Below, in pieces: positions 1 through 64,000 of a stretch of 64,000 nucleotides of DNA (positions within the stretch are counted from its first letter, which is position 1; every line of letters begins with the position of its first letter). The notes under the pieces are model-generated. The model did no database searches, had not been told where the DNA came from, and saw nothing but the letters and a program-made list of their open reading frames with translations. The position numbers and the translations under genes were made by a program. This DNA comes from Bdellovibrio sp. GTDB lineage: Bacteria > Bdellovibrionota > Bacteriovoracia > Bacteriovoracales > Bacteriovoracaceae. Where the stretch lies: assembly GCA_016187935.1 (NCBI GenBank), contig JACPIU010000008.1:292086-356085 (forward strand), in the 5' to 3' direction.

Positions 1-102
1 AGTTCATTGTGCAAAATTCCCCTGTCCATGCATTCAATTTGTGGAATATTTATTATGGGGTGAGAGGTGTGAGGCATAAATTAATCTCGAACGACAGTGT
101 CT

Positions 103-567
103 TCAGCGTACATAGACGACATTTTTTATTGCACCAATGGCCATGACCTTTCGGCACACTCCTGACTTTGCGCTATCATCTTTAATTACCGTCGATTTTC
201 CCAGCATGAATTTGGCAGAACCTATGTCATAGGTTTCATCTACAATCTGCAAATCCTTCAGGATGAAAGCATACGCTGGAAGTTGGCCTGTGACCTGAAG
301 ATTATAGGGAATTTTATCCCAAGTCTTATTATCTAACGAATACTCTCTAGCATTTTCCGCTACAGTCGTGGGCCTTGCTCCCCTACCCTTGCTTGAAGAT
401 TCTAAAAAAATTACTTTTTTGGCATTTTCACATTGTGCCGGTTTACATCCCCAGCTTTTATAAAGCCAGAACGTCATTCCATATTTTTTCACGTCTTGCA
501 TTTTACGAGAGAATATTTCTTCAAGCGATTCATTGGCATGTGCACCCACGATGCTAAGTATTTCCAT
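103..567 (-). CDS. hypothetical protein (154 aa)
   Basis: Intact ORF. No recognisable motif. Confidence 0.4.
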   Translation of the reverse strand: MEILSIVGAHANESLEEIFSRKMQDVKKYGMTFWLYKSWGCKPAQCENAKKVIFLESSSKGRGARPTTVAENAREYSLDNKTWDKIPYNLQVTGQLPAYAFILKDLQIVDETYDIGSAKFMLGKSTVIKDDSAKSGVCRKVMAIGAIKNVVYVR

Positions 568-575
568 AATAACCC

Positions 576-830
576 TTAATTTCTTTTCATTCGATCTGCA
601 ATCTTGTCCACAGCATGTCTATAGGCCCCATAGAGATAGATTCCGCCAATCGCAAGCGCAACATCGGCGCAGGCAACTGCAACAAATACCACCATTTTAA
701 TTGCGCCCGCTTTTTCCACAGGAACAAGAGCGATATTTCGTTTGTGCTCAACTCTCGCGAGGTATTCTACTGAATCAGGAATCTCTCTTGGTGTCATACG
801 CTGATGCGCAAAGGCTGAATGTCTAGACAT
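576..830 (-). CDS. small membrane protein, hypothetical
   Basis: 84 aa ORF with a hydrophobic core (VVFVAVACADVALAIGGIYLYGA). Confidence 0.35.
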   Translation of the reverse strand: MSRHSAFAHQRMTPREIPDSVEYLARVEHKRNIALVPVEKAGAIKMVVFVAVACADVALAIGGIYLYGAYRHAVDKIADRMKRN

Positions 831-1023
831 ATATCCCCCGAAGAATATACAATAAATATTCTTTACTTGATTAGTAGCAGTAGAAATGAGGATACGTCAA
901 CGGGCCAGAACCATTATTGAGGGGATGTCGTTTCAAAACAGCACATTTATTTACCATTTGGTCTGTACTAATTTAAGGGTAAATTTCGGCCATGTTTAAT
1001 TTGATTTTACTTAGGAAAACTCT

Positions 1024-1632
1024 ATGGATTCAGATTATTGGAACAAAATCTACCAGAAAAAAAGCGAAACAGAGGTCAGTTGGTTTCAGGAAATTCCTCA
1101 GAAGTCACTGGAACTTATAGACAGTCTCAGGCTTCCCGTTGAGACCAAGCTTATTGATATTGGAGGAGGAGATTCAAGGTTGGTTGATTATCTCCTTGCT
1201 CGCGGGTTTAAACATCTTACCGTTTTGGATATTTCTGCAATTTCGTTGCAAAAATTGAAAGCAAGGCTTGGGCCGGATGCTGACAAGATAACTTATATTG
1301 AAACGGATATTGTGAATTTTACGCCATCCGAGTCTTATCAACTGTGGCACGACAGGGCCACTTTTCACTTTCTCACTGATCTTGCACAAATTGAAAAATA
1401 TTTATCTACGGCATACAATGCCCTTTCCGCTGGTGGCCATCTTATCGTCAGCACTTTTTCTAAAACAGGCCCGGAAAAATGCAGTGGTCTCAATATTGCG
1501 CAGTATTCAGAAGATGACTTAAAAAAATTGTTTGGAAGATTTTTTCAAAATATAAAATGCTTCGAGAACACTCACCACACACCTTGGGGAACGACACAGA
1601 ATTTTGTCTATTGTGGCTTTAAGAAACTCTAA
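1024..1632 (+). CDS. class I SAM-dependent methyltransferase
   Basis: Motif I IDIGGGDSRL, then post-I acidic LDIS and a motif II-like segment. 202 aa. Confidence 0.75.
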   Translation: MDSDYWNKIYQKKSETEVSWFQEIPQKSLELIDSLRLPVETKLIDIGGGDSRLVDYLLARGFKHLTVLDISAISLQKLKARLGPDADKITYIETDIVNFTPSESYQLWHDRATFHFLTDLAQIEKYLSTAYNALSAGGHLIVSTFSKTGPEKCSGLNIAQYSEDDLKKLFGRFFQNIKCFENTHHTPWGTTQNFVYCGFKKL

Positions 1633-1832
1633 ATCGAATGCCCCAAATTATTGGCTGATTTGTTGTTATTTTGGGAACTTTATCTTGATCTAACCCCCTG
1701 ACAAGAAAGAAAATCTAATACTTCCTATAGAATAACAAAGACCAAGTAACTTATTTAAGGGACGGGAGAAATATTGAGTTCTCAGAACAAGCGGAGCAAG
1801 AGTCATATGGAGGAAAAATTAAAATCCTACTT

Positions 1833-2462
1833 ATGTCAGCATCCATTGATGAAGTTGAAAAAATAAAACTAGCGCTGCATGAGTACAATCTTGGCAATAT
1901 TACAGTTGTTTTTAACAAGGAGTCTGCGAGAAAAATACTAGAAAATATTACGAAAGGCGCTGATGGCGAAACTATGATCATTGGTGACGAGGTGACATCT
2001 CAGTGGTTGCCCGAGGTCGAGTCTCACAAAATATTGTGGGATGAAAAAGGTCAGAACATTATTGCGATTTTAAAGGAGCGGCCCATGGAAGAAAACAGCA
2101 TAGAAATGGAATTTAAGTATTTGCTGGCCGAGCAAAAGGAGTTTTGTCTGATTTCTTTCATTGGGCCAATGAATAACCATGCCTCTGAGGCCTTGGACGA
2201 ATGTCACAATAAAATCAAAACATCGAATTGCAAGTATTTCATCCTCAACTTTCGGGATGTCGATTTGATCCACATAACAGCGCATCGCCAATTAGTACAA
2301 ATGCAACATACAATCCGAAAGGAAAAAAAATCGATTCTCCGACTTTGTGGAATTCATCCAAAATGGAAAAATGAACTCATCTCTGATGGCTCCATCAGGG
2401 TAGATGAGACGGTGGATAATATTAGGGTTGCACTCGTTGAACTGAATAAATTCATGAAATGA
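1833..2462 (+). CDS. STAS-domain (anti-sigma-antagonist-like) protein
   Basis: C-terminal region FCLISFIGPMNNHASEAL...KYFILNFRDVDLIHITAHRQL resembles the SpoIIAA/STAS fold. Confidence 0.45.
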   Translation: MSASIDEVEKIKLALHEYNLGNITVVFNKESARKILENITKGADGETMIIGDEVTSQWLPEVESHKILWDEKGQNIIAILKERPMEENSIEMEFKYLLAEQKEFCLISFIGPMNNHASEALDECHNKIKTSNCKYFILNFRDVDLIHITAHRQLVQMQHTIRKEKKSILRLCGIHPKWKNELISDGSIRVDETVDNIRVALVELNKFMK

Positions 2463-2478
2463 ATTATCTGCTGTGCTC

Positions 2479-2802
2479 TCACCCCATCCCAAGGTGATTA
2501 TTTTCCTCACAGGAAAGCAACCATGTTCTAATCTCGAAGGTTTCAGCACCCTCTAAAACAAAGGGGTCATGCCGGGCGATTTCATGGGCCTCATCAAGCG
2601 ATGCCGCTTTGATAATGACCATTCCCCCAGAGTAGTCTTTGAAAGGCCCGCAGAGGACAAGTTGGCCTTGCAGTTCAAGTTCCCTAAGATATTTTACATG
2701 CTGACGAATCAGCGGTTCAGAAAATGGCATCTTCGTGCGAGTCAGCAAGATGACATAGCGAGTGAAATCGTCCTTAATTGTTGATTCTGTCATTTTCATC
2801 AT
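2479..2802 (-). CDS. YciI-like (YCII-related) protein
   Basis: About 105 aa. YVILLTR...HVKYLREL...LVLCGPF...GGMVIIKAASLDEAHEIARHDPF is typical of the YCII domain. Confidence 0.75.
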   Translation of the reverse strand: MMKMTESTIKDDFTRYVILLTRTKMPFSEPLIRQHVKYLRELELQGQLVLCGPFKDYSGGMVIIKAASLDEAHEIARHDPFVLEGAETFEIRTWLLSCEENNHLGMG

Positions 2803-2838
2803 CCTTCTTTCACGTCAGTAGTAAATTGAACCAGGCCC

Positions 2839-3729
2839 CTAAGCGTAGGATAGTTTCCACAATGATTCACTCATCTCCTGTCCGCGTACCTTGCCAGTGC
2901 TGGCGGCCTTGGTATTGGTGCCCTTGCTTTTCATCAGAAGCAAGGGATACTGTGCAGAAAAGTTGAAAAACTTATTGGCATTTAAATCCTTTTTTGCAAC
3001 GACATTAAGCAGTTGGGGAGACATTTGAACACTGACAGTGGTCTCGCAACCTTTCTCTTCCGAAAGGGTATACTCAAAATCAATCCCGTAGTCACGCTGC
3101 TTGTGAATGAAATGCTTCAAAACGCTAACGGGTGTTGAAAAGTGGGCATAATCTTCAAACAAAAGTCCATGATTAATTTGAGACATTAAATTAAGGTCTT
3201 TGGAAATATCCAATTTGGAAGTCTGCGTTTGCATAAAATCGGCCATGTCTTTGACCATCAGGGCCGGAATTGGAAAATTTAAAATATCAAAAATTCCTTG
3301 CGGGATTTTCGTGTCCGTTAGAAATTTGTTCCATGCTTTTTCGTAAGACGCCTCAAAAACATCAATAAGAGGGCGCATCTTTCGTGAAGTAATAAGGGGG
3401 TCACTTAAATAATGCTTGGGAATCTTAAACCCAGTACCCTTATAAAAGGATTTCCCAACCTTGCTCAATTGCGGAATATTCTCGATTTCGGCAGAGCCGT
3501 AATAAAAACAGTACGGGTCTTTAACTTTAAAAGCACGGGTTAGCTCCATCCACAAACGCAGATCAGGCGCTAAAATCCCACTTTCAATTTTGGAAACGTT
3601 AGATTGGGAGACACGAAAGTCTTTTGATATCTCCATCTGGCCGTAACCATGAAATTTTCTTATTGCATAAACAACTCGACCGGCCTTTGAACGTAATACT
3701 GTTTCAGTTTCATGCATATTATTCCCCAA
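2839..3729 (-). CDS. XRE-family HTH regulator with an uncharacterised C-terminal domain
   Basis: N-terminal ISKDFRVSQSNVSKIESG helix-turn-helix. 296 aa. Confidence 0.55.
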   Translation of the reverse strand: MGNNMHETETVLRSKAGRVVYAIRKFHGYGQMEISKDFRVSQSNVSKIESGILAPDLRLWMELTRAFKVKDPYCFYYGSAEIENIPQLSKVGKSFYKGTGFKIPKHYLSDPLITSRKMRPLIDVFEASYEKAWNKFLTDTKIPQGIFDILNFPIPALMVKDMADFMQTQTSKLDISKDLNLMSQINHGLLFEDYAHFSTPVSVLKHFIHKQRDYGIDFEYTLSEEKGCETTVSVQMSPQLLNVVAKKDLNANKFFNFSAQYPLLLMKSKGTNTKAASTGKVRGQEMSESLWKLSYA

Positions 3730-3821
3730 TTTTTCACTTTCTGTATTTAATCATAGTGAATAAGACTGCACACAATCAAGGGCGAACTAACAAGATTAAG
3801 TTCTAATTGCCAAGGCCCTCA

Positions 3822-4253
3822 TCAGAGGGCCTCCACTTCGTGTGTCCAATAATAAGTGCCGCCATCATTGAAGCTCACAATTATGCCTTCCTCAGATTCT
3901 TGAGTCTCCCACTCCCCAAGGGCAATAGACCATGCTACGGGGTCCATTTCCCGAAGCACAGAGGCTGTATCCAATGTCATCCAGCCGACCTTTACAGTCT
4001 CTGGGTAGCACTGGCGAATTGATTCTTCAAAGGCCTCTTCGAGATTTACAGGAGTGAGTTCAGTTTCAAGAATGTGTTGCACGATCCATTCTGTGCCCCA
4101 TTCCACTCCAACGCCAGGGACGTGTCTCATCATATCGTCTGAAAAACAGGTGTTGCATCGCCCGCTTGGGGCATCTTTGTAACATCCGTAACAAAATGGA
4201 GTTGATCGTTCAAGGGCCATTTGTGTTAGTTTTTCATAAAAGTTATTTTGCAT
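3822..4253 (-). CDS. hypothetical protein with a Cys-rich (zinc-ribbon-like) N-terminus
   Basis: CYGCY...CNTC cluster. 143 aa. Confidence 0.4.
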   Translation of the reverse strand: MQNNFYEKLTQMALERSTPFCYGCYKDAPSGRCNTCFSDDMMRHVPGVGVEWGTEWIVQHILETELTPVNLEEAFEESIRQCYPETVKVGWMTLDTASVLREMDPVAWSIALGEWETQESEEGIIVSFNDGGTYYWTHEVEAL

Positions 4254-4557
4254 TGTCCGCTCCTTTAAAAAATAATTTTCAAGTTGATGTGAATCAGTGG
4301 GAGCAGCGACGAACGCATTTCACAGACAAAATCTCGGAGGTTCCTCTGGAGACCGTGATTTTTCTTGAAATGAAAGTGAGCAGAGCGGAGGCTGGAAATT
4401 CACAGCATGAAAATTATGTTCAATTAAAGGGTAAGGGCTTATGTTTACAAATTTATTAAATAGTCAAACTTTGGTGCGTCGTTGATGAAGCTAGAAAGTG
4501 TGATGGATAGAAAGACCTGAATTATTAACAGGCCGCAAGTCATAAATGTTCGGTTAT

Positions 4558-5595
4558 TTAATAACATCTACAGCTAGGCGAAGTTGATCCATCATTGCAT
4601 AGGACTCTCTTATCTTCTTTACAGCAAGCTTGACTTTTTTTGGGGCCAGCGACACCGTTATGGTGACTACAACATCCTCTGATTGTCGCAGGCATCAACT
4701 GACTATCTATGGGGCAGGCTGAAGCATTAGAAAAATTATTGCTGCTCTGAACTGTTCGATTTGTTTGGACATCTTCGTTAAACCACGTTGAAAAATTATT
4801 CTCTGCCTCTATCCGTTTTTCTACCTCGTCAGGCAATTGTGAAAAAAAATTAATGCCGGTTATTGCCTCAACACTGTCAACCGAAACTGCATAGTCTTTA
4901 ATGTCATTGGAATTGTAGTTTTGGGGAATTATAAATCCTATTGCCTTTTGCTCTGAACCTTCCTCCAATAATACTTTAAAAAACTTTCGTGGAATTGTAA
5001 CCGCCGAATTTGGGAGCTTGCCTTCTGCCTCACTTAGGATTGGCCCAGTAACGACATAAACTTTTCCATATTTTTTTGTCCAACCTCTGACTTTCTCCTC
5101 CAAATTTTTCCATATACCACGATTTAATTTCGGACGCTGTGGAGTCATGTTACTCATTAAGAAAGAATCTGACATGGACTCTACAGACCATGCCATATCT
5201 ACGGCAGGTGCCAAATGCCCTTTATCAAATCCACTTCTTGCATAATCTTTTGGTAAAGCACTCCCTCCTTCAACATTATTGTCAGCATGAAAATTATTGC
5301 TCCTACTTGCCACTGTTGAATTCAATTTTTCCTTCGTTATAGAATAGCCCACCCAATTTGCGATCTTCTCGCTACTATTAAACGAAAGATAGTAGCCGTG
5401 ACGTACATAAAGTTTTTCATTTGCTTTTAATGCAGGAACTTCAAGCCCAAACTCTTTGACCTTTTTGCTTGGACTCGTTGATTCGATTTGAATATTCTGC
5501 GACGTTGTGACGGTTTGTGGGAATTGATGATCCTGTACAGTGGTGGAACAACCGTAAAAAAAGCTTGTGAGAAAAATTAGAAAAGATATTTTCAT
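4558..5595 (-). CDS. secreted DNA/RNA non-specific endonuclease (Endonuclease_NS family) lipoprotein
   Basis: Lipoprotein signal MKISFLIFLTSFFYGCS. Active-site-like FDKGHLAPA (Serratia nuclease DRGH motif). Eight Cys in the last 40 aa. Confidence 0.8.
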   Translation of the reverse strand: MKISFLIFLTSFFYGCSTTVQDHQFPQTVTTSQNIQIESTSPSKKVKEFGLEVPALKANEKLYVRHGYYLSFNSSEKIANWVGYSITKEKLNSTVASRSNNFHADNNVEGGSALPKDYARSGFDKGHLAPAVDMAWSVESMSDSFLMSNMTPQRPKLNRGIWKNLEEKVRGWTKKYGKVYVVTGPILSEAEGKLPNSAVTIPRKFFKVLLEEGSEQKAIGFIIPQNYNSNDIKDYAVSVDSVEAITGINFFSQLPDEVEKRIEAENNFSTWFNEDVQTNRTVQSSNNFSNASACPIDSQLMPATIRGCCSHHNGVAGPKKSQACCKEDKRVLCNDGSTSPSCRCY

Positions 5596-5616
5596 TAATC
5601 AGACCTTGTTTTTGTT

Positions 5617-6033
5617 CTAGATAGAATTCGTTAACTCATGAATCTTTTCTTGAATGTTAGTAGTGCCTTCAGTATCCACAAAATCAATCTCGTTAGTTTC
5701 AGTTTTGTCACACATGGCGAGCTTTGCCGCTTTAGCATGGAAACAGATAGAAAAATGTGCTTTTCTTCCTAGAATGGCCCAATCTGGAGAATATTTTTTG
5801 ATAAAATCCATGTACTCCTTTTCAGAAGGGTCCAGATTCTTATTAAGTTCTTGCAAATAGATCGTCATCGAGATATTTGTCAGATCATTATTCATAACTT
5901 TTCTCGACAAATAACCTCTTAAACGTTTATTGGCTGCGGCCATGTCAGTTCTAATTTCCGTTATGTCTTGCTCACTTATTTTATGAGAAAGAGATGTGCA
6001 TGAGATTACAATAAGGATTAATAGATATTTCAT
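5617..6033 (-). CDS. small secreted/lipoprotein, hypothetical, co-oriented immediately upstream of the nuclease
   Basis: Signal peptide MKYLLILIVISCTS. Overlaps the end of the upstream gene. Confidence 0.45.
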   Translation of the reverse strand: MKYLLILIVISCTSLSHKISEQDITEIRTDMAAANKRLRGYLSRKVMNNDLTNISMTIYLQELNKNLDPSEKEYMDFIKKYSPDWAILGRKAHFSICFHAKAAKLAMCDKTETNEIDFVDTEGTTNIQEKIHELTNSI

Positions 6034-7010
6034 ACAAGTCCCTGCCAACAGACCACTGGTTGATCTAGATTATTACCATCTTGCGTCGATGAAATTGATC
6101 TTCCTGTATCCAGATTTATGGCGGGAATATCCTCACTTGTAAGCTTCCCTTCACCGTAGCAATAATCATATACTTTGAGTGCTATTGGCTTCAGCACTTT
6201 AAATAATGCGGGAAGACAGTCATCGAAAAAATTAATATCTTTATTTAAGAAATTTGTTTTTCGTCCAAATGCTTGATTATTTCTAAGCCAAATTGATTCA
6301 TCTTTTTTCTTCAACACATCTTTCGCATCATGAAAGAAATAGGTATCTAGACCTGGGAAGTTTGAGTAAAATTGGAAATGATTTCCCTCTGCCAGCGCAA
6401 ACATGCCATGCATATCATCTACCCAATCTTCAATTCGTTCTTTGTTCGTTTTGTGTCCATAGACAGAATTAATTGCTTCTGAAAACAGATTTGAGACATG
6501 AGAAAAATCTTTTTTAAGTGGGTCCATTATTTGATCGTGCAAGTTCGTCCAATTTAGATTTACGCTGGCCCCTGTCCCTTGTGAAAAATAATCGAGAAGT
6601 ATGACATCGAGTCGCATTTCAAGGGCCCGATGTTCAGAGGAGTGATCGTCGTAATTTCCGACCTTATCACGGATAAAAGGATGGATGATCCCATCAGCGA
6701 CCAGGTGACTTATGTATCCAAGAAAAAAGGCAAAACATTCGTCTTTTTTGTCACTATCCTGCATCGCTTTGATTTTTTGAACACCATAGAAGGGAACAAG
6801 ATTTGTACTCCTATAGTGTAGATCATCAGCTATTTTTTCTTCGCTATTTAGGAACCTTGGGATTTGTGAATATGGTAGGTCTGGGCCCAAGGCTCCAAGT
6901 TGAAAATATTTAAGTTTTTCATCGAGTAACAAACCTAAGCTGTGCTCACTAAGATTCGTTTTTTCGTTAAACAATTTGGCAAAGGTAATATGTGAGTATC
7001 CGCTTGGCAT
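6030..7010 (-). CDS. zinc-dependent phospholipase C-like family protein (tentative)
   Basis: LGALGPD and HLVADGIIHPF His/Asp motifs resemble the bacterial zinc PLC-like superfamily. 326 aa. Confidence 0.4.
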   Translation of the reverse strand: MPSGYSHITFAKLFNEKTNLSEHSLGLLLDEKLKYFQLGALGPDLPYSQIPRFLNSEEKIADDLHYRSTNLVPFYGVQKIKAMQDSDKKDECFAFFLGYISHLVADGIIHPFIRDKVGNYDDHSSEHRALEMRLDVILLDYFSQGTGASVNLNWTNLHDQIMDPLKKDFSHVSNLFSEAINSVYGHKTNKERIEDWVDDMHGMFALAEGNHFQFYSNFPGLDTYFFHDAKDVLKKKDESIWLRNNQAFGRKTNFLNKDINFFDDCLPALFKVLKPIALKVYDYCYGEGKLTSEDIPAINLDTGRSISSTQDGNNLDQPVVCWQGLV

Positions 7011-7229
7011 TGTACTTTCTCCTCTTTGCTAAAAGAATAATTCATGCTAGCATAATATGCGCAGAAGAGAAATGTATTCAACTGTATTCCAAGATGACGC
7101 TCCTTGGAATGCTACTTATAGAGCAATTGACTGCGCACTTTTTGCCCTGTCGAAATTATCAATATGACCACAATTAATTTTACCACTTTTCGAGCTACGG
7201 TAAAAAGTTCTTGAAAGATTTGAGGCTAT

Positions 7230-8942
7230 ATGACTAAAAAAATTAATTTATCAATTTATCTTTCCAAGCTAGGCATTGCCCCTAACGATTGCGTCGATGG
7301 GGAAGCTGTTGCAGACACACATGCCGCGAGGATTGAGCTTTCATTAAAAGATGCTCCAGCTTCGTTTGCATACATCGGAATTACTCCCGCAAAAGAGCCA
7401 AAATGGATGAACCTTGTTAAGTTGAACACGGATAAAAGCGGTAAAGACAAGCTAGCGGAGATGAATACGTCGACAGTTAGCATATCGTGCATGATTGTAA
7501 TTCATTTAAAAAGCAAAATGAGATCATTTATTTTTTGTTTTGGACATGGAAAGAAATTTCTAAAATATGAGTCAGTTGAGAAAAATTTTGGCAGAAATCT
7601 TGTTCTAAATACCGCTGATGAGTCAAAAATATCAACGATAAGGACCAAAAGCTTCGAAAGCCAGCCTCTTTTCAAAGAGCTTCAATCACTCCTAACAACA
7701 GATCTTTATGAATTTGGATTCAATTGCGATTATGAACTACTTCAAAAGGTTGTAGGCAGTGCTGAGGGAAAACTTCCAAATACATTTTTTGAAAAACATG
7801 GAAAGGGTCAAAAAGAGCTATTGTCATATAAATTTTCTGGATACGAAGCAGTGAATATAAATGTTGATATTGAACATCTTGGCTGGTCTAAGTTATGCAA
7901 CTGGTTACTTGAAAAGTATTCAGAGAGAACATATAAAAAACTAATACCCAACATAGATTTTTTTGACTTCATAAAGGAGGAGTCCATTATTAAGTCAAGA
8001 AATGACGAGTTAATAGCACTCATCAGAGCTAATCAACTCGACGATATAGCTCTATGCATTCCTGAAAAAATTGAGAATGATGATATTACGGGGTTTGAAA
8101 TTAAAGGGACAAAATATACAAAAGATAGCCAGCTCGAACGATTGATTCTGGATGATATTACAGAGGCACTGAGAGAAGTCGGAAAACTTGGGGCCATTGA
8201 CATTGACGACTTAAAAAGATGGAAGGTGAATGCTTTTGCAGGCGATGATTTCAGGGGCACTTGGAGCATTTTCAGATGTTTAACTATTGAGCTACTTAAG
8301 CCAGACGGGAGGTATGTTCTTTCAGATGGCGAATGGTACCGCTTAGATAAAAATCATTTCACCAAAACAGTGAAAGATTTAAATACAAGAGTTCAGATTA
8401 ACCCATTTCCGTCTTTCTCCATCAGCGTACACAAAGATGAAGCAGGTTATAATAAAGCGGTTAGTGCTCAGTTCGGGCACTACCTGTTTGATAGAAAGTT
8501 GCAAGCAAGTTCCTTAGGGCAAGAAATTGAGCCATGCGATGTACTCTGCTATTTAAAGGATTTTTTACATATTAAAAGATCAAAATCTTCTCAGTCACTT
8601 AGCCACCTTTTTAATCAAGGAGTTGTTTCGAACGAATTAATTGTTAGGGGTGATACAATTTTTACAACAAATATTGTTAGTTCTGTTGACAAGAAAGATC
8701 AAAAAAACATCAGTGAGATTATTGAAAAGAAAAGGCACGAGGTTTCTTTTGCCATCATCGTTGAGAATCGAAAACAGATTGATCTCTCAAAAAAAATTGA
8801 AAACCTTCCAGCTTTTAGTATTATTTCACTTTCAAAAACTGTTGAAATAATAGAGAGAGGTGGGAAAAAAGTAAAAATTTACTTGATTCCAACTGGCACT
8901 GCTCCTAAGCAGAAAGTGAAGATTATAAAGAAAAAGGCTTAA
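7230..8942 (+). CDS. large orphan protein (570 aa), possibly a TIGR04141/DUF6119-like sporadically distributed family
   Basis: Intact 570 aa ORF with no catalytic motif recognised. Converges on the defense operon with a 16 bp gap. Family assignment is from memory only. Confidence 0.5.
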   Translation: MTKKINLSIYLSKLGIAPNDCVDGEAVADTHAARIELSLKDAPASFAYIGITPAKEPKWMNLVKLNTDKSGKDKLAEMNTSTVSISCMIVIHLKSKMRSFIFCFGHGKKFLKYESVEKNFGRNLVLNTADESKISTIRTKSFESQPLFKELQSLLTTDLYEFGFNCDYELLQKVVGSAEGKLPNTFFEKHGKGQKELLSYKFSGYEAVNINVDIEHLGWSKLCNWLLEKYSERTYKKLIPNIDFFDFIKEESIIKSRNDELIALIRANQLDDIALCIPEKIENDDITGFEIKGTKYTKDSQLERLILDDITEALREVGKLGAIDIDDLKRWKVNAFAGDDFRGTWSIFRCLTIELLKPDGRYVLSDGEWYRLDKNHFTKTVKDLNTRVQINPFPSFSISVHKDEAGYNKAVSAQFGHYLFDRKLQASSLGQEIEPCDVLCYLKDFLHIKRSKSSQSLSHLFNQGVVSNELIVRGDTIFTTNIVSSVDKKDQKNISEIIEKKRHEVSFAIIVENRKQIDLSKKIENLPAFSIISLSKTVEIIERGGKKVKIYLIPTGTAPKQKVKIIKKKA

Positions 8943-8958
8943 CTTGATTGTAGTTTTC

Positions 8959-9639
8959 CTAGACTTTTACTTTTAAAAAGCAATGAGCCCCCAATTCCCA
9001 TAAAAATTTATAATTATTTCCGAGGATTATTGGTGGCCCATAATTATTTGTCTTGTAGTCTAATTTTTTGCATGCAGTATATTCTGCTCCATGCCTAAAA
9101 TCAAAATCTCCAGTATCATTCGAATAAGTTTTCTGATCAACATAATGTCGATGATCCGTGCCGACTATTAAAAAACCTAAATCAGAGATTCGATTACTCA
9201 CGTATGTCTCAAGATTTTTCAAATCGACAAATACATCATAGCGATTGTTTGGCTCGCGCTGGTTTATCTTTTTAAAGAATTTCAGTTCAATCGCGCAGAA
9301 GGCAGGCTTTTCATTTTTTTCTGTATTTTCAAATTTTAGAAAGATATCAATATTAGCTTTATTTGAATTACTCTTCAGAAAGGATTGTCCGACAAGTGAT
9401 ACAGGGGCTTCAAGTTCAATTGAAAAATGATCATTGGCCGAGTACTCCGCCAATTCGCCAAGTATTTTAAAAATGCTTGCTAAGTGAAGCTGTAATGAAG
9501 CCTCATTATTTATTGTCGTCATGCCCGATTCAAGTCTCTTGTGTAAGATCATCAATCCATCATCGACAATTTTCTCTAACCTATTGTTATAACTTTCTAC
9601 TTCGATTGGAGAGCAAGGATGAGCACTTCTCAGCATCAT
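8959..9639 (-). CDS. small protein with a possible PD-(D/E)xK nuclease-like core
   Basis: NIDIFLKF ...(about 20 aa)... CAIELKF fits a D...ExK arrangement. Start overlaps the stop of the upstream gene (translational coupling). Confidence 0.35.
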   Translation of the reverse strand: MMLRSAHPCSPIEVESYNNRLEKIVDDGLMILHKRLESGMTTINNEASLQLHLASIFKILGELAEYSANDHFSIELEAPVSLVGQSFLKSNSNKANIDIFLKFENTEKNEKPAFCAIELKFFKKINQREPNNRYDVFVDLKNLETYVSNRISDLGFLIVGTDHRHYVDQKTYSNDTGDFDFRHGAEYTACKKLDYKTNNYGPPIILGNNYKFLWELGAHCFLKVKV

Positions 9640-9640
9640 T

Positions 9641-10597
9641 TTAAACCACCGAACTTAAAAGAGATAAGTCTTGAGTATTCAGCAAATGCTTAATCTTAGG
9701 CCTTAATTTTTCCACAAGCTCCTCAAGGTTTACATAGTATTCAATGTTCCATTGCGCCAGATGAAATTCCGCTTTAGAACCTACAGGGCAAGTTAGAATC
9801 AAATCTGTTCCAATAGCACGGGCAAAACCAAACTCATAATACACATTAGGCCGATTGCCTCCTAAGTCGCAAATAACTAGAAGTGACTTCTCTAGCCACT
9901 TTTCAACTGATGGAGAAATTCTGTCTTTATGGACCAAGGAAGGATTATCAATTTTATCAATGCTTGCCCTACAGTCAGTGGCCAAATCAGAAGCTTTTTT
10001 TATTGCAAGAAATTTTTCATGAGCCATCAATACTTCATCATGATCAGTGTTCCTATTCGGGAAAGCCATCATTACAGCAATATCAGGGATATCATATATC
10101 CTTCTATCTTGAACACTTTTCATAACTATAAAATTGGTCTTTAGATTGTATTCATCTATTTTCCTATCTATTAGACTTTCCAAGGGATCACTAAAGCTGC
10201 AAAAGCTTGATGCGCCAATCGCTACATATCTCTCATTTCGTCCTGTTTTTATAGCGATGTTGTCAATAACCGAGTTGTTCCATTGAACATAGCGCGCTGA
10301 TAATTTTTGCTTCAAATTAATTTTTGTCAAATTCCAAAATAAATTACTATCTCTCCGTCTGGACTCCTTTAGCAGCAAATCTAAATCTTCCAAAGTTAAT
10401 TCAAAAATTTTTCTGAACATTTTCCCAACGATCTCTCCTACTAATTTAGCGTATGAACTTTCTCTAATAATATGTGTCTCTAACTCGTTAATAGCGACAT
10501 CCAGCTCTGCCCTCTTTTGCTCTGTAATTTCAGCTTCTCTATTAAAAAAAATTCTGTCAATTAACTCATTTGTTGCTTTTGAAAAAAAGTCATTCAT
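9641..10597 (-). CDS. protein with a C-terminal NDT/LOG/TIR-like Rossmann domain (candidate effector or sensor)
   Basis: DIAVMMAF strand, then LLVICDLGGNRPNVYYEFGFARAIGTDLIL. This matches the nucleoside 2-deoxyribosyltransferase/TIR-like hallmark (conserved Glu in a YE.G.A..G context). Start overlaps the cyclase stop. Confidence 0.45.
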   Translation of the reverse strand: MNDFFSKATNELIDRIFFNREAEITEQKRAELDVAINELETHIIRESSYAKLVGEIVGKMFRKIFELTLEDLDLLLKESRRRDSNLFWNLTKINLKQKLSARYVQWNNSVIDNIAIKTGRNERYVAIGASSFCSFSDPLESLIDRKIDEYNLKTNFIVMKSVQDRRIYDIPDIAVMMAFPNRNTDHDEVLMAHEKFLAIKKASDLATDCRASIDKIDNPSLVHKDRISPSVEKWLEKSLLVICDLGGNRPNVYYEFGFARAIGTDLILTCPVGSKAEFHLAQWNIEYYVNLEELVEKLRPKIKHLLNTQDLSLLSSVV

Positions 10598-10598
10598 A

Positions 10599-11471
10599 TT
10601 AAGCCTTTTGCAGTAATCTTCTTACTGGATTTAAAACATCGCCATTGAAATTATGACACTTCAATCTGTAGCAGGTAATAAAAGAAACATAGGATTTAAG
10701 CCAGTTGTACTTTGAAAAATAGTTCAGGTCTTTATAAAGGCCAAGAATTATATTTTCGGCAATTTTTTTTACAAGATTTGTGCCGTTAACATTTGCTAAA
10801 CTGCCCACATAATCTACAAAAAGATGTGTATCTCTATCAAAAGGCATATTCATTTCTTCAAGCATTCTCCAGTCAAAAAGGAGCGACGAATAATCGTTCA
10901 TTGATCTTGGTTCAGAAAAATATTCATAGAGCCGACCTCCATTTACCGCCTCAATGAAATCTTGAAGCATCGCGAATTCGCAATACTCTGCAATTTTAGG
11001 ATCAACAATTACTCGTGGATACTTGGCAATTTCACTTTCAAGTCGGTATGCACTAACGAGTGCCGGGCCGGCAATTACATTTTTCGCTTTGTCTATAAAG
11101 ACTTTTCCTTTTGAAACTCCTCCCCTTGTCCAAAAATTATTTAATGCAAGTTGAGCTTGCATCCTTGAAATACTAACAAGAAATTTTTTCAGAGATTTTA
11201 TTTTATTACACTGATTATTTGCGCCATTGAATTCAGCAGCGAGCAGAGGTGCTGTGATGATTATAGAATCACTAATTACAAAAAAATTTATGTCGTCTTC
11301 TCCATCAACTAAGTCCAAGACATCTAGGAATCCCAGGACTGTAGAAAAATAAAAACTCAAATCATCCTCGGATTTTTCTCCAAAAACTTTTTCTTTAAAA
11401 CCTAGAACATCAATAAAGGCAACATAGCATTCCTCATAATCAACATTCACCCTATAGTTTTTTTCTCTCAC
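10599..11471 (-). CDS. class III nucleotidyl cyclase homology domain protein (Pycsar PycC-like or novel cyclase)
   Basis: YVAFIDVLGFKE (metal Asp1, like FADIVGFT). FFVISDSIII (Asp2, like KTIGDAYM). RGGVSKGKVF...AGPALVSAYRLESE (like GDTVNTAARMES). Confidence 0.55.
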   Translation of the reverse strand: MREKNYRVNVDYEECYVAFIDVLGFKEKVFGEKSEDDLSFYFSTVLGFLDVLDLVDGEDDINFFVISDSIIITAPLLAAEFNGANNQCNKIKSLKKFLVSISRMQAQLALNNFWTRGGVSKGKVFIDKAKNVIAGPALVSAYRLESEIAKYPRVIVDPKIAEYCEFAMLQDFIEAVNGGRLYEYFSEPRSMNDYSSLLFDWRMLEEMNMPFDRDTHLFVDYVGSLANVNGTNLVKKIAENIILGLYKDLNYFSKYNWLKSYVSFITCYRLKCHNFNGDVLNPVRRLLQKA

Positions 11472-11572
11472 CTAAATCTCCAAGTCAAAATTAATCGGCC
11501 CAATTCAGTAAGACAAATTTTGCGAGATTTAAGTAGCTCGCAAGTGAAAAGAGGTAAAAAAGATACATGATC

Positions 11573-13387
11573 TTAAAGCTTTCCAAACTGTTTAAAGATT
11601 TCACGAATCTCCTGGAATATGTCTGGAGTCACAGTTGGTGCAGCTTTGATATATAAGCGCTTGAGTGTGGCAACATCAATTGGCGTCTTCGAAGCAAATT
11701 TTTTTAATATCGGCTTGCCAGGAATCTGTTTTTGCCATTCATCGGAATCATAAATTATGAAATTCGAAAGTCTTGCAAAGTCGGTACGTACAAGTTCTCG
11801 GACTATATTAGTATCGAGAGTACTACTAATTCTTTTTACTTCTGAATCCCGTTGTACATCAAAAAGAGACTCAAGCTTTGCTACATCAACACAGTGACAT
11901 TCCTGAGGCATCAAATCTGCATTGCCTGTGGCATTACGTAGTCGATGTGCGACGTGTAATGCAACGGCATAGGATAGAAAATCTTTAGCAATCGTCAGGA
12001 GTTCTGCTCTGATTTTGACCGGATCACACAACCACGATCCTTTCGGTTCATCTAGTTGCTCGAACACACGCGCGATCACGTTTTCGTTCAAAAAGTAATT
12101 TTCAACATGATAACGGGGAAGAATTTTAAGGCGCCCCCCTGTTTTGTCACCGGACGTACTGGTCATGCAGTCACCATCACAGAGCATGAAGAAGTCTACC
12201 CCCCATACTGTTTTGTTAAGGACTGTTTCAAATGCCTTCACAAACGAATGAATACTTTCTTTGCCTCCTGTTGGCACAAGCACGAATTCAGGGTGCTCTG
12301 ATCCAACAATGCTGCCATACGTTTGTTTATCTAGGCTCGATGAAATTCCCTCGATGAGCACTATTTTCTTCCCAAGTGAGATCACACCTATGGATTGACC
12401 GATCAAATGTAGCACTTTCGATGCTTCGTCATCTTCTCTAAGCTGTACTGCCTGGTTTGGCCTTCCTGTGTTTGGAGGAGCCACAAAAACTACCGATTGA
12501 TCAAGTGAGGCAGTGATAATGTCAGGGGAATGCGTAGAGAGAATAAACTGATTCCTCTCACCAATATCACGCAATGTACGTAAAAGTCGGTATGACAACT
12601 CTGGGTGAAGATGAAGCTCCGGCTCGTCGAAAATAATAATACAGTCCTTCGGATCACGGAGTAAAAAATCGAACACAATAGAAACTACCTCGCGTTCGCC
12701 GGAACTCAACGAGGTTAGTGGGAGAACAGTACCATTGGTCTTAAATGAGACTGTCTGCGATCGTTCATTCAGCTTTTCGAGTGTCTTACCAGGCAGTAGT
12801 TTTGTAAATGCATCTTCAAATTTTTCTAGTGGATATTGAAAATCGAGAGGCATTGACTTTTCGCCTGACTCTTTCAAGAGAAGTGCGCGTTTAGATATTT
12901 CTTCTTTCTGGCTTCTAACTTTTCTATACAACGAATGAATGGTGTCCTGAAACCGGCCTCTCAAAGGTTGATATACTGTATTCCAGCCTATGTTCTCCTG
13001 TAGGGGATCAGCCGACTCCCAATTAAAGTTGTATGGCTGTACTTGTTCGAGTTGGCGAGCCGAGTCAAAATTAAGCACACTGCTTCTAAGCTGGCCCCGC
13101 TTCTGTTGGCGTTGCAAGAAAGCACGGAGTTTCGCTGCTTCTGCCGGAATCGAGGTTTGCAACGTATGCTGTCCCCAGGCTGCCACCTCTTCCTGATTCG
13201 TAGCACGTACTTTTGCAATAATACTCGGAAGGCCACCAGGATTTTGAAACAGGTTTAATAACTGCACCATGAGGGTCGTCTTACCTACACCATTAGGACC
13301 AGCAAGAACAACCGTCTCAAAAAGTCCCTCGACGGAAAATGCTTCAATAGGTTTGGCACCTTTGACTGAGTAGGATTCAAGCTTCAT
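11573..13387 (-). CDS. OLD-family ATPase-TOPRIM nuclease (class 1 OLD-like)
   Basis: Walker A GPNGVGKTT. LSSGEREVV signature. IIIFDEPELHLHPEL Walker B. STHSPDII H-loop. C-terminal IVLIEGISSSLD ... CDGD TOPRIM/DUF4435-like Glu and DxD. 604 aa, matching P2 Old size. Confidence 0.7.
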   Translation of the reverse strand: MKLESYSVKGAKPIEAFSVEGLFETVVLAGPNGVGKTTLMVQLLNLFQNPGGLPSIIAKVRATNQEEVAAWGQHTLQTSIPAEAAKLRAFLQRQQKRGQLRSSVLNFDSARQLEQVQPYNFNWESADPLQENIGWNTVYQPLRGRFQDTIHSLYRKVRSQKEEISKRALLLKESGEKSMPLDFQYPLEKFEDAFTKLLPGKTLEKLNERSQTVSFKTNGTVLPLTSLSSGEREVVSIVFDFLLRDPKDCIIIFDEPELHLHPELSYRLLRTLRDIGERNQFILSTHSPDIITASLDQSVVFVAPPNTGRPNQAVQLREDDEASKVLHLIGQSIGVISLGKKIVLIEGISSSLDKQTYGSIVGSEHPEFVLVPTGGKESIHSFVKAFETVLNKTVWGVDFFMLCDGDCMTSTSGDKTGGRLKILPRYHVENYFLNENVIARVFEQLDEPKGSWLCDPVKIRAELLTIAKDFLSYAVALHVAHRLRNATGNADLMPQECHCVDVAKLESLFDVQRDSEVKRISSTLDTNIVRELVRTDFARLSNFIIYDSDEWQKQIPGKPILKKFASKTPIDVATLKRLYIKAAPTVTPDIFQEIREIFKQFGKL

Positions 13388-13606
13388 GATGCATCCTTGT
13401 GACCTTGCGGGGGATGTATAACTATTTTTGTGAGCAAATGTTAGTTAAAAAAATTAACATCCGTCAATCACTTTTCTATACAGAATAATTACGTTTATAA
13501 TATTAAAAGCTGACGAACTACAAGCCCACAAGTTAAATATGGATTTCAATCCGCAAAATAAAAAAAACAAGATGCTAGAACTTCACCCCTAGCTGAAGGA
13601 GTATAC

Positions 13607-14245
13607 ATGGATGATATTCAAAAGATAGCAATTGGTTGGTTTTTTGGTATCGTATCTACCCCTCTCATCGCAATCATTAATAATCATTTTAAAAGAGAAA
13701 GTTTACAAAAAGTTCTAATTCCTGAATTTTTCGATATTCAAATACAAACAATGTTAATTTCGTTTCACCTCTCTTTTAAAACTCAGAATTTTACGCAACC
13801 TTTTCTTGATAATATAAAAAGACGATTGCCAGCAATCCTTAATCACCCATTGGCAAAACTCTCAGGGTTAGAGCACAAGACCAGAATTTTATTAGATGAA
13901 AGTATGCAGCTTAATGATTTTCTGGAGCTTAATAACAATAATAAAACATCAGTCATTGCCCCTCTAGAGGTTGCATATCTCTCCTCGGCAATTAATGATA
14001 TTCATTTGCTAACCACAAATCAGCAGGTGATTATTTTAGCTCTCAAGAAACATTTCTCCCACATAAATTCACTAATTTCCCAGCATAACATGTGGCTTAA
14101 AATGACTTTTGAAATCAGTGATGCAAACAACCATGAGGCATGCAAAGAAAATCTTCAATCCTGCATGCAATTTATATTTCAACAATCCAAAATCATTGAT
14201 GAATTAACACAAAATTATTTAAAAGAGCCGAACAAGTTTGAATAG
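13607..14245 (+). CDS. hypothetical protein with an N-terminal TM segment
   Basis: Intact 212 aa ORF. No motif recognised. Confidence 0.4.
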   Translation: MDDIQKIAIGWFFGIVSTPLIAIINNHFKRESLQKVLIPEFFDIQIQTMLISFHLSFKTQNFTQPFLDNIKRRLPAILNHPLAKLSGLEHKTRILLDESMQLNDFLELNNNNKTSVIAPLEVAYLSSAINDIHLLTTNQQVIILALKKHFSHINSLISQHNMWLKMTFEISDANNHEACKENLQSCMQFIFQQSKIIDELTQNYLKEPNKFE

Positions 14246-14473
14246 TTTTATTCTGGTTATTTGGTTAATCTACATATTCTATTCATGCAATGAAGTAGGT
14301 TGCATCCCGCTCGCCCCCGCCCATGAAATACGATGCAAAAATAAACTCAGATAACATTTGAAAAAGATAAGCTGCTAAAACCCTTACTGAGCCACACACA
14401 GCAACATTTAGGTCAATGAGTTTTTAGTGTTCACAAAAAGATTTCTCATTTTCTAACCGACAAGGGCAACAAC

Positions 14474-14764
14474 CTAGGCCACATCTCGAATATTCAACTC
14501 CACCGAAAGACTTAAGGCAGAGGCCAGACGAATTAATCGTTCAATGGAAACACTTTGAAGACTGCCGTTCACAATTCCAGACACCACCGTCCTTGAGAGT
14601 CCAGAGGCTTCTGCAAGTTCGGCACAGGTTAGCTCTCTCACCTCTGTCTCCTTAATGATCCGTTTTTTGAGTGTCGTCTTCATCTTCGAGATCAGTACCC
14701 TATCCGATGTGACCCCCAGGTCCTTCCCAAATTCCTCAATGGTCTTATAGCGTTTCATTTTCAT
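14474..14764 (-). CDS. higA: HigA-family XRE HTH antitoxin
   Basis: LTCAELAEASGLSRTVVSGIVNG helix-turn-helix. Overlaps the toxin stop. Confidence 0.75.
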   Translation of the reverse strand: MKMKRYKTIEEFGKDLGVTSDRVLISKMKTTLKKRIIKETEVRELTCAELAEASGLSRTVVSGIVNGSLQSVSIERLIRLASALSLSVELNIRDVA

Positions 14765-15078
14765 TCCAACCTCTTTATTCTCTGAATAGACACCTCAATG
14801 TCTTTCTTGGATGTCTGATTTGTTTTCTTCTGGAAACCGTGGACAAGATAAATGGCGCCCCCTTTTTTTATAAAGTAGATGACCCGATAAACGCCAGACC
14901 GCTCCCTAAAGCGAAGTTCAAACACACCTGGGCCCATACCTTCCATCTTTTTTGAGAAAGGCATGCTCAAAGTTATGCCGGCCTTAAGATCGGCGATAGC
15001 ATCCACCAATTCCTCTTTGACCTTCAAAGGAAACTCACTTATTTCCCTTGCGCACTGAGGCAATACAACCACATCCAC
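14761..15078 (-). CDS. higB: HigB/Gp49-like RelE/ParE-superfamily toxin
   Basis: GPGVFELRF...YRVIYF...IYLVHGFQKKT is the Gp49/HigB hallmark. GTG start preceded by AAGGAG. Confidence 0.75.
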   Translation of the reverse strand: MDVVVLPQCAREISEFPLKVKEELVDAIADLKAGITLSMPFSKKMEGMGPGVFELRFRERSGVYRVIYFIKKGGAIYLVHGFQKKTNQTSKKDIEVSIQRIKRLE

Positions 15079-15094
15079 ATCAGTCTCCTTGTTT

Positions 15095-15120
15095 TAGATT
15101 GTCGCATTTTTGTGACAAAA
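15095..15120 (-). promoter_or_regulatory. imperfect palindrome TTGTCGCAtttttGTGACAA upstream of higBA (candidate HigA operator)
   Basis: Inverted repeat directly 5' of the GTG start. A related copy TTGTCTCAttttcGTGACAA lies upstream of the decayed higBA at 28456-28475. Confidence 0.45.
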
Positions 15121-15133
15121 ACTCAACCCTGTC

Positions 15134-15300
15134 TGAAATCTGTTCCGGTTTGTTCCGGTCGGCACATGAAACACCATGAAATTGGATGAAAGAAGATGAA
15201 AATCAAAAAGGGTCAAGCTCGCTTAATCATTCGTAATTAATTGATATTAAAGACTAAATTTTTGAGCCCCGAAGTGCCCCCTTGGGAGTACCAGTTTATA
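15134..15300. repeat. TA-upstream repeat family, copy A (phased CATGAAA iterons)
   Basis: About 85 % identical to 18367-18530 and 28507-28587. Contains CATGAAAcaCCATGAAAttggATGAAAgaagATGAAA. Confidence 0.85.
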
Positions 15301-15303
15301 GAT

Positions 15304-15338
15304 GAGGCCATTTGAGACAACAAATCAAATGGCCTTTT
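15304..15338. terminator. hairpin plus T-run
   Basis: GAGGCCATTTGAGACAACAAATCAAATGGCCTTTTCATTTT. Confidence 0.5.
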
Positions 15339-15726
15339 CATTTTAAATCGTACAGTTACGCCATCCAAGAATTAATTTTAACTTATAGGTTTGATAAATT
15401 GGGAAGCGACACCCCGAAAAGGAAATTCCCGTAGAATTAAAGGTAAGTTTAAACCACTGAAAATAAAGCTCTTGCATGTTTTCGCACGAATCGTTGCCGT
15501 ACCCCAAAACCCTTCGCACAGGCAGGGGCTTCGGATTCTTGAAGTTCCAACTTCCCCAACATAGGGTAGCCGATAACCATGTTCTCACAAACATTCCTTT
15601 TTGTATGTCCTCAATCATGACGTATTGAAAGGTGGAAGTCCAAAACTTATCCAATTCAATCTTCGGAAATAGTTTTCGCACACTTCCTGCACAAGAGGTG
15701 ACAAAGACCACACACATCCTGTAAAT

Positions 15727-16293
15727 ATGTTCCCACAAATGAAAAAGCCAACGCTCTATATTTTCTCCGGCCTTCCCGCCTCTGGAAAATCAACCATAGC
15801 GCAGGAATTGGCCAAGCATACTCATGCAACTTTTATCAGAATAGATACTCTCGAGCAGGGACTTCGTGACCTTTGCAATTATAATCAGTTAGAGGGAGAG
15901 GGTTATCGTCTTTCTTATCGTGTTGTTGCAGACAATCTAAAACTTGGGAACGATGTCATCGCCGATTCTTGCAACCCATGGGAACTAACGAGGCGAGAGT
16001 GGAATGAGGTTGCAACTTCTGTAGGTGCAAATTTTGTGAATATCGAAGTTCTCTGTTCAGACCCAAAAGAACACAAGCATCGGGTAGAGAACCGTCAGGT
16101 GGGAATTGCAACATTGAAACTTCCCACCTGGGAGGAAGTTCTTAATCGTGACTATCAACAATGGTCTATGCCTCGTATTGTTTTAGATACGGCAGGGAAA
16201 GATCTTAAATTAAGTCTTAAGGAATTGTTGTTGGCCCTACCCTTGAATCTTTCTCCTTCTTTATTAGCCGGAACAACCATCTTAAGCGAGTAA
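15727..16293 (+). CDS. P-loop kinase, AAA_33/zeta-toxin-like NTPase
   Basis: Walker A GLPASGKST. 188 aa. Confidence 0.6.
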   Translation: MFPQMKKPTLYIFSGLPASGKSTIAQELAKHTHATFIRIDTLEQGLRDLCNYNQLEGEGYRLSYRVVADNLKLGNDVIADSCNPWELTRREWNEVATSVGANFVNIEVLCSDPKEHKHRVENRQVGIATLKLPTWEEVLNRDYQQWSMPRIVLDTAGKDLKLSLKELLLALPLNLSPSLLAGTTILSE

Positions 16294-16308
16294 GGAGTAA
16301 GAAGTGCC

Positions 16309-16677
16309 ATGTATTCGATGCATGGTGGCGAGTACATGGCACCAGATGCAAAAAAAAAGAAAACAAAAGGTCTTGGCATGAGAAATAGGTTTCCCGGCCC
16401 CTTTCTGTCTGCCGCCACTGAGTCGCGTCTGGGTGACGATGAGCTGCTGGCCATTGGCTATCCCAGTGACTCTCATGGAGTTCCCGTGATCACCATTGAT
16501 TGCGGCAAACCAAGTTTTATCGCTCACCATGATTTAAGTTCCAGATGCCCGGTTCTTGGAGGCATGTCCGGTGGCCCGGTCCTGTCTGAGGCCGGAGGGC
16601 AAGTCGGAATCGTTTCCTTATCCGCACCTGAGGAGAATGATCGACTGACTTTTCCCTCTTTCTTTTCCGCGGATTAA
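16309..16677 (+). pseudogene. C-terminal fragment of a trypsin-like (S1) serine peptidase
   Basis: GMSGGPVL (GDSGGP-like serine motif) and GIVS. Only 122 aa and lacks the His/Asp half. Confidence 0.45.
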
Positions 16678-16738
16678 TCAGAAAACTCAAACGGTGCAGA
16701 TGTCGACGGTTCTTTTTTGACTGACAACCAAGATTTAA

Positions 16739-17323
16739 GTGAAGATAGACATCATGATCTATTTTGAAAATGAAAAATATTATCCCAAAAATATTTCGGC
16801 CCTGACCTGGAGCGAAGAAGAATTTTGCAACTGTGAATTTCACAATTTAGATTTGCATGGTTTGATGTTCAAAAATTGCAAATTTTTTGAATGCCAGTTT
16901 CATCAATGCAATCTTTCCAACCTTAGTGTTAATTATTCTACCTTTCGCGACATTTTCTTCTTTCAAACCAAAGCAGTGGGAGTCAATTGGACTTTCGCTA
17001 AATCAATATCGGACGTGAAATTTGATCAGTCTATTCTCGACTACAGCGTTTTTTTAGGTCTGGATCTCAAGGCCTCCGTCTTCACCAAGTCGTCTTTGAA
17101 AAAAGTAGATTTTTCTGCATGTAATTTAAAAGGCTCTGATTACAGGGAAAGTGATTTGCTCGAGTCTTCCTTCAATAACAGTAATCTTGAAATATCGGAT
17201 TTTAGAGATGCAAAAAATTATTGGATTGATATTTCATGCACAAAATTGGCGAAGGCCAAATTTAGTTTCCCTGATGCCATCGCTCTTTTGAAAGTATTAA
17301 ATATTCAGGTTGAAGGATTTTGA
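16739..17323 (+). CDS. pentapeptide-repeat protein (Qnr/McbG-like)
   Basis: Tandem A(D/N)LxX-type pentapeptides (CNLSNLSVNYSTFRD..., ACNLKGSDYRESDLLESSFNNSNLE). Confidence 0.65.
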   Translation: MKIDIMIYFENEKYYPKNISALTWSEEEFCNCEFHNLDLHGLMFKNCKFFECQFHQCNLSNLSVNYSTFRDIFFFQTKAVGVNWTFAKSISDVKFDQSILDYSVFLGLDLKASVFTKSSLKKVDFSACNLKGSDYRESDLLESSFNNSNLEISDFRDAKNYWIDISCTKLAKAKFSFPDAIALLKVLNIQVEGF

Positions 17324-17571
17324 TCAAGAATAAGGACCTCGCCAGTCTTTAACTTTTTGAGATCCCCGTCGCGAGAAATATTCCTAGAAACGATCGGACA
17401 TATCTTTGTATTCCCGGTAGCTTAACCTTGTGGCCTTGGCCTGCTTCCCACGCAAAATTTTCTTGATGCGTTTTTGCGGCAGATAAGGGCCATGCTCCTT
17501 GTTCTTACAAGAAAGACCGACTCAATTTTTGAGACAGAAGAGTATGTCACTATGCTCATATTCTACTTCTC

Positions 17572-17720
17572 AGACGTAAAGCGACCTTCTGTACTGATCA
17601 ATCAACCGACCAACAATTTCTTTCTCTTTACTCTCTAACTCCTTTCTCATCTGCGCAATTTCAAAATCAGTAACTACATCTTCAAACGACGGAGTCTTGA
17701 CTAAAACAATATTTTGCATA
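17572..17720 (-). pseudogene. duplicated 3' fragment of the M48 peptidase gene (28745-30052)
   Basis: About 80 % nucleotide identity to 28748-28880. Encodes ...DFEIAQMRKELESKEK..RLIDQYRRSLY only. Confidence 0.7.
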
Positions 17721-17753
17721 AAACTCTATTATTCAAATTCTTTATTTCAATAA

Positions 17754-17996
17754 TTACGCCGTCTTCTTAAGTCGATCCAATCCATCCAAAATAAACACCC
17801 GAATGAGAACTTGATAAGGAATCCCCTGCACTTCGGCCATCGCTTTTAATTCTTGAATTGTCGTTTCATCTAAAGCCACACTTGTCGGTTTCTTCGGTGC
17901 ATCTTTAAAACGTTTCATTGCGGCGAGAATTTTCTTTGAATCTAACTCTACTGGAGCTTCATATTCTTTCAAAGATTTTGCGTGAGATTTCTTCAT
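17754..17996 (-). CDS. brnA: BrnA-family antitoxin
   Basis: Downstream partner of BrnT. C-terminal IPYQVLIRVFILDGLDRLKK is BrnA-like. Confidence 0.6.
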   Translation of the reverse strand: MKKSHAKSLKEYEAPVELDSKKILAAMKRFKDAPKKPTSVALDETTIQELKAMAEVQGIPYQVLIRVFILDGLDRLKKTA

Positions 17997-18315
17997 ACTG
18001 TTTCCTCTCTTTTTTATGTGCCGGACGGGCGCTAATAACTCGGACGCGCCCACTTCTTAAAACAAAAGCAATCTGTAAAAGCTGGCCACTAATACTTGGG
18101 CCGATTAAGCCGAGCCTTTGCTCATTGGCCAATGGACTGATTTGGATTCCTAAAGGCAGGGCCATTCCTGAACGAAAAACTGCTTCGACTTCTTCAATTT
18201 CAATCCCATGCTTCCTAGCATTTTTTGTCAGATTGCCTTCATCCCACTCAAACTCGAAGTGCGAGGTTTCTAAAATCCAAAATAACAGCCATTCAACAAA
18301 TTCCCACTGTGCCAT
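17959..18315 (-). CDS. brnT: BrnT-family ribonuclease toxin
   Basis: FEWDEGNLTKNARKHGI hallmark and VISARPAHKKERKQYEE. Confidence 0.75.
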   Translation of the reverse strand: MAQWEFVEWLLFWILETSHFEFEWDEGNLTKNARKHGIEIEEVEAVFRSGMALPLGIQISPLANEQRLGLIGPSISGQLLQIAFVLRSGRVRVISARPAHKKERKQYEEISRKIFERI

Positions 18316-18322
18316 AAGACAC

Positions 18323-18355
18323 TATATCAACACTATCATAATAGTGTCAATATAT
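18323..18355 (-). promoter_or_regulatory. brnTA promoter with palindromic operator
   Basis: On the minus strand: TTGACA, 17 bp spacer, ATATAG. The -10 element ends about 6 nt from the ATG (possibly leaderless). It is embedded in the palindrome TATATCAACACTATCATAATAGTGTCAATATAT. Confidence 0.5.
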
Positions 18356-18366
18356 TGCCCCCTGTG

Positions 18367-18530
18367 TCGAAATCTGTTCCGGTTTGTTCCGGTCGGCGCA
18401 TGAAAAACCATGAAATTGGATGAAAGAAGATGAAAATCAAAAAGGGACAAGCCCGCTAAATCATTCGTAATTAATTGTATTTAAAGACAAATTTTTTCTG
18501 GCACTAAGTTCCCCTTGGGAGTACCAAATA
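18367..18530. repeat. TA-upstream repeat family, copy B
   Basis: Homologous to 15134-15300. Confidence 0.85.
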
Positions 18531-18533
18531 CTT

Positions 18534-18564
18534 AAAAGCCCCTGAAATCAGGGGCTTTTTTTTT
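18534..18564. terminator. bidirectional rho-independent terminator
   Basis: AAAAGCCCCTGAAATCAGGGGCTTTTTTTTT. Confidence 0.65.
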
Positions 18565-18667
18565 GCCTAAAACCCAAGATGAGACAGACAGGATGTCTGG
18601 CTTAGCGCCTGAGGCGACCGACCGAAGGAGGCCGGAGGAAAGAATGCACTACCACAGGATTCCTTTA

Positions 18668-20500
18668 ACCTTAGAACCCAAATCCGTCATTAGACACATT
18701 GCACTTCCGCTAAGGAAGTTAATTTCACAGAAGTTCCGACGATATTTCGACATTACCGCCAGATTATGTAGCGCAAATATTTTTTTCTCCAAAAATCGGC
18801 CCCATTTTTTTCGAGCTTGGCCAAAAACGCCTCGTAATTACCCTCCTGGCGTGTATGGAGGGCAATCGAACATTAATGGGTCACGTAGCTCCGCTGGGAA
18901 AATCCTAATTATTCTTTTGTCAAAGAGCAGACACTTACAAGGGCGTAGTGTGCCTATCAATTGCAAGTGCAGGAAAAATCCTTAGCGAAGTAAAAAGTTT
19001 GTGGATTGCTCCACTTAAACGGGGCACCTCCTTGTAAATATGATTGCTAAATCTAATCACAATTTTTCTTTGTCCCTGTCGGACCTCACTGGCGAGATAA
19101 ACCATTCTTCGTCGAACGCGTTTTAGAAAGCATCCCGTCTCAGGGGCCACGATGAAAGCGGCAAATCGCATGAGGTTGTAAGCAAAAATTCCCATGAGCC
19201 CCCAAGCACGATTGGCATTGAGTTTTTGGCAGGGGAAGTGCAAAAAATCCATGCCGTACTTCAGATCCTTGATGTGATTTTCACAGTTGGCGCGCTGACG
19301 ATAGAATTTGATAATCGCCTCATTTTTCATCTCGCTTTCGCTGATGTTGGTGATGATGGCGTAATAGTCATAGTGACGTTTGTCTTCCTTGGTGACCACT
19401 CTCTTTTTTGCCCGAATAAAAACCACGCGCAAAAATGATCGTCCCTTCAGCCCCTTATTGAGGTAAAAACAATTGGCCACTTGGCACGGCCTTTTCTGGC
19501 CCAAATCTATATCTTCCTTGTTCACAAAAAATTGCAATTTGATTTTATTCCATGGCATTTTGAATTCCTGCTCATCGAGCAGTGGCCCCCAAACAACTTC
19601 ACTGAGGCAGATGGCAAATTTTACATCATGGGCGAGAAGGGCATTATAGGTACTGACATTGCCATAGGCGCTGTCGGCGCGGAAATAGCGAGGAACATTT
19701 TTCGGAATTGCACTGAAGATTTTTTGAATCATATTGGTGGCACCGACACTCGAATGAGTCGCGCCACTTCGCAGTTCCCAACCATAACAAAATCCATATT
19801 GATCGAAAGCGTTTTGACTACTCAACCCCAATTGCTTCTTATGTCCGTCAAATTCTACTCCCTCCATTTGCACGCCATATTGCTTGTGCACAGTGGAGTC
19901 CATGGTAATGATAAAACGCTCGTCTTGAATGCAGAATTTTTGTCGCAGTTTTAGACACAATGTCGGAAGAAAATTTTGAATCTGCTCAATTTCCTTGAGG
20001 CGAAATATACGCAAAAATTTGCCCATGGTGGTCGAAGCGACGCCACCACGGATAATTCGCAAAAAACCTGGTCTTCTCGCAGATCGTTGAGGTCGTCCAA
20101 GCACTCGGCACCTGCAATAAATGCCAGGATGGCCGCTATAAACTTATTTTTTGCTGCAAGGCCACGCATTCTCTGCATGCGAGGCAAGATTTTGGCCAGT
20201 TCCCCCATAAATCCTAAACGATTGAGCAGCTCGTTGAAAAAAAATAAGCCCGAAAGTGCAGAAAGTTCTTTTCTTGTTTTTTCGATCACGATACTTTTGA
20301 AGTTCAAAAGAAACCTCTTTTGTTTTTTTATTTTTTTGTTTGGCGATAAAAAGATATCTAAACAAAGAGGTTTTTTCATTCTGCACGGCCATGAACGCAG
20401 GGCCGCATAAATCCAAAAATGGTGAAAGCTGCATATTCCGATGAAAGGCCGAATGGCATAGGTATCCGAGTATTTCTTGCTTAGGTTAAAGAAGGATTAC
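18668..20500 (-). mobile_element. IS1380-family insertion sequence (transposase frameshifted into two ORFs)
   Basis: DDE transposase with YRQRANCENHIKDLK. N-terminal 142 aa ORF (19951-20379) and C-terminal 389 aa ORF (18935-20104) overlap in different frames. Candidate terminal inverted repeats CTTTAACCTTAG (about 18672) and CTAAGGTTAAAG (about 20485). Confidence 0.7.
18935..20379 (-). pseudogene. IS1380-family transposase, split by a frameshift (or programmed frameshift)
   Basis: Two overlapping ORFs together give about 480 aa. Confidence 0.65.
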
Positions 20501-20932
20501 GGTTATAATGTCGGAGCTAAAATTATGGGGATGAAAAGAAGTAAAATTGCGAGTGAGGCTGTCTTGAAAGCAGCAGAAGTATTTCTGAGCCGGCGCATGT
20601 ATAAAAAGCGCTCTGATGGCAAGCTGATTCATCCAGATTTTGTTCAACTTCATTATCCCCGGTATTGGCATTACGATATTTTGGGAGGACTCAAGGCAAT
20701 GACAGAAATTGGCCTAGTCAAAGATGCACGGTGTGAGGATGCACTCGATCTTTTGGAGAATAAGGAGCTGAAGGTCGGCGGCTGGCCTGCTGAGAAACGC
20801 TATTACAAGGTAGCCAGCAAAATTGAACTCAATGCCGATTATGTTGATTGGGGAGGCACTGGAAAGCATAAGATGAATGAATGGGTGACTACGGACGCCC
20901 TCTATGTATTGCGAGAAGCGGGACGAGCTTAA
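20477..20932 (+). CDS. hypothetical protein adjacent to the IS
   Basis: 151 aa ORF. No motif recognised. Confidence 0.35.
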   Translation: MLRLKKDYGYNVGAKIMGMKRSKIASEAVLKAAEVFLSRRMYKKRSDGKLIHPDFVQLHYPRYWHYDILGGLKAMTEIGLVKDARCEDALDLLENKELKVGGWPAEKRYYKVASKIELNADYVDWGGTGKHKMNEWVTTDALYVLREAGRA

Positions 20933-21011
20933 TTCATGAGAGAGTGACCAGATACCTGGAGCTGCTAATAAAATCTAGGTTCCAAAAAAACCTTTTCTTA
21001 AATCACGCAAC

Positions 21012-21335
21012 TCAGGATGCCAACTTCCCCGCAATCTCCACATCCCCCGCCAAAATCTCCAACAACCTCGCAGCCGCCCCATCCGGCTCCCTCTGCCCCT
21101 GCTCCCAAGACCTAATCGTCGGAGGCTTAACATTCAAAAGCGAAGCAAACTCCGGCTGGCTCATCTTAAAAATTTCTTCCCTAAGTTTCTTAATCTCTTT
21201 CTTAGTCCATTTTGGCGCAGGACGAGACAAAGCCCTCGTCCTCTCGCGACCTTTCCCGACACCCTTCTCAATTTCAATGGCCTGCTGAAGTCCCTTCATA
21301 AGCCCATCAGCCATTCTATTTTTTTTCATACCCAA
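21012..21335 (-). CDS. XRE/HTH antitoxin (HigA-2-like)
   Basis: MSQPEFASLLNVKPPTIRSWEQGQREP HTH. Overlaps the toxin stop. Confidence 0.65.
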   Translation of the reverse strand: MGMKKNRMADGLMKGLQQAIEIEKGVGKGRERTRALSRPAPKWTKKEIKKLREEIFKMSQPEFASLLNVKPPTIRSWEQGQREPDGAAARLLEILAGDVEIAGKLAS

Positions 21336-21690
21336 CTCCTTTGATTATTTCTACTAACTTCTTCATTGCCTTTTTCTCACCAGCGCTTAAATCTTCGGCC
21401 TCGTCTTTTCCATAAACATACAAGAAGTAGGTACGTTCTCTATCTGGAAGATCGAGATAAATGACTCGTAATCCACCGTGCTTTCCTTTTTGCCTTGAAG
21501 GGTCTGCGGCCCTGAGCTTGCGCAATCCTCCTGTTCCAGAAATTGTCGCCCCGCAATCTGGGTCGTCAAGAATTTCATCTTCAATCAATCTGAGCAATTG
21601 CTGACCACCCAGTTCTTCTATCTTTTCCGTAAATATGGGTGTTTCTATAAACGTTCTGCGCATGTAATACATAGTATTACATAATACCAT
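21316..21690 (-). CDS. RelE/ParE-superfamily toxin (HigB-2-like)
   Basis: FIETPIF...DPDCGATISGTGGLRKLR...GKHGGLRVIYL. Confidence 0.65.
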   Translation of the reverse strand: MVLCNTMYYMRRTFIETPIFTEKIEELGGQQLLRLIEDEILDDPDCGATISGTGGLRKLRAADPSRQKGKHGGLRVIYLDLPDRERTYFLYVYGKDEAEDLSAGEKKAMKKLVEIIKGVGYEKK

Positions 21691-22807
21691 GTATTAGTCA
21701 ACCTCGGTCTGGTTTGGTCTAGTCACTGCATGAAATAGGATGTCCGATATCGGCCTAATGCAGCCACACTAATATTGCGCGATATTATAGTGGCCTAGTT
21801 TGGGCGATATTAGACACACTGGCTTCGGCCACCGCGACACCGGCCACGAATACTCGGTTCGGTGCGTAGCGCGGTAACGCTTCCGCACGTGGTGATTCGA
21901 AGTATGATTTGATGATTTGATTATTGGGACAGCAATTGGCGTCCGTTTGCCTTTTTTTGGCGCCCCAGGAGGGCGCCAAAACTGTTAGAGGTGATGATGC
22001 CGCGATTTCAACATTTACCTCGTGAGTTGGGTGAAAGCTATTCCTCGTTAAAAGTGAATAAGAAGTATTTGAAGAATAAAAAAGGCTAAGGATAGACACT
22101 TCATTCATAGCTCCACAACAAGCGCAAAAACAATAATACCTGGAATTATAAATTTCAATGGCATTTTACTTTTCTACTTCCTAGAGAACTTGAGATGATG
22201 CATGGCCACCCTTAGAGAAAGGCCTGTAAAAAAGTAAAAACTTCAGTTATTGTTTCAATGCTTCTTTGGTTTTTTCAAGCTCGTCATCAGTCAATTTTCC
22301 CCAAGCTTTCTGAATTTCGTTTGTTCAGTAAAGTTAAAGCGCTATTTACCTCCTGTTACAAGTAACGTTCTATTTCACCTTAAAATTTGGATTTGAAATA
22401 TGATCTTGGACATAGATACAGATCTTTCAACTCAGCAGATAGCCGACAAGTTTGTTTTTAAATTTCACCCACTTGGCACTTTTTCTGCTCTCTATTTTTT
22501 ATCTATAAATTGCCCCAAATTCGCTGGGAGTTTTCTCAAAATTTTGCTTGAGTGTTTTATATCCTAACTCTGAGAGACGATATTTTTTTGGGTACAGAAT
22601 ACGCATAGCTTTCGTTCTTGGCGGCAATAGAATTAAAAAAAAATTACGCGAGTTAGCCCTTTTCTGAAAATTCAATTCAACTTCACGATATTATTCTCAA
22701 ATCATCAGGAATTGCGAATTGCTTGTACCTATCATGACAAATTATAGCTATGATCCTAAGAATGTCATTGTTATAGTTTATAATTTACTATAAACTATAA
22801 ACTATAA

Positions 22808-23584
22808 ATGAAAACAAACACCCGATCTAAAATTCTTAAAATTCTTGAAAAGAATGGAAAAACTAAGCCTTCTGATCTCAAGAATTCGTTGAAAATTTCT
22901 CTCCAGGCAATCCATCGGCATTTAAAAAGTCTAACGCAAGCTGGCCTGATTGAATCCAGGGGCTCTCCCCCCTTTACCCAATATGTATTGGCGGGAATCC
23001 CAGATTTTAAAGAGCTTTCTAAATGGCTAAGTGCAAAGACTCTTAGTAAAAGCCCTGAAGATTTCGTTTGTTCATCTAGGGATATATTGGATGGCCGACT
23101 ACCTCGCCTAAAGGCCTTCATCAATAATGGGCTTTCTAAAGAAATCTTACCGTTGGTCATCTCCACAACGGGCGAAATTGGAAACAATTCTTTTGACCAC
23201 AATCTTGGGCAATGGCGAGATGTCCCTGGCTGCTGGATGGAATCGCAGATCAGTGGAAAATTTCTTTGGATATGTATAGCGGATCGAGGTCAAGGTATCT
23301 TCAAGTCATTGAACAGGGTACATCCAAACATTCAGAATGATCAAGATGCCCTGAAAGCGGCTTTCGAAACTATCATTTCCGGCCGGGCACCTGAGAAGCG
23401 AGGAAACGGGTTAAAATTCGTTAAAGCAAACCTAACCAATACTCCTGGGGGAGGCGTCGCCTGCATTTCAGGGAGTGGCCAAGTTCACTATGGAACTCAA
23501 GGAGAAAAGTGCATTGATCTCCTTAAAAGATATTTTAACAAGGTTAACGGAACCATCACACTCATGGTTTGGGGTCTGCAATGA
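22808..23584 (+). CDS. winged-HTH + GHKL (HATPase_c) ATPase fusion protein
   Basis: N-terminal ILKILEKNGKTKPSDL...AIHRHLKSLTQAGLIE wHTH. C-terminal GNNSFDHN / ADRGQGI / GNGLKFV (N, G1 and G2 boxes). Confidence 0.6.
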   Translation: MKTNTRSKILKILEKNGKTKPSDLKNSLKISLQAIHRHLKSLTQAGLIESRGSPPFTQYVLAGIPDFKELSKWLSAKTLSKSPEDFVCSSRDILDGRLPRLKAFINNGLSKEILPLVISTTGEIGNNSFDHNLGQWRDVPGCWMESQISGKFLWICIADRGQGIFKSLNRVHPNIQNDQDALKAAFETIISGRAPEKRGNGLKFVKANLTNTPGGGVACISGSGQVHYGTQGEKCIDLLKRYFNKVNGTITLMVWGLQ

Positions 23585-23862
23585 AAATCGAAGTAAGAAA
23601 ATTTGGAGAAATCCTAACTTCTCGGCCCGCTGGGCGTGAAGCGGCAATGTCCATCAAGGCTTACTTTAAGCCCAAATCAAACGAGAAAATCGAGCTTGAT
23701 TTTTCGGGCGTTCTTGCTGTTGGGCCATCTTGGATGGATGAGGTGCTTTCTACCTTGCGTGAGGAGTATGGCGAGGATCGCGTAACATGCCTTCCAAGCA
23801 AAAATGCTTCCGTTCTTGAATCTTTAAAAATTATTGATTTACAGCGAGATTGCAAAAATTGA
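23581..23862 (+). CDS. DUF4325 STAS-like domain protein
   Basis: ATGA overlap with the upstream gene. RPAGREAA...LDFSGVLAVGPSWMDEVL pattern. Confidence 0.55.
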   Translation: MKIEVRKFGEILTSRPAGREAAMSIKAYFKPKSNEKIELDFSGVLAVGPSWMDEVLSTLREEYGEDRVTCLPSKNASVLESLKIIDLQRDCKN

Positions 23863-24041
23863 AAATTGGCTTTGCCGTGGGTCCATCACTCGGCGACATC
23901 TGACTCCTGCTGTCGTGTTTCCAATCCAAACAAATCGCATGTGCATATTTTATTTGCCTAAATTATATGCACATTATACGATATGTGCATATAATTTTCA
24001 AAAAGGTGATTTGCACATCTCCTAATTGGAACTCAAAACCT

Positions 24042-25100
24042 ATGGAATATATCGATCGAAAAAATAAGATACTGCAATTTGTTAGGGTCTACGGAGCAAT
24101 CTCCAATAGTGATGTTCAATCACTCACTAGCTCACACCGCAACACCTCCACACACGATTTAAAAAGACTCGTTGATGAAGGGCTCTTACTGGCCCACGGA
24201 ACAGGAAAAGGCACCATCTACCGTCTTCTTGAAGATCTCATATTCCCTCCTTCTGAGATTGAGGCAATCTTCCTAAAAAAAGAAAAAAAATTATTCGATA
24301 AGTTTTTCAGAACCCAGGATCGGAAAAAGGTCTTTTTTAATAAAATAGCAGAGAAAGCAATATCGGCAGATTTTAGTTTTCCAAAAAATATTTCAGATAA
24401 ATTTCACGAGCTGAAGGAACGGATCGACACAAAAAGAAAGGAGCTTTCGGAGGAAGCGAGAAAAAAGAAAAAGGAAAAGCTCGTCATCGACCTCTCATGG
24501 GCCTCTTCAAACATCGAGGGAAATACCTATTCCCTTTTGGAAACCGAAGGTCTCCTGAAATATAATCAAACGGCTAAAGGGAAGAATTTCCAAGAAGCGC
24601 AAATGATCTTGAATCACAAATCGGCGATTGAATACATACGGCAGGGAAGTCACTATAAAACAATTGATAAACAAAAAGTGCTAGAACTGCATCAGATTTT
24701 GATGCAAAATTTAAATATCGATACTGGCTTCCGTGAGCATCTTGTAACGATCTCTAATTCAAGCTTTGTTCCATGCGATAACAAATTCCAAATCATTTCT
24801 TTCTTCGATTTGCTCACAACTAAAATCAACAAAATGAAATCTGCTTTAGACAAAGCAGTTGCCGCCAATCTTCTCTTAGCATTTCTTCAACCTTTTTCAG
24901 ATGGAAATAAAAGGACTTCCCGAATGCTGGGAAATTCCATTTTACTTTCTTACAACTACATCCCAATTTCGTTTGTGAATACTCCCAAGGAGGATTATAT
25001 CAAGGCCATTCTCTATTTTTACGAGAAACAAAAACCAGATTTTTTTAAACAGTTGTTTCTGAATGAATTAAATAATTCCTTCAGAGAGTATATCGGGTAA
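24042..25100 (+). CDS. Fic/DOC-family protein with a degenerate Fic motif and an N-terminal wHTH
   Basis: QPFSDGNKRTSR compared with canonical HPFx(D/E)GNGRxxR. N-terminal DeoR-like wHTH. Confidence 0.65.
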   Translation: MEYIDRKNKILQFVRVYGAISNSDVQSLTSSHRNTSTHDLKRLVDEGLLLAHGTGKGTIYRLLEDLIFPPSEIEAIFLKKEKKLFDKFFRTQDRKKVFFNKIAEKAISADFSFPKNISDKFHELKERIDTKRKELSEEARKKKKEKLVIDLSWASSNIEGNTYSLLETEGLLKYNQTAKGKNFQEAQMILNHKSAIEYIRQGSHYKTIDKQKVLELHQILMQNLNIDTGFREHLVTISNSSFVPCDNKFQIISFFDLLTTKINKMKSALDKAVAANLLLAFLQPFSDGNKRTSRMLGNSILLSYNYIPISFVNTPKEDYIKAILYFYEKQKPDFFKQLFLNELNNSFREYIG

Positions 25101-25291
25101 GGTTCGGAAAGGAAGACTCCTTGTTATGAAATCACAACCAATCAAAATCTGGTCTGGTCACTGCATGAAATGCCATGAAAAATGATGAAAGAAGACGAGG
25201 GAGCGACCGTAGTGACTGAAGCCCCGGCACATGCCAAAATTTAAATAAAAAATGATTGGGACTATTTATGGTTTAATTTTTCTTAACTCTT

Positions 25292-25510
25292 TTAGGCCAC
25301 AGAAACTTTTAAATCAATCCCCTGCTCCCGCAATTGATCCTGCAGGGCAACTTCAATCCAAAGGTTCTCACTAACTCCAAGCGTCTCTGCAATACTTGCA
25401 GCTCGACTAGGTGAAGGTATTTTTCTTCCCTTCTCCAAATCACAAAGGCTGGAAGGTCCCTGCCTATTTCCTTTTAATGGTTCATCATGGTGGCCGTTCA
25501 ATTGTCTCAC
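25292..25510 (-). CDS. XRE-like HTH protein (putative antitoxin)
   Basis: LCDLEKGRKIPSPSRAASIAETLG. Paralog of 61837-62106. Confidence 0.55.
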   Translation of the reverse strand: MRQLNGHHDEPLKGNRQGPSSLCDLEKGRKIPSPSRAASIAETLGVSENLWIEVALQDQLREQGIDLKVSVA

Positions 25511-25725
25511 TTTTCTGATGCCATGGGTGCAACTCGACTTTGTGAATCGATTCTCTCAAAGTGCTGGTACCCTGGCCAGTGAATGCTCTCGTGAAAGAAC
25601 ATTTCCGCACTGAAATTTTTGTCATTAAAATATTTTATGTTGAATTCAACCCCAGGATAATACGACGATTCTTTATTAGAAATAGCATGGGCTTTCTCAT
25701 TGGGAGAACATTTGTCACAAACCAT
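25507..25725 (-). CDS. small protein, putative toxin partner (uncharacterised family)
   Basis: 4 bp overlap with the HTH gene. Homolog of the ORF at 62090-62398 (shared F.I.KY...FF..ES pattern). Confidence 0.45.
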   Translation of the reverse strand: MVCDKCSPNEKAHAISNKESSYYPGVEFNIKYFNDKNFSAEMFFHESIHWPGYQHFERIDSQSRVAPMASEK

Positions 25726-25754
25726 ATGAAGGAAGAAGAAATAGTCAAAGCGAA

Positions 25755-27164
25755 CTAGAATGGTTCTCGGGAATCAAATTCATCAAGGAAGTTTTTCTTA
25801 TTACTTGTGATTCCGCTTTTTCTGAAGCTCTTCTCATTCTCTTGAGTGCTTCTATTAAACATCGAAGTTCTTCCGCCTTGGTAGTGAATAAAACCAGTTA
25901 CTTTTCCATTACTATCACGAATAAATTCCTCTGCCGCGAGCTTTTCAAGTTCGAAACTATCAATATCATTAGGTCTTAATTTATAGGCGCGTTGGCCGTC
26001 AGGCAAGAGGTAGAGAACACCGTTTTCCAAATAAATTTTGAGTTTTAAACCGTCAGTTTGGTAATTGCCGACGAAATCCATGAGCTGCATCTCATTCATA
26101 GGATAGTCATCCAACTTAACAACCTCGGCCTTATTCTCTCGATAAAAACTGAGCAGAATATCTTTTGCCGGAGTATTACCGTCAATATTATCGAGAGTAA
26201 TGACACATATTTTTGATTGATTCAGGCAGGTCAGATAGGAGACAAAGCCCGGAGTGCGGCCCGAATGGGTGATCATCTTTTCATTCTTATAATTTTGCAC
26301 CAACACGCCTAAAGCGTAATTTTGAAGGAAGGGAGTTTGCATTTCATTTTTGGAGACCTTGCTGAGTAAGTCCGAATCGGTGTAAATCGAAGACCATTTC
26401 AAAAGGTCATCCACGGTTGAATAAAGTGCGCCGGCCGATTGTCCCCAAGAAAGATTAAATGCGGTAAAAGGTGCCAATTTTCCATTTTGCAACATGTGAC
26501 CGATGACATCGGAAACCTTTTCAAAATAGTTTTCCACACCGCTATTTTTCATCTCCAAAGGTTCAAGAAAATTATCGTGGACATATTCATTCCAACTTTG
26601 CTGGCTGACTAACTCAAGTATTTTGCCGGCCACGATGTAACCTGAGTTAGAATATTTCCAGTTTGTTCGGGGTTCAAAATCCAGCGGCAATGGAATAATA
26701 AAATCCAAGATCTCGTCCAGAGTTAATACCCTGGAATATTCCACCATGGCCCAAAATTTTTCTTGATCAGTATAATTGGCGATGCCGGAACTGTGATTTA
26801 ATAAATTTCTGATTTTAATATTGTTAAAATTTGAAAGCATAGGAAGATATTTTGTCACCTGATCATCCAGAGAAAGTTTTCCTTCTTCTTGCAGACGAAG
26901 TAAAGAGGCGGCAATAAATTGTTTGGTCAGCGACCCGATTTGAAATTTATCCGAAGTGGTGAGGGGTCTGCCATCGATAAAATTGGTAACTCCATAGGCC
27001 TTCTTGCTCAGAACCTGTTTTCCTTTTGCCACTAAAATGACCCCATTGAAGCCACTTCTCTCTAAATAATAATCCAGCTCTGTTTGCGTCTTAAGAGTAA
27101 TAAAAGGACCGGCATAAACCTTAAGGCCCAGAAATAATAGACTCATGATTAATAGAACTTTCAT
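25755..27164 (-). CDS. secreted serine hydrolase, beta-lactamase/PBP (class C-like) family
   Basis: Signal peptide. SLTKQF (SxxK) and a Y.N-like HSSGIANYTD. Confidence 0.75.
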   Translation of the reverse strand: MKVLLIMSLLFLGLKVYAGPFITLKTQTELDYYLERSGFNGVILVAKGKQVLSKKAYGVTNFIDGRPLTTSDKFQIGSLTKQFIAASLLRLQEEGKLSLDDQVTKYLPMLSNFNNIKIRNLLNHSSGIANYTDQEKFWAMVEYSRVLTLDEILDFIIPLPLDFEPRTNWKYSNSGYIVAGKILELVSQQSWNEYVHDNFLEPLEMKNSGVENYFEKVSDVIGHMLQNGKLAPFTAFNLSWGQSAGALYSTVDDLLKWSSIYTDSDLLSKVSKNEMQTPFLQNYALGVLVQNYKNEKMITHSGRTPGFVSYLTCLNQSKICVITLDNIDGNTPAKDILLSFYRENKAEVVKLDDYPMNEMQLMDFVGNYQTDGLKLKIYLENGVLYLLPDGQRAYKLRPNDIDSFELEKLAAEEFIRDSNGKVTGFIHYQGGRTSMFNRSTQENEKSFRKSGITSNKKNFLDEFDSREPF

Positions 27165-27300
27165 AACTGACCTCTCATAAAATGACGCCATTTTCTAGCA
27201 TCAGGAATGCGCGTGTGACAAGAGTCTCTTTGTGGATAAAACTTTCAAGCTTATTGCCTTTGTTCTAACCCCTCGGCCGGAAGCAGGGGCTCTTTTTAAG

Positions 27301-27572
27301 CACTTCATCCTAAATCCGGTCATTAGACACATCGCACTTCCCCTGCGGAAGTTAATTTCACAGAACTATCCGACGATATATAGCTGCGCTTGTCTTCGAT
27401 CGACTTTGCCACCAGATTATGTGGGGCAAATATTTTCTTCTCTGTAAACTGGCACATCTTTCTCGAGCAAAACCAAAAATTTCTCGTCATTGCAACTCAT
27501 GGCTTGTGTTAGGTTGGAGTGCACTTTAATGGGTCACATAGCTCCGCTGCAAGATTTACCTAATTATTCTTT
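27301..27572 (+). repeat. solo copy of the IS1380-element terminal non-coding region
   Basis: About 85 % identical to 18684-18934. Confidence 0.7.
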
Positions 27573-27812
27573 TGCCTGCGCGATCCAACTCAGCCACTTG
27601 CGGCTCACCAGACCAAGTCTCAAACCCAGCTTGATAAACTTGTGAATATCAGTCTTCGTACAACTCGTAATATTTTTTCTTCATAAAAATTACAATCAGT
27701 TTGTAGGTTCCATACCTAAATCGTAAAGCACATTATCCCGATTTGCTCGTGAAATCAATTTTGGGACAGAGAAGTGAGCGTATAGAGGATGTTGTTCGCT
27801 TTGAAATAAACT

Positions 27813-28217
27813 TTACGCTTTCGGCCGCGTAAAAGACCAATGCGTCTGAATAATTTTCCAATTCCCCTCAAAATTGCGATAGACCTCGGTGCAGTTCCAG
27901 CGTGATGGTTCATTGTCTTTGCTATAAGAAACATAGTTAAAGGTCAAAACAGCAACGTCGCCGGCCACGCAAACGGCGGGATTGATCAGCTCGTAACGAT
28001 CGATGCTAATTTTTCCACGAAGATTTTCGTAATATCGAGTAAGCTCATCTAGTCCAGTAATGCGACGATCGAGAAACGGATCGAAGTATGTAACCTCTGG
28101 AGCGCAGAGTTCAAGACACCCGGACGGATCGCCCTTGCCCCAGCGATCGAGAGCGGCCTTCTCTAAATTTATGATCGTTTGTGCGATTTTTGAATCTTGT
28201 GCCATCTTAAGCGGCAT
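27813..28217 (-). CDS. NTF2-like (SnoaL/DUF4440-like) protein
   Basis: WNCTEVYRNFEGNWKIIQTHWS C-terminal pattern. Confidence 0.55.
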   Translation of the reverse strand: MPLKMAQDSKIAQTIINLEKAALDRWGKGDPSGCLELCAPEVTYFDPFLDRRITGLDELTRYYENLRGKISIDRYELINPAVCVAGDVAVLTFNYVSYSKDNEPSRWNCTEVYRNFEGNWKIIQTHWSFTRPKA

Positions 28218-28234
28218 CCTTAATATTGAGTTCC

Positions 28235-28440
28235 ACGGAAAGATTCAAAGCCGAAGCCAGGCGAATTAATCGTTCAATGGAAACACTTTGAAGACTGTCA
28301 TTCACGATTCCAGATACAACCGTCCGCGATAAACCAGAGGTCACTTTCATCCCAACCTCTTTATTCTCTGAATCGACACCTCAATATCTCTTTGAGGGGT
28401 CTTGTTTGTTTTCTTTTGAAACGCATGAACGAGATAAATG
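28235..28440 (-). pseudogene. decayed/deleted duplicate of higBA
   Basis: Nucleotide similarity to 14521-14600 and 14761-14880 with internal deletions. Confidence 0.7.
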
Positions 28441-28506
28441 CCATCTACCAGTTCCTCTTTAACCTTCAAGGTTGTCTCATTTTCGTGACAAAATTTCAAT
28501 ACATCA

Positions 28507-28587
28507 TGAAATCCGTTCTGATTTGTTCCGGTTGGCGCATGAAAACCATGAAATTGGATGAAAGAAGATGAGAATCAAAAAAGGCCA
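28507..28587. repeat. TA-upstream repeat family, copy C (truncated)
   Basis: Homologous to 15134-15215. Confidence 0.8.
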
Positions 28588-28744
28588 AGCTCGCCCTAGG
28601 CGCTTTGCCCAACTTTCAAATGGCAAAGAAAATGGAGTGTAAATAAAGTGATGGTTCGCCGGATATTACAGAAAAGATCTCATCTATCCACTTTTTCTGG
28701 TTTTCTTGAGGTTAAGCAATCATTCTTCTTTGACATGAATTATT

Positions 28745-30052
28745 CTAATCGTAAAGCGACCTGCGATACTGATCAATCAACCGATCAATAGTATTTTTCT
28801 CTTTGCTCTCCAATTCTTTTCTCATTTGCGCAATTTCAAAATCAGTAACAACATTTTCAAACGAAGGAACATCTATCATCTTCAATGCCATCTGCCGGTA
28901 AATTGTAGGCGGATGGGTCATGTCCAAACTCCCCTTTTCTTTGGCAATCAGTTTTGTAATCCTCATTTTTTCGTTTTCAGGAAGCTCATTTATTTTATTA
29001 CGAAGACGAGCAAAAAGCTGATAAGGGTCTTTCTCTCTATTCAGTGCACTTTTTTGCACAAGAATTTCGAAATACGCTCCATAATGCATTTTTGTTAAGG
29101 CAACTTGTGCATCAGACTCCCCTGCGATCAAGTAACCAGAATAATCCGCATGAAACTCATCCACTTGTGATGATCTATAAAATAACCAGGCCATGAGCCA
29201 CACCACGCCGTATATGACATAAGAAAGCATTAGCTGTAGCAGCAAAAATGGAAAAGCACCCAAAGCATAGAATCCAATATTAGAATCCCAAAGAGTTACA
29301 GGTCTTAGGATGACATGCCACTTAGAAAGCGACAGCACTGAAGTAAAGATATAAAATGATCTTGAGTTGTCTCCATGCGATCCATGTCCCATTTCATGGC
29401 CAAGAACAAAAAGTAATTCTTTATTTGTTAGAGCGTTAATCAAAGGAAGGCCAAGTCCGACTACTCGCTTGGCCTTCATACCATATATTCCATAGTACGC
29501 GTTGTACTCCTGAAGAATTGCAATTTCATGAGTCGCCTTCGTGTTAAGTTTTTTTCCAATTTTATCAAGCACCGCAAAAGTGAAAGGAAGGTCCTTCGAA
29601 CTATACAATTTCTCTTCAGGCTTCTTAGGGAAGTTGGGTTTAAGAAAATAACTTACATAAAGGAAGAATAGACTTCCGACAATAGAAATGGGATGCCAAG
29701 AGAAATGTATTGGAAGAAAGATCGCAAAACCAAAACACAACAATGTTAAGAGATGCACTACGGTTGCTATAAAGTATGTGATGAGTAGAGATACAGAGGG
29801 CAACTTCTTATGATAAAAATGCTTTTTTTCAGCAATTATTTTTTGTAAAAAAGCCTCGCCATATTTTACGGTGATATGGAGGATAACCTTATCCCATAAG
29901 GTCTTGGGTTTCGGCCTTTCCCCGACAAGACCGTATTCACAGTGTTGACACCAATAAGGATACCCCTCGTGATAAAGATTGGGTCTTTTACATTCGGGAC
30001 AATCTTTCCATTTTTCTGCTTGAGTTAAGTTGGTGTTGATTGCCGTGCTCAT
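28745..30052 (-). CDS. M48-family zinc metallopeptidase (HtpX-like) with an N-terminal zinc ribbon and TM segments
   Basis: HEMGH (HExxH) and CPECK...CQHC. Confidence 0.75.
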   Translation of the reverse strand: MSTAINTNLTQAEKWKDCPECKRPNLYHEGYPYWCQHCEYGLVGERPKPKTLWDKVILHITVKYGEAFLQKIIAEKKHFYHKKLPSVSLLITYFIATVVHLLTLLCFGFAIFLPIHFSWHPISIVGSLFFLYVSYFLKPNFPKKPEEKLYSSKDLPFTFAVLDKIGKKLNTKATHEIAILQEYNAYYGIYGMKAKRVVGLGLPLINALTNKELLFVLGHEMGHGSHGDNSRSFYIFTSVLSLSKWHVILRPVTLWDSNIGFYALGAFPFLLLQLMLSYVIYGVVWLMAWLFYRSSQVDEFHADYSGYLIAGESDAQVALTKMHYGAYFEILVQKSALNREKDPYQLFARLRNKINELPENEKMRITKLIAKEKGSLDMTHPPTIYRQMALKMIDVPSFENVVTDFEIAQMRKELESKEKNTIDRLIDQYRRSLYD

Positions 30053-30234
30053 TATTCTGCCACACCCGATTCTGGTGCTATCTCTAACAGCGCTAATTTA
30101 AATGCATGTCGCTCTTGGGCCTTATCTTCAAATTGAATCGCACACCCATCGGCAAGATCAATTTTCCGCGAGGTAGTACAAGAATAAAATAAGCCTATCA
30201 ATGCGAAATAATAGAGATTTTTCATCTTTTTCAC
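30052..30234 (-). CDS. small lipoprotein
   Basis: MKKMKNLYYFALIGLFYSC lipobox. Confidence 0.45.
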   Translation of the reverse strand: MKKMKNLYYFALIGLFYSCTTSRKIDLADGCAIQFEDKAQERHAFKLALLEIAPESGVAE

Positions 30235-30365
30235 AGTTCTCTGAAAAAATACCGTGATTTCTATTCGGAATTTCTTGTGGGCACTTGAATTATTCTTTGA
30301 TCAATGAAAAATTCGCCAGATATAGAATTTAGTCTGTTTTGAAAGAGACATTTTATTCTTTCGAT

Positions 30366-30470
30366 CGAGTAAAAGACCAATGCGCATGAATGATTTTCCA
30401 CTGACCAGCGAAATTGCGATAGATCTCAGAGCAGTTCCAACGTGAAGGTTCGTTCTCTCTGCTATAGAAG
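30366..30470 (-). pseudogene. duplicated 3' fragment of the NTF2-like gene
   Basis: About 80 % identity to 27825-27930. Confidence 0.6.
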
Positions 30471-30971
30471 GCCATCATTTCATATACAAATTGGATTTCG
30501 ATATGGCTTTGAATTCAACAAATTATATTCATCAGATAGTGATATAAATATTGGTTTAGGTTTTATCTTCTAGTTTCTGCCGACTGAATCGATAATCAAC
30601 ATCTAAAAAGCACGCACTCAATTTGCGGAGAAACAGCGCAAGATAACATGCGCATACTTTGTTCCGAGCATAACAAACTCGCCTATCAAAAATTTTCCTG
30701 TTTGCGGCTTTCCTGAAGTCGGCCAAGAGATGTTGATGATGCCTCACTTTGAATTTGCAGCAAGTGTAGCGCAATACACCGAGTACATGGCACGAGCGTT
30801 CTGGCACGAGCGTTCCTACGAGTTTCAAAATCAAGGACATCCGACTTAATTATTCAATTAAGCACAATGCAATTAAGTTCTTTTATAGTGCCCTAAAATT
30901 AGGGTTCTACGTTATAATCCCTGCTAAATGAAATTTTAAGTGTGAATTGATTTTAATCTTTAGGAGGAAGA

Positions 30972-33029
30972 ATGGAGACTGTTCAAATATATACTTGGAT
31001 CGCACCCCTTATAATTACCCTTGTGGGAGTGATCATCGTGTTCCTTTCTCTATGTCTTGTGAATGTTGGTGGCAACCAAATTGCCGTGGTGGAACAACGA
31101 TTTCTCGGGGACGAACTTGAACCTGGTCGAGTATTCGCCATGAATCGCCAGGTCGGTGTAAGAGCAGACGTGCTTGCGCCGGGATTACATTTTGTCCTTT
31201 GGCCTTTCGTGCGTGTGGTTAGTAAACCAACGTTTGTCACCATTGCTGCCGACGAGTTAGGTATCATCGAAGCAACAGATGGTTCGGCACTCTTGGCCGG
31301 TCGAATTTTCGCCGAAGATCCTGCGGCCAACCAGCACAACAATTTTCAAGATCCCACGTCCTTTCTCATCAAAGGAGGAATTCGGGGCAAGCAATTACGT
31401 TTCCTCACTAATGGAACATTTAAAATCCACCCTCAACTGTTTCAAGTCACCAAAATCAAAAAGACTTTCGTGCCAGAAGGAAGAATTGGTGTTATTACCG
31501 CAGCCGACGGCGAAGCACTGCTACCAGGACAACTGATAGGGAAAAGTGTCACAAATCATGATTATTTTCAAAAAGCGGAAATCTTTTTACAAAATGGCGG
31601 ACAAAAAGGGCCGCAAATAGATTTTCTTCGTCCAGGAACATACAACATCAACACAGAAATGTTTCGGGTAGAAATTCGTGCCGCTGTTTCTATCGGGGAA
31701 CATGAGATTGGAATCGTGGAGGCCTTGGCCGGATTGCCCATGGAACAGAACGAGGTGGTGGTGCAAACTCCCGATGGCCACAATAATTTCCAAGATGGTC
31801 AAAAGTTTCTTGATAACGGAGGAAAGCGAGGTCCACAGGATCATATCCTCACTCCCGGAACCTATTACATAAATCCATATCTTTTTGCCGTTACCAAACG
31901 AAAGCAAACTCAAGTCAATCAGGGCCAAGTAGCTGTGCTGATTTCAAACATTGGCAAAGATCCAAATGAATTCTCACTTGGAACGACTCAAAGCGGCCAG
32001 GCCGAAGACAAAAGCAAAACCCGTCATGTCGTACCGAGAGGATTTCGTGGTATTCAAAGTGAAGTTCTGGGACCGGGCGCTTACAACATTAACCCTTTGG
32101 CATATTCAGTGATAATTATCCCGACAACCACCCGCTCAGTTGATTGGTGTGGAGAAAAATCCAAAGCAGGAAGTTCGGCCGCCATTTTTGATCCATTCCA
32201 AGTAATTTCGCACGACGGTTTTCCTATGCAAGTTGAAGTTCGCTGCCAATATCGAATTATCCCCGAAAATGCTCCCTATGTAGTACAAAAGCTTGGGTCT
32301 ATCGAAGAACTCGAAACCAATGTCATTCACCCCCAAATCGACGGCATTTTTCGCGCTCAAGTCTCTCATTCACCGGCCATTGCTTATCAACAAAACCGCG
32401 CCGAAGAACAAAAGGCAGCGGAAGAAGCAGTTCGGCAAGACCTTGCTAAATATCGCGTGGAAGTCGTGTCGGTTATGATTACCAATATTCACCTTCCAGA
32501 AGCACTCATGAAGACGACCCAGCAGAAAAATCTCGCCGAACAGGAAAAGTCCATGTTTGATGCCAAGAAAGACGCTGAACAACGTCGTATTGAATTCGAG
32601 AAAACAAAAGCTGAAGCTGATGCTCAAGTAAAAATAATTACGGCGGAAGCAGGTATCAAGGTTGCACAACACGAAGCTCGCCAAAATGAAGAACGCGCCC
32701 GTGGTGAAGCTGCCAGAGTACGTATGATCGCCGAAGCCGACGCCACTAAAACCAAACAGGTTGGCGACGCTGAAGCCGGAGTCATTCAATCCAAGGGGGA
32801 GGCACAGGCCAAAGCGTACCGAGATCAAGTCAATGCCTTGACCGCCCAAGGAGTCACCAGTGTCGAAATTATTAAAGCGATCTCGGCGGCAGGACTTAAA
32901 ATCACACCTGATATTCACGTCCAAGGTACATCAGGGACTGAAGGGAATGGTCTGATCCAAATCCTTCTGGCAAAATCAATCCGCGATTGGGATAAGACCT
33001 CGACGCCCGCGCCGACTACGCAAGGATAA
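30972..33029 (+). CDS. SPFH/band-7 (flotillin-like) membrane protein with four internal repeats of about 95 aa
   Basis: N-terminal TM. Repeated GG.(K/R)GPQ..(F/I)L.PGTY.IN modules. C-terminal coiled coil (AEQEK...AEADAQVKI). Confidence 0.65.
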   Translation: METVQIYTWIAPLIITLVGVIIVFLSLCLVNVGGNQIAVVEQRFLGDELEPGRVFAMNRQVGVRADVLAPGLHFVLWPFVRVVSKPTFVTIAADELGIIEATDGSALLAGRIFAEDPAANQHNNFQDPTSFLIKGGIRGKQLRFLTNGTFKIHPQLFQVTKIKKTFVPEGRIGVITAADGEALLPGQLIGKSVTNHDYFQKAEIFLQNGGQKGPQIDFLRPGTYNINTEMFRVEIRAAVSIGEHEIGIVEALAGLPMEQNEVVVQTPDGHNNFQDGQKFLDNGGKRGPQDHILTPGTYYINPYLFAVTKRKQTQVNQGQVAVLISNIGKDPNEFSLGTTQSGQAEDKSKTRHVVPRGFRGIQSEVLGPGAYNINPLAYSVIIIPTTTRSVDWCGEKSKAGSSAAIFDPFQVISHDGFPMQVEVRCQYRIIPENAPYVVQKLGSIEELETNVIHPQIDGIFRAQVSHSPAIAYQQNRAEEQKAAEEAVRQDLAKYRVEVVSVMITNIHLPEALMKTTQQKNLAEQEKSMFDAKKDAEQRRIEFEKTKAEADAQVKIITAEAGIKVAQHEARQNEERARGEAARVRMIAEADATKTKQVGDAEAGVIQSKGEAQAKAYRDQVNALTAQGVTSVEIIKAISAAGLKITPDIHVQGTSGTEGNGLIQILLAKSIRDWDKTSTPAPTTQG

Positions 33030-33042
33030 TAAGGTGCCTGCC

Positions 33043-34167
33043 TTATCTTTCCAGAATAAGCAGCTTTACAGGCAATGCGCCATTTCGCAAAGAAATTTCC
33101 TTGGTAGTGTTGAGGGCCAATAAATGAATCGGAGCTTGACTTGGGACCAGTAAGGCCACGCGCCAGAGGGAAAAACGCTGTTTAATTATTTGACCAACTT
33201 CCTTGTACAATTGATCAATGGTGCCTGCACCAATGCGTTCACCGTAAGGAAGATTGGCGATTAATAAACCGCGTGGAGCGGGAGGTTCTAAGTCCTGAAA
33301 GGCGGTCACAGAAAAATTAATATATTTCTCGACTCGTGCTCGTAAGGCACAAGCGCGGGCAACGTCGACATAATCGGATTTGATATCCGAAGCATAGATA
33401 GGTGCGGACAAACCAGATTTTTTTTGCGCCCGCAGTTGATCTCCAACTCGACGCCATAAAGGACGATCAAAACCGGCCAGATGCTCCAGAGCGAAATCAT
33501 CTTTTCCGCGATGAATGAGGGGGGCCTTATTGAGAGCGATGTAGGCCGCTTCAATGGCGATTGTACCTGAACCACACATAGGATCGACCAGAGGTTCATG
33601 GCCTGTATAACCGGCCAACATGAGAATCGAGGCAGCAAGTGTTTCTTTTAAAACGGCAGGATGTCCGCTTGTACGCCACCCACGTTTATGAAGAGCGCGA
33701 CCGGCGGTATCGATGCCAAGCACGCAGGTGCCATCGCGGATAAAGAGAATAATCGTGATTGGATTGTCGGCCTCGGGGTCAAATTTGGGAGGAGACTTTT
33801 CAAATGCACTCTTTTGAATCGATTGAACCACAGATGTGACAATCGCATTTTCGTCGAGCTTTTGAGCACTCTGGTCGGCGAGTGTTGGCCTTACCGTGAA
33901 GGCATGGTGTGTTCGCAGCCAGTCTGGCCATATGATTTTTTTCAGTGCTGCTTGAAGTGTGACCAAATCAGATACATCGAACTTGCCGACCACCCGCTGA
34001 ATGCGGCTGGCAGTACGAAGCAATAAATGGGCGCGATAGGCTGTTTCCAGATCGCAGTCAAACATGATTCCTCGGTAAAATTTATTCTGCTGCTCAATTC
34101 CCAATGATTGAAGTTCACAGGCAAGCACATCAACTGTTTCGTGTGGACAAGTGGCCATCCATTGCAT
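33043..34167 (-). CDS. THUMP-domain class I SAM-dependent RNA (guanine-N2) methyltransferase, RlmL-like
   Basis: DPMCGSGTIAIEAA (motif I) and ANLPYGERIG (motif IV). Confidence 0.75.
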   Translation of the reverse strand: MQWMATCPHETVDVLACELQSLGIEQQNKFYRGIMFDCDLETAYRAHLLLRTASRIQRVVGKFDVSDLVTLQAALKKIIWPDWLRTHHAFTVRPTLADQSAQKLDENAIVTSVVQSIQKSAFEKSPPKFDPEADNPITIILFIRDGTCVLGIDTAGRALHKRGWRTSGHPAVLKETLAASILMLAGYTGHEPLVDPMCGSGTIAIEAAYIALNKAPLIHRGKDDFALEHLAGFDRPLWRRVGDQLRAQKKSGLSAPIYASDIKSDYVDVARACALRARVEKYINFSVTAFQDLEPPAPRGLLIANLPYGERIGAGTIDQLYKEVGQIIKQRFSLWRVALLVPSQAPIHLLALNTTKEISLRNGALPVKLLILER

Positions 34168-34245
34168 GTTGATATTTAACCTCAATCAGGTGGAAAGTTC
34201 CAGCATTCATTGGATGCTGGTTGATTGCTATTGGAGAACTTTCAC

Positions 34246-35106
34246 CTAAGCGTATCTCGCACGCTCTGCCGCCAGCCTTGTAAGCGTCGCCTGCATTGTC
34301 GATTCCACATTCTCAGCGCAGACGCGCACGTACTCGTCATCGGCGGCGGCGGATTCTCCGCTGCGCTCAAAATAGATTGGAGGCAGCACTTCCTGGATTA
34401 TGCGAGTTGGCCAGGGCAAATAGATCAGGCCAGGGCCAATGATGACTCCCCACGGAAGGCACAAAGTGATCGGCCATGTACCAAGTCGCAACCATCGACT
34501 GGTGCCAAAAAATTTCATGAGTCGCCGACCATCCGTGAGCACTATAAAGGTCGAATGGGCGCCTGCGGTTACAACAGGATAAATCGGTACGCCGGCCCTC
34601 AGTGCGAGGCGGATGTAACCTCGCCGATTGTCGAAAATGATACGGTCGCGATCGCGATAAGAACGTAAGGCCTCGATATCACCGCCGGGAAAAACCAGCA
34701 CTTTCGAACCGCGCATGAGCAGCTTCAAGCCGTTCTCTCGACAAGCGCGCACCACACCCAGGGGAACAAAAAGCTTTTTTATCATCGGAATTTTGAGAGG
34801 CAGATCACCCATAAGACTATACGGTACGGCCTCAATGCCGTGCTTTTTAAAAAGGGTTGCCCCCAGTAAAAAGGCCTCAGGGGCCAGAAGACCTGCATTG
34901 TGATTACCGACAAAAAGACCTGCACCGGCGACAACACGCTCACATCCACGAATTTCCGCACGAAAGTAAGGCCGGATGACGGTGTCGATGAAAGATGCCA
35001 GTCGGGCCACGGCCGCTTCATCACGATTATCAAACTGATTGACGTCATCGACTGGCAAAACTACGCGCTTGCTCAAGTTTGAAAGATAAGAATGGATAAG
35101 ACCCAT
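34246..35106 (-). CDS. putative lysophospholipid/glycerol-phosphate acyltransferase-family protein
   Basis: VGNHNAGLL and VLVFPGG blocks. Confidence 0.4.
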   Translation of the reverse strand: MGLIHSYLSNLSKRVVLPVDDVNQFDNRDEAAVARLASFIDTVIRPYFRAEIRGCERVVAGAGLFVGNHNAGLLAPEAFLLGATLFKKHGIEAVPYSLMGDLPLKIPMIKKLFVPLGVVRACRENGLKLLMRGSKVLVFPGGDIEALRSYRDRDRIIFDNRRGYIRLALRAGVPIYPVVTAGAHSTFIVLTDGRRLMKFFGTSRWLRLGTWPITLCLPWGVIIGPGLIYLPWPTRIIQEVLPPIYFERSGESAAADDEYVRVCAENVESTMQATLTRLAAERARYA

Positions 35107-35181
35107 GTATGCTCCCGTCGAATCGAGGTGCCAGGAATTTCGTAACTACTGTCTTAACACCTGATACCTTGCCATCTTTTC

Positions 35182-36210
35182 TCATTTTTCTCGAAGGTAC
35201 AAAATCACATCATGGCCAAAATAAGGTTCCTGCGCACCCCAAAAAATGTATCTGGCGCGTAAATAATCTTGGGCGAAGGCGGAAAGCGCGGGGACCAAGT
35301 TAGGCCAAGGTGGGTTTAAAACTGTATCGTCATTAGTCCTTCCAATATAATTCCCATCCTGAACCGCAACGCCCACTGGTATTGGTGCGGTAAGTTCGTG
35401 CATCAATTTATAGGCGTGATTCTTATGATGTCGGTGCTCAGGCATCAGATCAGGCGTCCCGATCCCTATCCCCTTTTCCTCTGCAAATTGATAAACCGAA
35501 CGCAGATAGGAATGATCTTCATGGGGCAACCATTCGCCAGGCATAAAGTTCGCGTACTGCATGGTCACAGATGTGGGGAAGGCATCCTTGAGGACCTGCA
35601 TATTAACTAAAATACCTTCAAGGTATGCTTTCGGGGTAAATCCCTTGGGAGCATTGGGACCTTCTTCAATGACTTCAATGGAAGTCTCTTGCAGATTTAG
35701 TCCCTCAATTTTACCATCGAAGGCCTTCCCCAGAGCATGTAAAAGTTTATGAAAGCGTTCTCGCACGGCCGGGTCCCATCTTCGGGCCACCCAACCGTTG
35801 GTTTTGCCGCTCGAATCGCATTGCGGATCAACCCCACCATTGAATCTGGCTTCGTCAAGCAGGTACTTGGGCACAGCTTTCATGGAAGCGCTAAAGGTTG
35901 TGTCTTGAAGTTGGATAAAAAGTTTTTTTCCTTTCGAGGACAAATATTTTAAATCTTGCTGAATCTCACTGAAGTCATAAACATCTTCGCTTGGTTCCAG
36001 TTCCCTCCATGCGTACATCAATTGAGCGCCCACAAGATTTTTGGTCTCAAGAAAACTACTCTCAGAAATACGCTGCCTGTCTCGATTGAAAAAAACAAAA
36101 TTGCGCACCAGATGACTTGCCTCGGGATGAGAAGCACAAGCAAAATTGCAGGAACAGATTAAGATAAAAAATAAAATTAAGGGCATAATTGAAATGTTCA
36201 TAACAAACAA
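35182..36210 (-). CDS. secreted TIM-barrel glycoside-hydrolase-like protein (family uncertain)
   Basis: Signal peptide. No clear family motif. Confidence 0.35.
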   Translation of the reverse strand: MFVMNISIMPLILFFILICSCNFACASHPEASHLVRNFVFFNRDRQRISESSFLETKNLVGAQLMYAWRELEPSEDVYDFSEIQQDLKYLSSKGKKLFIQLQDTTFSASMKAVPKYLLDEARFNGGVDPQCDSSGKTNGWVARRWDPAVRERFHKLLHALGKAFDGKIEGLNLQETSIEVIEEGPNAPKGFTPKAYLEGILVNMQVLKDAFPTSVTMQYANFMPGEWLPHEDHSYLRSVYQFAEEKGIGIGTPDLMPEHRHHKNHAYKLMHELTAPIPVGVAVQDGNYIGRTNDDTVLNPPWPNLVPALSAFAQDYLRARYIFWGAQEPYFGHDVILYLREK

Positions 36211-36234
36211 CCATCCGATTGGTAAGCCTTGGCT

Positions 36235-37254
36235 TTATCTATTTGAAAAATTTGCTCCGCCATTGGTGGAGATTGACAGCCCCTCATCGGTAGCGGCGTA
36301 AATTTTTCCGGTTCCATCCACATCCACACCCCAAACGATGTTGCTACCTAATCCTCTCGACGTGGTTCTATTGATAAAACTTGTGCCGCCATTGTCGGAA
36401 ATGGACAGCCCACCATCAGTGGCAGCATAAATTTTTTCAAATCCATCCACATACACACCCCAAACGGTGTTACTGCCGAGTCGCTGTGCTGTGGTCTTAT
36501 TGGTAAAACTTGTCCCGCCATTGGTGGAGATGGACAGTCCTGCGCCCGTGGCGACATAAATATTTCCGCTTCCGTCAGTGATTACTCCCCTGACATCGCT
36601 ACTACCCAGACCTTGCGCTTTGGTTTTATTTGTAAAGCTTGCTCCGCTGTTCGTAGAAATCGAAAGTCCTCCGTTGGTGGCGGCGTAAATATTCCCACTT
36701 CTATCGACATAAACTCCCCATATGGTGTTACTTCCCAGTCCTTGCGCGGTAGTTTTATTGGAAAAACTTGCACCGTTGTTGGTTGAAATTGAGAGTCCGC
36801 CGTTGGTAGCTGCATAAATGTTTCCACTTCCATCGACGTAAACTCCCCATACGGTATTACTTCCCAGTCCTTGCGCGGTAGTTTTATTGGTAAAACTCAC
36901 TCCGTTGTTAGTCGAAATAGAGAGACCGCCGTCGGTCGCGGCATAAATATTCTCCATTCCATCCACCTGAACGTCCCAAACATTGTTACTGCCTAAACCT
37001 CTCGAAGTGGTTGTCTTAGTGAAGTTTGTCCCGCCATTGATTGAGGTGGAAAGCCCTCCTGAGGTGGCAGCATAGATATTTCCGATTCCATCTACATAGA
37101 CGCTTCTGACAGAATTACTGCCTTGAGTTCCACCGAAGCTCGGGCCAGCACCTCCGAAACGATTGGCGCCACCACTACGGCCAGTATCAACGCCAGAACC
37201 ATTGCAGTTTACAAACAGAACAAGCATTAATAGGGAAAAGATTATCGATCTCAT
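36235..37254 (-). CDS. secreted beta-propeller repeat protein
   Basis: Seven repeats of about 45 aa (TTAQGLGSN.VWGVYVDGSGNIYAATNGGLSIS). Confidence 0.6.
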   Translation of the reverse strand: MRSIIFSLLMLVLFVNCNGSGVDTGRSGGANRFGGAGPSFGGTQGSNSVRSVYVDGIGNIYAATSGGLSTSINGGTNFTKTTTSRGLGSNNVWDVQVDGMENIYAATDGGLSISTNNGVSFTNKTTAQGLGSNTVWGVYVDGSGNIYAATNGGLSISTNNGASFSNKTTAQGLGSNTIWGVYVDRSGNIYAATNGGLSISTNSGASFTNKTKAQGLGSSDVRGVITDGSGNIYVATGAGLSISTNGGTSFTNKTTAQRLGSNTVWGVYVDGFEKIYAATDGGLSISDNGGTSFINRTTSRGLGSNIVWGVDVDGTGKIYAATDEGLSISTNGGANFSNR

Positions 37255-37414
37255 TTCGGTCTGAGATACCACAGTAAATCGATTCAACAAATGATATAAT
37301 ACCAATCTGTATAAAACGCCATTGCGCACGGACGAAATATAATTTTACCACTCTAAACATCAGAAATTACAGAGCGTCTGAAATCCTTACAGCTATTGGA
37401 TTCCAAGGAACAAT

Positions 37415-37909
37415 TCAATGTTTATCATTCGTCATCCAATCCTCTTCCTTTCCCTTTTCCAGCACTTTCCAGGTGTGGTCGGAGCCAAGGCGAATCTTGG
37501 CCAGAAAACGTTCATATTTTGAAGAAGACCCCCACTCATCGGGACCGATCAGTGAGAGCACATTTTGGCCCCCATTTCTCTTATACAAATAGTAGATTTC
37601 GCCGACGATCGGTTCAAAGCTGACACTGGCCAGATAAATTTGTTCAGAAACCTCCACCCGCTCTTTCAACTCCTGTGCCTGCCGGGCAAGAACCTTCATT
37701 TGCTCCATGATCATGTCCATTTTTTCTTTAGTTTGCTCTTGCATCGCCTTCATGGCCCTGCTTTTGATAGCACCCTCTCTCGTGGGCTCAATGGCAAAAC
37801 CACCGACGGTATGGGCATACTCAATCAGACCTGGCAGATCTGTGGTTTTTTTTCTGAGTAGTTCAAGGTCAATTTCCTCGACGTTGATAGGTGTGGGATT
37901 CATTGTCAA
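37415..37909 (-). CDS. hypothetical protein
   Basis: 164 aa ORF. Confidence 0.4.
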   Translation of the reverse strand: MTMNPTPINVEEIDLELLRKKTTDLPGLIEYAHTVGGFAIEPTREGAIKSRAMKAMQEQTKEKMDMIMEQMKVLARQAQELKERVEVSEQIYLASVSFEPIVGEIYYLYKRNGGQNVLSLIGPDEWGSSSKYERFLAKIRLGSDHTWKVLEKGKEEDWMTNDKH

Positions 37910-38148
37910 GTTCCTCCTTCGAGGAACACATTATGCCTCGGCCGGCGCCATGAAGGAACTTTTTTTGGAAAATATCCCCGACAAATAACGAATGGTTTAG
38001 TCCTGATCGCATTTGCAATTGTAGCGACCAATTGTACCTTTATTATTAATGACCTTTATAAGAAGAATTTTTTTCATAAAACATTCCTCTGCAAACACTT
38101 ATGATTTCTTGCAGATATAGCAACAGCACTAGTTAGTTCAAATTCCCC

Positions 38149-38694
38149 ATGAAAAAAATACCGTCCTTTCACATCATCTTTCATCATGTGGTATGTGGAG
38201 AAATTCAGATTTACGGAGGTTTTATGTTAGTTTCTCGAGTTGTATGTACCTTTACCTTGCTTTTATCTTTAGCGGCCCAAGCACACGTATATGCCGATCC
38301 CAAAGAACCCAACATCGATAGTTTTATAAAAATTACCAAGAAAAGTGAGAACTACTCTTTTCAGTTTTGTCTCTTGGCGAACAAGAATGCTTGCCAACAA
38401 ATTGGTCAGCAGGCGAGTTACACAACTGCCGAACTGGAAGGCAAAGTACGCACGCTTAAAGATCGAACCAAGTTGAGCAATATAGGTGCTATTGCCACTG
38501 GAGGTCTAACGCTGCTTCTCTCTGCCAGGCTCTATCTCATGCGTAAATCAATTGAACCCAAGGCCCTGAAGCGTGATCAAACTCTCTCTTATCAAGTTGA
38601 TGAAAAAGGCCATGCCTCTGGAACTCTTGAACAACACCGTGACCGCATAGAACGTGCTTTAAAAGTAACTATCACAGATTCTGAGACAAAATAA
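38149..38694 (+). CDS. hypothetical secreted/membrane protein
   Basis: ORF with a hydrophobic N-terminus. Confidence 0.35.
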   Translation: MKKIPSFHIIFHHVVCGEIQIYGGFMLVSRVVCTFTLLLSLAAQAHVYADPKEPNIDSFIKITKKSENYSFQFCLLANKNACQQIGQQASYTTAELEGKVRTLKDRTKLSNIGAIATGGLTLLLSARLYLMRKSIEPKALKRDQTLSYQVDEKGHASGTLEQHRDRIERALKVTITDSETK

Positions 38695-38712
38695 TTTACT
38701 TGAGGGGGAACT

Positions 38713-39411
38713 ATGAAAACATTGCTCCTACTTTCTTGCCTGTTGTATTCTGCTTTAACCAGTGCTGCAAATCTCGACTTTCGCTGTGACGTTTTGTCAG
38801 TGAAAGATAGCAACGTTTTTGAGGAAGGTCTTGGGGCCACAGGGCTGTCCGATGTTGACGAAGATGCCCAAAAAGTTGAAATTCTATTGAGCGCAAACTC
38901 AAAGGAGCTGCAAGTCGGGCAGCATTCATTCTCCAGTAAAGAGGCGATGGTTAAATTCGATTATCAAGATAAACCGACTTACCATAAAGTAACTGCCACG
39001 GAAGAATCTCAAACTGTTCAGGTGACAGTTTACAAGACATCCAAGCTCGGGGTTTTGTTGCAAAAAGATCAGAATGAAAGCAAGTATAAGATGGTGGCCG
39101 AGCTTGATTGTAATGATTACTCAATAGTGAAAAAATACATGCTTTCGAACAAAGCCACCCCGGTGAAAATCAAAAGGGCCGCCATTTCTCAGGCAACTTT
39201 GAAGAGAATGGCGCGGATTGATGTGCCTTTTGAAATGGGTGATGGTTACTACGACTTACAATCTGAAAACTATTATCAAGTTTCTCACAATGGAAAGATT
39301 GTAGGCTACATCCTTGAAAGCGTCATGGCCTATACCGAAGATGATGAAGATGTGACCGCACAGACCTACTTTCTGGCCAACGGAGTTCGTTTTTCCGGCC
39401 CGAATGACTAG
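38713..39411 (+). CDS. hypothetical secreted protein
   Basis: Signal peptide MKTLLLLSCLLYSALTSAA. Confidence 0.45.
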   Translation: MKTLLLLSCLLYSALTSAANLDFRCDVLSVKDSNVFEEGLGATGLSDVDEDAQKVEILLSANSKELQVGQHSFSSKEAMVKFDYQDKPTYHKVTATEESQTVQVTVYKTSKLGVLLQKDQNESKYKMVAELDCNDYSIVKKYMLSNKATPVKIKRAAISQATLKRMARIDVPFEMGDGYYDLQSENYYQVSHNGKIVGYILESVMAYTEDDEDVTAQTYFLANGVRFSGPND

Positions 39412-39526
39412 TCTGCATTTCAAGACAGAGACTCTGTAAAACCTTCTAACCCCTTGAAAATGCCATCATTTGCGCCCTCCCCAAATGGCATTTAGATTGC
39501 AATTCTTGATTGGCATGGGGGAGTCT

Positions 39527-42439
39527 ATGAATGCATCATTAATTCGAGATCTAGGGGTCATTTGTTTTTTGCTTCTCTTTTTTGCATGCAAAGATAAAAG
39601 TGGAGATACCAGCTCAGAAGTCAATGCTCCAGCGAGCGTCAGTTCTGTTCCCGCTGTCGTGGCCGAGGCTGCCAATTCATTGACTAACAATAACGAGAAA
39701 GGTCCAGTGCTTTCGCCTGCATCCAAGAAAATTGCTGTCGGCAGTTCGGTTGCCTTTTCCGTGAGCGGAGGAACATCTCCTTACATCTTCTCCTTATCAA
39801 CGGGAGACGGAACCGTGGACAGCTCAGGGAATTTCACGGCCCCAACTACACCTGGAACCTCCACAATCCGCGTGACAGACTCTCAAGGATATTCAAGCCA
39901 GGCCTCGGTGGAATACTTTGTGCAAAATCAGATCGCTGTTTCTCAATTTGCCACTTGCATTTTAAAAGGTAATACCAATGAAGTTAAATGTTTTGGCAGT
40001 AACCAGCACGGACAAATGGCAAATGACGGCATCACCATAGGCGACCAGACCTCGGACATGGGAGATAATCTGCGACCGGCAAAGCTCGGACTCCAACAGG
40101 ATATCAGTGTCACAGCTGTCGCGGCCACTGGAGTAAGTTCCATCGCCGCAGTCTTAAATGACGGTTCCATGAAGTCCTGGGGTTACAGCGGCCATTCGAC
40201 CAACGGGTACAACTGGCTTGGTGACAGCATTGCTCCAACCACATTAGCTGAATCCATTCCTCAAATCGGCCCAGGAACCTCGCGCACTTTTGTCCAGATT
40301 GAAGGCGGGTATTATCACTTCTGCGGACTGCTCGATAATGGAGATGTAAAATGCTGGGGTTACAATGCCTATGGACAACTCGGGCAAGATAATCGGGCGT
40401 ATTACGGTGCCAATCCGACGATCTCAAACACTCCTGCAATCAACTTAAACGGTCAGGCCGCAAAGGTCTCGGCGGGATATCTACATTCATGTGCGCTTTT
40501 GGTGGGGGGGACGGTTAAATGTTGGGGTTACAATGCCTACGGGCAACTGGGACAAGACAACAGCGCTTGGGTTGGTACAGGGTCAGGGGAAATGTCGGCA
40601 CTCGCATCAGTTGATTTAGGAGGAAAGACGGCGGTTGATTTAAGTGCAGGATTCAACTTCACCTGCGTTGCTTTCGATGACGGCAAGGCCCGTTGTTGGG
40701 GCCAAAACAATGTGGGCCAATTGGGTTTGGGAAATACCAATCAGATTGGCGATGCTACAGATGAGATGGCCACGCTGACCGACGCAACCGATATTTCCTT
40801 TTTACCCAAAAAAATTATTAAAATATCTTCGGGCATTTACCACGTGTGTGCCCTACTTGATGACGAAACATTACGCTGCTGGGGATATAACAACTACGGA
40901 CAACTTGGTCAGGGAGATACCGTCAACCGTGGTGTTGTGCCAGGTGACATGAAAACTCTCACCCCCCTCCAACTTGGCAGCAATAAAACGATCAAGGATG
41001 TCGAGTGCGGAAATTATTGGACATGTGCCATTTTAAGTGACGATACTCTCAAATGTTGGGGCTACAATGCCTGGGGGCAATTAGGCCTAGGCCATCGAAG
41101 CGATATCGGGAAAGTCTCTGGAGATATGGGGGACAATCTTTTGACCGTCGACCTCGGTACTAACGTCATTCCAAAAAAACTAGTTAAGACGAGCGGAGAT
41201 ACGAACTGTGTAGTGGCCGAGAAAGAAGGAAGCAACCTTGTCTACTGCTGGGGACGCGTCTTGTACGGTGAGGACGCTACGGCGAGGGCAACCATCGGAC
41301 TTAACAATGGCGAGATGGGCAGTGGTCTTCCTTCCGTCAACTTAGGAACAATGAAGGGCAATGTTCAAAAAATCACCCATACCTATCTCGGCTTTTGCGC
41401 CACGGGAAATGACCAAGGAAACTCCAATACAACCAAATGTTGGGGTTACAATGAGAATTCTTATCGCCTCCTTGGCAGTAACTTGAGTGAATGGGTGGTG
41501 GGCGATACCTATGGGGAAATCGGGAGTGGTATTGCCAGTGTCAACGCCGGACAAGACCTCAAGGCGGTTCACCTTGAAGGCAACCAACAATCACCCTTCT
41601 CCTGTGCTCTTTTTGATGATCAAAGTATGCGCTGCTGGGGTTATAATCCTTACGGGAATTTAGGTCAGGACGATAAGATCACACGCAATTACATTCCCAC
41701 AACCCCACCTATTAATCTTGGAACAGGAAGAACCGTCACTCAATTTTCCTCCGGTCCCTACAGCACCTGTGCCCTCCTCGATAATGCTACAATCAAATGT
41801 TGGGGCCATAATCCCTACGGCAATTTAGGTCAAGGGCACACCAACGCTCTTGGCGATCAGGCCGGCGAGATGGCGACTCTTGCGCCGGTTGATCTTGGTA
41901 CTGAAGTCACCGCCAAGTATGTCTGCACCAACAACTATCACACTTGCGCAATCACCAATAAAGATAAGATCAAATGTTGGGGATACAATGGAAACGGGCA
42001 GCTTGGATATGATCATACCAACAATATCGGCGATGCCCCAGGCGAGATGGGCGACGCCCTTCCCTATGTCGACTTAGGTACGGGGAGAAGCGTGAAAAAA
42101 CTTTCATGCGGGGTCAATTATAATTGCGCGATCCTGGATAACGATAAATTGAAATGCTGGGGTTATAATGCCCAAGGGCAGTTGGGACTGGGCACCACTG
42201 CGACAAAAGGCAATACACCGGTCACAATGGGTAATGCTCTTCCCTACGTCAATCTGGGAACCGGACGAACGGCCGTCGACATTAAGACCGGTTATTTCCA
42301 TACCTGCACACTCCTAGATTCAAATGAGGTCAAATGTTGGGGTTACAACCATCGCGGACAAATCGGTGCAGGCAAAACTGGAAATTTAGGCGACAACGAA
42401 GATGAAATGGGTGATGCTCTTCTGCCGATTCGCTTTTAG
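39527..42439 (+). CDS. RCC1-repeat (alpha-tubulin-suppressor-like) lipoprotein with an N-terminal Ig-like region
   Basis: Lipobox LLLFFAC. More than 12 repeats of CWGYNAYGQLG(Q/L)G. Confidence 0.85.
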   Translation: MNASLIRDLGVICFLLLFFACKDKSGDTSSEVNAPASVSSVPAVVAEAANSLTNNNEKGPVLSPASKKIAVGSSVAFSVSGGTSPYIFSLSTGDGTVDSSGNFTAPTTPGTSTIRVTDSQGYSSQASVEYFVQNQIAVSQFATCILKGNTNEVKCFGSNQHGQMANDGITIGDQTSDMGDNLRPAKLGLQQDISVTAVAATGVSSIAAVLNDGSMKSWGYSGHSTNGYNWLGDSIAPTTLAESIPQIGPGTSRTFVQIEGGYYHFCGLLDNGDVKCWGYNAYGQLGQDNRAYYGANPTISNTPAINLNGQAAKVSAGYLHSCALLVGGTVKCWGYNAYGQLGQDNSAWVGTGSGEMSALASVDLGGKTAVDLSAGFNFTCVAFDDGKARCWGQNNVGQLGLGNTNQIGDATDEMATLTDATDISFLPKKIIKISSGIYHVCALLDDETLRCWGYNNYGQLGQGDTVNRGVVPGDMKTLTPLQLGSNKTIKDVECGNYWTCAILSDDTLKCWGYNAWGQLGLGHRSDIGKVSGDMGDNLLTVDLGTNVIPKKLVKTSGDTNCVVAEKEGSNLVYCWGRVLYGEDATARATIGLNNGEMGSGLPSVNLGTMKGNVQKITHTYLGFCATGNDQGNSNTTKCWGYNENSYRLLGSNLSEWVVGDTYGEIGSGIASVNAGQDLKAVHLEGNQQSPFSCALFDDQSMRCWGYNPYGNLGQDDKITRNYIPTTPPINLGTGRTVTQFSSGPYSTCALLDNATIKCWGHNPYGNLGQGHTNALGDQAGEMATLAPVDLGTEVTAKYVCTNNYHTCAITNKDKIKCWGYNGNGQLGYDHTNNIGDAPGEMGDALPYVDLGTGRSVKKLSCGVNYNCAILDNDKLKCWGYNAQGQLGLGTTATKGNTPVTMGNALPYVNLGTGRTAVDIKTGYFHTCTLLDSNEVKCWGYNHRGQIGAGKTGNLGDNEDEMGDALLPIRF

Positions 42440-42455
42440 ATGGTGTATGAGTTGC

Positions 42456-43169
42456 TTATAAAATGGCCTTTCCGACTCGCCCGAGATGAAGTCCCAATCC
42501 TTGTTCAGAAAAAGGCAGAGAGAGAGACATCCATACAAACAATGCTTTCCCTTTTATATTTTCCTTAGGCACAAATCCGAAGTAGCGCGAGTCTGCAGAA
42601 AAATCGCGATTATCTCCCATCACGAAATATTTTCCATCCGGAACTTTGAATTTTGAAATAGTATCTCTTGCGGTTTCAAAATTAGTTGTTTGAATGGAAA
42701 AATGATGAGTAGGTCCTTGGACCTTATAAATATTTACCTTCTCCCCGTTAAAGTTGTCGGCAAATTCTTTGATTAAGGCCGAATGGTCATCGATGGCGTA
42801 AATTATCTTTCCATTTACATAGACTTGTTTATTATTGAGTTCAATTTCATCACCAGGAAGACCAATGACTCTTTTGATATAATTTATACTGGGATCGTTT
42901 GGATATTTAAAAACGATAACGTCAAATCTTTTCGGTGATTCAAAATTTGTAAGATAAATCGGATCAGTGAACATATCCGAAAAAGGCAATTTGAAACCAT
43001 AGACAAACTTATTTACCAATATGAAATCACCAATATGCAATGTTGGTATCATGGAACCACTTGGAATGCGAAAAGGCTCAAAACACATGGAGCGAAATGA
43101 GAATATGAGAAAAACCATCAGCGTCATTAACTTCACTTCTTTCATGTTTATTTTTTTTAATAAGTTCAT
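42456..43169 (-). CDS. lepB: signal peptidase I
   Basis: IPSGSMIPTL (Ser box), GLPGDEIE, YFVMGDNRDFSADSRYFGFVP. Confidence 0.85.
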   Translation of the reverse strand: MNLLKKINMKEVKLMTLMVFLIFSFRSMCFEPFRIPSGSMIPTLHIGDFILVNKFVYGFKLPFSDMFTDPIYLTNFESPKRFDVIVFKYPNDPSINYIKRVIGLPGDEIELNNKQVYVNGKIIYAIDDHSALIKEFADNFNGEKVNIYKVQGPTHHFSIQTTNFETARDTISKFKVPDGKYFVMGDNRDFSADSRYFGFVPKENIKGKALFVWMSLSLPFSEQGLGLHLGRVGKAIL

Positions 43170-43185
43170 TTCATTCTCCTTAAAA

Positions 43186-43524
43186 TTAATGTGCTGAAAA
43201 AGCGAAGAGGAAACCAATTCCACTGATTCCCCATCTGAAAATTGTGTTATCAAAGATCGGCATAAGAGTTTCGGCCCAATTTGAAGACAAGAACGAAGCA
43301 GAATTCTTCTCTTGTTTTTCTATTTTCAACATTATGCGATCAACGAAATCAGAAGGTATATCTATTGATTCGTTTTTCATAAGTGAATCCAATTCTTCAA
43401 TCTGAGAGGCAACCGCACTACACTTGTTACAATTCAGAATATGTTTTTTATCTTCGAGGTCGATGACTCTGCCCCAAGCAATGCTTTCTTGCACTAAATT
43501 ACAATTTTTATTTTTTGAAATCAT
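43186..43524 (-). CDS. anti-sigma factor (zinc-finger ZAS-like, single TM)
   Basis: HILNCNKC. C-terminal TM. ATGA overlap with the sigma region-4 reading frame. Confidence 0.6.
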   Translation of the reverse strand: MISKNKNCNLVQESIAWGRVIDLEDKKHILNCNKCSAVASQIEELDSLMKNESIDIPSDFVDRIMLKIEKQEKNSASFLSSNWAETLMPIFDNTIFRWGISGIGFLFAFSAH

Positions 43525-43526
43525 AA

Positions 43527-43998
43527 TTCCTCACACGCTATTAAATTTCTCAGCAATAATTTCCCCCTATGAATTCTGGACTTCACTGTTCCGATTGAGC
43601 AGTTTTCAATCATGGCAATTTCATTCAGCGTTAATTCTTCAATCTGAGTTCTTATTTAACAAAGACTCAGGAGCATCGGTCATACCATTATCAAACGCCA
43701 CTTGCTCCAATTCCTCTTCACTCTCCAACATTTCACCTTTTCTCTTTAATTCATTGAGAGCAATGTTTTTCGCAATCGAAAAGGCCCAGGAACTAAAGGT
43801 CCCTTTACTGCTGTCAAAAGTTGGAAGAGACTTAAAGACTTTTAAAAATACATCCTGAACAAGTTCTTCGATCTTCTGTGGCGGAAATCTAAACTTTCTA
43901 AAAAAAGAAAATAATGGACGCTGGTATCTTATCACCAGTAATTTAAAGGCATTTCTGTTGCCTGCTAAAACCTGTTCAATTAAAAAAATATCTTCCAT
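43527..43998 (-). pseudogene. ECF sigma-70 factor interrupted by a +1 frameshift (or sequencing error)
   Basis: Region 2 (LVIRYQRPLFSFFRKF...DVFLKVF) lies in the ORF 43639-43998. Region 4.2 (LTLNEIAMIENCSIGTVKSRIHRG) lies in another frame at 43527-43655. Confidence 0.6.
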
Positions 43999-44141
43999 TA
44001 ATCTCTCATGAAATTATTGTCATATGGTAATACAAATCAGGAAGAAAAAGGTTCCCTGAAAAATGAGCGCAAAAAAAATGCACGCAATTACATATAGTTA
44101 GCCGCTTTTTCTGGGACGTCCCAGTGCTGGGCCGGCCACCG

Positions 44142-46265
44142 TTAATGTGATAAGCTTATTTTGTTTTTTGCCTTCAAGGCCGCTGCTCTGACTTCTGCAT
44201 CGGCTTCGGTGGCCAATAACTGGTCAATCATCGCCAATGCAGTTGGTTTAGATAGAGTATCATTCAAATAGAGCAAGGCCGCGAGTCTATCGTTCTTAGT
44301 GCTGGAATTTAAACCAATTTGAAAGAGTGGCTTTGCCACTGCTTCTTCCAAACCACTTTTCTCTACAAAGTAATAGACAAATTTTTTGTCTGTCATGTTG
44401 GGCGATTTTATGAAAGCTTTATAAAATTCTGCGGCCTTTCCCTTATCCATATCCTGATTGGAACTCCTGGCGAGCCCATCCAGCACCGTCGAAGCGTGAG
44501 CAGTATTCAATCCCATTAGCACGCGCTCGACCGAATGTTTTGATTTTGGAAGTAAGGCATACATTGATTTTAAAACGCGATCAGAGAAATAGTCTTGAGA
44601 AGATGTATCGTCAGGAATGGATTCTAAATATTCACGCAGGAGAGGCTCATCACTGTCACTAAAAGTACCCGATCGGATCAAGGCCAAAATTTTTCCGGCC
44701 TTGGTTCTTGCCTGTAAAGCGATGGCACGTTTTCCCGCGCTTGGGTCAGCAAAACTGGCCTGGGCCTCATATCCGTTGGCGCGATAAATATCTCCAAGGG
44801 CCTTCCTAATGTGTGGATTGCGAGGTGCCAAAAAAAACGCTTGGCGAATAAGTTTGAAAGCGTCTTTATGGCGATTGCAGATGTTTTCATTATAAGGTAT
44901 TTCTGCCATGAGTTTGTTTGCCTTATCTAATAAGCGTTGGGCCTGCTCGCTGTAATCATAAAGTTCAGTGGTATTGAGCTTGGCCCGCGCTTCTGCTGAA
45001 GGCCAATTGGCGGCCTTTAAACGATGGGCCACTTCAACTAATTTTAAAGCGTTCAATGAACCCGCGCCGTTCAATCCACCAATAGTACCAGCGGTAGGCA
45101 CGGCGGTTTTCTTTAACAAAATTTTCAATTCCGCAGTCGTGATATTGGGTAATAAGGCCATGACATTTGTGAGGGCACTTGTCACCATGGGAGCAGAGCC
45201 GCTGGTGCCACTGAAACGGGTGTAATGACTGCCTTTTCGTTCATCGTCACCGGCGGTTCCACGGGATAAAATGGATAAATCTGAAGGCGCGCTAATTGTC
45301 ACTTCTGGGCCTTCTTGCGAAAACTCACTGGCGAGACCTGAGGGGGAAAGACTCCCCACCACAATACCATTAATAGTTTTTGTAATAGGATCTACTTCCT
45401 CCGGATAATGATTGCCGCTGGATTTAACCACAACGGTTTCTTGTGCTAAGCTCTGATAGGTGGGCGGCCAATCTTTACAGATGCTACGAACTTCTAAATG
45501 ACATTGCATGGAAAGATTCACAATCCTCGGTCTCGGCGTGGCGGCGTGAAATGTATCCAAGATGGCGGCAGAAGCATTACCTGAACCCTCGCTATTTTCG
45601 CGGAAAGTATCTACCATGCTCACGCGCGCTTCACTGGTCGAAGACATCGGTGGATCACCGATTATTAAATTTCCGACTTGTGTACCATGCCCAGGGTTAG
45701 CGGAAATATCAGGAGGACAGTTATTATTCATATGAGAGCAAACTCGATAAGGAGTGTTTTCCATGATAGTACCAACTTCTTCGATGGTGTGACCTTGCAA
45801 GACAAAATCAGCGGCGTCTGGATTGCAAGTTCGGACTGCTTGTCGACAGGCCAAGGCATTGCCGACAAAGCGATCCCGCCGTAACGTTGTAAGAGCGAAA
45901 CCAGTATCAACAATCCCCACCGGCACATCAGTGACCCCGATAGCATTACTATCTCGTGCCTTCAATCTTTGCATGTATTCATTGGCCAAATCGGCACCGA
46001 CCATTTCCTGTGCCCAATAAGCAGTCTGTTTTCCATTGATGGCATCATTGAGATAAGGTCGTCGTTCACGAAAATTATTCCTCTCCAAAACATCACAATT
46101 AAAAACCGATTTTAAATTGCCAAATGAAGCGGTATTGAGTGGGTTAAGACTATCATCATTAAAGCATCGCTCGACTTCCGTAAGCTCTGCCAAGACAGCA
46201 CTTGGAAAAGTCTGGATGAACAAGGCCAAAACACAAAAGATAGTTTTATATCGATGGAAATACAT
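44142..46265 (-). CDS. secreted S8 (subtilisin-like) serine peptidase with a C-terminal helical-repeat region
   Basis: GHGTQVG and GTSGSAPMV catalytic His/Ser motifs. Signal peptide. Confidence 0.8.
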   Translation of the reverse strand: MYFHRYKTIFCVLALFIQTFPSAVLAELTEVERCFNDDSLNPLNTASFGNLKSVFNCDVLERNNFRERRPYLNDAINGKQTAYWAQEMVGADLANEYMQRLKARDSNAIGVTDVPVGIVDTGFALTTLRRDRFVGNALACRQAVRTCNPDAADFVLQGHTIEEVGTIMENTPYRVCSHMNNNCPPDISANPGHGTQVGNLIIGDPPMSSTSEARVSMVDTFRENSEGSGNASAAILDTFHAATPRPRIVNLSMQCHLEVRSICKDWPPTYQSLAQETVVVKSSGNHYPEEVDPITKTINGIVVGSLSPSGLASEFSQEGPEVTISAPSDLSILSRGTAGDDERKGSHYTRFSGTSGSAPMVTSALTNVMALLPNITTAELKILLKKTAVPTAGTIGGLNGAGSLNALKLVEVAHRLKAANWPSAEARAKLNTTELYDYSEQAQRLLDKANKLMAEIPYNENICNRHKDAFKLIRQAFFLAPRNPHIRKALGDIYRANGYEAQASFADPSAGKRAIALQARTKAGKILALIRSGTFSDSDEPLLREYLESIPDDTSSQDYFSDRVLKSMYALLPKSKHSVERVLMGLNTAHASTVLDGLARSSNQDMDKGKAAEFYKAFIKSPNMTDKKFVYYFVEKSGLEEAVAKPLFQIGLNSSTKNDRLAALLYLNDTLSKPTALAMIDQLLATEADAEVRAAALKAKNKISLSH

Positions 46266-46349
46266 AATTACTCGGTTACTTATCGACCTATTGAGGGTGG
46301 GAGTTAAATGGCTGAAATCATAGTACAACTATGCGAAACAATGATGTTT

Positions 46350-47183
46350 TTACATAAAACCGAGAAACATGAGGCCGGCGACTACAGAACCGAGGGCGAT
46401 TCGATAATATCCAAAAAGCGCCATTCCACTACGGCCCAAGTACGTCACCATCCACTTAACAGCGATGATGGCAGCGATACAGGCCGTAACCAAACCAATC
46501 AGCGGATTGGAGATACCAAAGACCTGAATCATCTCTGGACCGTACTTGAAGGCCTCAAACAATGTCGCCGCACTCAAAGTCACCAATCCGAGCAAAAAGC
46601 TAAACTCAATGGCCGCAACTGTACTCAATCCGACGAGCACACCACCTAAAATGGTGACCAAACTGCGGCTGACGCCTGGCCACATCGCAATACATTGCAG
46701 ACTTCCAATCATGAGCGCTTGGGAGATTGTCAGATTTTCCAATTGTTGTCCGAGATTCGTTGTACGGGAAATAGCGCTTCGCCGAGAGACCAATAAAATT
46801 GCGATTCCGCCGGTTACCCAAGCCGTGACAACCGGCCACATCCCAAAGAGATGGGCTTTAATCAGTTTTTCAAACAAAACACCAATAACTGCAGCAGGGA
46901 GAAAAGCAATCAATAAGTTGAAGGCAAGACGTCTTCCTATTTGGTCACGGCCCAAAATGCCCGCCAGTACTGAGCGTACACGTCCGGCATAGAGAAACAG
47001 CACGGCCAGTATTGCTCCCGATTGAATGCATATTTCATAGGCCAAAATGGCGGCACTTTTGTTTCCGCTCGTCTCTATTCCGAGCAAATGTTGGGTTAAT
47101 AATAGATGTCCGGTGGAACTCACAGGGAGATACTCCGTAACTCCTTCCACCAACCCCAGTAATACTGCCTGCCCTGTTGTCAT
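46350..47183 (-). CDS. uppP: undecaprenyl-diphosphate phosphatase
   Basis: GVTEYLPVSSTGHL hallmark. Multi-TM. Confidence 0.9.
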   Translation of the reverse strand: MTTGQAVLLGLVEGVTEYLPVSSTGHLLLTQHLLGIETSGNKSAAILAYEICIQSGAILAVLFLYAGRVRSVLAGILGRDQIGRRLAFNLLIAFLPAAVIGVLFEKLIKAHLFGMWPVVTAWVTGGIAILLVSRRSAISRTTNLGQQLENLTISQALMIGSLQCIAMWPGVSRSLVTILGGVLVGLSTVAAIEFSFLLGLVTLSAATLFEAFKYGPEMIQVFGISNPLIGLVTACIAAIIAVKWMVTYLGRSGMALFGYYRIALGSVVAGLMFLGFM

Positions 47184-47281
47184 TCAATTCTCCAGAAAAG
47201 ATCTATTGCAAAATCAACACTCGCTTAGTTTGAAGCTCTCTCTTTTGCGCGAAAGTGCTACCGAACGTTAACAGTCCGTGG

Positions 47282-47743
47282 TTATTTTTTCAACATCGAC
47301 AGCGCCTTATTTATTGGCATTGCCAAATCCTTAAAGTAGTCATTGTCACGGAACTGCAACTGGGGAATCGAATCTTGAGAGCTTTTTTGACCGGAAGACA
47401 ACTCTATAAAGAAGGTTTTCAGTCGATAAATGGGACCGACTATCCGATGGGAAAGAATTAAAACCACCACCCCGGAGAGGAGAGAGCCGATGATCCCAAA
47501 TAAAACAATATTGTGATTAAAAAGGTTTTGCTGCCCTTCAATCATACGAAAATAAGCACTCGTCGGCCGGAACCCCAACTGTTCCCCCATTTCCTTCAGA
47601 TACTTGAAGGTTCCTTGCACACGCCACCAAATCAACAAAAAAGTGCACATGGAGACTAACCATCCTGAAAGCATGAGAGTCAATTGAATACCGGGAAAAA
47701 GCAAATAGTTTTTAGGACGTCGTAGGTTCCGATAATTTATCAT
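47282..47743 (-). CDS. membrane protein, hypothetical
   Basis: Two TM segments. Confidence 0.4.
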   Translation of the reverse strand: MINYRNLRRPKNYLLFPGIQLTLMLSGWLVSMCTFLLIWWRVQGTFKYLKEMGEQLGFRPTSAYFRMIEGQQNLFNHNIVLFGIIGSLLSGVVVLILSHRIVGPIYRLKTFFIELSSGQKSSQDSIPQLQFRDNDYFKDLAMPINKALSMLKK

Positions 47744-47747
47744 GTCT

Positions 47748-50015
47748 CTATTTTAAGAGTATTTTGGACTTGGGCAAATCTAATTTTATGATTTCACCAT
47801 ATCTATCGGAAATAACCATTGAATTATCGATCAGAGAGAAATCCAGAGGACTGATTCCCTCGGATGTCAGATCAAGAAGGGTCTCAATATTTAAGGCCCC
47901 GGGTTCATGGAACTGCTTTTCCTCACTTTTTTTGATTATGGTCACCTTACCACCTATAATGGCCAAGAAATGTCCATTCGGCAGAGGAATAATTTTCAAA
48001 ACACTCAATCCGTTATTGATGCTTCCGAGAAAACTTGCGTCAGTTAGGTCTATACTCCCAAGTTTTTGCGATGAATAGATGCCTAAAATTTCATCCACGG
48101 GATTCAAGCCTAAAAACTTTACCACCGATGTTTCTACAATATTGGTGGTCACCAATGTTTCTTCGGTCAAATTATCTGTGTTAAACGCCTGGACCTTGAC
48201 CATTTCACCTGCTTTGTCGCTATAGCTTGATAACCATAACTGATTCTCATTTATAAACAGATCTGAAAAATCATAGAGAAGTGTCGCAGACTGCTGCACG
48301 CCTTCAAAATTGATATCGCTTAAATCATGCCTCAAGACTAGGCCGGATTTTTTGGCCGTGATTGTTCCCCCTGCCAAAATGGAATTCTCACTTATGAGAA
48401 TCTTTTTAATTTGTGTCGCCCCATACTTTTTAACATCCCAAGACATATTCGGGTTATGTTGATTGATGATGGCATCATCAGTAGTCGGCAAAAGTAATCC
48501 GGCAGGGGTGCTTACTGTCCACGGTTTTTTAGGATCGAAGCGGACAATATAGTTGGTGTTACCTGAAATGTAGTAATAAAAATCCGAATCCGTTTGATGT
48601 TTGACCACCGATAAGGGTACCTGTCCTCCGCTCTTGATAAAGGGATTTCCCCAATTTTGAATGCCTTTGCCCTTCGTGATGGTTTCAAGATCAAGATAAG
48701 AAAGCGAGCGAGTGGTGGAGAGGAAAATTTCTTTCTCATTGATCCGATCAATCTTGGACATTGGCACTGGTCTTGTCGGCAGAGTGACGGCCAAAGTTTC
48801 CCACGCAGTGGCCTTGGGACGACTGACCCTATAGATGATGGGGAGCTGCGGATTTTCAGGAGTAGCGGCATCTCGATAGAGCTTCACTTCATATGTATTA
48901 CTTACAGGCAAACCCGGGATACTCTTCACCGCGGTTAATAAACCGTGCTCAATCTTGAAATAACTGTAAGTGGTTTTGCTGGTGCTAAGGTTCAATATCC
49001 CACGGCGAAGATAGAGGAGTCCTGCCCGAAGATAGAAATCCTGACTGGTATAGGCCAACTCCTCACCTAATGCGGTTAGCTCTTTGGAAACAATATCTAA
49101 TTTATAACTCTCCACGATTCCGTCGGCATTTTTAGTCGTCACATAGAGGAATTCCTTATCACAAACATGTTTAAGCGGGGCGGTCGGTTTCGTCCATGGA
49201 AAGACTTGTACTGCCTGTTCTGGATAATGCACGTAAATATTGAAGGAAGTATTTTTATGCAGAAGACAAAACGATCCAGTTTCCGAATTATGAAAATGAT
49301 CCACAACACTGCCAACATCAGCAACTTTAAACAGATATCGTCCTTTTTTCTCTTCCAGAGAGTAGTCCACTACATGAATGGGGTTACTGGTTATAAGTCG
49401 GATTTTATTTTTTAAATGATTGAGTGCTTGGCGAGTGATAAGACCCAACATAGAAACGGCCAGTGCGGGGTCGGGCAATTCTTCGAGAGAAGGAAACAAT
49501 TGATAATGTTCGAAACTTTTTTGTTCCAAATCTATCTCTGTCACTTGAAAAGGTACTTTGGCATACAGGAGCTTCTTATCTCTGGGATAGGTGAACAGCA
49601 GAAGAATTTTTTTATTGTCTGAGGTTTCAATCACAGGGCCCTGGGTCACATCAAAATTAACATCGCCAGGGCCGAGAGAATTTTTGATGATCTTCGGGTC
49701 TAAAACTGACTCCAACACGTCCGAAGCCAGTTTCAAATCTTGCTCATCCTCCTCGGTGATAGCAGAAGTTTCGTTGGCCAAATTTTCAGATTCAGATGAA
49801 GATTCAGATGAAGAAAGCGGTTTAGATTCATTGGCCGGTGTCAGTGTGGCGCTGGTCGTGGATTGCGTCGCTCCACCTTTGTCACTATTGCAACCGGTCA
49901 ACATCAAACCCCAGGTAACCAACCAGACGAGAGAGGGCCTTAATATCAGCAACTTTATCGGCACCATAAAATTAAATACCAGAGGTTTATTTCCATTATA
50001 AATTAATCGGTTCAA
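47748..50015 (-). CDS. large secreted lipoprotein, hypothetical
   Basis: LTGCNSDKGG lipobox. 755 aa. The start may be internal. Confidence 0.5.
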   Translation of the reverse strand: MNRLIYNGNKPLVFNFMVPIKLLILRPSLVWLVTWGLMLTGCNSDKGGATQSTTSATLTPANESKPLSSSESSSESENLANETSAITEEDEQDLKLASDVLESVLDPKIIKNSLGPGDVNFDVTQGPVIETSDNKKILLLFTYPRDKKLLYAKVPFQVTEIDLEQKSFEHYQLFPSLEELPDPALAVSMLGLITRQALNHLKNKIRLITSNPIHVVDYSLEEKKGRYLFKVADVGSVVDHFHNSETGSFCLLHKNTSFNIYVHYPEQAVQVFPWTKPTAPLKHVCDKEFLYVTTKNADGIVESYKLDIVSKELTALGEELAYTSQDFYLRAGLLYLRRGILNLSTSKTTYSYFKIEHGLLTAVKSIPGLPVSNTYEVKLYRDAATPENPQLPIIYRVSRPKATAWETLAVTLPTRPVPMSKIDRINEKEIFLSTTRSLSYLDLETITKGKGIQNWGNPFIKSGGQVPLSVVKHQTDSDFYYYISGNTNYIVRFDPKKPWTVSTPAGLLLPTTDDAIINQHNPNMSWDVKKYGATQIKKILISENSILAGGTITAKKSGLVLRHDLSDINFEGVQQSATLLYDFSDLFINENQLWLSSYSDKAGEMVKVQAFNTDNLTEETLVTTNIVETSVVKFLGLNPVDEILGIYSSQKLGSIDLTDASFLGSINNGLSVLKIIPLPNGHFLAIIGGKVTIIKKSEEKQFHEPGALNIETLLDLTSEGISPLDFSLIDNSMVISDRYGEIIKLDLPKSKILLK

Positions 50016-50211
50016 TCCACCTAAGACCTAAGCAATTAGTCGTCATGAAAATTAGCCAATCGCGCAAAATCAGGAACTTAGCAAACTGTCTAACCTCCAT
50101 GAGAATTGCCTGCAAAAGAAGTCAGTTTTTTCATATGTTTTTCACTTCTCTTGACAGAAGAAGTCGCTTCCCTGATTGTGCCGCCACTGCAACAGATAGG
50201 GAGACCGTGGT

Positions 50212-52245
50212 ATGTTACGCACAAATTTTCTAGCCGCTTTTTTATCATTCACTTTGAGCTTAATTTTAAATGGCATGAGCGCTCCTCTGGCCCACGCTGA
50301 TTTGCGTGCTAAGGGACCACTCGATATGTCTTGCACTCTCTACGGCACGGCCGGCGGAACGGCCGTCGATTTCGGCAAGTTAGCGCTGGATGTTTATTCT
50401 CTCTACTCCGGCACCAGTTCCATTTATGACGGACTCTTTGGTGCGGGTGTAGTACCCGCCGGACTTATAAGGTCGCAAGGCGGAGTTTCAATTGCCCAAT
50501 CAATCACTAATTTCATTGCCGCCTTTAGCGACAAAAACTGCTTTGCCTCCGGTAAACAGCGCTTAAGCAAAGAGGCCAGAGAACCCTTACGTCTGAATTT
50601 TGAAGTTAAATCAACTCAGCGTAGCTATGACGATTTTGATCCATCCGGTTGGTTTGCCCATACTGATCCCATTGGTACTCTTGAAGTAGCGGTCGGCCAA
50701 TATGACGGCATCACCACAAGAGTTGTCGGCAAGGGCACAAAAGAGGGATATATCTCGGTTACACTCGATCCCAAGAAATTGGATGTTGGATTTTATCCCA
50801 TCACCTTCTATGCCAAAGAAGATAGTTGCAATGAATGTTTGAAGATTGTGCATGTGGCAGTGGTTCAGGTTTATCAACCATGCCCTCCACGCGCCAATGT
50901 TTGCGACGTCGCCATTGAAGGAGCGCAATCGGCGTGGGATCAATACAAAGAAGTTTATCGCATACTCTTTGGCCCCATGATTACACGCTCAGTTAATTGC
51001 CAACTAAGGGTCGATCAATTTGGTGGGGCATGTAATCAACTCAGTCGTCATGCCAATGGAAACTATCCCAATTCTGACCGCCGAGACGAAGCGCAAAGAC
51101 GCGCTGATCAGTGTCTTGATAGATTCGACCAAATCATAACCGATACGCGAGGACATTGCCCTGAAATTCTACTCTGCGCTTCCCAGCAGGATTGTGCACT
51201 CAAACGAGAGCCGTTTTCCAATCGTCAGTTGACCGAAGCCTACGGTTTATTTTCCCAGAAGGTAGCGGAAATCAAACGGCTCAATTGTTGTAGTGAGGCC
51301 TACAATCCCAGAGGAGGTAGTGGCCCAAATCCAGCGCTGGTCACGACCAATGTGAGCTATACTATCACCGAACGAAGCGGTGTGGACACTTACTCTCGCA
51401 CCGTGGAGCAAGCATCACTTTTTAACTACACTGAAAATAACGGCGTTCCGACTCTTCGAAGTAAAATTACCATTGTCAAAGGTAATGGCCGAATGCTCAT
51501 TAATGGCAAACCGTTTGACTCTCTTAATTTTAATTTTATGGTTAAGGACCCTTTACGTCGTAGCTTGCGCTTAGGCGCGGCCTGGTTGCAAAACAATCCA
51601 GCATTAAGCCGACCCTATTTTTCAAACCCCCAATGGATCAACAATAGAATGGAATCTTTCGCACAGATGCTGGCCAATCCCAGCGTGCTTCCTTTGGGAA
51701 TTACAACTTTAAATTTCTCAGTGGTGCTACCCAATCCCACTGACAACTCTCTCAATGTTTCAGTTCAGCACTTAATTGATGTTGAGGTGAAAGCGGAATT
51801 TACTGATGGTGGGAATTCCGGCCCGTCCGATGTGCGCCCACTGTACGGATTAGGTGGAAAATGCCTGACTCACTATGGGTGGAATCCCGCCCCTGGCACT
51901 CCCCTCTTGCTATGGGACTGCGTCTCTCAAGTTAATCAATTTTGGAAACTGACCAATGATGGGAAATTGATCGGCAACGGCGGACAGTGTGTGGAAGTCA
52001 AAGGTAACGCCACTGCCTCGGGCAGTGAAATTGTCATCAACCCTTGCAACAATAGCGCTAATCAAAAGTGGCGCTTGGACAAAGGCCTAATGGTTCATTC
52101 CAGTGGCAAATGCCTCAATGTCAAAGGGGCCCAGACACAAAATGGCACCCCCATCATTCTTTGGGATTGCGGTAACTATGCCAATGAAAAATGGTCTTGG
52201 ATGAAACCTATGATCGTGCTTCCAGGCGTGATCAACCTTCAATAG
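50212..52245 (+). CDS. secreted protein with a C-terminal ricin-B (beta-trefoil) lectin domain
   Basis: Signal peptide. Repeated Q.W motifs (QFWKL, QKWRL, EKWSW). Confidence 0.7.
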   Translation: MLRTNFLAAFLSFTLSLILNGMSAPLAHADLRAKGPLDMSCTLYGTAGGTAVDFGKLALDVYSLYSGTSSIYDGLFGAGVVPAGLIRSQGGVSIAQSITNFIAAFSDKNCFASGKQRLSKEAREPLRLNFEVKSTQRSYDDFDPSGWFAHTDPIGTLEVAVGQYDGITTRVVGKGTKEGYISVTLDPKKLDVGFYPITFYAKEDSCNECLKIVHVAVVQVYQPCPPRANVCDVAIEGAQSAWDQYKEVYRILFGPMITRSVNCQLRVDQFGGACNQLSRHANGNYPNSDRRDEAQRRADQCLDRFDQIITDTRGHCPEILLCASQQDCALKREPFSNRQLTEAYGLFSQKVAEIKRLNCCSEAYNPRGGSGPNPALVTTNVSYTITERSGVDTYSRTVEQASLFNYTENNGVPTLRSKITIVKGNGRMLINGKPFDSLNFNFMVKDPLRRSLRLGAAWLQNNPALSRPYFSNPQWINNRMESFAQMLANPSVLPLGITTLNFSVVLPNPTDNSLNVSVQHLIDVEVKAEFTDGGNSGPSDVRPLYGLGGKCLTHYGWNPAPGTPLLLWDCVSQVNQFWKLTNDGKLIGNGGQCVEVKGNATASGSEIVINPCNNSANQKWRLDKGLMVHSSGKCLNVKGAQTQNGTPIILWDCGNYANEKWSWMKPMIVLPGVINLQ

Positions 52246-52850
52246 GTTTTGGTTCGGTGGCGCACTAGCCCAGCCTCGAAGTTGCGCAGGTCAATCCGGT
52301 TCAGGCGTTTCTCCTGAGAACGAGTGAGCAGGTTGCGATGCGAGATTTCACACAAATATTCTGCAATCATCCACACATCCTTCTCACTGGTCATCCACTC
52401 ATGGGCGTCGAAGCGTCGAAGATTTACCGGGCGCGAATAGCGACGCAAGGTACGCTCGCGCGCCAGATTGAAATAGGTATCAAAGTAGCTCATGGCGAGT
52501 TCGCGCAGAGTTCGGTAAACGGGTTCGCGATAGCGACAACCCGAGTAGTTCGACGAAGCCAGCGCTCCCCAGTGGCCGTCCAGTTGGAATACGGCGAGGA
52601 CATGGTCGGTGTCGCGATGGGCCTCGAGGTCCAAGAGTAGTGGCGGATGGCCGAGCACGCGTAACGCAGCAGCGGCAAAGATCGCACCTTCAAGACAGTG
52701 TGCCGTTCCTTCGCGCAGCACGCGGCGAGGGGACCAGGCGGTATCTGCCAAGTGGTAAGGGATATCATCAAGATATTTCTGGATACCATAGGGTGTCTTG
52801 AAGGCGCGGATGCGGCGTAGCTCAAGCGGAGTAAAATTGGCGGTTGTCAT
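52239..52850 (-). CDS. transglutaminase-like (papain-fold Cys-His-Asp) superfamily protein, GC-rich
   Basis: GTAHCLEGAIFAAAALRVLG (Cys) ... DTDHVLAVFQLDGHWGALAS (His/Asp). GC about 57 % against a background of about 42-45 %. Confidence 0.5.
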   Translation of the reverse strand: MTTANFTPLELRRIRAFKTPYGIQKYLDDIPYHLADTAWSPRRVLREGTAHCLEGAIFAAAALRVLGHPPLLLDLEAHRDTDHVLAVFQLDGHWGALASSNYSGCRYREPVYRTLRELAMSYFDTYFNLARERTLRRYSRPVNLRRFDAHEWMTSEKDVWMIAEYLCEISHRNLLTRSQEKRLNRIDLRNFEAGLVRHRTKTY

Positions 52851-53219
52851 GATATCCTTAAGTTTAAAAAGCTAATGGCAGAATCTGCTTATTTTCACTT
52901 AAATCTTAGTTATCAGTCAAAGGAACACCCAAACTTCTTTTGTATTTTTTAAAATCGCCATTTTGAATTCCTCTTCTAGTTTCATGACACTTCTGGGGCT
53001 GCTCCGAAATGGTGTTCAGAATTTAGACACCCGCCAAAGAACATTGCTTATCGCAATTCTAAGACCGCATAATCGCAGGCAGTTTTATTCCATGGGCCGG
53101 CACAATAGTTGAACGATACAATGGAGCACGGGGATACTTCCCCAAGCACTTAAGTTCCGCCATTAATCTTTTTTTTCCGTTTTAACTGCATCATGGACAA
53201 CAACTTTTTGGAGGTAAGG

Positions 53220-54995
53220 ATGACCACCATCAAATTGAAGAAAAGTCTTATTTTTCTCTTCTTCGTCATGCATTTTGGTTGCGTAAAACAGGAAACCCCT
53301 GAGACTGTTAACCCAACACCTGACATTCCCATCGTCGAAGCCCCTGCCCCAACTGAGCCCGAACCGGGGCAAGAGGAATTGAATCCCGGTACACCGATCG
53401 TTTCTGATGAACCCGCCCCTGATTCAGGATCAGGATCAGGATCAGGATCAGGATCAGGATCAGAACCTACTCCAGGGCCAATTCCCGATCCAGTTCCAGA
53501 ACCGACGCCTGTACCAACACCAGACCCAATTCCCGATCCGACTCCAGAACCTACACCAGAACCTACACCAGAACCTACACCAGAACCTACACCAGAACCT
53601 ACCCCGATTCCCCAAACTTTTTCCGATCTCTACTGGGAATCGATCGAGTATCAGGAACCTTATATCAAAGCGGTCTATGGTAATCAGGGTCAAGCAGCGC
53701 TTCCCAGAAGTTTTAATCTCAAGGTTACCAAGGACGGTGTGGAAATGTTCACAAAAACCATCGAAGTTGACGTCGCTCCAAGCGTTGGAGAAAAGCGTGA
53801 AATTAAAATTCACATTGATGAGTTGGGCCGGCCAACGGGAAGAACTATTCGATTGGGTCTCACTCTGGATATGAGCAATTTGATCGAGGAAGAAAATGAG
53901 GATAATAATATCTCCTCCACTGCCCTCACCATCCCCAATTTGACGCTGCCGGAATTTCGAGCTTTGAGCTTGCGCTATGAAGGCGACAATGTCACTTTTA
54001 GTTACCAATTCACTCGTCTTCCCAGTGCTTATTTCAACGGCAAAACATTTTCCATCGGTTTGTGGGCCGGTGAAAAATTGAGATATGAAATCTCCAATCG
54101 TTCTGCAGATCTCTACGATGTCGCTCACGTTATTGCCGGTATTCCGATTCCCAATCACACTGAGGTCATTTCTCAAACCATGCCCATTCCCAGGGATTTT
54201 GATAATTATCGTGGACGGGAAGCTCGCTTCGCCATCTTACTCGACCATAGCTATGAAATATTTGAATCCTACCGCCAAGACAACTGGATCGAAGCCCCTT
54301 ATTTTTTAAATCCCTTACCGGGCCAAAGTACAGAGGGAATGCCCGACCTTGAAATGGAATCGGCCTATCTGATGACAACCTATCCTTATCTTTCCATCAG
54401 TGTGCGCAATAATGGTGCTGATGTGTCAGCTGGAAGTGGAACACGGTTCAAAATCAAAATAGAGCGATGTGGAGGCAGCTATACTCTCGATGCAGGACAA
54501 ATTCCCCTGAACCAAGTGGGTTCTTTCGCTCATCCCATCAGTCAAATGCCAGGGCTTGGCCAAAACTGTAACACGCGCTTCATTATCGACCCGGAAAATA
54601 TGTTGAGTGAACCCAATGAAGTTAACAATGTTTTTGAATTCGGTCCGCTTTTTCTTCCTCATCCAGACGGTGTGGTATACCCCGATTTGCAATTGCATAC
54701 CTTATGGATTCAGCAAACGCCTTCTTATATCAGTCTGACTGTCAATTACCTTACTCCACATGTACAGACCAGCGTGCCTGTGCGCTTCAGAATGGATCGT
54801 TGCGGATATACGGTTTTCAGTCGATACATCAATTTACTCCCAGGAATGAATACCTTCGGACTGGGTCTTTACGAAGATGAACTTCCGGCGCGTCGACAAA
54901 GTTGTGTCACGACAATCACCCTCGACCCCGACAACAATATGCGCGAGCGTGATGAAACCAATAATGTCACAACCGGGAATTTTTACTTTTATTAG
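53220..54995 (+). CDS. lipoprotein with low-complexity linkers and three CARDB-like domains
   Basis: Lipobox FVMHFGC. (GS)n and (EPTP)n linkers. E.NE.NN motifs (EENEDNNISS, NEVNNVFEF, ETNNVTTGN). Confidence 0.6.
   Translation: MTTIKLKKSLIFLFFVMHFGCVKQETPETVNPTPDIPIVEAPAPTEPEPGQEELNPGTPIVSDEPAPDSGSGSGSGSGSGSEPTPGPIPDPVPEPTPVPTPDPIPDPTPEPTPEPTPEPTPEPTPEPTPIPQTFSDLYWESIEYQEPYIKAVYGNQGQAALPRSFNLKVTKDGVEMFTKTIEVDVAPSVGEKREIKIHIDELGRPTGRTIRLGLTLDMSNLIEEENEDNNISSTALTIPNLTLPEFRALSLRYEGDNVTFSYQFTRLPSAYFNGKTFSIGLWAGEKLRYEISNRSADLYDVAHVIAGIPIPNHTEVISQTMPIPRDFDNYRGREARFAILLDHSYEIFESYRQDNWIEAPYFLNPLPGQSTEGMPDLEMESAYLMTTYPYLSISVRNNGADVSAGSGTRFKIKIERCGGSYTLDAGQIPLNQVGSFAHPISQMPGLGQNCNTRFIIDPENMLSEPNEVNNVFEFGPLFLPHPDGVVYPDLQLHTLWIQQTPSYISLTVNYLTPHVQTSVPVRFRMDRCGYTVFSRYINLLPGMNTFGLGLYEDELPARRQSCVTTITLDPDNNMRERDETNNVTTGNFYFY
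53426..53616 (+). repeat. coding tandem repeats: (GGATCA) x8 and (CCAGAACCTACA) x5
   Basis: Perfect tandem hexamer and dodecamer arrays inside the CDS. Confidence 0.9.
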
Positions 54996-55325
54996 ATAAC
55001 TACTGCCGGCCAGGAGCAGGAACAGGAACAGGAGAAAGACAAACATTTCCAAACCCAGCGATACGACAACCGATCTGCTGAGGAGTTTGAAATGGACACT
55101 CTTTACTCTTGGCCGGCAATGTCATGTCTTTCTTCTTTGTATATGAGTCCCTTCCCTCCGCCACAAAGTAAAGAATTAAGCCACTCTTGTTCTTTACAAA
55201 TTGTGTAAACACAACGATTTAGCCTGAAGTGTAATTTTTACAAAAAGCTCTTCAAATTATTTACCAAATGAAATCTTCTTAGTATCAGGAAGAGTAAAAT
55301 ATCTAACTTAATTTTTGAGGGAAAT

Positions 55326-56123
55326 ATGAAGAGATTAGCATTCTTAATGGCACTCACTTTCACCATGGCCAGTGCCCAGGCACGCTACCATTATTGCAAA
55401 ACTACTTTGTTTGAAAAACAAAACGAGCAGGAATTATTCGTTAACGACGCCGCCAGCACTGAATGTGGAAATTGCTTTTCCGGTGGCGCTCAAGGCGAAC
55501 TCAAACTCGAAACATATACTGACAATGTCAGCATCACGCTGCTCTTTGCCGGCAGACATAACAATACCGAGGCGGATGGCGGAAAATATGAAACCACCAT
55601 GATTCGAAATCGTTTCGAGCGCGGTGTAGGCACCAAGCAAACTCATCTTTGTAACATGACTGTTCAAGGTGAAGGCAAGTCCGAATGCACGGGAGATCAG
55701 TACCACAGCGTAGTTGAGTGCCGTTACTACAATGACTTGCAAGAGCGAGAATATCTAGATCGCCTCACGCAAGACCGTCGGGAGTTCAAGGCCAAAGTAT
55801 GCAATATAAATCTTTCTGTGGAAAATCTAAGTAAAAAGGACATTGCGAATTTGATCACTCAAGACATTAGAAGAAAAGATTTTACCCTGGCCGAAGGCGA
55901 GGAAATGGATCGAAAATTTCGCGCCTTTGATTTGAAAGTGACCGCCAAAGAAAAGGGCGTCTTTATCTTCAAAAAATGTACCGTAACCGCTACCAAAACT
56001 TCCATGATTAACTCTTGGTCCAATAAGACTGTCACAGAAACTGCCAGGACTTGCAAAAAAGCTATGGAAACGGTTTTGGCCAAAGTTCTAGAGCGCAATC
56101 ATTTCACAAATTATTGTGATTGA
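55326..56123 (+). CDS. secreted hypothetical protein
   Basis: Signal peptide MKRLAFLMALTFTMASAQA. Confidence 0.5.
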   Translation: MKRLAFLMALTFTMASAQARYHYCKTTLFEKQNEQELFVNDAASTECGNCFSGGAQGELKLETYTDNVSITLLFAGRHNNTEADGGKYETTMIRNRFERGVGTKQTHLCNMTVQGEGKSECTGDQYHSVVECRYYNDLQEREYLDRLTQDRREFKAKVCNINLSVENLSKKDIANLITQDIRRKDFTLAEGEEMDRKFRAFDLKVTAKEKGVFIFKKCTVTATKTSMINSWSNKTVTETARTCKKAMETVLAKVLERNHFTNYCD

Positions 56124-56314
56124 GCTTGGTCATCTTTTTTTCCGAGATCGCTCATCTCAATTCCCGCAAAAAGATTAGCAATTCAAATGAGATGATGAAT
56201 CGTCTTTGGCTTGATTATACTCAATAATTATAGTCATGAAACGACGCGGTTGGAGCTTTATATTGATCAGTCTTAGAATAATCGATTCTAAATGATTTAG
56301 AAAAAAAGGATTCC

Positions 56315-56545
56315 ATGATGGAAATTGAAAATCGTTTACAAAATCATCTCGTAAAACTTCTCGAAATATCTCCGGACAAATTTGAACTCATTCTTAAACT
56401 GAAGATGGAACAAATGGAAACCAATGAACCCAGGCAGGCCTTAGAGGCGCTGGTGGTGGAATTATTATACCGATATGAAGACGGCCTTTTGGATTATCTT
56501 TGGTTTTCAATGAATCGGCAAAAATCAGAGACTATGGCCGCTTAG
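56315..56545 (+). CDS. small hypothetical protein
   Basis: 76 aa ORF. Confidence 0.35.
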   Translation: MMEIENRLQNHLVKLLEISPDKFELILKLKMEQMETNEPRQALEALVVELLYRYEDGLLDYLWFSMNRQKSETMAA

Positions 56546-56667
56546 GGCCTATCCCAAAACCTTCAGATGCTAGGCGCGATTGAGGGAGCGCGGAGGCGTA
56601 CATAGAGTGTACGCCGCACAAGCGAATGATTGAGCAACGACGCAGATGAGGGTTTTGGGATAGGCCC
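56545..56667. repeat. long inverted-repeat stem-loop filling the whole intergenic space between convergent genes
   Basis: 17 bp perfect arms GGGCCTATCCCAAAACC / GGTTTTGGGATAGGCCC, 89 nt apart. Inner hairpin GGCGTACAtagagTGTACGCC. Confidence 0.8.
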
Positions 56668-57624
56668 TTAAAGGTCAAACAGCGAAGGCTGGAGATTGTC
56701 GGCATCTTGAATTTCGGTTTCCTTGAAATGATCCTTGAAAATTTCCTTCTTTATGCATTTCCCTTCGTGAGTATTAATGACGAAAAAAGCATTATCAGGA
56801 TAGGTTTGTTTTAATTCCACCATGGCCTCGGTAATCAGTTCGACATTTTTAGGATCATCATCACTCATTCCAAAACGATGAAAGGGATTCTCCCCATACC
56901 TTTTGAAGGCCACTTGAACTGACTTTTTGATAGCGAGCTTTTTAAGTCCCGCTACCGATTCTGTGATGCCACAATCACCCAGTTCTTTTCGCGCTTTCTC
57001 ATTGGTGACAGGAAAGACTCCGAGGTAATTGGGGCGTGCCTGAATGTGCTTTTCCTCCAGAAGAATCTCGATGCCTTCCTTGATTGTTTCCGGATCATGC
57101 CCGCGGGCGGTAATGATGGCGAGAGGGCGTTGGTTGAAGGCGGCGTAATGGAAGTAATTCCAAGAAGGACCTTTCCAGACATGTTCAGGTAACTGCAAAA
57201 TATCGTAGATGTCCTTGGTGAAATTTTGGTTCTTCCTCCTCTGTATCCGGTCTTGTATATCAATATCTATATCCCGGAAATTTCGAAATGATCCGGTTTT
57301 TACGCAATCGCTTAATTGATAATCCTTAAAAGGGCCGCTCTGACCTATATTTGCCCCCTCGGCCGCCAGCTCTCTCGAAGAAATGGATTTTTCCTCTCCA
57401 TTGTGCTTGTGGAAAATCACAATGGGCGTGAGAAGGTTGAGGATGTTGTCATCAAAATCGAAAAAATAAAAACTTCTACCGCCTTGGTCATAATTGCGAT
57501 CCACTTCCTTGAGCGGGCGAAACCCAAGCTCTAACTGTTTTTTGGGTGTACCAAAGTAGAAATGTGTGAGGGACATGGCATCAAACATACTACTTAATTG
57601 CCTCCCGAATTTTGGCAGAAGCAT
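56668..57624 (-). CDS. HAD-superfamily hydrolase-like protein
   Basis: FFDFDDNI (DxDx motif I) and GMSDDDP. Confidence 0.5.
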   Translation of the reverse strand: MLLPKFGRQLSSMFDAMSLTHFYFGTPKKQLELGFRPLKEVDRNYDQGGRSFYFFDFDDNILNLLTPIVIFHKHNGEEKSISSRELAAEGANIGQSGPFKDYQLSDCVKTGSFRNFRDIDIDIQDRIQRRKNQNFTKDIYDILQLPEHVWKGPSWNYFHYAAFNQRPLAIITARGHDPETIKEGIEILLEEKHIQARPNYLGVFPVTNEKARKELGDCGITESVAGLKKLAIKKSVQVAFKRYGENPFHRFGMSDDDPKNVELITEAMVELKQTYPDNAFFVINTHEGKCIKKEIFKDHFKETEIQDADNLQPSLFDL

Positions 57625-58666
57625 AATCCATCATCCACACAATGGCGGCAATGACGATGACAAGCAGACCCACTTCATTCCATTTGGCCAGACCTTGATA
57701 CTGCATGAGCATGGTCCCGATACCTCCTCCTCCCACAAGACCGATGACTGTCGCCATTCGCACATTTATATCCCATCTGTAAATGGTGTAGGAAAGAAAT
57801 GGCAGGACGACCTGGGGAACGACTCCAAACCAGATGACCTGGATAGGATGGGCCCCCGTGGCGGTCATGGCCTCAATGGGACCTTCGTCGATGCTTTCAA
57901 TTTGTTCTGAGTACAATTTGCAAAGAGAGGCGACTGAATGCAAACACAAGGCCAGCATACCGGCAAATGGCCCGATTCCAACCCAAACCGAGAAGATAAT
58001 GGCCCAGACCAGAGGTTCTATGGCCCTGGTCATATTTAAAATAAAGCGTGTGATTGAATAAACGACCATAAAAACAGGTGTATGGGACATCAGATTTCTG
58101 GCGGCAAAAAAACTGAGCAGAAAGGCCACTGGAATCGCCAAGGCGGTAGCGATAAGGGCCATGTAGAGAGTTTCTATGGCGGCAAAGAGTGCATCCTCAA
58201 AGATCGCCCAATTAGGGGTGAGAAGTGAGGTGAAGATTCTTTTGGCACCGGCCAGACCGCTGGGGGAGAGAAATTCGGTGAGGGAAGCCTTGGTCATGTA
58301 GATGCCGGTCACAAAAGTCATGATGATCATAATCACCGAGAAGACTGCATAGGGTTTTTTCCACCAAGGTAGACCTGCATCCCCAGTAAAAAGGCGAAAG
58401 ACTGTTTTGCCTATAGAGAACGACGGGATCACAAAGAAGATTCCCGACACAATGATTCCGAGAGCGAGGGCCACCAAGGGTTGTGACCAGTTAAATTCAG
58501 GGTATCTCAGATATAAAATAATCTTCTGATAGACGATTTTGTATGAGACTAAAAAAAGATAGGACCATAGAAAGACATCCAAAAGAATTGAATAGACATG
58601 TTTTCTTTTGATCCCTTTTTTCTTAATGAAAAGTTCTGTGTGATTTTCCATTACTTGTGTTGTCAC
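57590..58666 (-). CDS. phnE: phosphonate ABC transporter permease
   Basis: Multi-TM permease downstream of phnC and phnD. Confidence 0.7.
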   Translation of the reverse strand: MTTQVMENHTELFIKKKGIKRKHVYSILLDVFLWSYLFLVSYKIVYQKIILYLRYPEFNWSQPLVALALGIIVSGIFFVIPSFSIGKTVFRLFTGDAGLPWWKKPYAVFSVIMIIMTFVTGIYMTKASLTEFLSPSGLAGAKRIFTSLLTPNWAIFEDALFAAIETLYMALIATALAIPVAFLLSFFAARNLMSHTPVFMVVYSITRFILNMTRAIEPLVWAIIFSVWVGIGPFAGMLALCLHSVASLCKLYSEQIESIDEGPIEAMTATGAHPIQVIWFGVVPQVVLPFLSYTIYRWDINVRMATVIGLVGGGGIGTMLMQYQGLAKWNEVGLLVIVIAAIVWMMDYASAKIREAIK

Positions 58667-58676
58667 ATCTTTATCC

Positions 58677-59453
58677 TCAATGAGCGGTTACTTCGACTGC
58701 ATCTTCACCATAAATACGTTTAAACCATTCTTGGCAAATATCAAGCGGGGCACCTTCATAAACTACTGCCCCCCCCTTCAGTGCCACGACTCGGGTAGCG
58801 TATTGCCGAACCAATGAAAGAAAATGCAGGTTACAGATCACCGTCACTCCCATTTCTTTGTTGATTTTTTCAAGATATTGCATGACCGAATTGGATGTGG
58901 CGGGGTCAAGACTGGCGACAGGTTCGTCTGCCAGCAGGACGTCGGGATTTTGCATCAGAGCACGAGCAATGGCGACTCTTTGTTGCTGACCACCGCTCAA
59001 ATTATCGGCGCGGACATATTCCTTGCCTTCGAGCCCCACAATTTTAATGTATTTCATGGCCTGCTGTTTTTCCACATCAGTGTAATTTCCCACCAGGGAT
59101 TTGATGATTCCCGTATTGGCGAGGCTGCCGGTCAAAACGTTTTGCATGACCGTTTTACGGGGAATCAGATTGAAATGCTGGAAGACCATGCCAATTCTGG
59201 CGCGGGTATTACGAAGCTCCTTGCCGGTTTGATGTGTAATATTCATTCCTTTGAAAGTGGCCTCTCCCGATGTAATGTCATGCAGTCTGTTGATACATCG
59301 AAGGAGCGTGGATTTTCCCGAGCCACTCAATCCAATCACCACCAGGAATTCACCTTTTTTAACTTCAAGATTGATGTTCCTGAGGGCATGGCAGCCATTG
59401 GGGTAGACCTTGTTCAATTTACGAATTGAAATGATCGATTCTTCCATGCGCAT
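58677..59453 (-). CDS. phnC: phosphonate ABC transporter ATP-binding protein
   Basis: GLSGSGKSTLLRCINRL, LSGGQQQRVAIARAL, LLADEP. Confidence 0.8.
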   Translation of the reverse strand: MRMEESIISIRKLNKVYPNGCHALRNINLEVKKGEFLVVIGLSGSGKSTLLRCINRLHDITSGEATFKGMNITHQTGKELRNTRARIGMVFQHFNLIPRKTVMQNVLTGSLANTGIIKSLVGNYTDVEKQQAMKYIKIVGLEGKEYVRADNLSGGQQQRVAIARALMQNPDVLLADEPVASLDPATSNSVMQYLEKINKEMGVTVICNLHFLSLVRQYATRVVALKGGAVVYEGAPLDICQEWFKRIYGEDAVEVTAH

Positions 59454-59458
59454 TCCTA

Positions 59459-60358
59459 TTATTTTACAAGTTCTTCTTTATTGAGATTGATGGCCTTGAC
59501 CATGGCACGCAGGCCATCATAGTCGGCATCGGTGGAGTCCACAATGCTATCAACGCTGTAAATATTCTTGAAAACCTTCTGTCCGCTTTCCGTGCTCAAA
59601 AACTTCTTAAGAGCAGTGATGAATTTGCCCACAATGGCATCAGGAAGATTTTTTCTAAAAACAAAGGGATCGTTGGGGATTTTTTCAGTAAGCGCGATAA
59701 TTTTCACTTTGTCTTCGACATCAGGAAATTGAGTTTTGACTCTGGCGCGAGCATCACGAATGGTACCATCCTCTCCTGGTGGCGAATAAAAAGTTGCGCC
59801 TGCATCCACTTGGCCCTGGTAAACCATGGTCACAACGTTATCGTGTTTCTGGGCAAAGACTGTGGATTCAAGTTCGATCTGGTTTTCTTTTAGGATTTTC
59901 AAAGGAAACATATAGCCTGAAGTAGAGGAAGGATCTGTGAAAGCAAATTTTTTACCCTTTATGTCCTTCACGTCTTTGATATTGCTTTTGGTATTGGCGA
60001 TGATTTGTCCGCGATAAAAATTTTCTCCATAGCGAAGGACAGTCAACTTGGCATTGGCGCCATATTTCTCGTTGGCCATGAGATAGCCAAAGGAGTTCAT
60101 GACGGCGATATCGGCACGTTCTGAACCGAAGGCCTCCACCACGGCGATATAGTTTGTGGGAATACCGGTTTCAAAAAATAGTCCAGTTTCCTTTTCAATA
60201 AATTTCAAAAATTCCTGGGAGTTTGAGGCGATAATTTCGGCATCCACTGACGGGGTAAAATAAAGTTTGATGGGATTGCCTCTTGAACCAAGTTGGTCTT
60301 GTTTTTGACAACCAAAAAGCAAAAGAAACCCCACTAAAATGCCTATTAGTTTGCACAT
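59459..60358 (-). CDS. phnD: phosphonate/phosphite ABC substrate-binding lipoprotein
   Basis: Lipobox LLLFGC. PhnD-like periplasmic binding protein. Confidence 0.7.
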   Translation of the reverse strand: MCKLIGILVGFLLLFGCQKQDQLGSRGNPIKLYFTPSVDAEIIASNSQEFLKFIEKETGLFFETGIPTNYIAVVEAFGSERADIAVMNSFGYLMANEKYGANAKLTVLRYGENFYRGQIIANTKSNIKDVKDIKGKKFAFTDPSSTSGYMFPLKILKENQIELESTVFAQKHDNVVTMVYQGQVDAGATFYSPPGEDGTIRDARARVKTQFPDVEDKVKIIALTEKIPNDPFVFRKNLPDAIVGKFITALKKFLSTESGQKVFKNIYSVDSIVDSTDADYDGLRAMVKAINLNKEELVK

Positions 60359-60514
60359 GCGTCATCTCCTCCATATATTCGTGAAAATCTCAAAAAAAAG
60401 TCTGGCAATACATCTCAAAGAAGACGGAAACTGTTAACTAAAAATGTGTTTTATTTTTGTTAAGGTAATGATTTATATTGGGGGGACTTAAATTAAGAGA
60501 GATTATCATCGCCA

Positions 60515-60967
60515 ATGACACAGCGTAAAAAAATAATTATTATTGATATCGATGGAACCCTGGCAAATATCGAGCATCGTGTGCCTCACGTGAGAGGGGA
60601 ACGGAAGAATTGGAATGAGTTCAACAAGAACTTTCATAAGGATATTCTCAACAAATGGTGCGCAGAATTGATTGGGGCCATGCAGGCACAGGGCGTGGGA
60701 ACCTTGCTTCTTACTGGGCGGGGAGAGCGCTATCGAAGTCCCACCGAGGAATGGTTGGCCGTTCATGGGATAAATTTTGAGCGGCTTTTTATGAGAAAAT
60801 CCAAAGACCGAAGAGAGGATGCGGTCATCAAAAAAGAAATCTATCTAGAGCATATCAAACCTCTCTATGATGTTTTGTTTGTGGTGGAAGATCGCTTGAA
60901 TGTGGTCAAAATGTGGCGTGAACAACTGGGCCTGGTGTGCCTCCAATGTGACTGGGGCAATTTTTAA
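60515..60967 (+). CDS. HAD-like phosphatase (polynucleotide-3'-phosphatase/NT5C-like)
   Basis: IIIIDIDGTLAN (DxDGT motif I). 150 aa. Confidence 0.55.
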   Translation: MTQRKKIIIIDIDGTLANIEHRVPHVRGERKNWNEFNKNFHKDILNKWCAELIGAMQAQGVGTLLLTGRGERYRSPTEEWLAVHGINFERLFMRKSKDRREDAVIKKEIYLEHIKPLYDVLFVVEDRLNVVKMWREQLGLVCLQCDWGNF

Positions 60968-60974
60968 ACATGAT

Positions 60975-61739
60975 TCAGTTGCTCCAAACTTGATCGCGGT
61001 AATGGCGTAAATGATCCAAGAAGAAGCTCTCAAGAACCGGTTTCACAAGAAAAGCAGGTAAAAGAGGTCCACCCAACGCGCGAATGCGATGAGCAGAATG
61101 GAAGGTCACGAGGGTGCCTTCGGCCGAGGCCTGAAAATCAACAGTTCCGAGGTCAGATTCGGTTGATCGATTGTCAGAGTAGCGCACCCACCAGGTCACA
61201 GTGGCGCGACGTTCACCGTAACGAATGACCTCCAGCTTAGTCATGTCCTGATTCTTACTCCAAATATCGAGATCGCCGGGTAACAATGAAAGTACCATTC
61301 TCTCCAACTGACGAATCGGGCGCCCTTTAGCATCGCGCTCGTACACCACTACCTCGCCTCCCAAATAGTGATCGAGGCGCACTCCCCACTCTGCCGCCGG
61401 GAAAGTAGCGGAAAATCTTTCAAAGGAAATGGGAATCAAAATACGCGTCAGCTCAATGGCCGCTGTTTTACTCGGTTTGCCAGGTTCCGTTTGAATGTCT
61501 TGAGTATAGCTGTTTGAGACTCCGTATAAAAGATCGTTGATGGAGGCGCGCTCGATCTTGGAACGGACTGATTTGGGAATGGCCGACTGATAACGCTCGA
61601 CAAGAGAAACAACTTGTTCCCATTCACTCTTCTCTGCCGGAAACCAATTTAGACGATAATCATCTTCTGCGTGAGCGCTAAGAAAACCCATGAACAACAA
61701 AAATGGCAAAAGAGTTAGAGTGATGGAGCGAATTCGCAT
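60975..61739 (-). CDS. secreted hypothetical protein
   Basis: Signal peptide MRIRSITLTLLPFLLFMGFLSAHA. Confidence 0.5.
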   Translation of the reverse strand: MRIRSITLTLLPFLLFMGFLSAHAEDDYRLNWFPAEKSEWEQVVSLVERYQSAIPKSVRSKIERASINDLLYGVSNSYTQDIQTEPGKPSKTAAIELTRILIPISFERFSATFPAAEWGVRLDHYLGGEVVVYERDAKGRPIRQLERMVLSLLPGDLDIWSKNQDMTKLEVIRYGERRATVTWWVRYSDNRSTESDLGTVDFQASAEGTLVTFHSAHRIRALGGPLLPAFLVKPVLESFFLDHLRHYRDQVWSN

Positions 61740-61836
61740 GGCGTACCTCTAATGTGATCAGATTTTTTTGGTAATATACTAGCACGCTTATTTTGAGCTT
61801 TCCTAAAGCCTGTAATTTTTCCATATACAGGAAGGA

Positions 61837-62106
61837 TTATTGGGCAACAATGACTTTCAAATTAATTCGCTCTTCTCTTAACTTATCTTGCATACATAAC
61901 TGCACCCAATACGATTCAGGAGCACCAATCTTTCGAGCGATTTTCACCGCTCTTGAAGGTGTCGGTATTCTTCGCCCACTCTCAAGATCGGCCAAGGAGG
62001 CGATAGAAATTTTGAGAAGAGATGAAAATTCTTTCAAAGTCATCTCTCCTGCTAAACGTTGGGCCTCTAAGGTTTTGCCGAAAGTCATCTCAGACATTTT
62101 GGGGGT
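61837..62106 (-). CDS. XRE-like HTH protein (paralog of 25292-25510)
   Basis: LADLESGRRIPTPSRAVKIARKIG. Confidence 0.55.
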   Translation of the reverse strand, partial: TPKMSEMTFGKTLEAQRLAGEMTLKEFSSLLKISIASLADLESGRRIPTPSRAVKIARKIGAPESYWVQLCMQDKLREERINLKVIVAQ

Positions 62107-62398
62107 AAATTTTTTCGTTCTCAATTTCTTTTTCATAGGACTCCGGGCACACTTTAGATGACAACAATGCAATACTATTATCATTGGCGGTTTTCTCCAA
62201 CAACAAAAGTGGCCACAGAAACGCGCCACCTGGCGCGCTTTCAAAGCGAGAAAAAAATGTTTCACCACCAACGCTAAGCACCGGTCTTCGCAAGTACTTA
62301 AAATTGATGACAAATGAAGAATTCTCAAAATACTCTTGGGGAAATAGTTGAACTAGACACGAAACATGGTTTTTTTTCGCCCACCACTCGTTGCTCAA
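62090..62398 (-). CDS. small protein, homolog of 25507-25725 (putative toxin partner)
   Basis: Shared SFVINFKY...ETFFSRFES pattern. Overlaps the downstream HTH gene. Confidence 0.4.
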   Translation of the reverse strand: MSNEWWAKKNHVSCLVQLFPQEYFENSSFVINFKYLRRPVLSVGGETFFSRFESAPGGAFLWPLLLLEKTANDNSIALLSSKVCPESYEKEIENEKIYPQNV

Positions 62399-62574
62399 GA
62401 ATACTCTTTAATTTTTACACGCTCACTGCTGCATACCTTGCCACTTAACTCAAATGACGATTATCGACAAAATTAAGCCACTTTTTTTTATCATCTAAAG
62501 AATAATCTTTAAGCCACTCAATTTTTTTGCCGATAATACATAATAGGTAGAAACTCTAATTTGGATTTATTAAT

Positions 62575-64000
62575 TGAATACGTCTTTCTTCGCTCTTATT
62601 TTGATCTTATTTTTCTTATCCGCCTGCAACAATGACGATGCTTCTCAGAAAGGTATGCTTGGTGAGATTGGAAGGGCCATCAACAAAAGCATAACAGATC
62701 CGTTATTTTTAGATCAGTGGCATTTATCAAATACCGGACAAATGGGCGGAAATTACGGTGAAGATATAAATGTCTCGCCGGTTTGGGCGGCAGGAAATAA
62801 AGGTGACAATGTCATCATTGCCGTGGTTGATGATGGTTTTCAAATCGGCCACCCCGATCTCTCGGCCAACGTCACATCGGGAAGTTATAATTATTTATCC
62901 GGCACTTCAGATCCAAGCGGCCCGGATGCTATTCACGGAACCTGTGTCGCAGGCGTGATCGCCGCTCGAGACATGAATGGTGTCGGAGTAAGCGGGGTTG
63001 CCCCTCGTGCCAAATTGATGGGTTTTAATTTATTGGAGGATTTCACCGACGCTAACACCGCCGATGCCATGATCAGAAATTACTTCTCCGTTGCAGTCTC
63101 AAATAATAGTTGGGGGCCCAACGATGGTCTGGGGGGATTCGATGATTCTCCCAGCGTCTGGCGTGCGGCGGTGGAAACAGGTCTGGCAGATGGCAATGGC
63201 GGCAAAGGAACAGTGTATGTTTGGGCCGGAGGAAACGGAGCATTTTCTGCCACAGGACAACTTGCCGATTGGTCCAACTATGACGGATATGCAAATTTTC
63301 ATGGCGTTATCGCCGTTTGTGCAGTCGGGGAAGATGGTGTGGCCGCTTCCTACTCAGAGCCTGGCGCGAATCTATGGGTTTGTGCCCCCTCACAAGGAAG
63401 CAGCACCGGGCCGGCAATCACCACGACGGATATTTCAGGAAGTCTGTACGGGTTCAATACTTCCGCCGATGTTACTGATCTCAGCAATAAAGATTACACC
63501 AAATACTTTAATGGCACCTCGGCGTCCGCTCCCATGGTCGCAGGTGTGGCCGCACTTATACTGAAAGCAAATCCGCTGCTAACTTGGCGTGATGTAAAAA
63601 TTATTTTGGCGGCCAGTGCGCGCAAGAATGATCCCAGCAATGCCGGCTGGACAACCAACGCCGCATCTCCACCCTATAACATCAGCTATGATTATGGTTT
63701 CGGGGTGGTGGATGCCGAAGCCGCCGTACTCATGGCGAGTTCTTGGAGCAATGTTGGAACATTAGTTTCCTTTGCCTATCCGGTGGGCGGTGCTCAGGTG
63801 GTTAATCAGGCGGTGCCCGATAATGGTACCGTGGTCTCATCTTCAGTCGTTGTCGCGGGTAGCGGCATTACTAAAATCGAATTTGTGGAAGTGACCGTCA
63901 ATATGACCCATCAGGATTGGGGCAATCTTGCCATTCAGTTGGAACGCTCCGGAGGTATTAGCACAATCAGCCGACTCACCAATAATCATAAATGCTTTAG
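62575..64000 (+). CDS. S8 kexin/furin-like serine peptidase lipoprotein (partial, runs off the window)
   Basis: TTG start after a stop. Lipobox ILFFLSAC. DPLFLDQWHLSNTGQ, DDGFQIGHPDL (Asp), HGTCVAGVIAA (His), GTSASAPMVAGVAALI (Ser). Confidence 0.8.

What the first reader, a model, noticed from the sequence alone, without database searches (positions are those of the whole stretch)
15134..15300. Repeat family with 10-bp-phased CATGAAA iterons upstream of every TA-like operon
Five minus-strand TA-like operons each have a related element immediately 5' of the operon: higBA (copy 15134-15300), brnTA (18367-18530), the RelE-like/HTH pair (21705-21740, truncated), the small/HTH pair (25145-25200) and the decayed higBA (28507-28587). 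The shared core is CATGAAA..CCATGAAA....ATGAAAGAAGA.GA. Copies A and B contain four ATGAAA units spaced 8-10 bp apart, that is, on one DNA face, and end in a strong hairpin terminator. This looks like an iteron or regulator-binding array, or a cassette-boundary element, shared by unrelated TA families. It is not explained by any of the individual TA genes.
Basis: seen in the sequence. Interest (0 to 1): 0.65.

Follow-up and report, generated by a model that had tools for sequence, protein, structure and literature searches.

The report
Conserved non-coding module beside toxin-antitoxin operons
A roughly 200-base non-coding DNA module made of 10-base-phased short repeats, an invariant 16-base block and its own transcription terminator is real and under selection. 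It belongs originally to one family of toxin-antitoxin genes in predatory Bdellovibrio-like bacteria, has been reused next to other toxin-antitoxin genes in this genome, and still needs an experiment to establish its function.

Summary
The repeat family is real. There are five same-strand copies: A and B are full length, and E, D and C are progressively cut at the right end. All lie in a 15-kb toxin-antitoxin (TA)/defence island of a Bdellovibrio sp. MAG.

- **Structure.** The left half is 2x TGTTCCGG plus 4x ATGAAA at exactly 10-bp phase.
- **Error in the finding.** Copy D is not 5' of a TA operon. It lies between two converging stop codons.
- **Origin.** Homologous copies sit upstream of higBA homologues (76-81% HigB identity) in four unrelated metagenomes. 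They align almost without gaps, although higB third codon positions are only about 50% identical. The module is therefore the selected native 5' flank of one higBA clade, not junk.
- **Absence elsewhere.** BrnT homologues in other genomes lack it.
- **Conserved parts.** These are TG(G/T)TC(Y)GG repeats next to the TA -35, the phased ATGAAA array, an invariant CCCCTTGGGAGTACCA block in a small hairpin, and a terminator facing away from the TA operon. The terminator shows one compensatory stem change.
- **What it is not.** No ORF is conserved, there is no Rfam match, it has no attC structure, and no rep, integrase or resolvase gene is in the window.

Best reading: a divergent control region, with a protein-binding array on the left and a small non-coding transcription unit on the right. 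C, D and E are relics. The mechanism is inferred, not shown.

The parts
15127..15345 (+). Copy A, full length. It holds TGTTCCGG x2 (15141-15148, 15151-15158), ATGAAA x4 (15166, 15176, 15186, 15196), the invariant 16-mer CCCCTTGGGAGTACCA (15278-15293), and a terminator hairpin 15304-15336 with T-rich tail to 15344.
18360..18572 (+). Copy B, full length but with a partly decayed right half. It holds TGTTCCGG x2 (18375, 18385), ATGAAA x4 (18400-18435), the 16-mer (18511-18526), and a terminator 18534-18559 followed by T9.
21696..21742 (+). Copy C, the shortest relic, of the GGTCTGG subtype. It has two TG(G/T)TC repeats, then CATGAAATAGGATG, then unrelated DNA.
25148..25200 (+). Copy D, a relic of the GGTCTGG subtype with one TGGTCTGG and three to four ATGAAA-type units. 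It lies between the Fic stop (25100, +) and the HTH gene stop (25292, -). It is not upstream of any TA operon.
28508..28595 (+). Copy E, cut after about 90 nt at ...CAAGCTCGC. It has a 1-nt deletion in the array and was co-duplicated with a deleted higBA.
14474..15078 (-). higBA operon: Gp49/PF05973 toxin 14761-15078 and HTH_37 antitoxin 14474-14764. The promoter is read by eye as TTGAGT-17-GACAAT, with the operator palindrome TTGTCAC-N6-GCGACAA. It directly abuts the left edge of copy A.
17754..18350 (-). brnTA operon: BrnT 17959-18315 and a CopG-like BrnA 17754-18053. Its promoter TTGACA-18-TATAGT runs 18350->18321, 9 bp from the left edge of copy B.
21012..21690 (-). RelE-like (PF06296) / HTH_3 pair. 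Its TTGACT -35 (read by eye) abuts copy C.
28203..28469 (-). Decayed higBA. Two internal deletions relative to 14474-15096; identity is 81-84% in the retained pieces.

Best explanation
**What it is.** The element is a conserved, non-coding intergenic control module of about 200 bp. It belongs ancestrally to one clade of higBA (Gp49/HTH_37) TA operons in Bdellovibrionota.

**Two parts.**
- The TA-proximal half is an array of protein-binding sites on one DNA face. It has two to three TG(G/T)TC(Y)GG sites next to the TA -35, then three to four ATGAAA units, all at 10-bp phase. It sits between the TA promoter and a divergent promoter.
- The distal half is a small non-coding transcription unit read away from the TA operon (the window + strand). 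It consists of a short variable stretch, a small hairpin carrying the invariant CCCCTTGGGAGTACCA, an A/U-rich spacer and a Rho-independent terminator. The RNA would be about 80 nt if it starts at the internal AT-rich -10-like box, or about 200 nt if it starts at the promoter-like sites that overlap the TA operators.

**History in this genome.** The module was multiplied inside a TA/defence island.
- A keeps its higBA.
- E was duplicated together with higBA and then truncated.
- B and C now abut brnTA and relE/xre promoters.
- D is an orphan stump.
- Only the promoter-proximal repeats survive in every copy.

**Shown versus inferred.**
- Shown: the family, its anatomy, its homologues elsewhere, its constraint, the terminator orientation, and the absence of a conserved ORF.
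- Inferred: that the repeats bind a protein, that an RNA is made, and what either does.
For: 1. **Homologues elsewhere.** Homologues lie upstream of higBA in other samples.
   - L212: HigB 76% identical; nhmmer 1.1e-13 with the A/B model, 3e-60 with the family model.
   - L217: 79%, 9e-13.
   - L218: 78%, cut by the contig end.
   - L208/L209: 81%, a degenerate A-type copy, 2.7e-07.
2. **Constraint.** A or B against L212 or L217 align over 154 columns with 0-1 gap at 60-62% identity (A/B vs the contig-truncated L218: 143 columns, 12-13 gap columns, 53-58%). higB third codon positions are only 48-53% identical. Identity is blockwise: the 16-mer is 94% identical, the repeats and array 65-71%, and a 23-nt spacer only 26-35%.
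3. **Terminators.** They are oriented for the + strand in A, B and L212, with no + strand gene upstream. B and L212 stems differ by one compensatory pair, GCCCCTG/CAGGGGC vs GCCACTG/CAGTGGC.
4. **Small hairpin.** The 16-mer lies in a small hairpin.
   - It forms 7/7 pairs in A and L217 and 6/7 in L212 on the + strand RNA, through G.U/U.G.
   - It forms one pair fewer on the other strand.
   - L217's two substitutions fall in the loop and the bulge.
5. **No conserved ORF**.
6. **Promoter-like sites** read into the element from the TA operator region in B (TCAACA-18-TATATT) and in L212 (GTGACA-16-GAAAAT).
7. **Truncated copies.** All three keep the promoter-proximal end.
8. **Concerted change.** The two TG(G/T)TC(Y)GG units change together between lineages: TGTTCCGG x2 vs TGGTCTGG x2. 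In L212 and L218 they form a perfect palindrome, ACCAGACCATGGTCTGGT.
Against: - There are no expression data.
- No consensus sigma-70 promoter passes the scan on the + strand of copy A. The internal -10-like box has no good -35, and it has decayed in B.
- The family has only about two independent lineages, so covariation support is thin. The RNAalifold covariation term is only -1.64 kcal/mol.
- The hairpin around the 16-mer is broken in B.
- The 16-mer region shows no better-than-background complementarity to the TA translation-initiation regions. No target is therefore proposed.
- Predicted intrinsic curvature at the array is only at the 94th-97th percentile of the window.
- The binding protein is unknown.
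- The model does not explain how brnTA and relE/xre came to sit at the same edge of the module.
Confidence: 0.45

Rival explanations
1. A purely cis-acting DNA element. The whole module is the extended upstream regulatory region of the TA promoter: distal operators or activator sites on one face, possibly with bent DNA. The terminator only insulates neighbours from divergent or read-through transcription. No functional RNA is made.
For: - The element always abuts the -35 of a TA promoter in A, B, C, E and all outside homologues.
- The truncated copies keep only the promoter-proximal repeats.
- Gap-free spacing and 10-bp phase fit a nucleoprotein complex.
- Multi-operator TA promoters are well known (own knowledge: hipBA, ccdAB).
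Against: - The most conserved block, the 16-mer at 94%, lies about 150 bp from the TA promoter, next to the terminator.
- The terminator faces away from the TA operon and keeps its stem through a compensatory change.
- Substitutions in the 16-mer hairpin are wobble-compatible on the + strand only.
- Copy D has no promoter to serve.
Confidence: 0.25
2. A site-specific recombination site (res/IRS/att-like) at which TA modules are swapped. This is the case in Tn3-family transposons, where TA pairs, including Gp49/HTH_37, always sit next to res subsite I and are exchanged by recombination there. The TA-proximal inverted or direct repeats would be the crossover and accessory sites, and the copies would mark cassette junctions.
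For: - Three unrelated TA families abut the same edge in the same orientation.
- BrnT homologues elsewhere lack the element, so B is a new junction.
- L212 and L218 have a perfect palindrome with a central AT plus an adjacent direct repeat.
- Strict spacing resembles that of res accessory sites.
- Published precedent: PMC7157771.
- The island is a mosaic of duplicated gene fragments.
Against: - No resolvase, integrase or Tn3-type transposase is found in the 64 kb or in the outside loci next to the element.
- A-type copies have no inverted half-site.
- TA modules in general end exactly at their -35 in different genomes, so a junction there needs no special site.
- The 16-mer and terminator are unexplained by this model.
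- The right-hand truncation points of C, D and E differ.
Confidence: 0.12
3. Non-functional leftovers of one duplicated segment: the higBA 5' flank copied around the island with no role of its own.
For: - A and E share the flanking higBA.
- C, D and E are truncated, and B's right half is decaying: 17 of 19 A/B differences lie there, and its hairpin is broken.
- No copy lies outside the island within the window.
Against: - The family is conserved without indels across metagenomes at a divergence where third codon positions are near saturation.
- C and D belong to a different subtype (GGTCTGG, as in L212), so they are not recent copies of A/B/E.
- Two independent new junctions with TA promoters, in the same orientation and within about 10 bp of the -35, are very unlikely by chance.
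Confidence: 0.08
4. Replication iterons, an origin or a partition (centromere-like) site of an integrated plasmid-like unit; or an integron attC.
For: - Direct repeats on one helical face.
- Same-orientation copies at about 3.3-kb intervals.
- TA genes as addiction modules.
Against: - No rep, par or intI gene is present.
- The units have a 6-8-bp core at 10-bp period, not 17-22-bp iterons.
- No inverted repeat spans the element and there is no GTTRRRY boundary.
- There is no match in the plasmid or phage collections.
- The B-C interval contains IS-derived DNA, so the even spacing is probably accidental.
Confidence: 0.04

Closest known systems
Tn3-family res / IRS sites with adjacent TA modules (Lima-Mendez et al. 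2020, PMC7157771)
   Same: - It is a 100-200-bp non-coding region made of several short binding motifs with fixed spacing.
- A TA pair, including the same Gp49/HTH_37 type, lies directly beside one end.
- Different TA families are found at the same edge.
- Promoters are embedded in or beside the site.
   Different: - No resolvase (TnpR, TnpI or TnpS/T) or TnpA lies nearby, and there are no transposon ends.
- A-type copies lack an inverted core.
- The element carries an invariant 16-mer hairpin and an outward-facing terminator, which res sites do not have.
Trans-acting small RNA genes with a 3' hairpin, U/A-rich spacer and Rho-independent terminator (Hfq-type architecture; own knowledge)
   Same: - The conservation pattern matches: a structure-conserved terminator with compensatory change, a strongly conserved short block, a variable 5' stretch, no ORF, and divergent placement next to a regulated operon.
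   Different: - No promoter is established and no target complementarity was found.
- There is no Rfam family.
- Half of the conserved unit is a phased DNA-repeat array that sRNA genes do not normally have.
Chromosomal integron cassette arrays (attC sites; TA cassettes in Vibrio superintegrons)
   Same: - Same-orientation repeats separate small gene groups.
- TA operons with their own promoters lie in reverse orientation beside the repeat.
- Copies within one genome are highly similar.
   Different: - There is no R''-L''/L'-R' hairpin, no GTTRRRY and no intI.
- Units are about 3.3 kb with several genes in both orientations.
- The copies are truncated, not complete.
Omega-repressor heptad arrays of pSM19035-family plasmids, upstream of the epsilon-zeta TA operon and other promoters (own knowledge)
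   Same: - Arrays of short direct or inverted repeats lie upstream of several promoters, including a TA operon.
- They are bound cooperatively by one small regulator.
   Different: - Heptads are contiguous at a 7-bp period and the regulator is encoded in the operon.
- Here the period is 10 bp, there are two motif types, and no cognate regulator has been identified.
Plasmid iterons
   Same: - Direct repeats are in phase on one DNA face.
   Different: - Iterons are 17-22 bp and sit beside rep and an AT-rich or DnaA-box region. None of that is present here.

Membership tests
Integron attC | Imperfect inverted repeats R''-L'' / L'-R' spanning the site, so that one strand folds into a long hairpin | tested here: not met
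   Folding of A and B on both strands gives only the terminator and small local stems. The consensus folds show no spanning helix.
Integron attC | Conserved GTTRRRY at the cassette boundary and an intI integrase next to the array | tested here: not met
   The boundaries read CCCTGTCTGAAATC and ...GTACCAG. No Phage_integrase hit was found in any ORF of the window.
Tn3-family res / IRS site | A TA pair placed directly beside one end of the site | tested here: met
   higBA, brnTA and relE/xre promoters lie within about 10 bp of the left edge. The criterion comes from PMC7157771.
Tn3-family res / IRS site | A core subsite that is an inverted repeat with a central crossover dinucleotide, plus accessory subsites | tested here: inconclusive
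   L212 and L218 have ACCAGACC-AT-GGTCTGGT plus a direct repeat. A, B and E have only two direct repeats and no inverted half-site.
Tn3-family res / IRS site | A cognate resolvase gene adjacent to the site, inside a transposon with terminal inverted repeats | tested here: not met
   No resolvase, recombinase or Tn3 transposase is present in the window or in L208-L218.
Plasmid iteron origin / partition site | 17-22-bp iterons next to a rep (or par) gene, an AT-rich region and DnaA boxes | tested here: not met
   The units are 10 bp with a 6-8-bp core. No rep or par gene was found. There is no similarity to 72,556 plasmids.
Described RNA families (Rfam 15) | A match at or above a family's gathering score | tested here: not met
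   The window gave 0 matches at gathering score. At the E-value threshold there were only sub-threshold, terminator-driven hits.
Small non-coding RNA gene | A Rho-independent terminator on the transcribed strand, conserved as structure | tested here: met
   A, B and L212 have + strand hairpins with T-runs, z-scores -3.1 to -3.9. There is one compensatory pair between B and L212.
Small non-coding RNA gene | Its own promoter, and a detectable transcript | tested here: inconclusive
   Promoter-like sites read into the element in B and L212, but none passes the scan in A. Expression cannot be tested with these tools.
Small non-coding RNA gene | No conserved ORF | tested here: met
   The six-frame translations of the copies differ. 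The 7-codon MKxDE[KR]x ORF follows automatically from three phased ATGAAA units and has no SD. The 14-16-aa ORFs are broken in L217 and L218.
MITE / IS end | Terminal inverted repeats and target-site duplications | tested here: not met
   The ends of the element are not complementary. The flanks show no duplications.
Type III TA antitoxin RNA (ToxI-like) | Tandem repeats of about 36 nt directly upstream of the toxin gene and on the same strand | tested here: not met
   The units are 10 nt, and the element's terminator shows transcription on the opposite strand.
Genome-wide intergenic repeat (REP/BIME-like) | Many copies scattered through the genome regardless of neighbouring genes | not testable with these tools
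   Only 64 kb of the 376,775-bp contig is available. All copies lie within 15-29 kb.

The most novel reading that the evidence does not exclude
The module could be the hallmark of an undescribed TA-cassette exchange system in Bdellovibrionota. In this reading it is a recombination and regulation site with no attC or IntI. Unrelated TA modules would be swapped at its edge, while its divergent small RNA, which carries four AUG-AAA motifs (start codon plus the AAA codon cleaved by some HigB-type toxins), senses or buffers toxin activity. The evidence does not exclude this, but no recombinase, transcript or target has been seen.
Probability: 0.1. Interest if true: 0.8.

Novelty: new member of a known kind. 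Interest (0 to 1): 0.42.

Why it matters
TA operons are normally thought to be controlled only by their own antitoxin at an operator in the promoter. Here one higBA clade carries an additional selected 200-bp non-coding module. It has phased binding sites and an outward-facing small transcription unit, and the same module sits in front of two unrelated TA families in one genome.

If the array binds a common regulator, or if the RNA acts on the toxins, this would be a layer of shared control over several TA systems in a predatory-bacteria lineage. If it is a recombination site, it would explain how TA modules are shuffled within defence islands that lack integrons.

Either outcome can be tested directly with the coordinates and alignment given here. 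As it stands, the finding is a well-defined new non-coding family with unknown function.

Tried and rejected
**Searches that found no further family members**
- Exact-pattern scan of 185,579 species genomes for the A/B core: 0 hits.
- Metagenome pattern scan: the pattern was too loose.
- Viral-contig scans with five DNA patterns and a HigB profile: nothing related.
- Plasmid and phage BLAST: no match.
- Syntenic loci of the flanking Band_7 gene in related MAGs: no element and no synteny.

**Readings that were rejected**
- Coding: rejected.
- tRNA or tmRNA fragment as an att site: no tRNA genes, and no T-arm lies before the ...GAGTACCA end.
- dif/Xer-like reading of ATCATTCGTAATTAATTGATATTAAAG: poor match to the consensus and not conserved between A and B (by eye).
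- oriT reading (hairpin followed by a conserved block): the hairpins behave as terminators and are not sequence-conserved.

**Tests that were negative or inconclusive**
- Seed-target complementarity to the TA translation-initiation regions: not above background.
- Intrinsic curvature: only moderately high.
- Even 3.3-kb spacing as a clue to mechanism: nominally unlikely, but one interval contains IS-derived DNA, so it is treated as a coincidence.
- Remnants of a recombinase beside A, C, D and E: none.

Full report
**Observation.** The repeat family is real.
- The repeat finder returns it as families D6, D10, D12 and D16.
- Self-BLAST of the window gives A (15127-15293) vs B (18360-18526) at 88.7% over 168 nt, A vs E at 84% over 127 nt, and B vs E at 90% over 88 nt.
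- Profile searches find exactly five copies, all on the + strand and all between 15 and 29 kb. With the five-sequence family model the E-values are A 1.5e-55, B 3.6e-55, E 1.9e-19, D 6.7e-06 and C 1.6e-04.
- A sixth site at 14321-14338 is marginal (E about 0.5).
- The core pattern occurs 8 times against 0.39 expected.

**Anatomy of the copies.**
- In A and B, two TGTTCCGG units and four ATGAAA units follow each other at exactly 10-bp start-to-start spacing.
- The copies share their left boundary and are cut at different points on the right. A and B are full length, E stops after about 90 nt, D after about 55 nt and C after about 45 nt.
- There are two subtypes: TGTTCCGG in A, B and E, and GGTCTGG in C and D.

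**Context.**
- Pfam identifies higB/higA (Gp49 / HTH_37), brnT/brnA, a RelE-like/HTH_3 pair, a Fic operon, a beta-lactamase-fold protein, an M48 peptidase, a SnoaL-like protein and a split DDE transposase.
- A, B, C and E lie within about 10 bp of the -35 of minus-strand TA promoters. For brnTA this is TTGACA-18-TATAGT.
- D does not. It sits between the stop of the + strand Fic gene (25100) and the stop of the minus-strand HTH gene (25292). The statement 'upstream of every TA-like operon' is therefore wrong for one of five.
- A and E share the adjacent higBA, which is heavily deleted in E. That pair is a segmental duplication.
- Other duplicated fragments show that the island is a recombination mosaic. 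They are the C-terminal part of the M48 gene, a SnoaL 3' end and an IS end.
- No integrase, resolvase or rep gene is present anywhere in the window.

**Source.**
- HigB is identical to MBI2519518.1 of an NCBI 'Bdellovibrio sp.' MAG, on a contig of 376,775 bp.
- Independent Logan assemblies of SRR12113424/5 reproduce the brnTA-B-IS junctions. One contig breaks inside the repeat, as expected for a repeat.

**Relatives elsewhere.**
- DNA pattern scans of genomes, metagenomes, viral contigs, plasmids and phages found nothing related.
- Going through the protein worked. Contigs encoding HigB homologues of 76-81% identity carry a homologous element in the same place and orientation:

| Locus | Source sample | HigB identity | Element |
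|---|---|---|---|
| L212 | JGI 3300042373 | 76% | full length with terminator |
| L217 | JGI 3300045994 | 79% | nearly full length |
| L218 | ENA ERZ28612991 | 78% | cut by the contig end |
| L208/L209 | Hainich groundwater | 81% | shortened A-type copy |

- HigB homologues of 70-73% identity (L210, L211, L213) have no detectable copy, although L210 keeps a faint phased ATGA pattern.
- BrnT homologues of 83-84% identity in other samples (L292-L300) lack the element. Their homology to the window stops right at the -35.
- The element is therefore the ancestral 5' flank of one higBA clade. Its position next to brnTA (B) and relE/xre (C) is a secondary juxtaposition in this genome.

**Evidence of selection.**
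- A or B against L212 or L217 align over 154 columns with 0-1 gap at 60-62% identity (against the contig-truncated L218: 143 columns, 12-13 gap columns, 53-58%). Third codon positions of the adjacent higB are only 48-53% identical.
- Conservation is blockwise:

| Block | Identity, A vs L212/L217 |
|---|---|
| CCCCTTGGGAGTACCA 16-mer | 94% (L212), 82% (L217) |
| TG(G/T)TC(Y)GG repeats and ATGAAA array | 65-71% |
| 23-nt spacer before the 16-mer | 26-35% |

- The two TG(G/T)TC(Y)GG units change together between lineages. In L212 and L218 they form a perfect palindrome, ACCAGACCATGGTCTGGT, followed by a direct repeat.

**Transcription away from the TA operon.**
- A, B and L212 each have a strong hairpin plus T-run oriented for the window + strand. 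This is divergent from the TA operon, and no + strand gene lies upstream.
- The B and L212 stems are homologous and differ by one compensatory pair.
- The 16-mer forms a small hairpin with the bases before it.
  - It makes 7/7 pairs in A and L217 and 6/7 in L212 when read as + strand RNA.
  - This depends on G.U/U.G pairs, which would be mismatches on the other strand.
  - L217's two substitutions fall in the loop and the bulge.
  - B's 5' arm is broken.
- Promoter-like sites that overlap the TA operators and point into the element exist in B and L212. None passes the scan in A.
- An internal AT-rich -10-like box is conserved but lacks a good -35.

**Coding potential.** No ORF is conserved. 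The 7-codon MKxDE[KR]x ORF is an automatic by-product of three phased ATGAAA units and has no Shine-Dalgarno sequence. Longer ORFs are broken in L217 and L218.

**RNA family and structure.** Rfam has no match. The consensus fold has little covariation support, because there are only about two independent lineages.

**Interpretation.**
- The best-supported reading is a bipartite control module.
  - Next to the TA promoter lies a protein-binding array on one DNA face.
  - Beyond it lies a small non-coding transcription unit read in the opposite direction, ending at its own terminator.
- C, D and E are truncated relics. They keep only the promoter-proximal repeats, which fits a cis role of that part for the TA promoter. 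B's distal half is decaying, with 17 of the 19 A/B differences located there.
- The binding protein, the RNA and its function are inferred, not shown.
- I found no complementarity between the conserved block and the TA translation-initiation regions.
- Predicted curvature was only moderately raised (wedge parameters were recalled from memory, so this is rough).

**Rivals.**
- *Purely cis-acting DNA with an insulating terminator.* This is the main rival. It does not explain why the most conserved block sits beside the outward-facing terminator.
- *A res/att-like recombination site.* It is attractive because Tn3-family transposons place TA pairs, including Gp49/HTH_37, beside res subsite I and swap them there (PMC7157771). 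Two new TA junctions at the same edge are also hard to get by chance. However, no recombinase is present and A-type copies lack an inverted core. TA modules in general end at their -35, so a junction there needs no special site.
- *Plain duplication junk.* This is excluded for the family as a whole by the cross-sample constraint, though it does describe C, D and E.
- *Iterons or attC.* Both fail their defining features.

**Spacing.** The copies are 3234, 3330, 3435 and 3374 bp apart. This is nominally unlikely (P between 2e-5 and 2e-3, post hoc). The B-C interval contains at least 1.4 kb of IS-derived DNA, so I regard the regularity as accidental and list it as unexplained.

**Verdict.**
- This is a real, selected and previously undescribed non-coding module. 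It is natively linked to a higBA clade of Bdellovibrionota and is reused beside other TA operons in one island.
- Interest is moderate. The element is well defined and testable, but its function is unknown and the kind of element (regulatory array plus small RNA) is familiar.

Noticed in passing
window 15165, 18399, 21729, 25164, 28538: The five copies are spaced 3234, 3330, 3435 and 3374 bp apart (CV 2.5%), although the intervening genes are unrelated. This is nominally improbable. One interval contains IS-derived DNA, so it is probably a coincidence, but it remains unexplained.
   Followed up: partly
window 14300-14340: CCCATGAAATACGATGCAAAA, downstream of higA, resembles the stump of copy C (CATGAAATAGGATG). 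It may be a sixth, very short relic, but nhmmer gives only E about 0.5.
   Followed up: partly
window 18563-20440 and 27309-27574: There is an IS-like element with a DDE_Tnp_1_4 transposase split into two ORFs (18935-20104 and 19951-20379). It was inserted right after the terminator of copy B. A 266-bp relic of the same IS end (72% identical) lies at 27309-27574. No clear terminal inverted repeats were found.
   Followed up: partly
window 17570-17731 (-) and 28745-30052 (-): A 53-codon ORF just downstream of brnA is 87% identical in DNA to the C-terminal 40 codons of the M48 peptidase gene next to copy E. It is either a gene fragment or a small stand-alone domain. It is also called as a gene in the Logan contigs.
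   Followed up: no
window 30320-30466 vs 27782-27926: A fragment of the 3' end of the SnoaL/DUF4440 gene is repeated 2.5 kb away at 78% identity. This is a further sign of mosaic recombination in the island.
   Followed up: no
L292:1017-1210 (and L293-L299): Upstream of a brnTA homologue (BrnT 83% identical) there is no significant match to the element, but the layout is similar. GGAGAACA/TGTTCTCC direct and inverted repeats sit next to the -35. About 150 bp away lies CCCGCTAGGGGGCACCAAC followed by T7, which resembles GGGAGTACCA plus a terminator. It may be a very distant relative or an analogue.
   Followed up: partly
L212 and the 16,361-bp JGI contig of sample 3300059473 (no DNA held): In a related metagenome contig the element lies between divergent brnTA and higBA operons. 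The same contig also carries RES-Xre and Phd-type modules, so it is another TA-rich island.
   Followed up: partly
window 7230-13387: Defence-like genes lie left of the TA array: DUF6119 (7230-8942), an AAA_15/AAA_21 ATPase with a DUF4435 tail (11573-13387), and three ORFs without any Pfam match (8959-11471).
   Followed up: no
window 36240-37184; 39470-42439; 53465-53608: There are three repeat-rich coding regions. Six tandem 129-bp repeats lie in a Reg_prop-domain gene. A 989-aa protein carries RCC1 repeats. A CARDB-domain protein contains 12-bp Pro/Thr-rich tandem repeats.
   Followed up: no
L128-L149: The flanking Band_7 protein (30972-33029) has 70-77% identical relatives in MAGs labelled Bacteriovoracaceae and Pseudobdellovibrionaceae, but also Alphaproteobacteria, Pirellulales and Polyangiales. 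Neighbouring genes show no synteny. This suggests mis-binning, inconsistent taxonomy labels or gene mobility.
   Followed up: no
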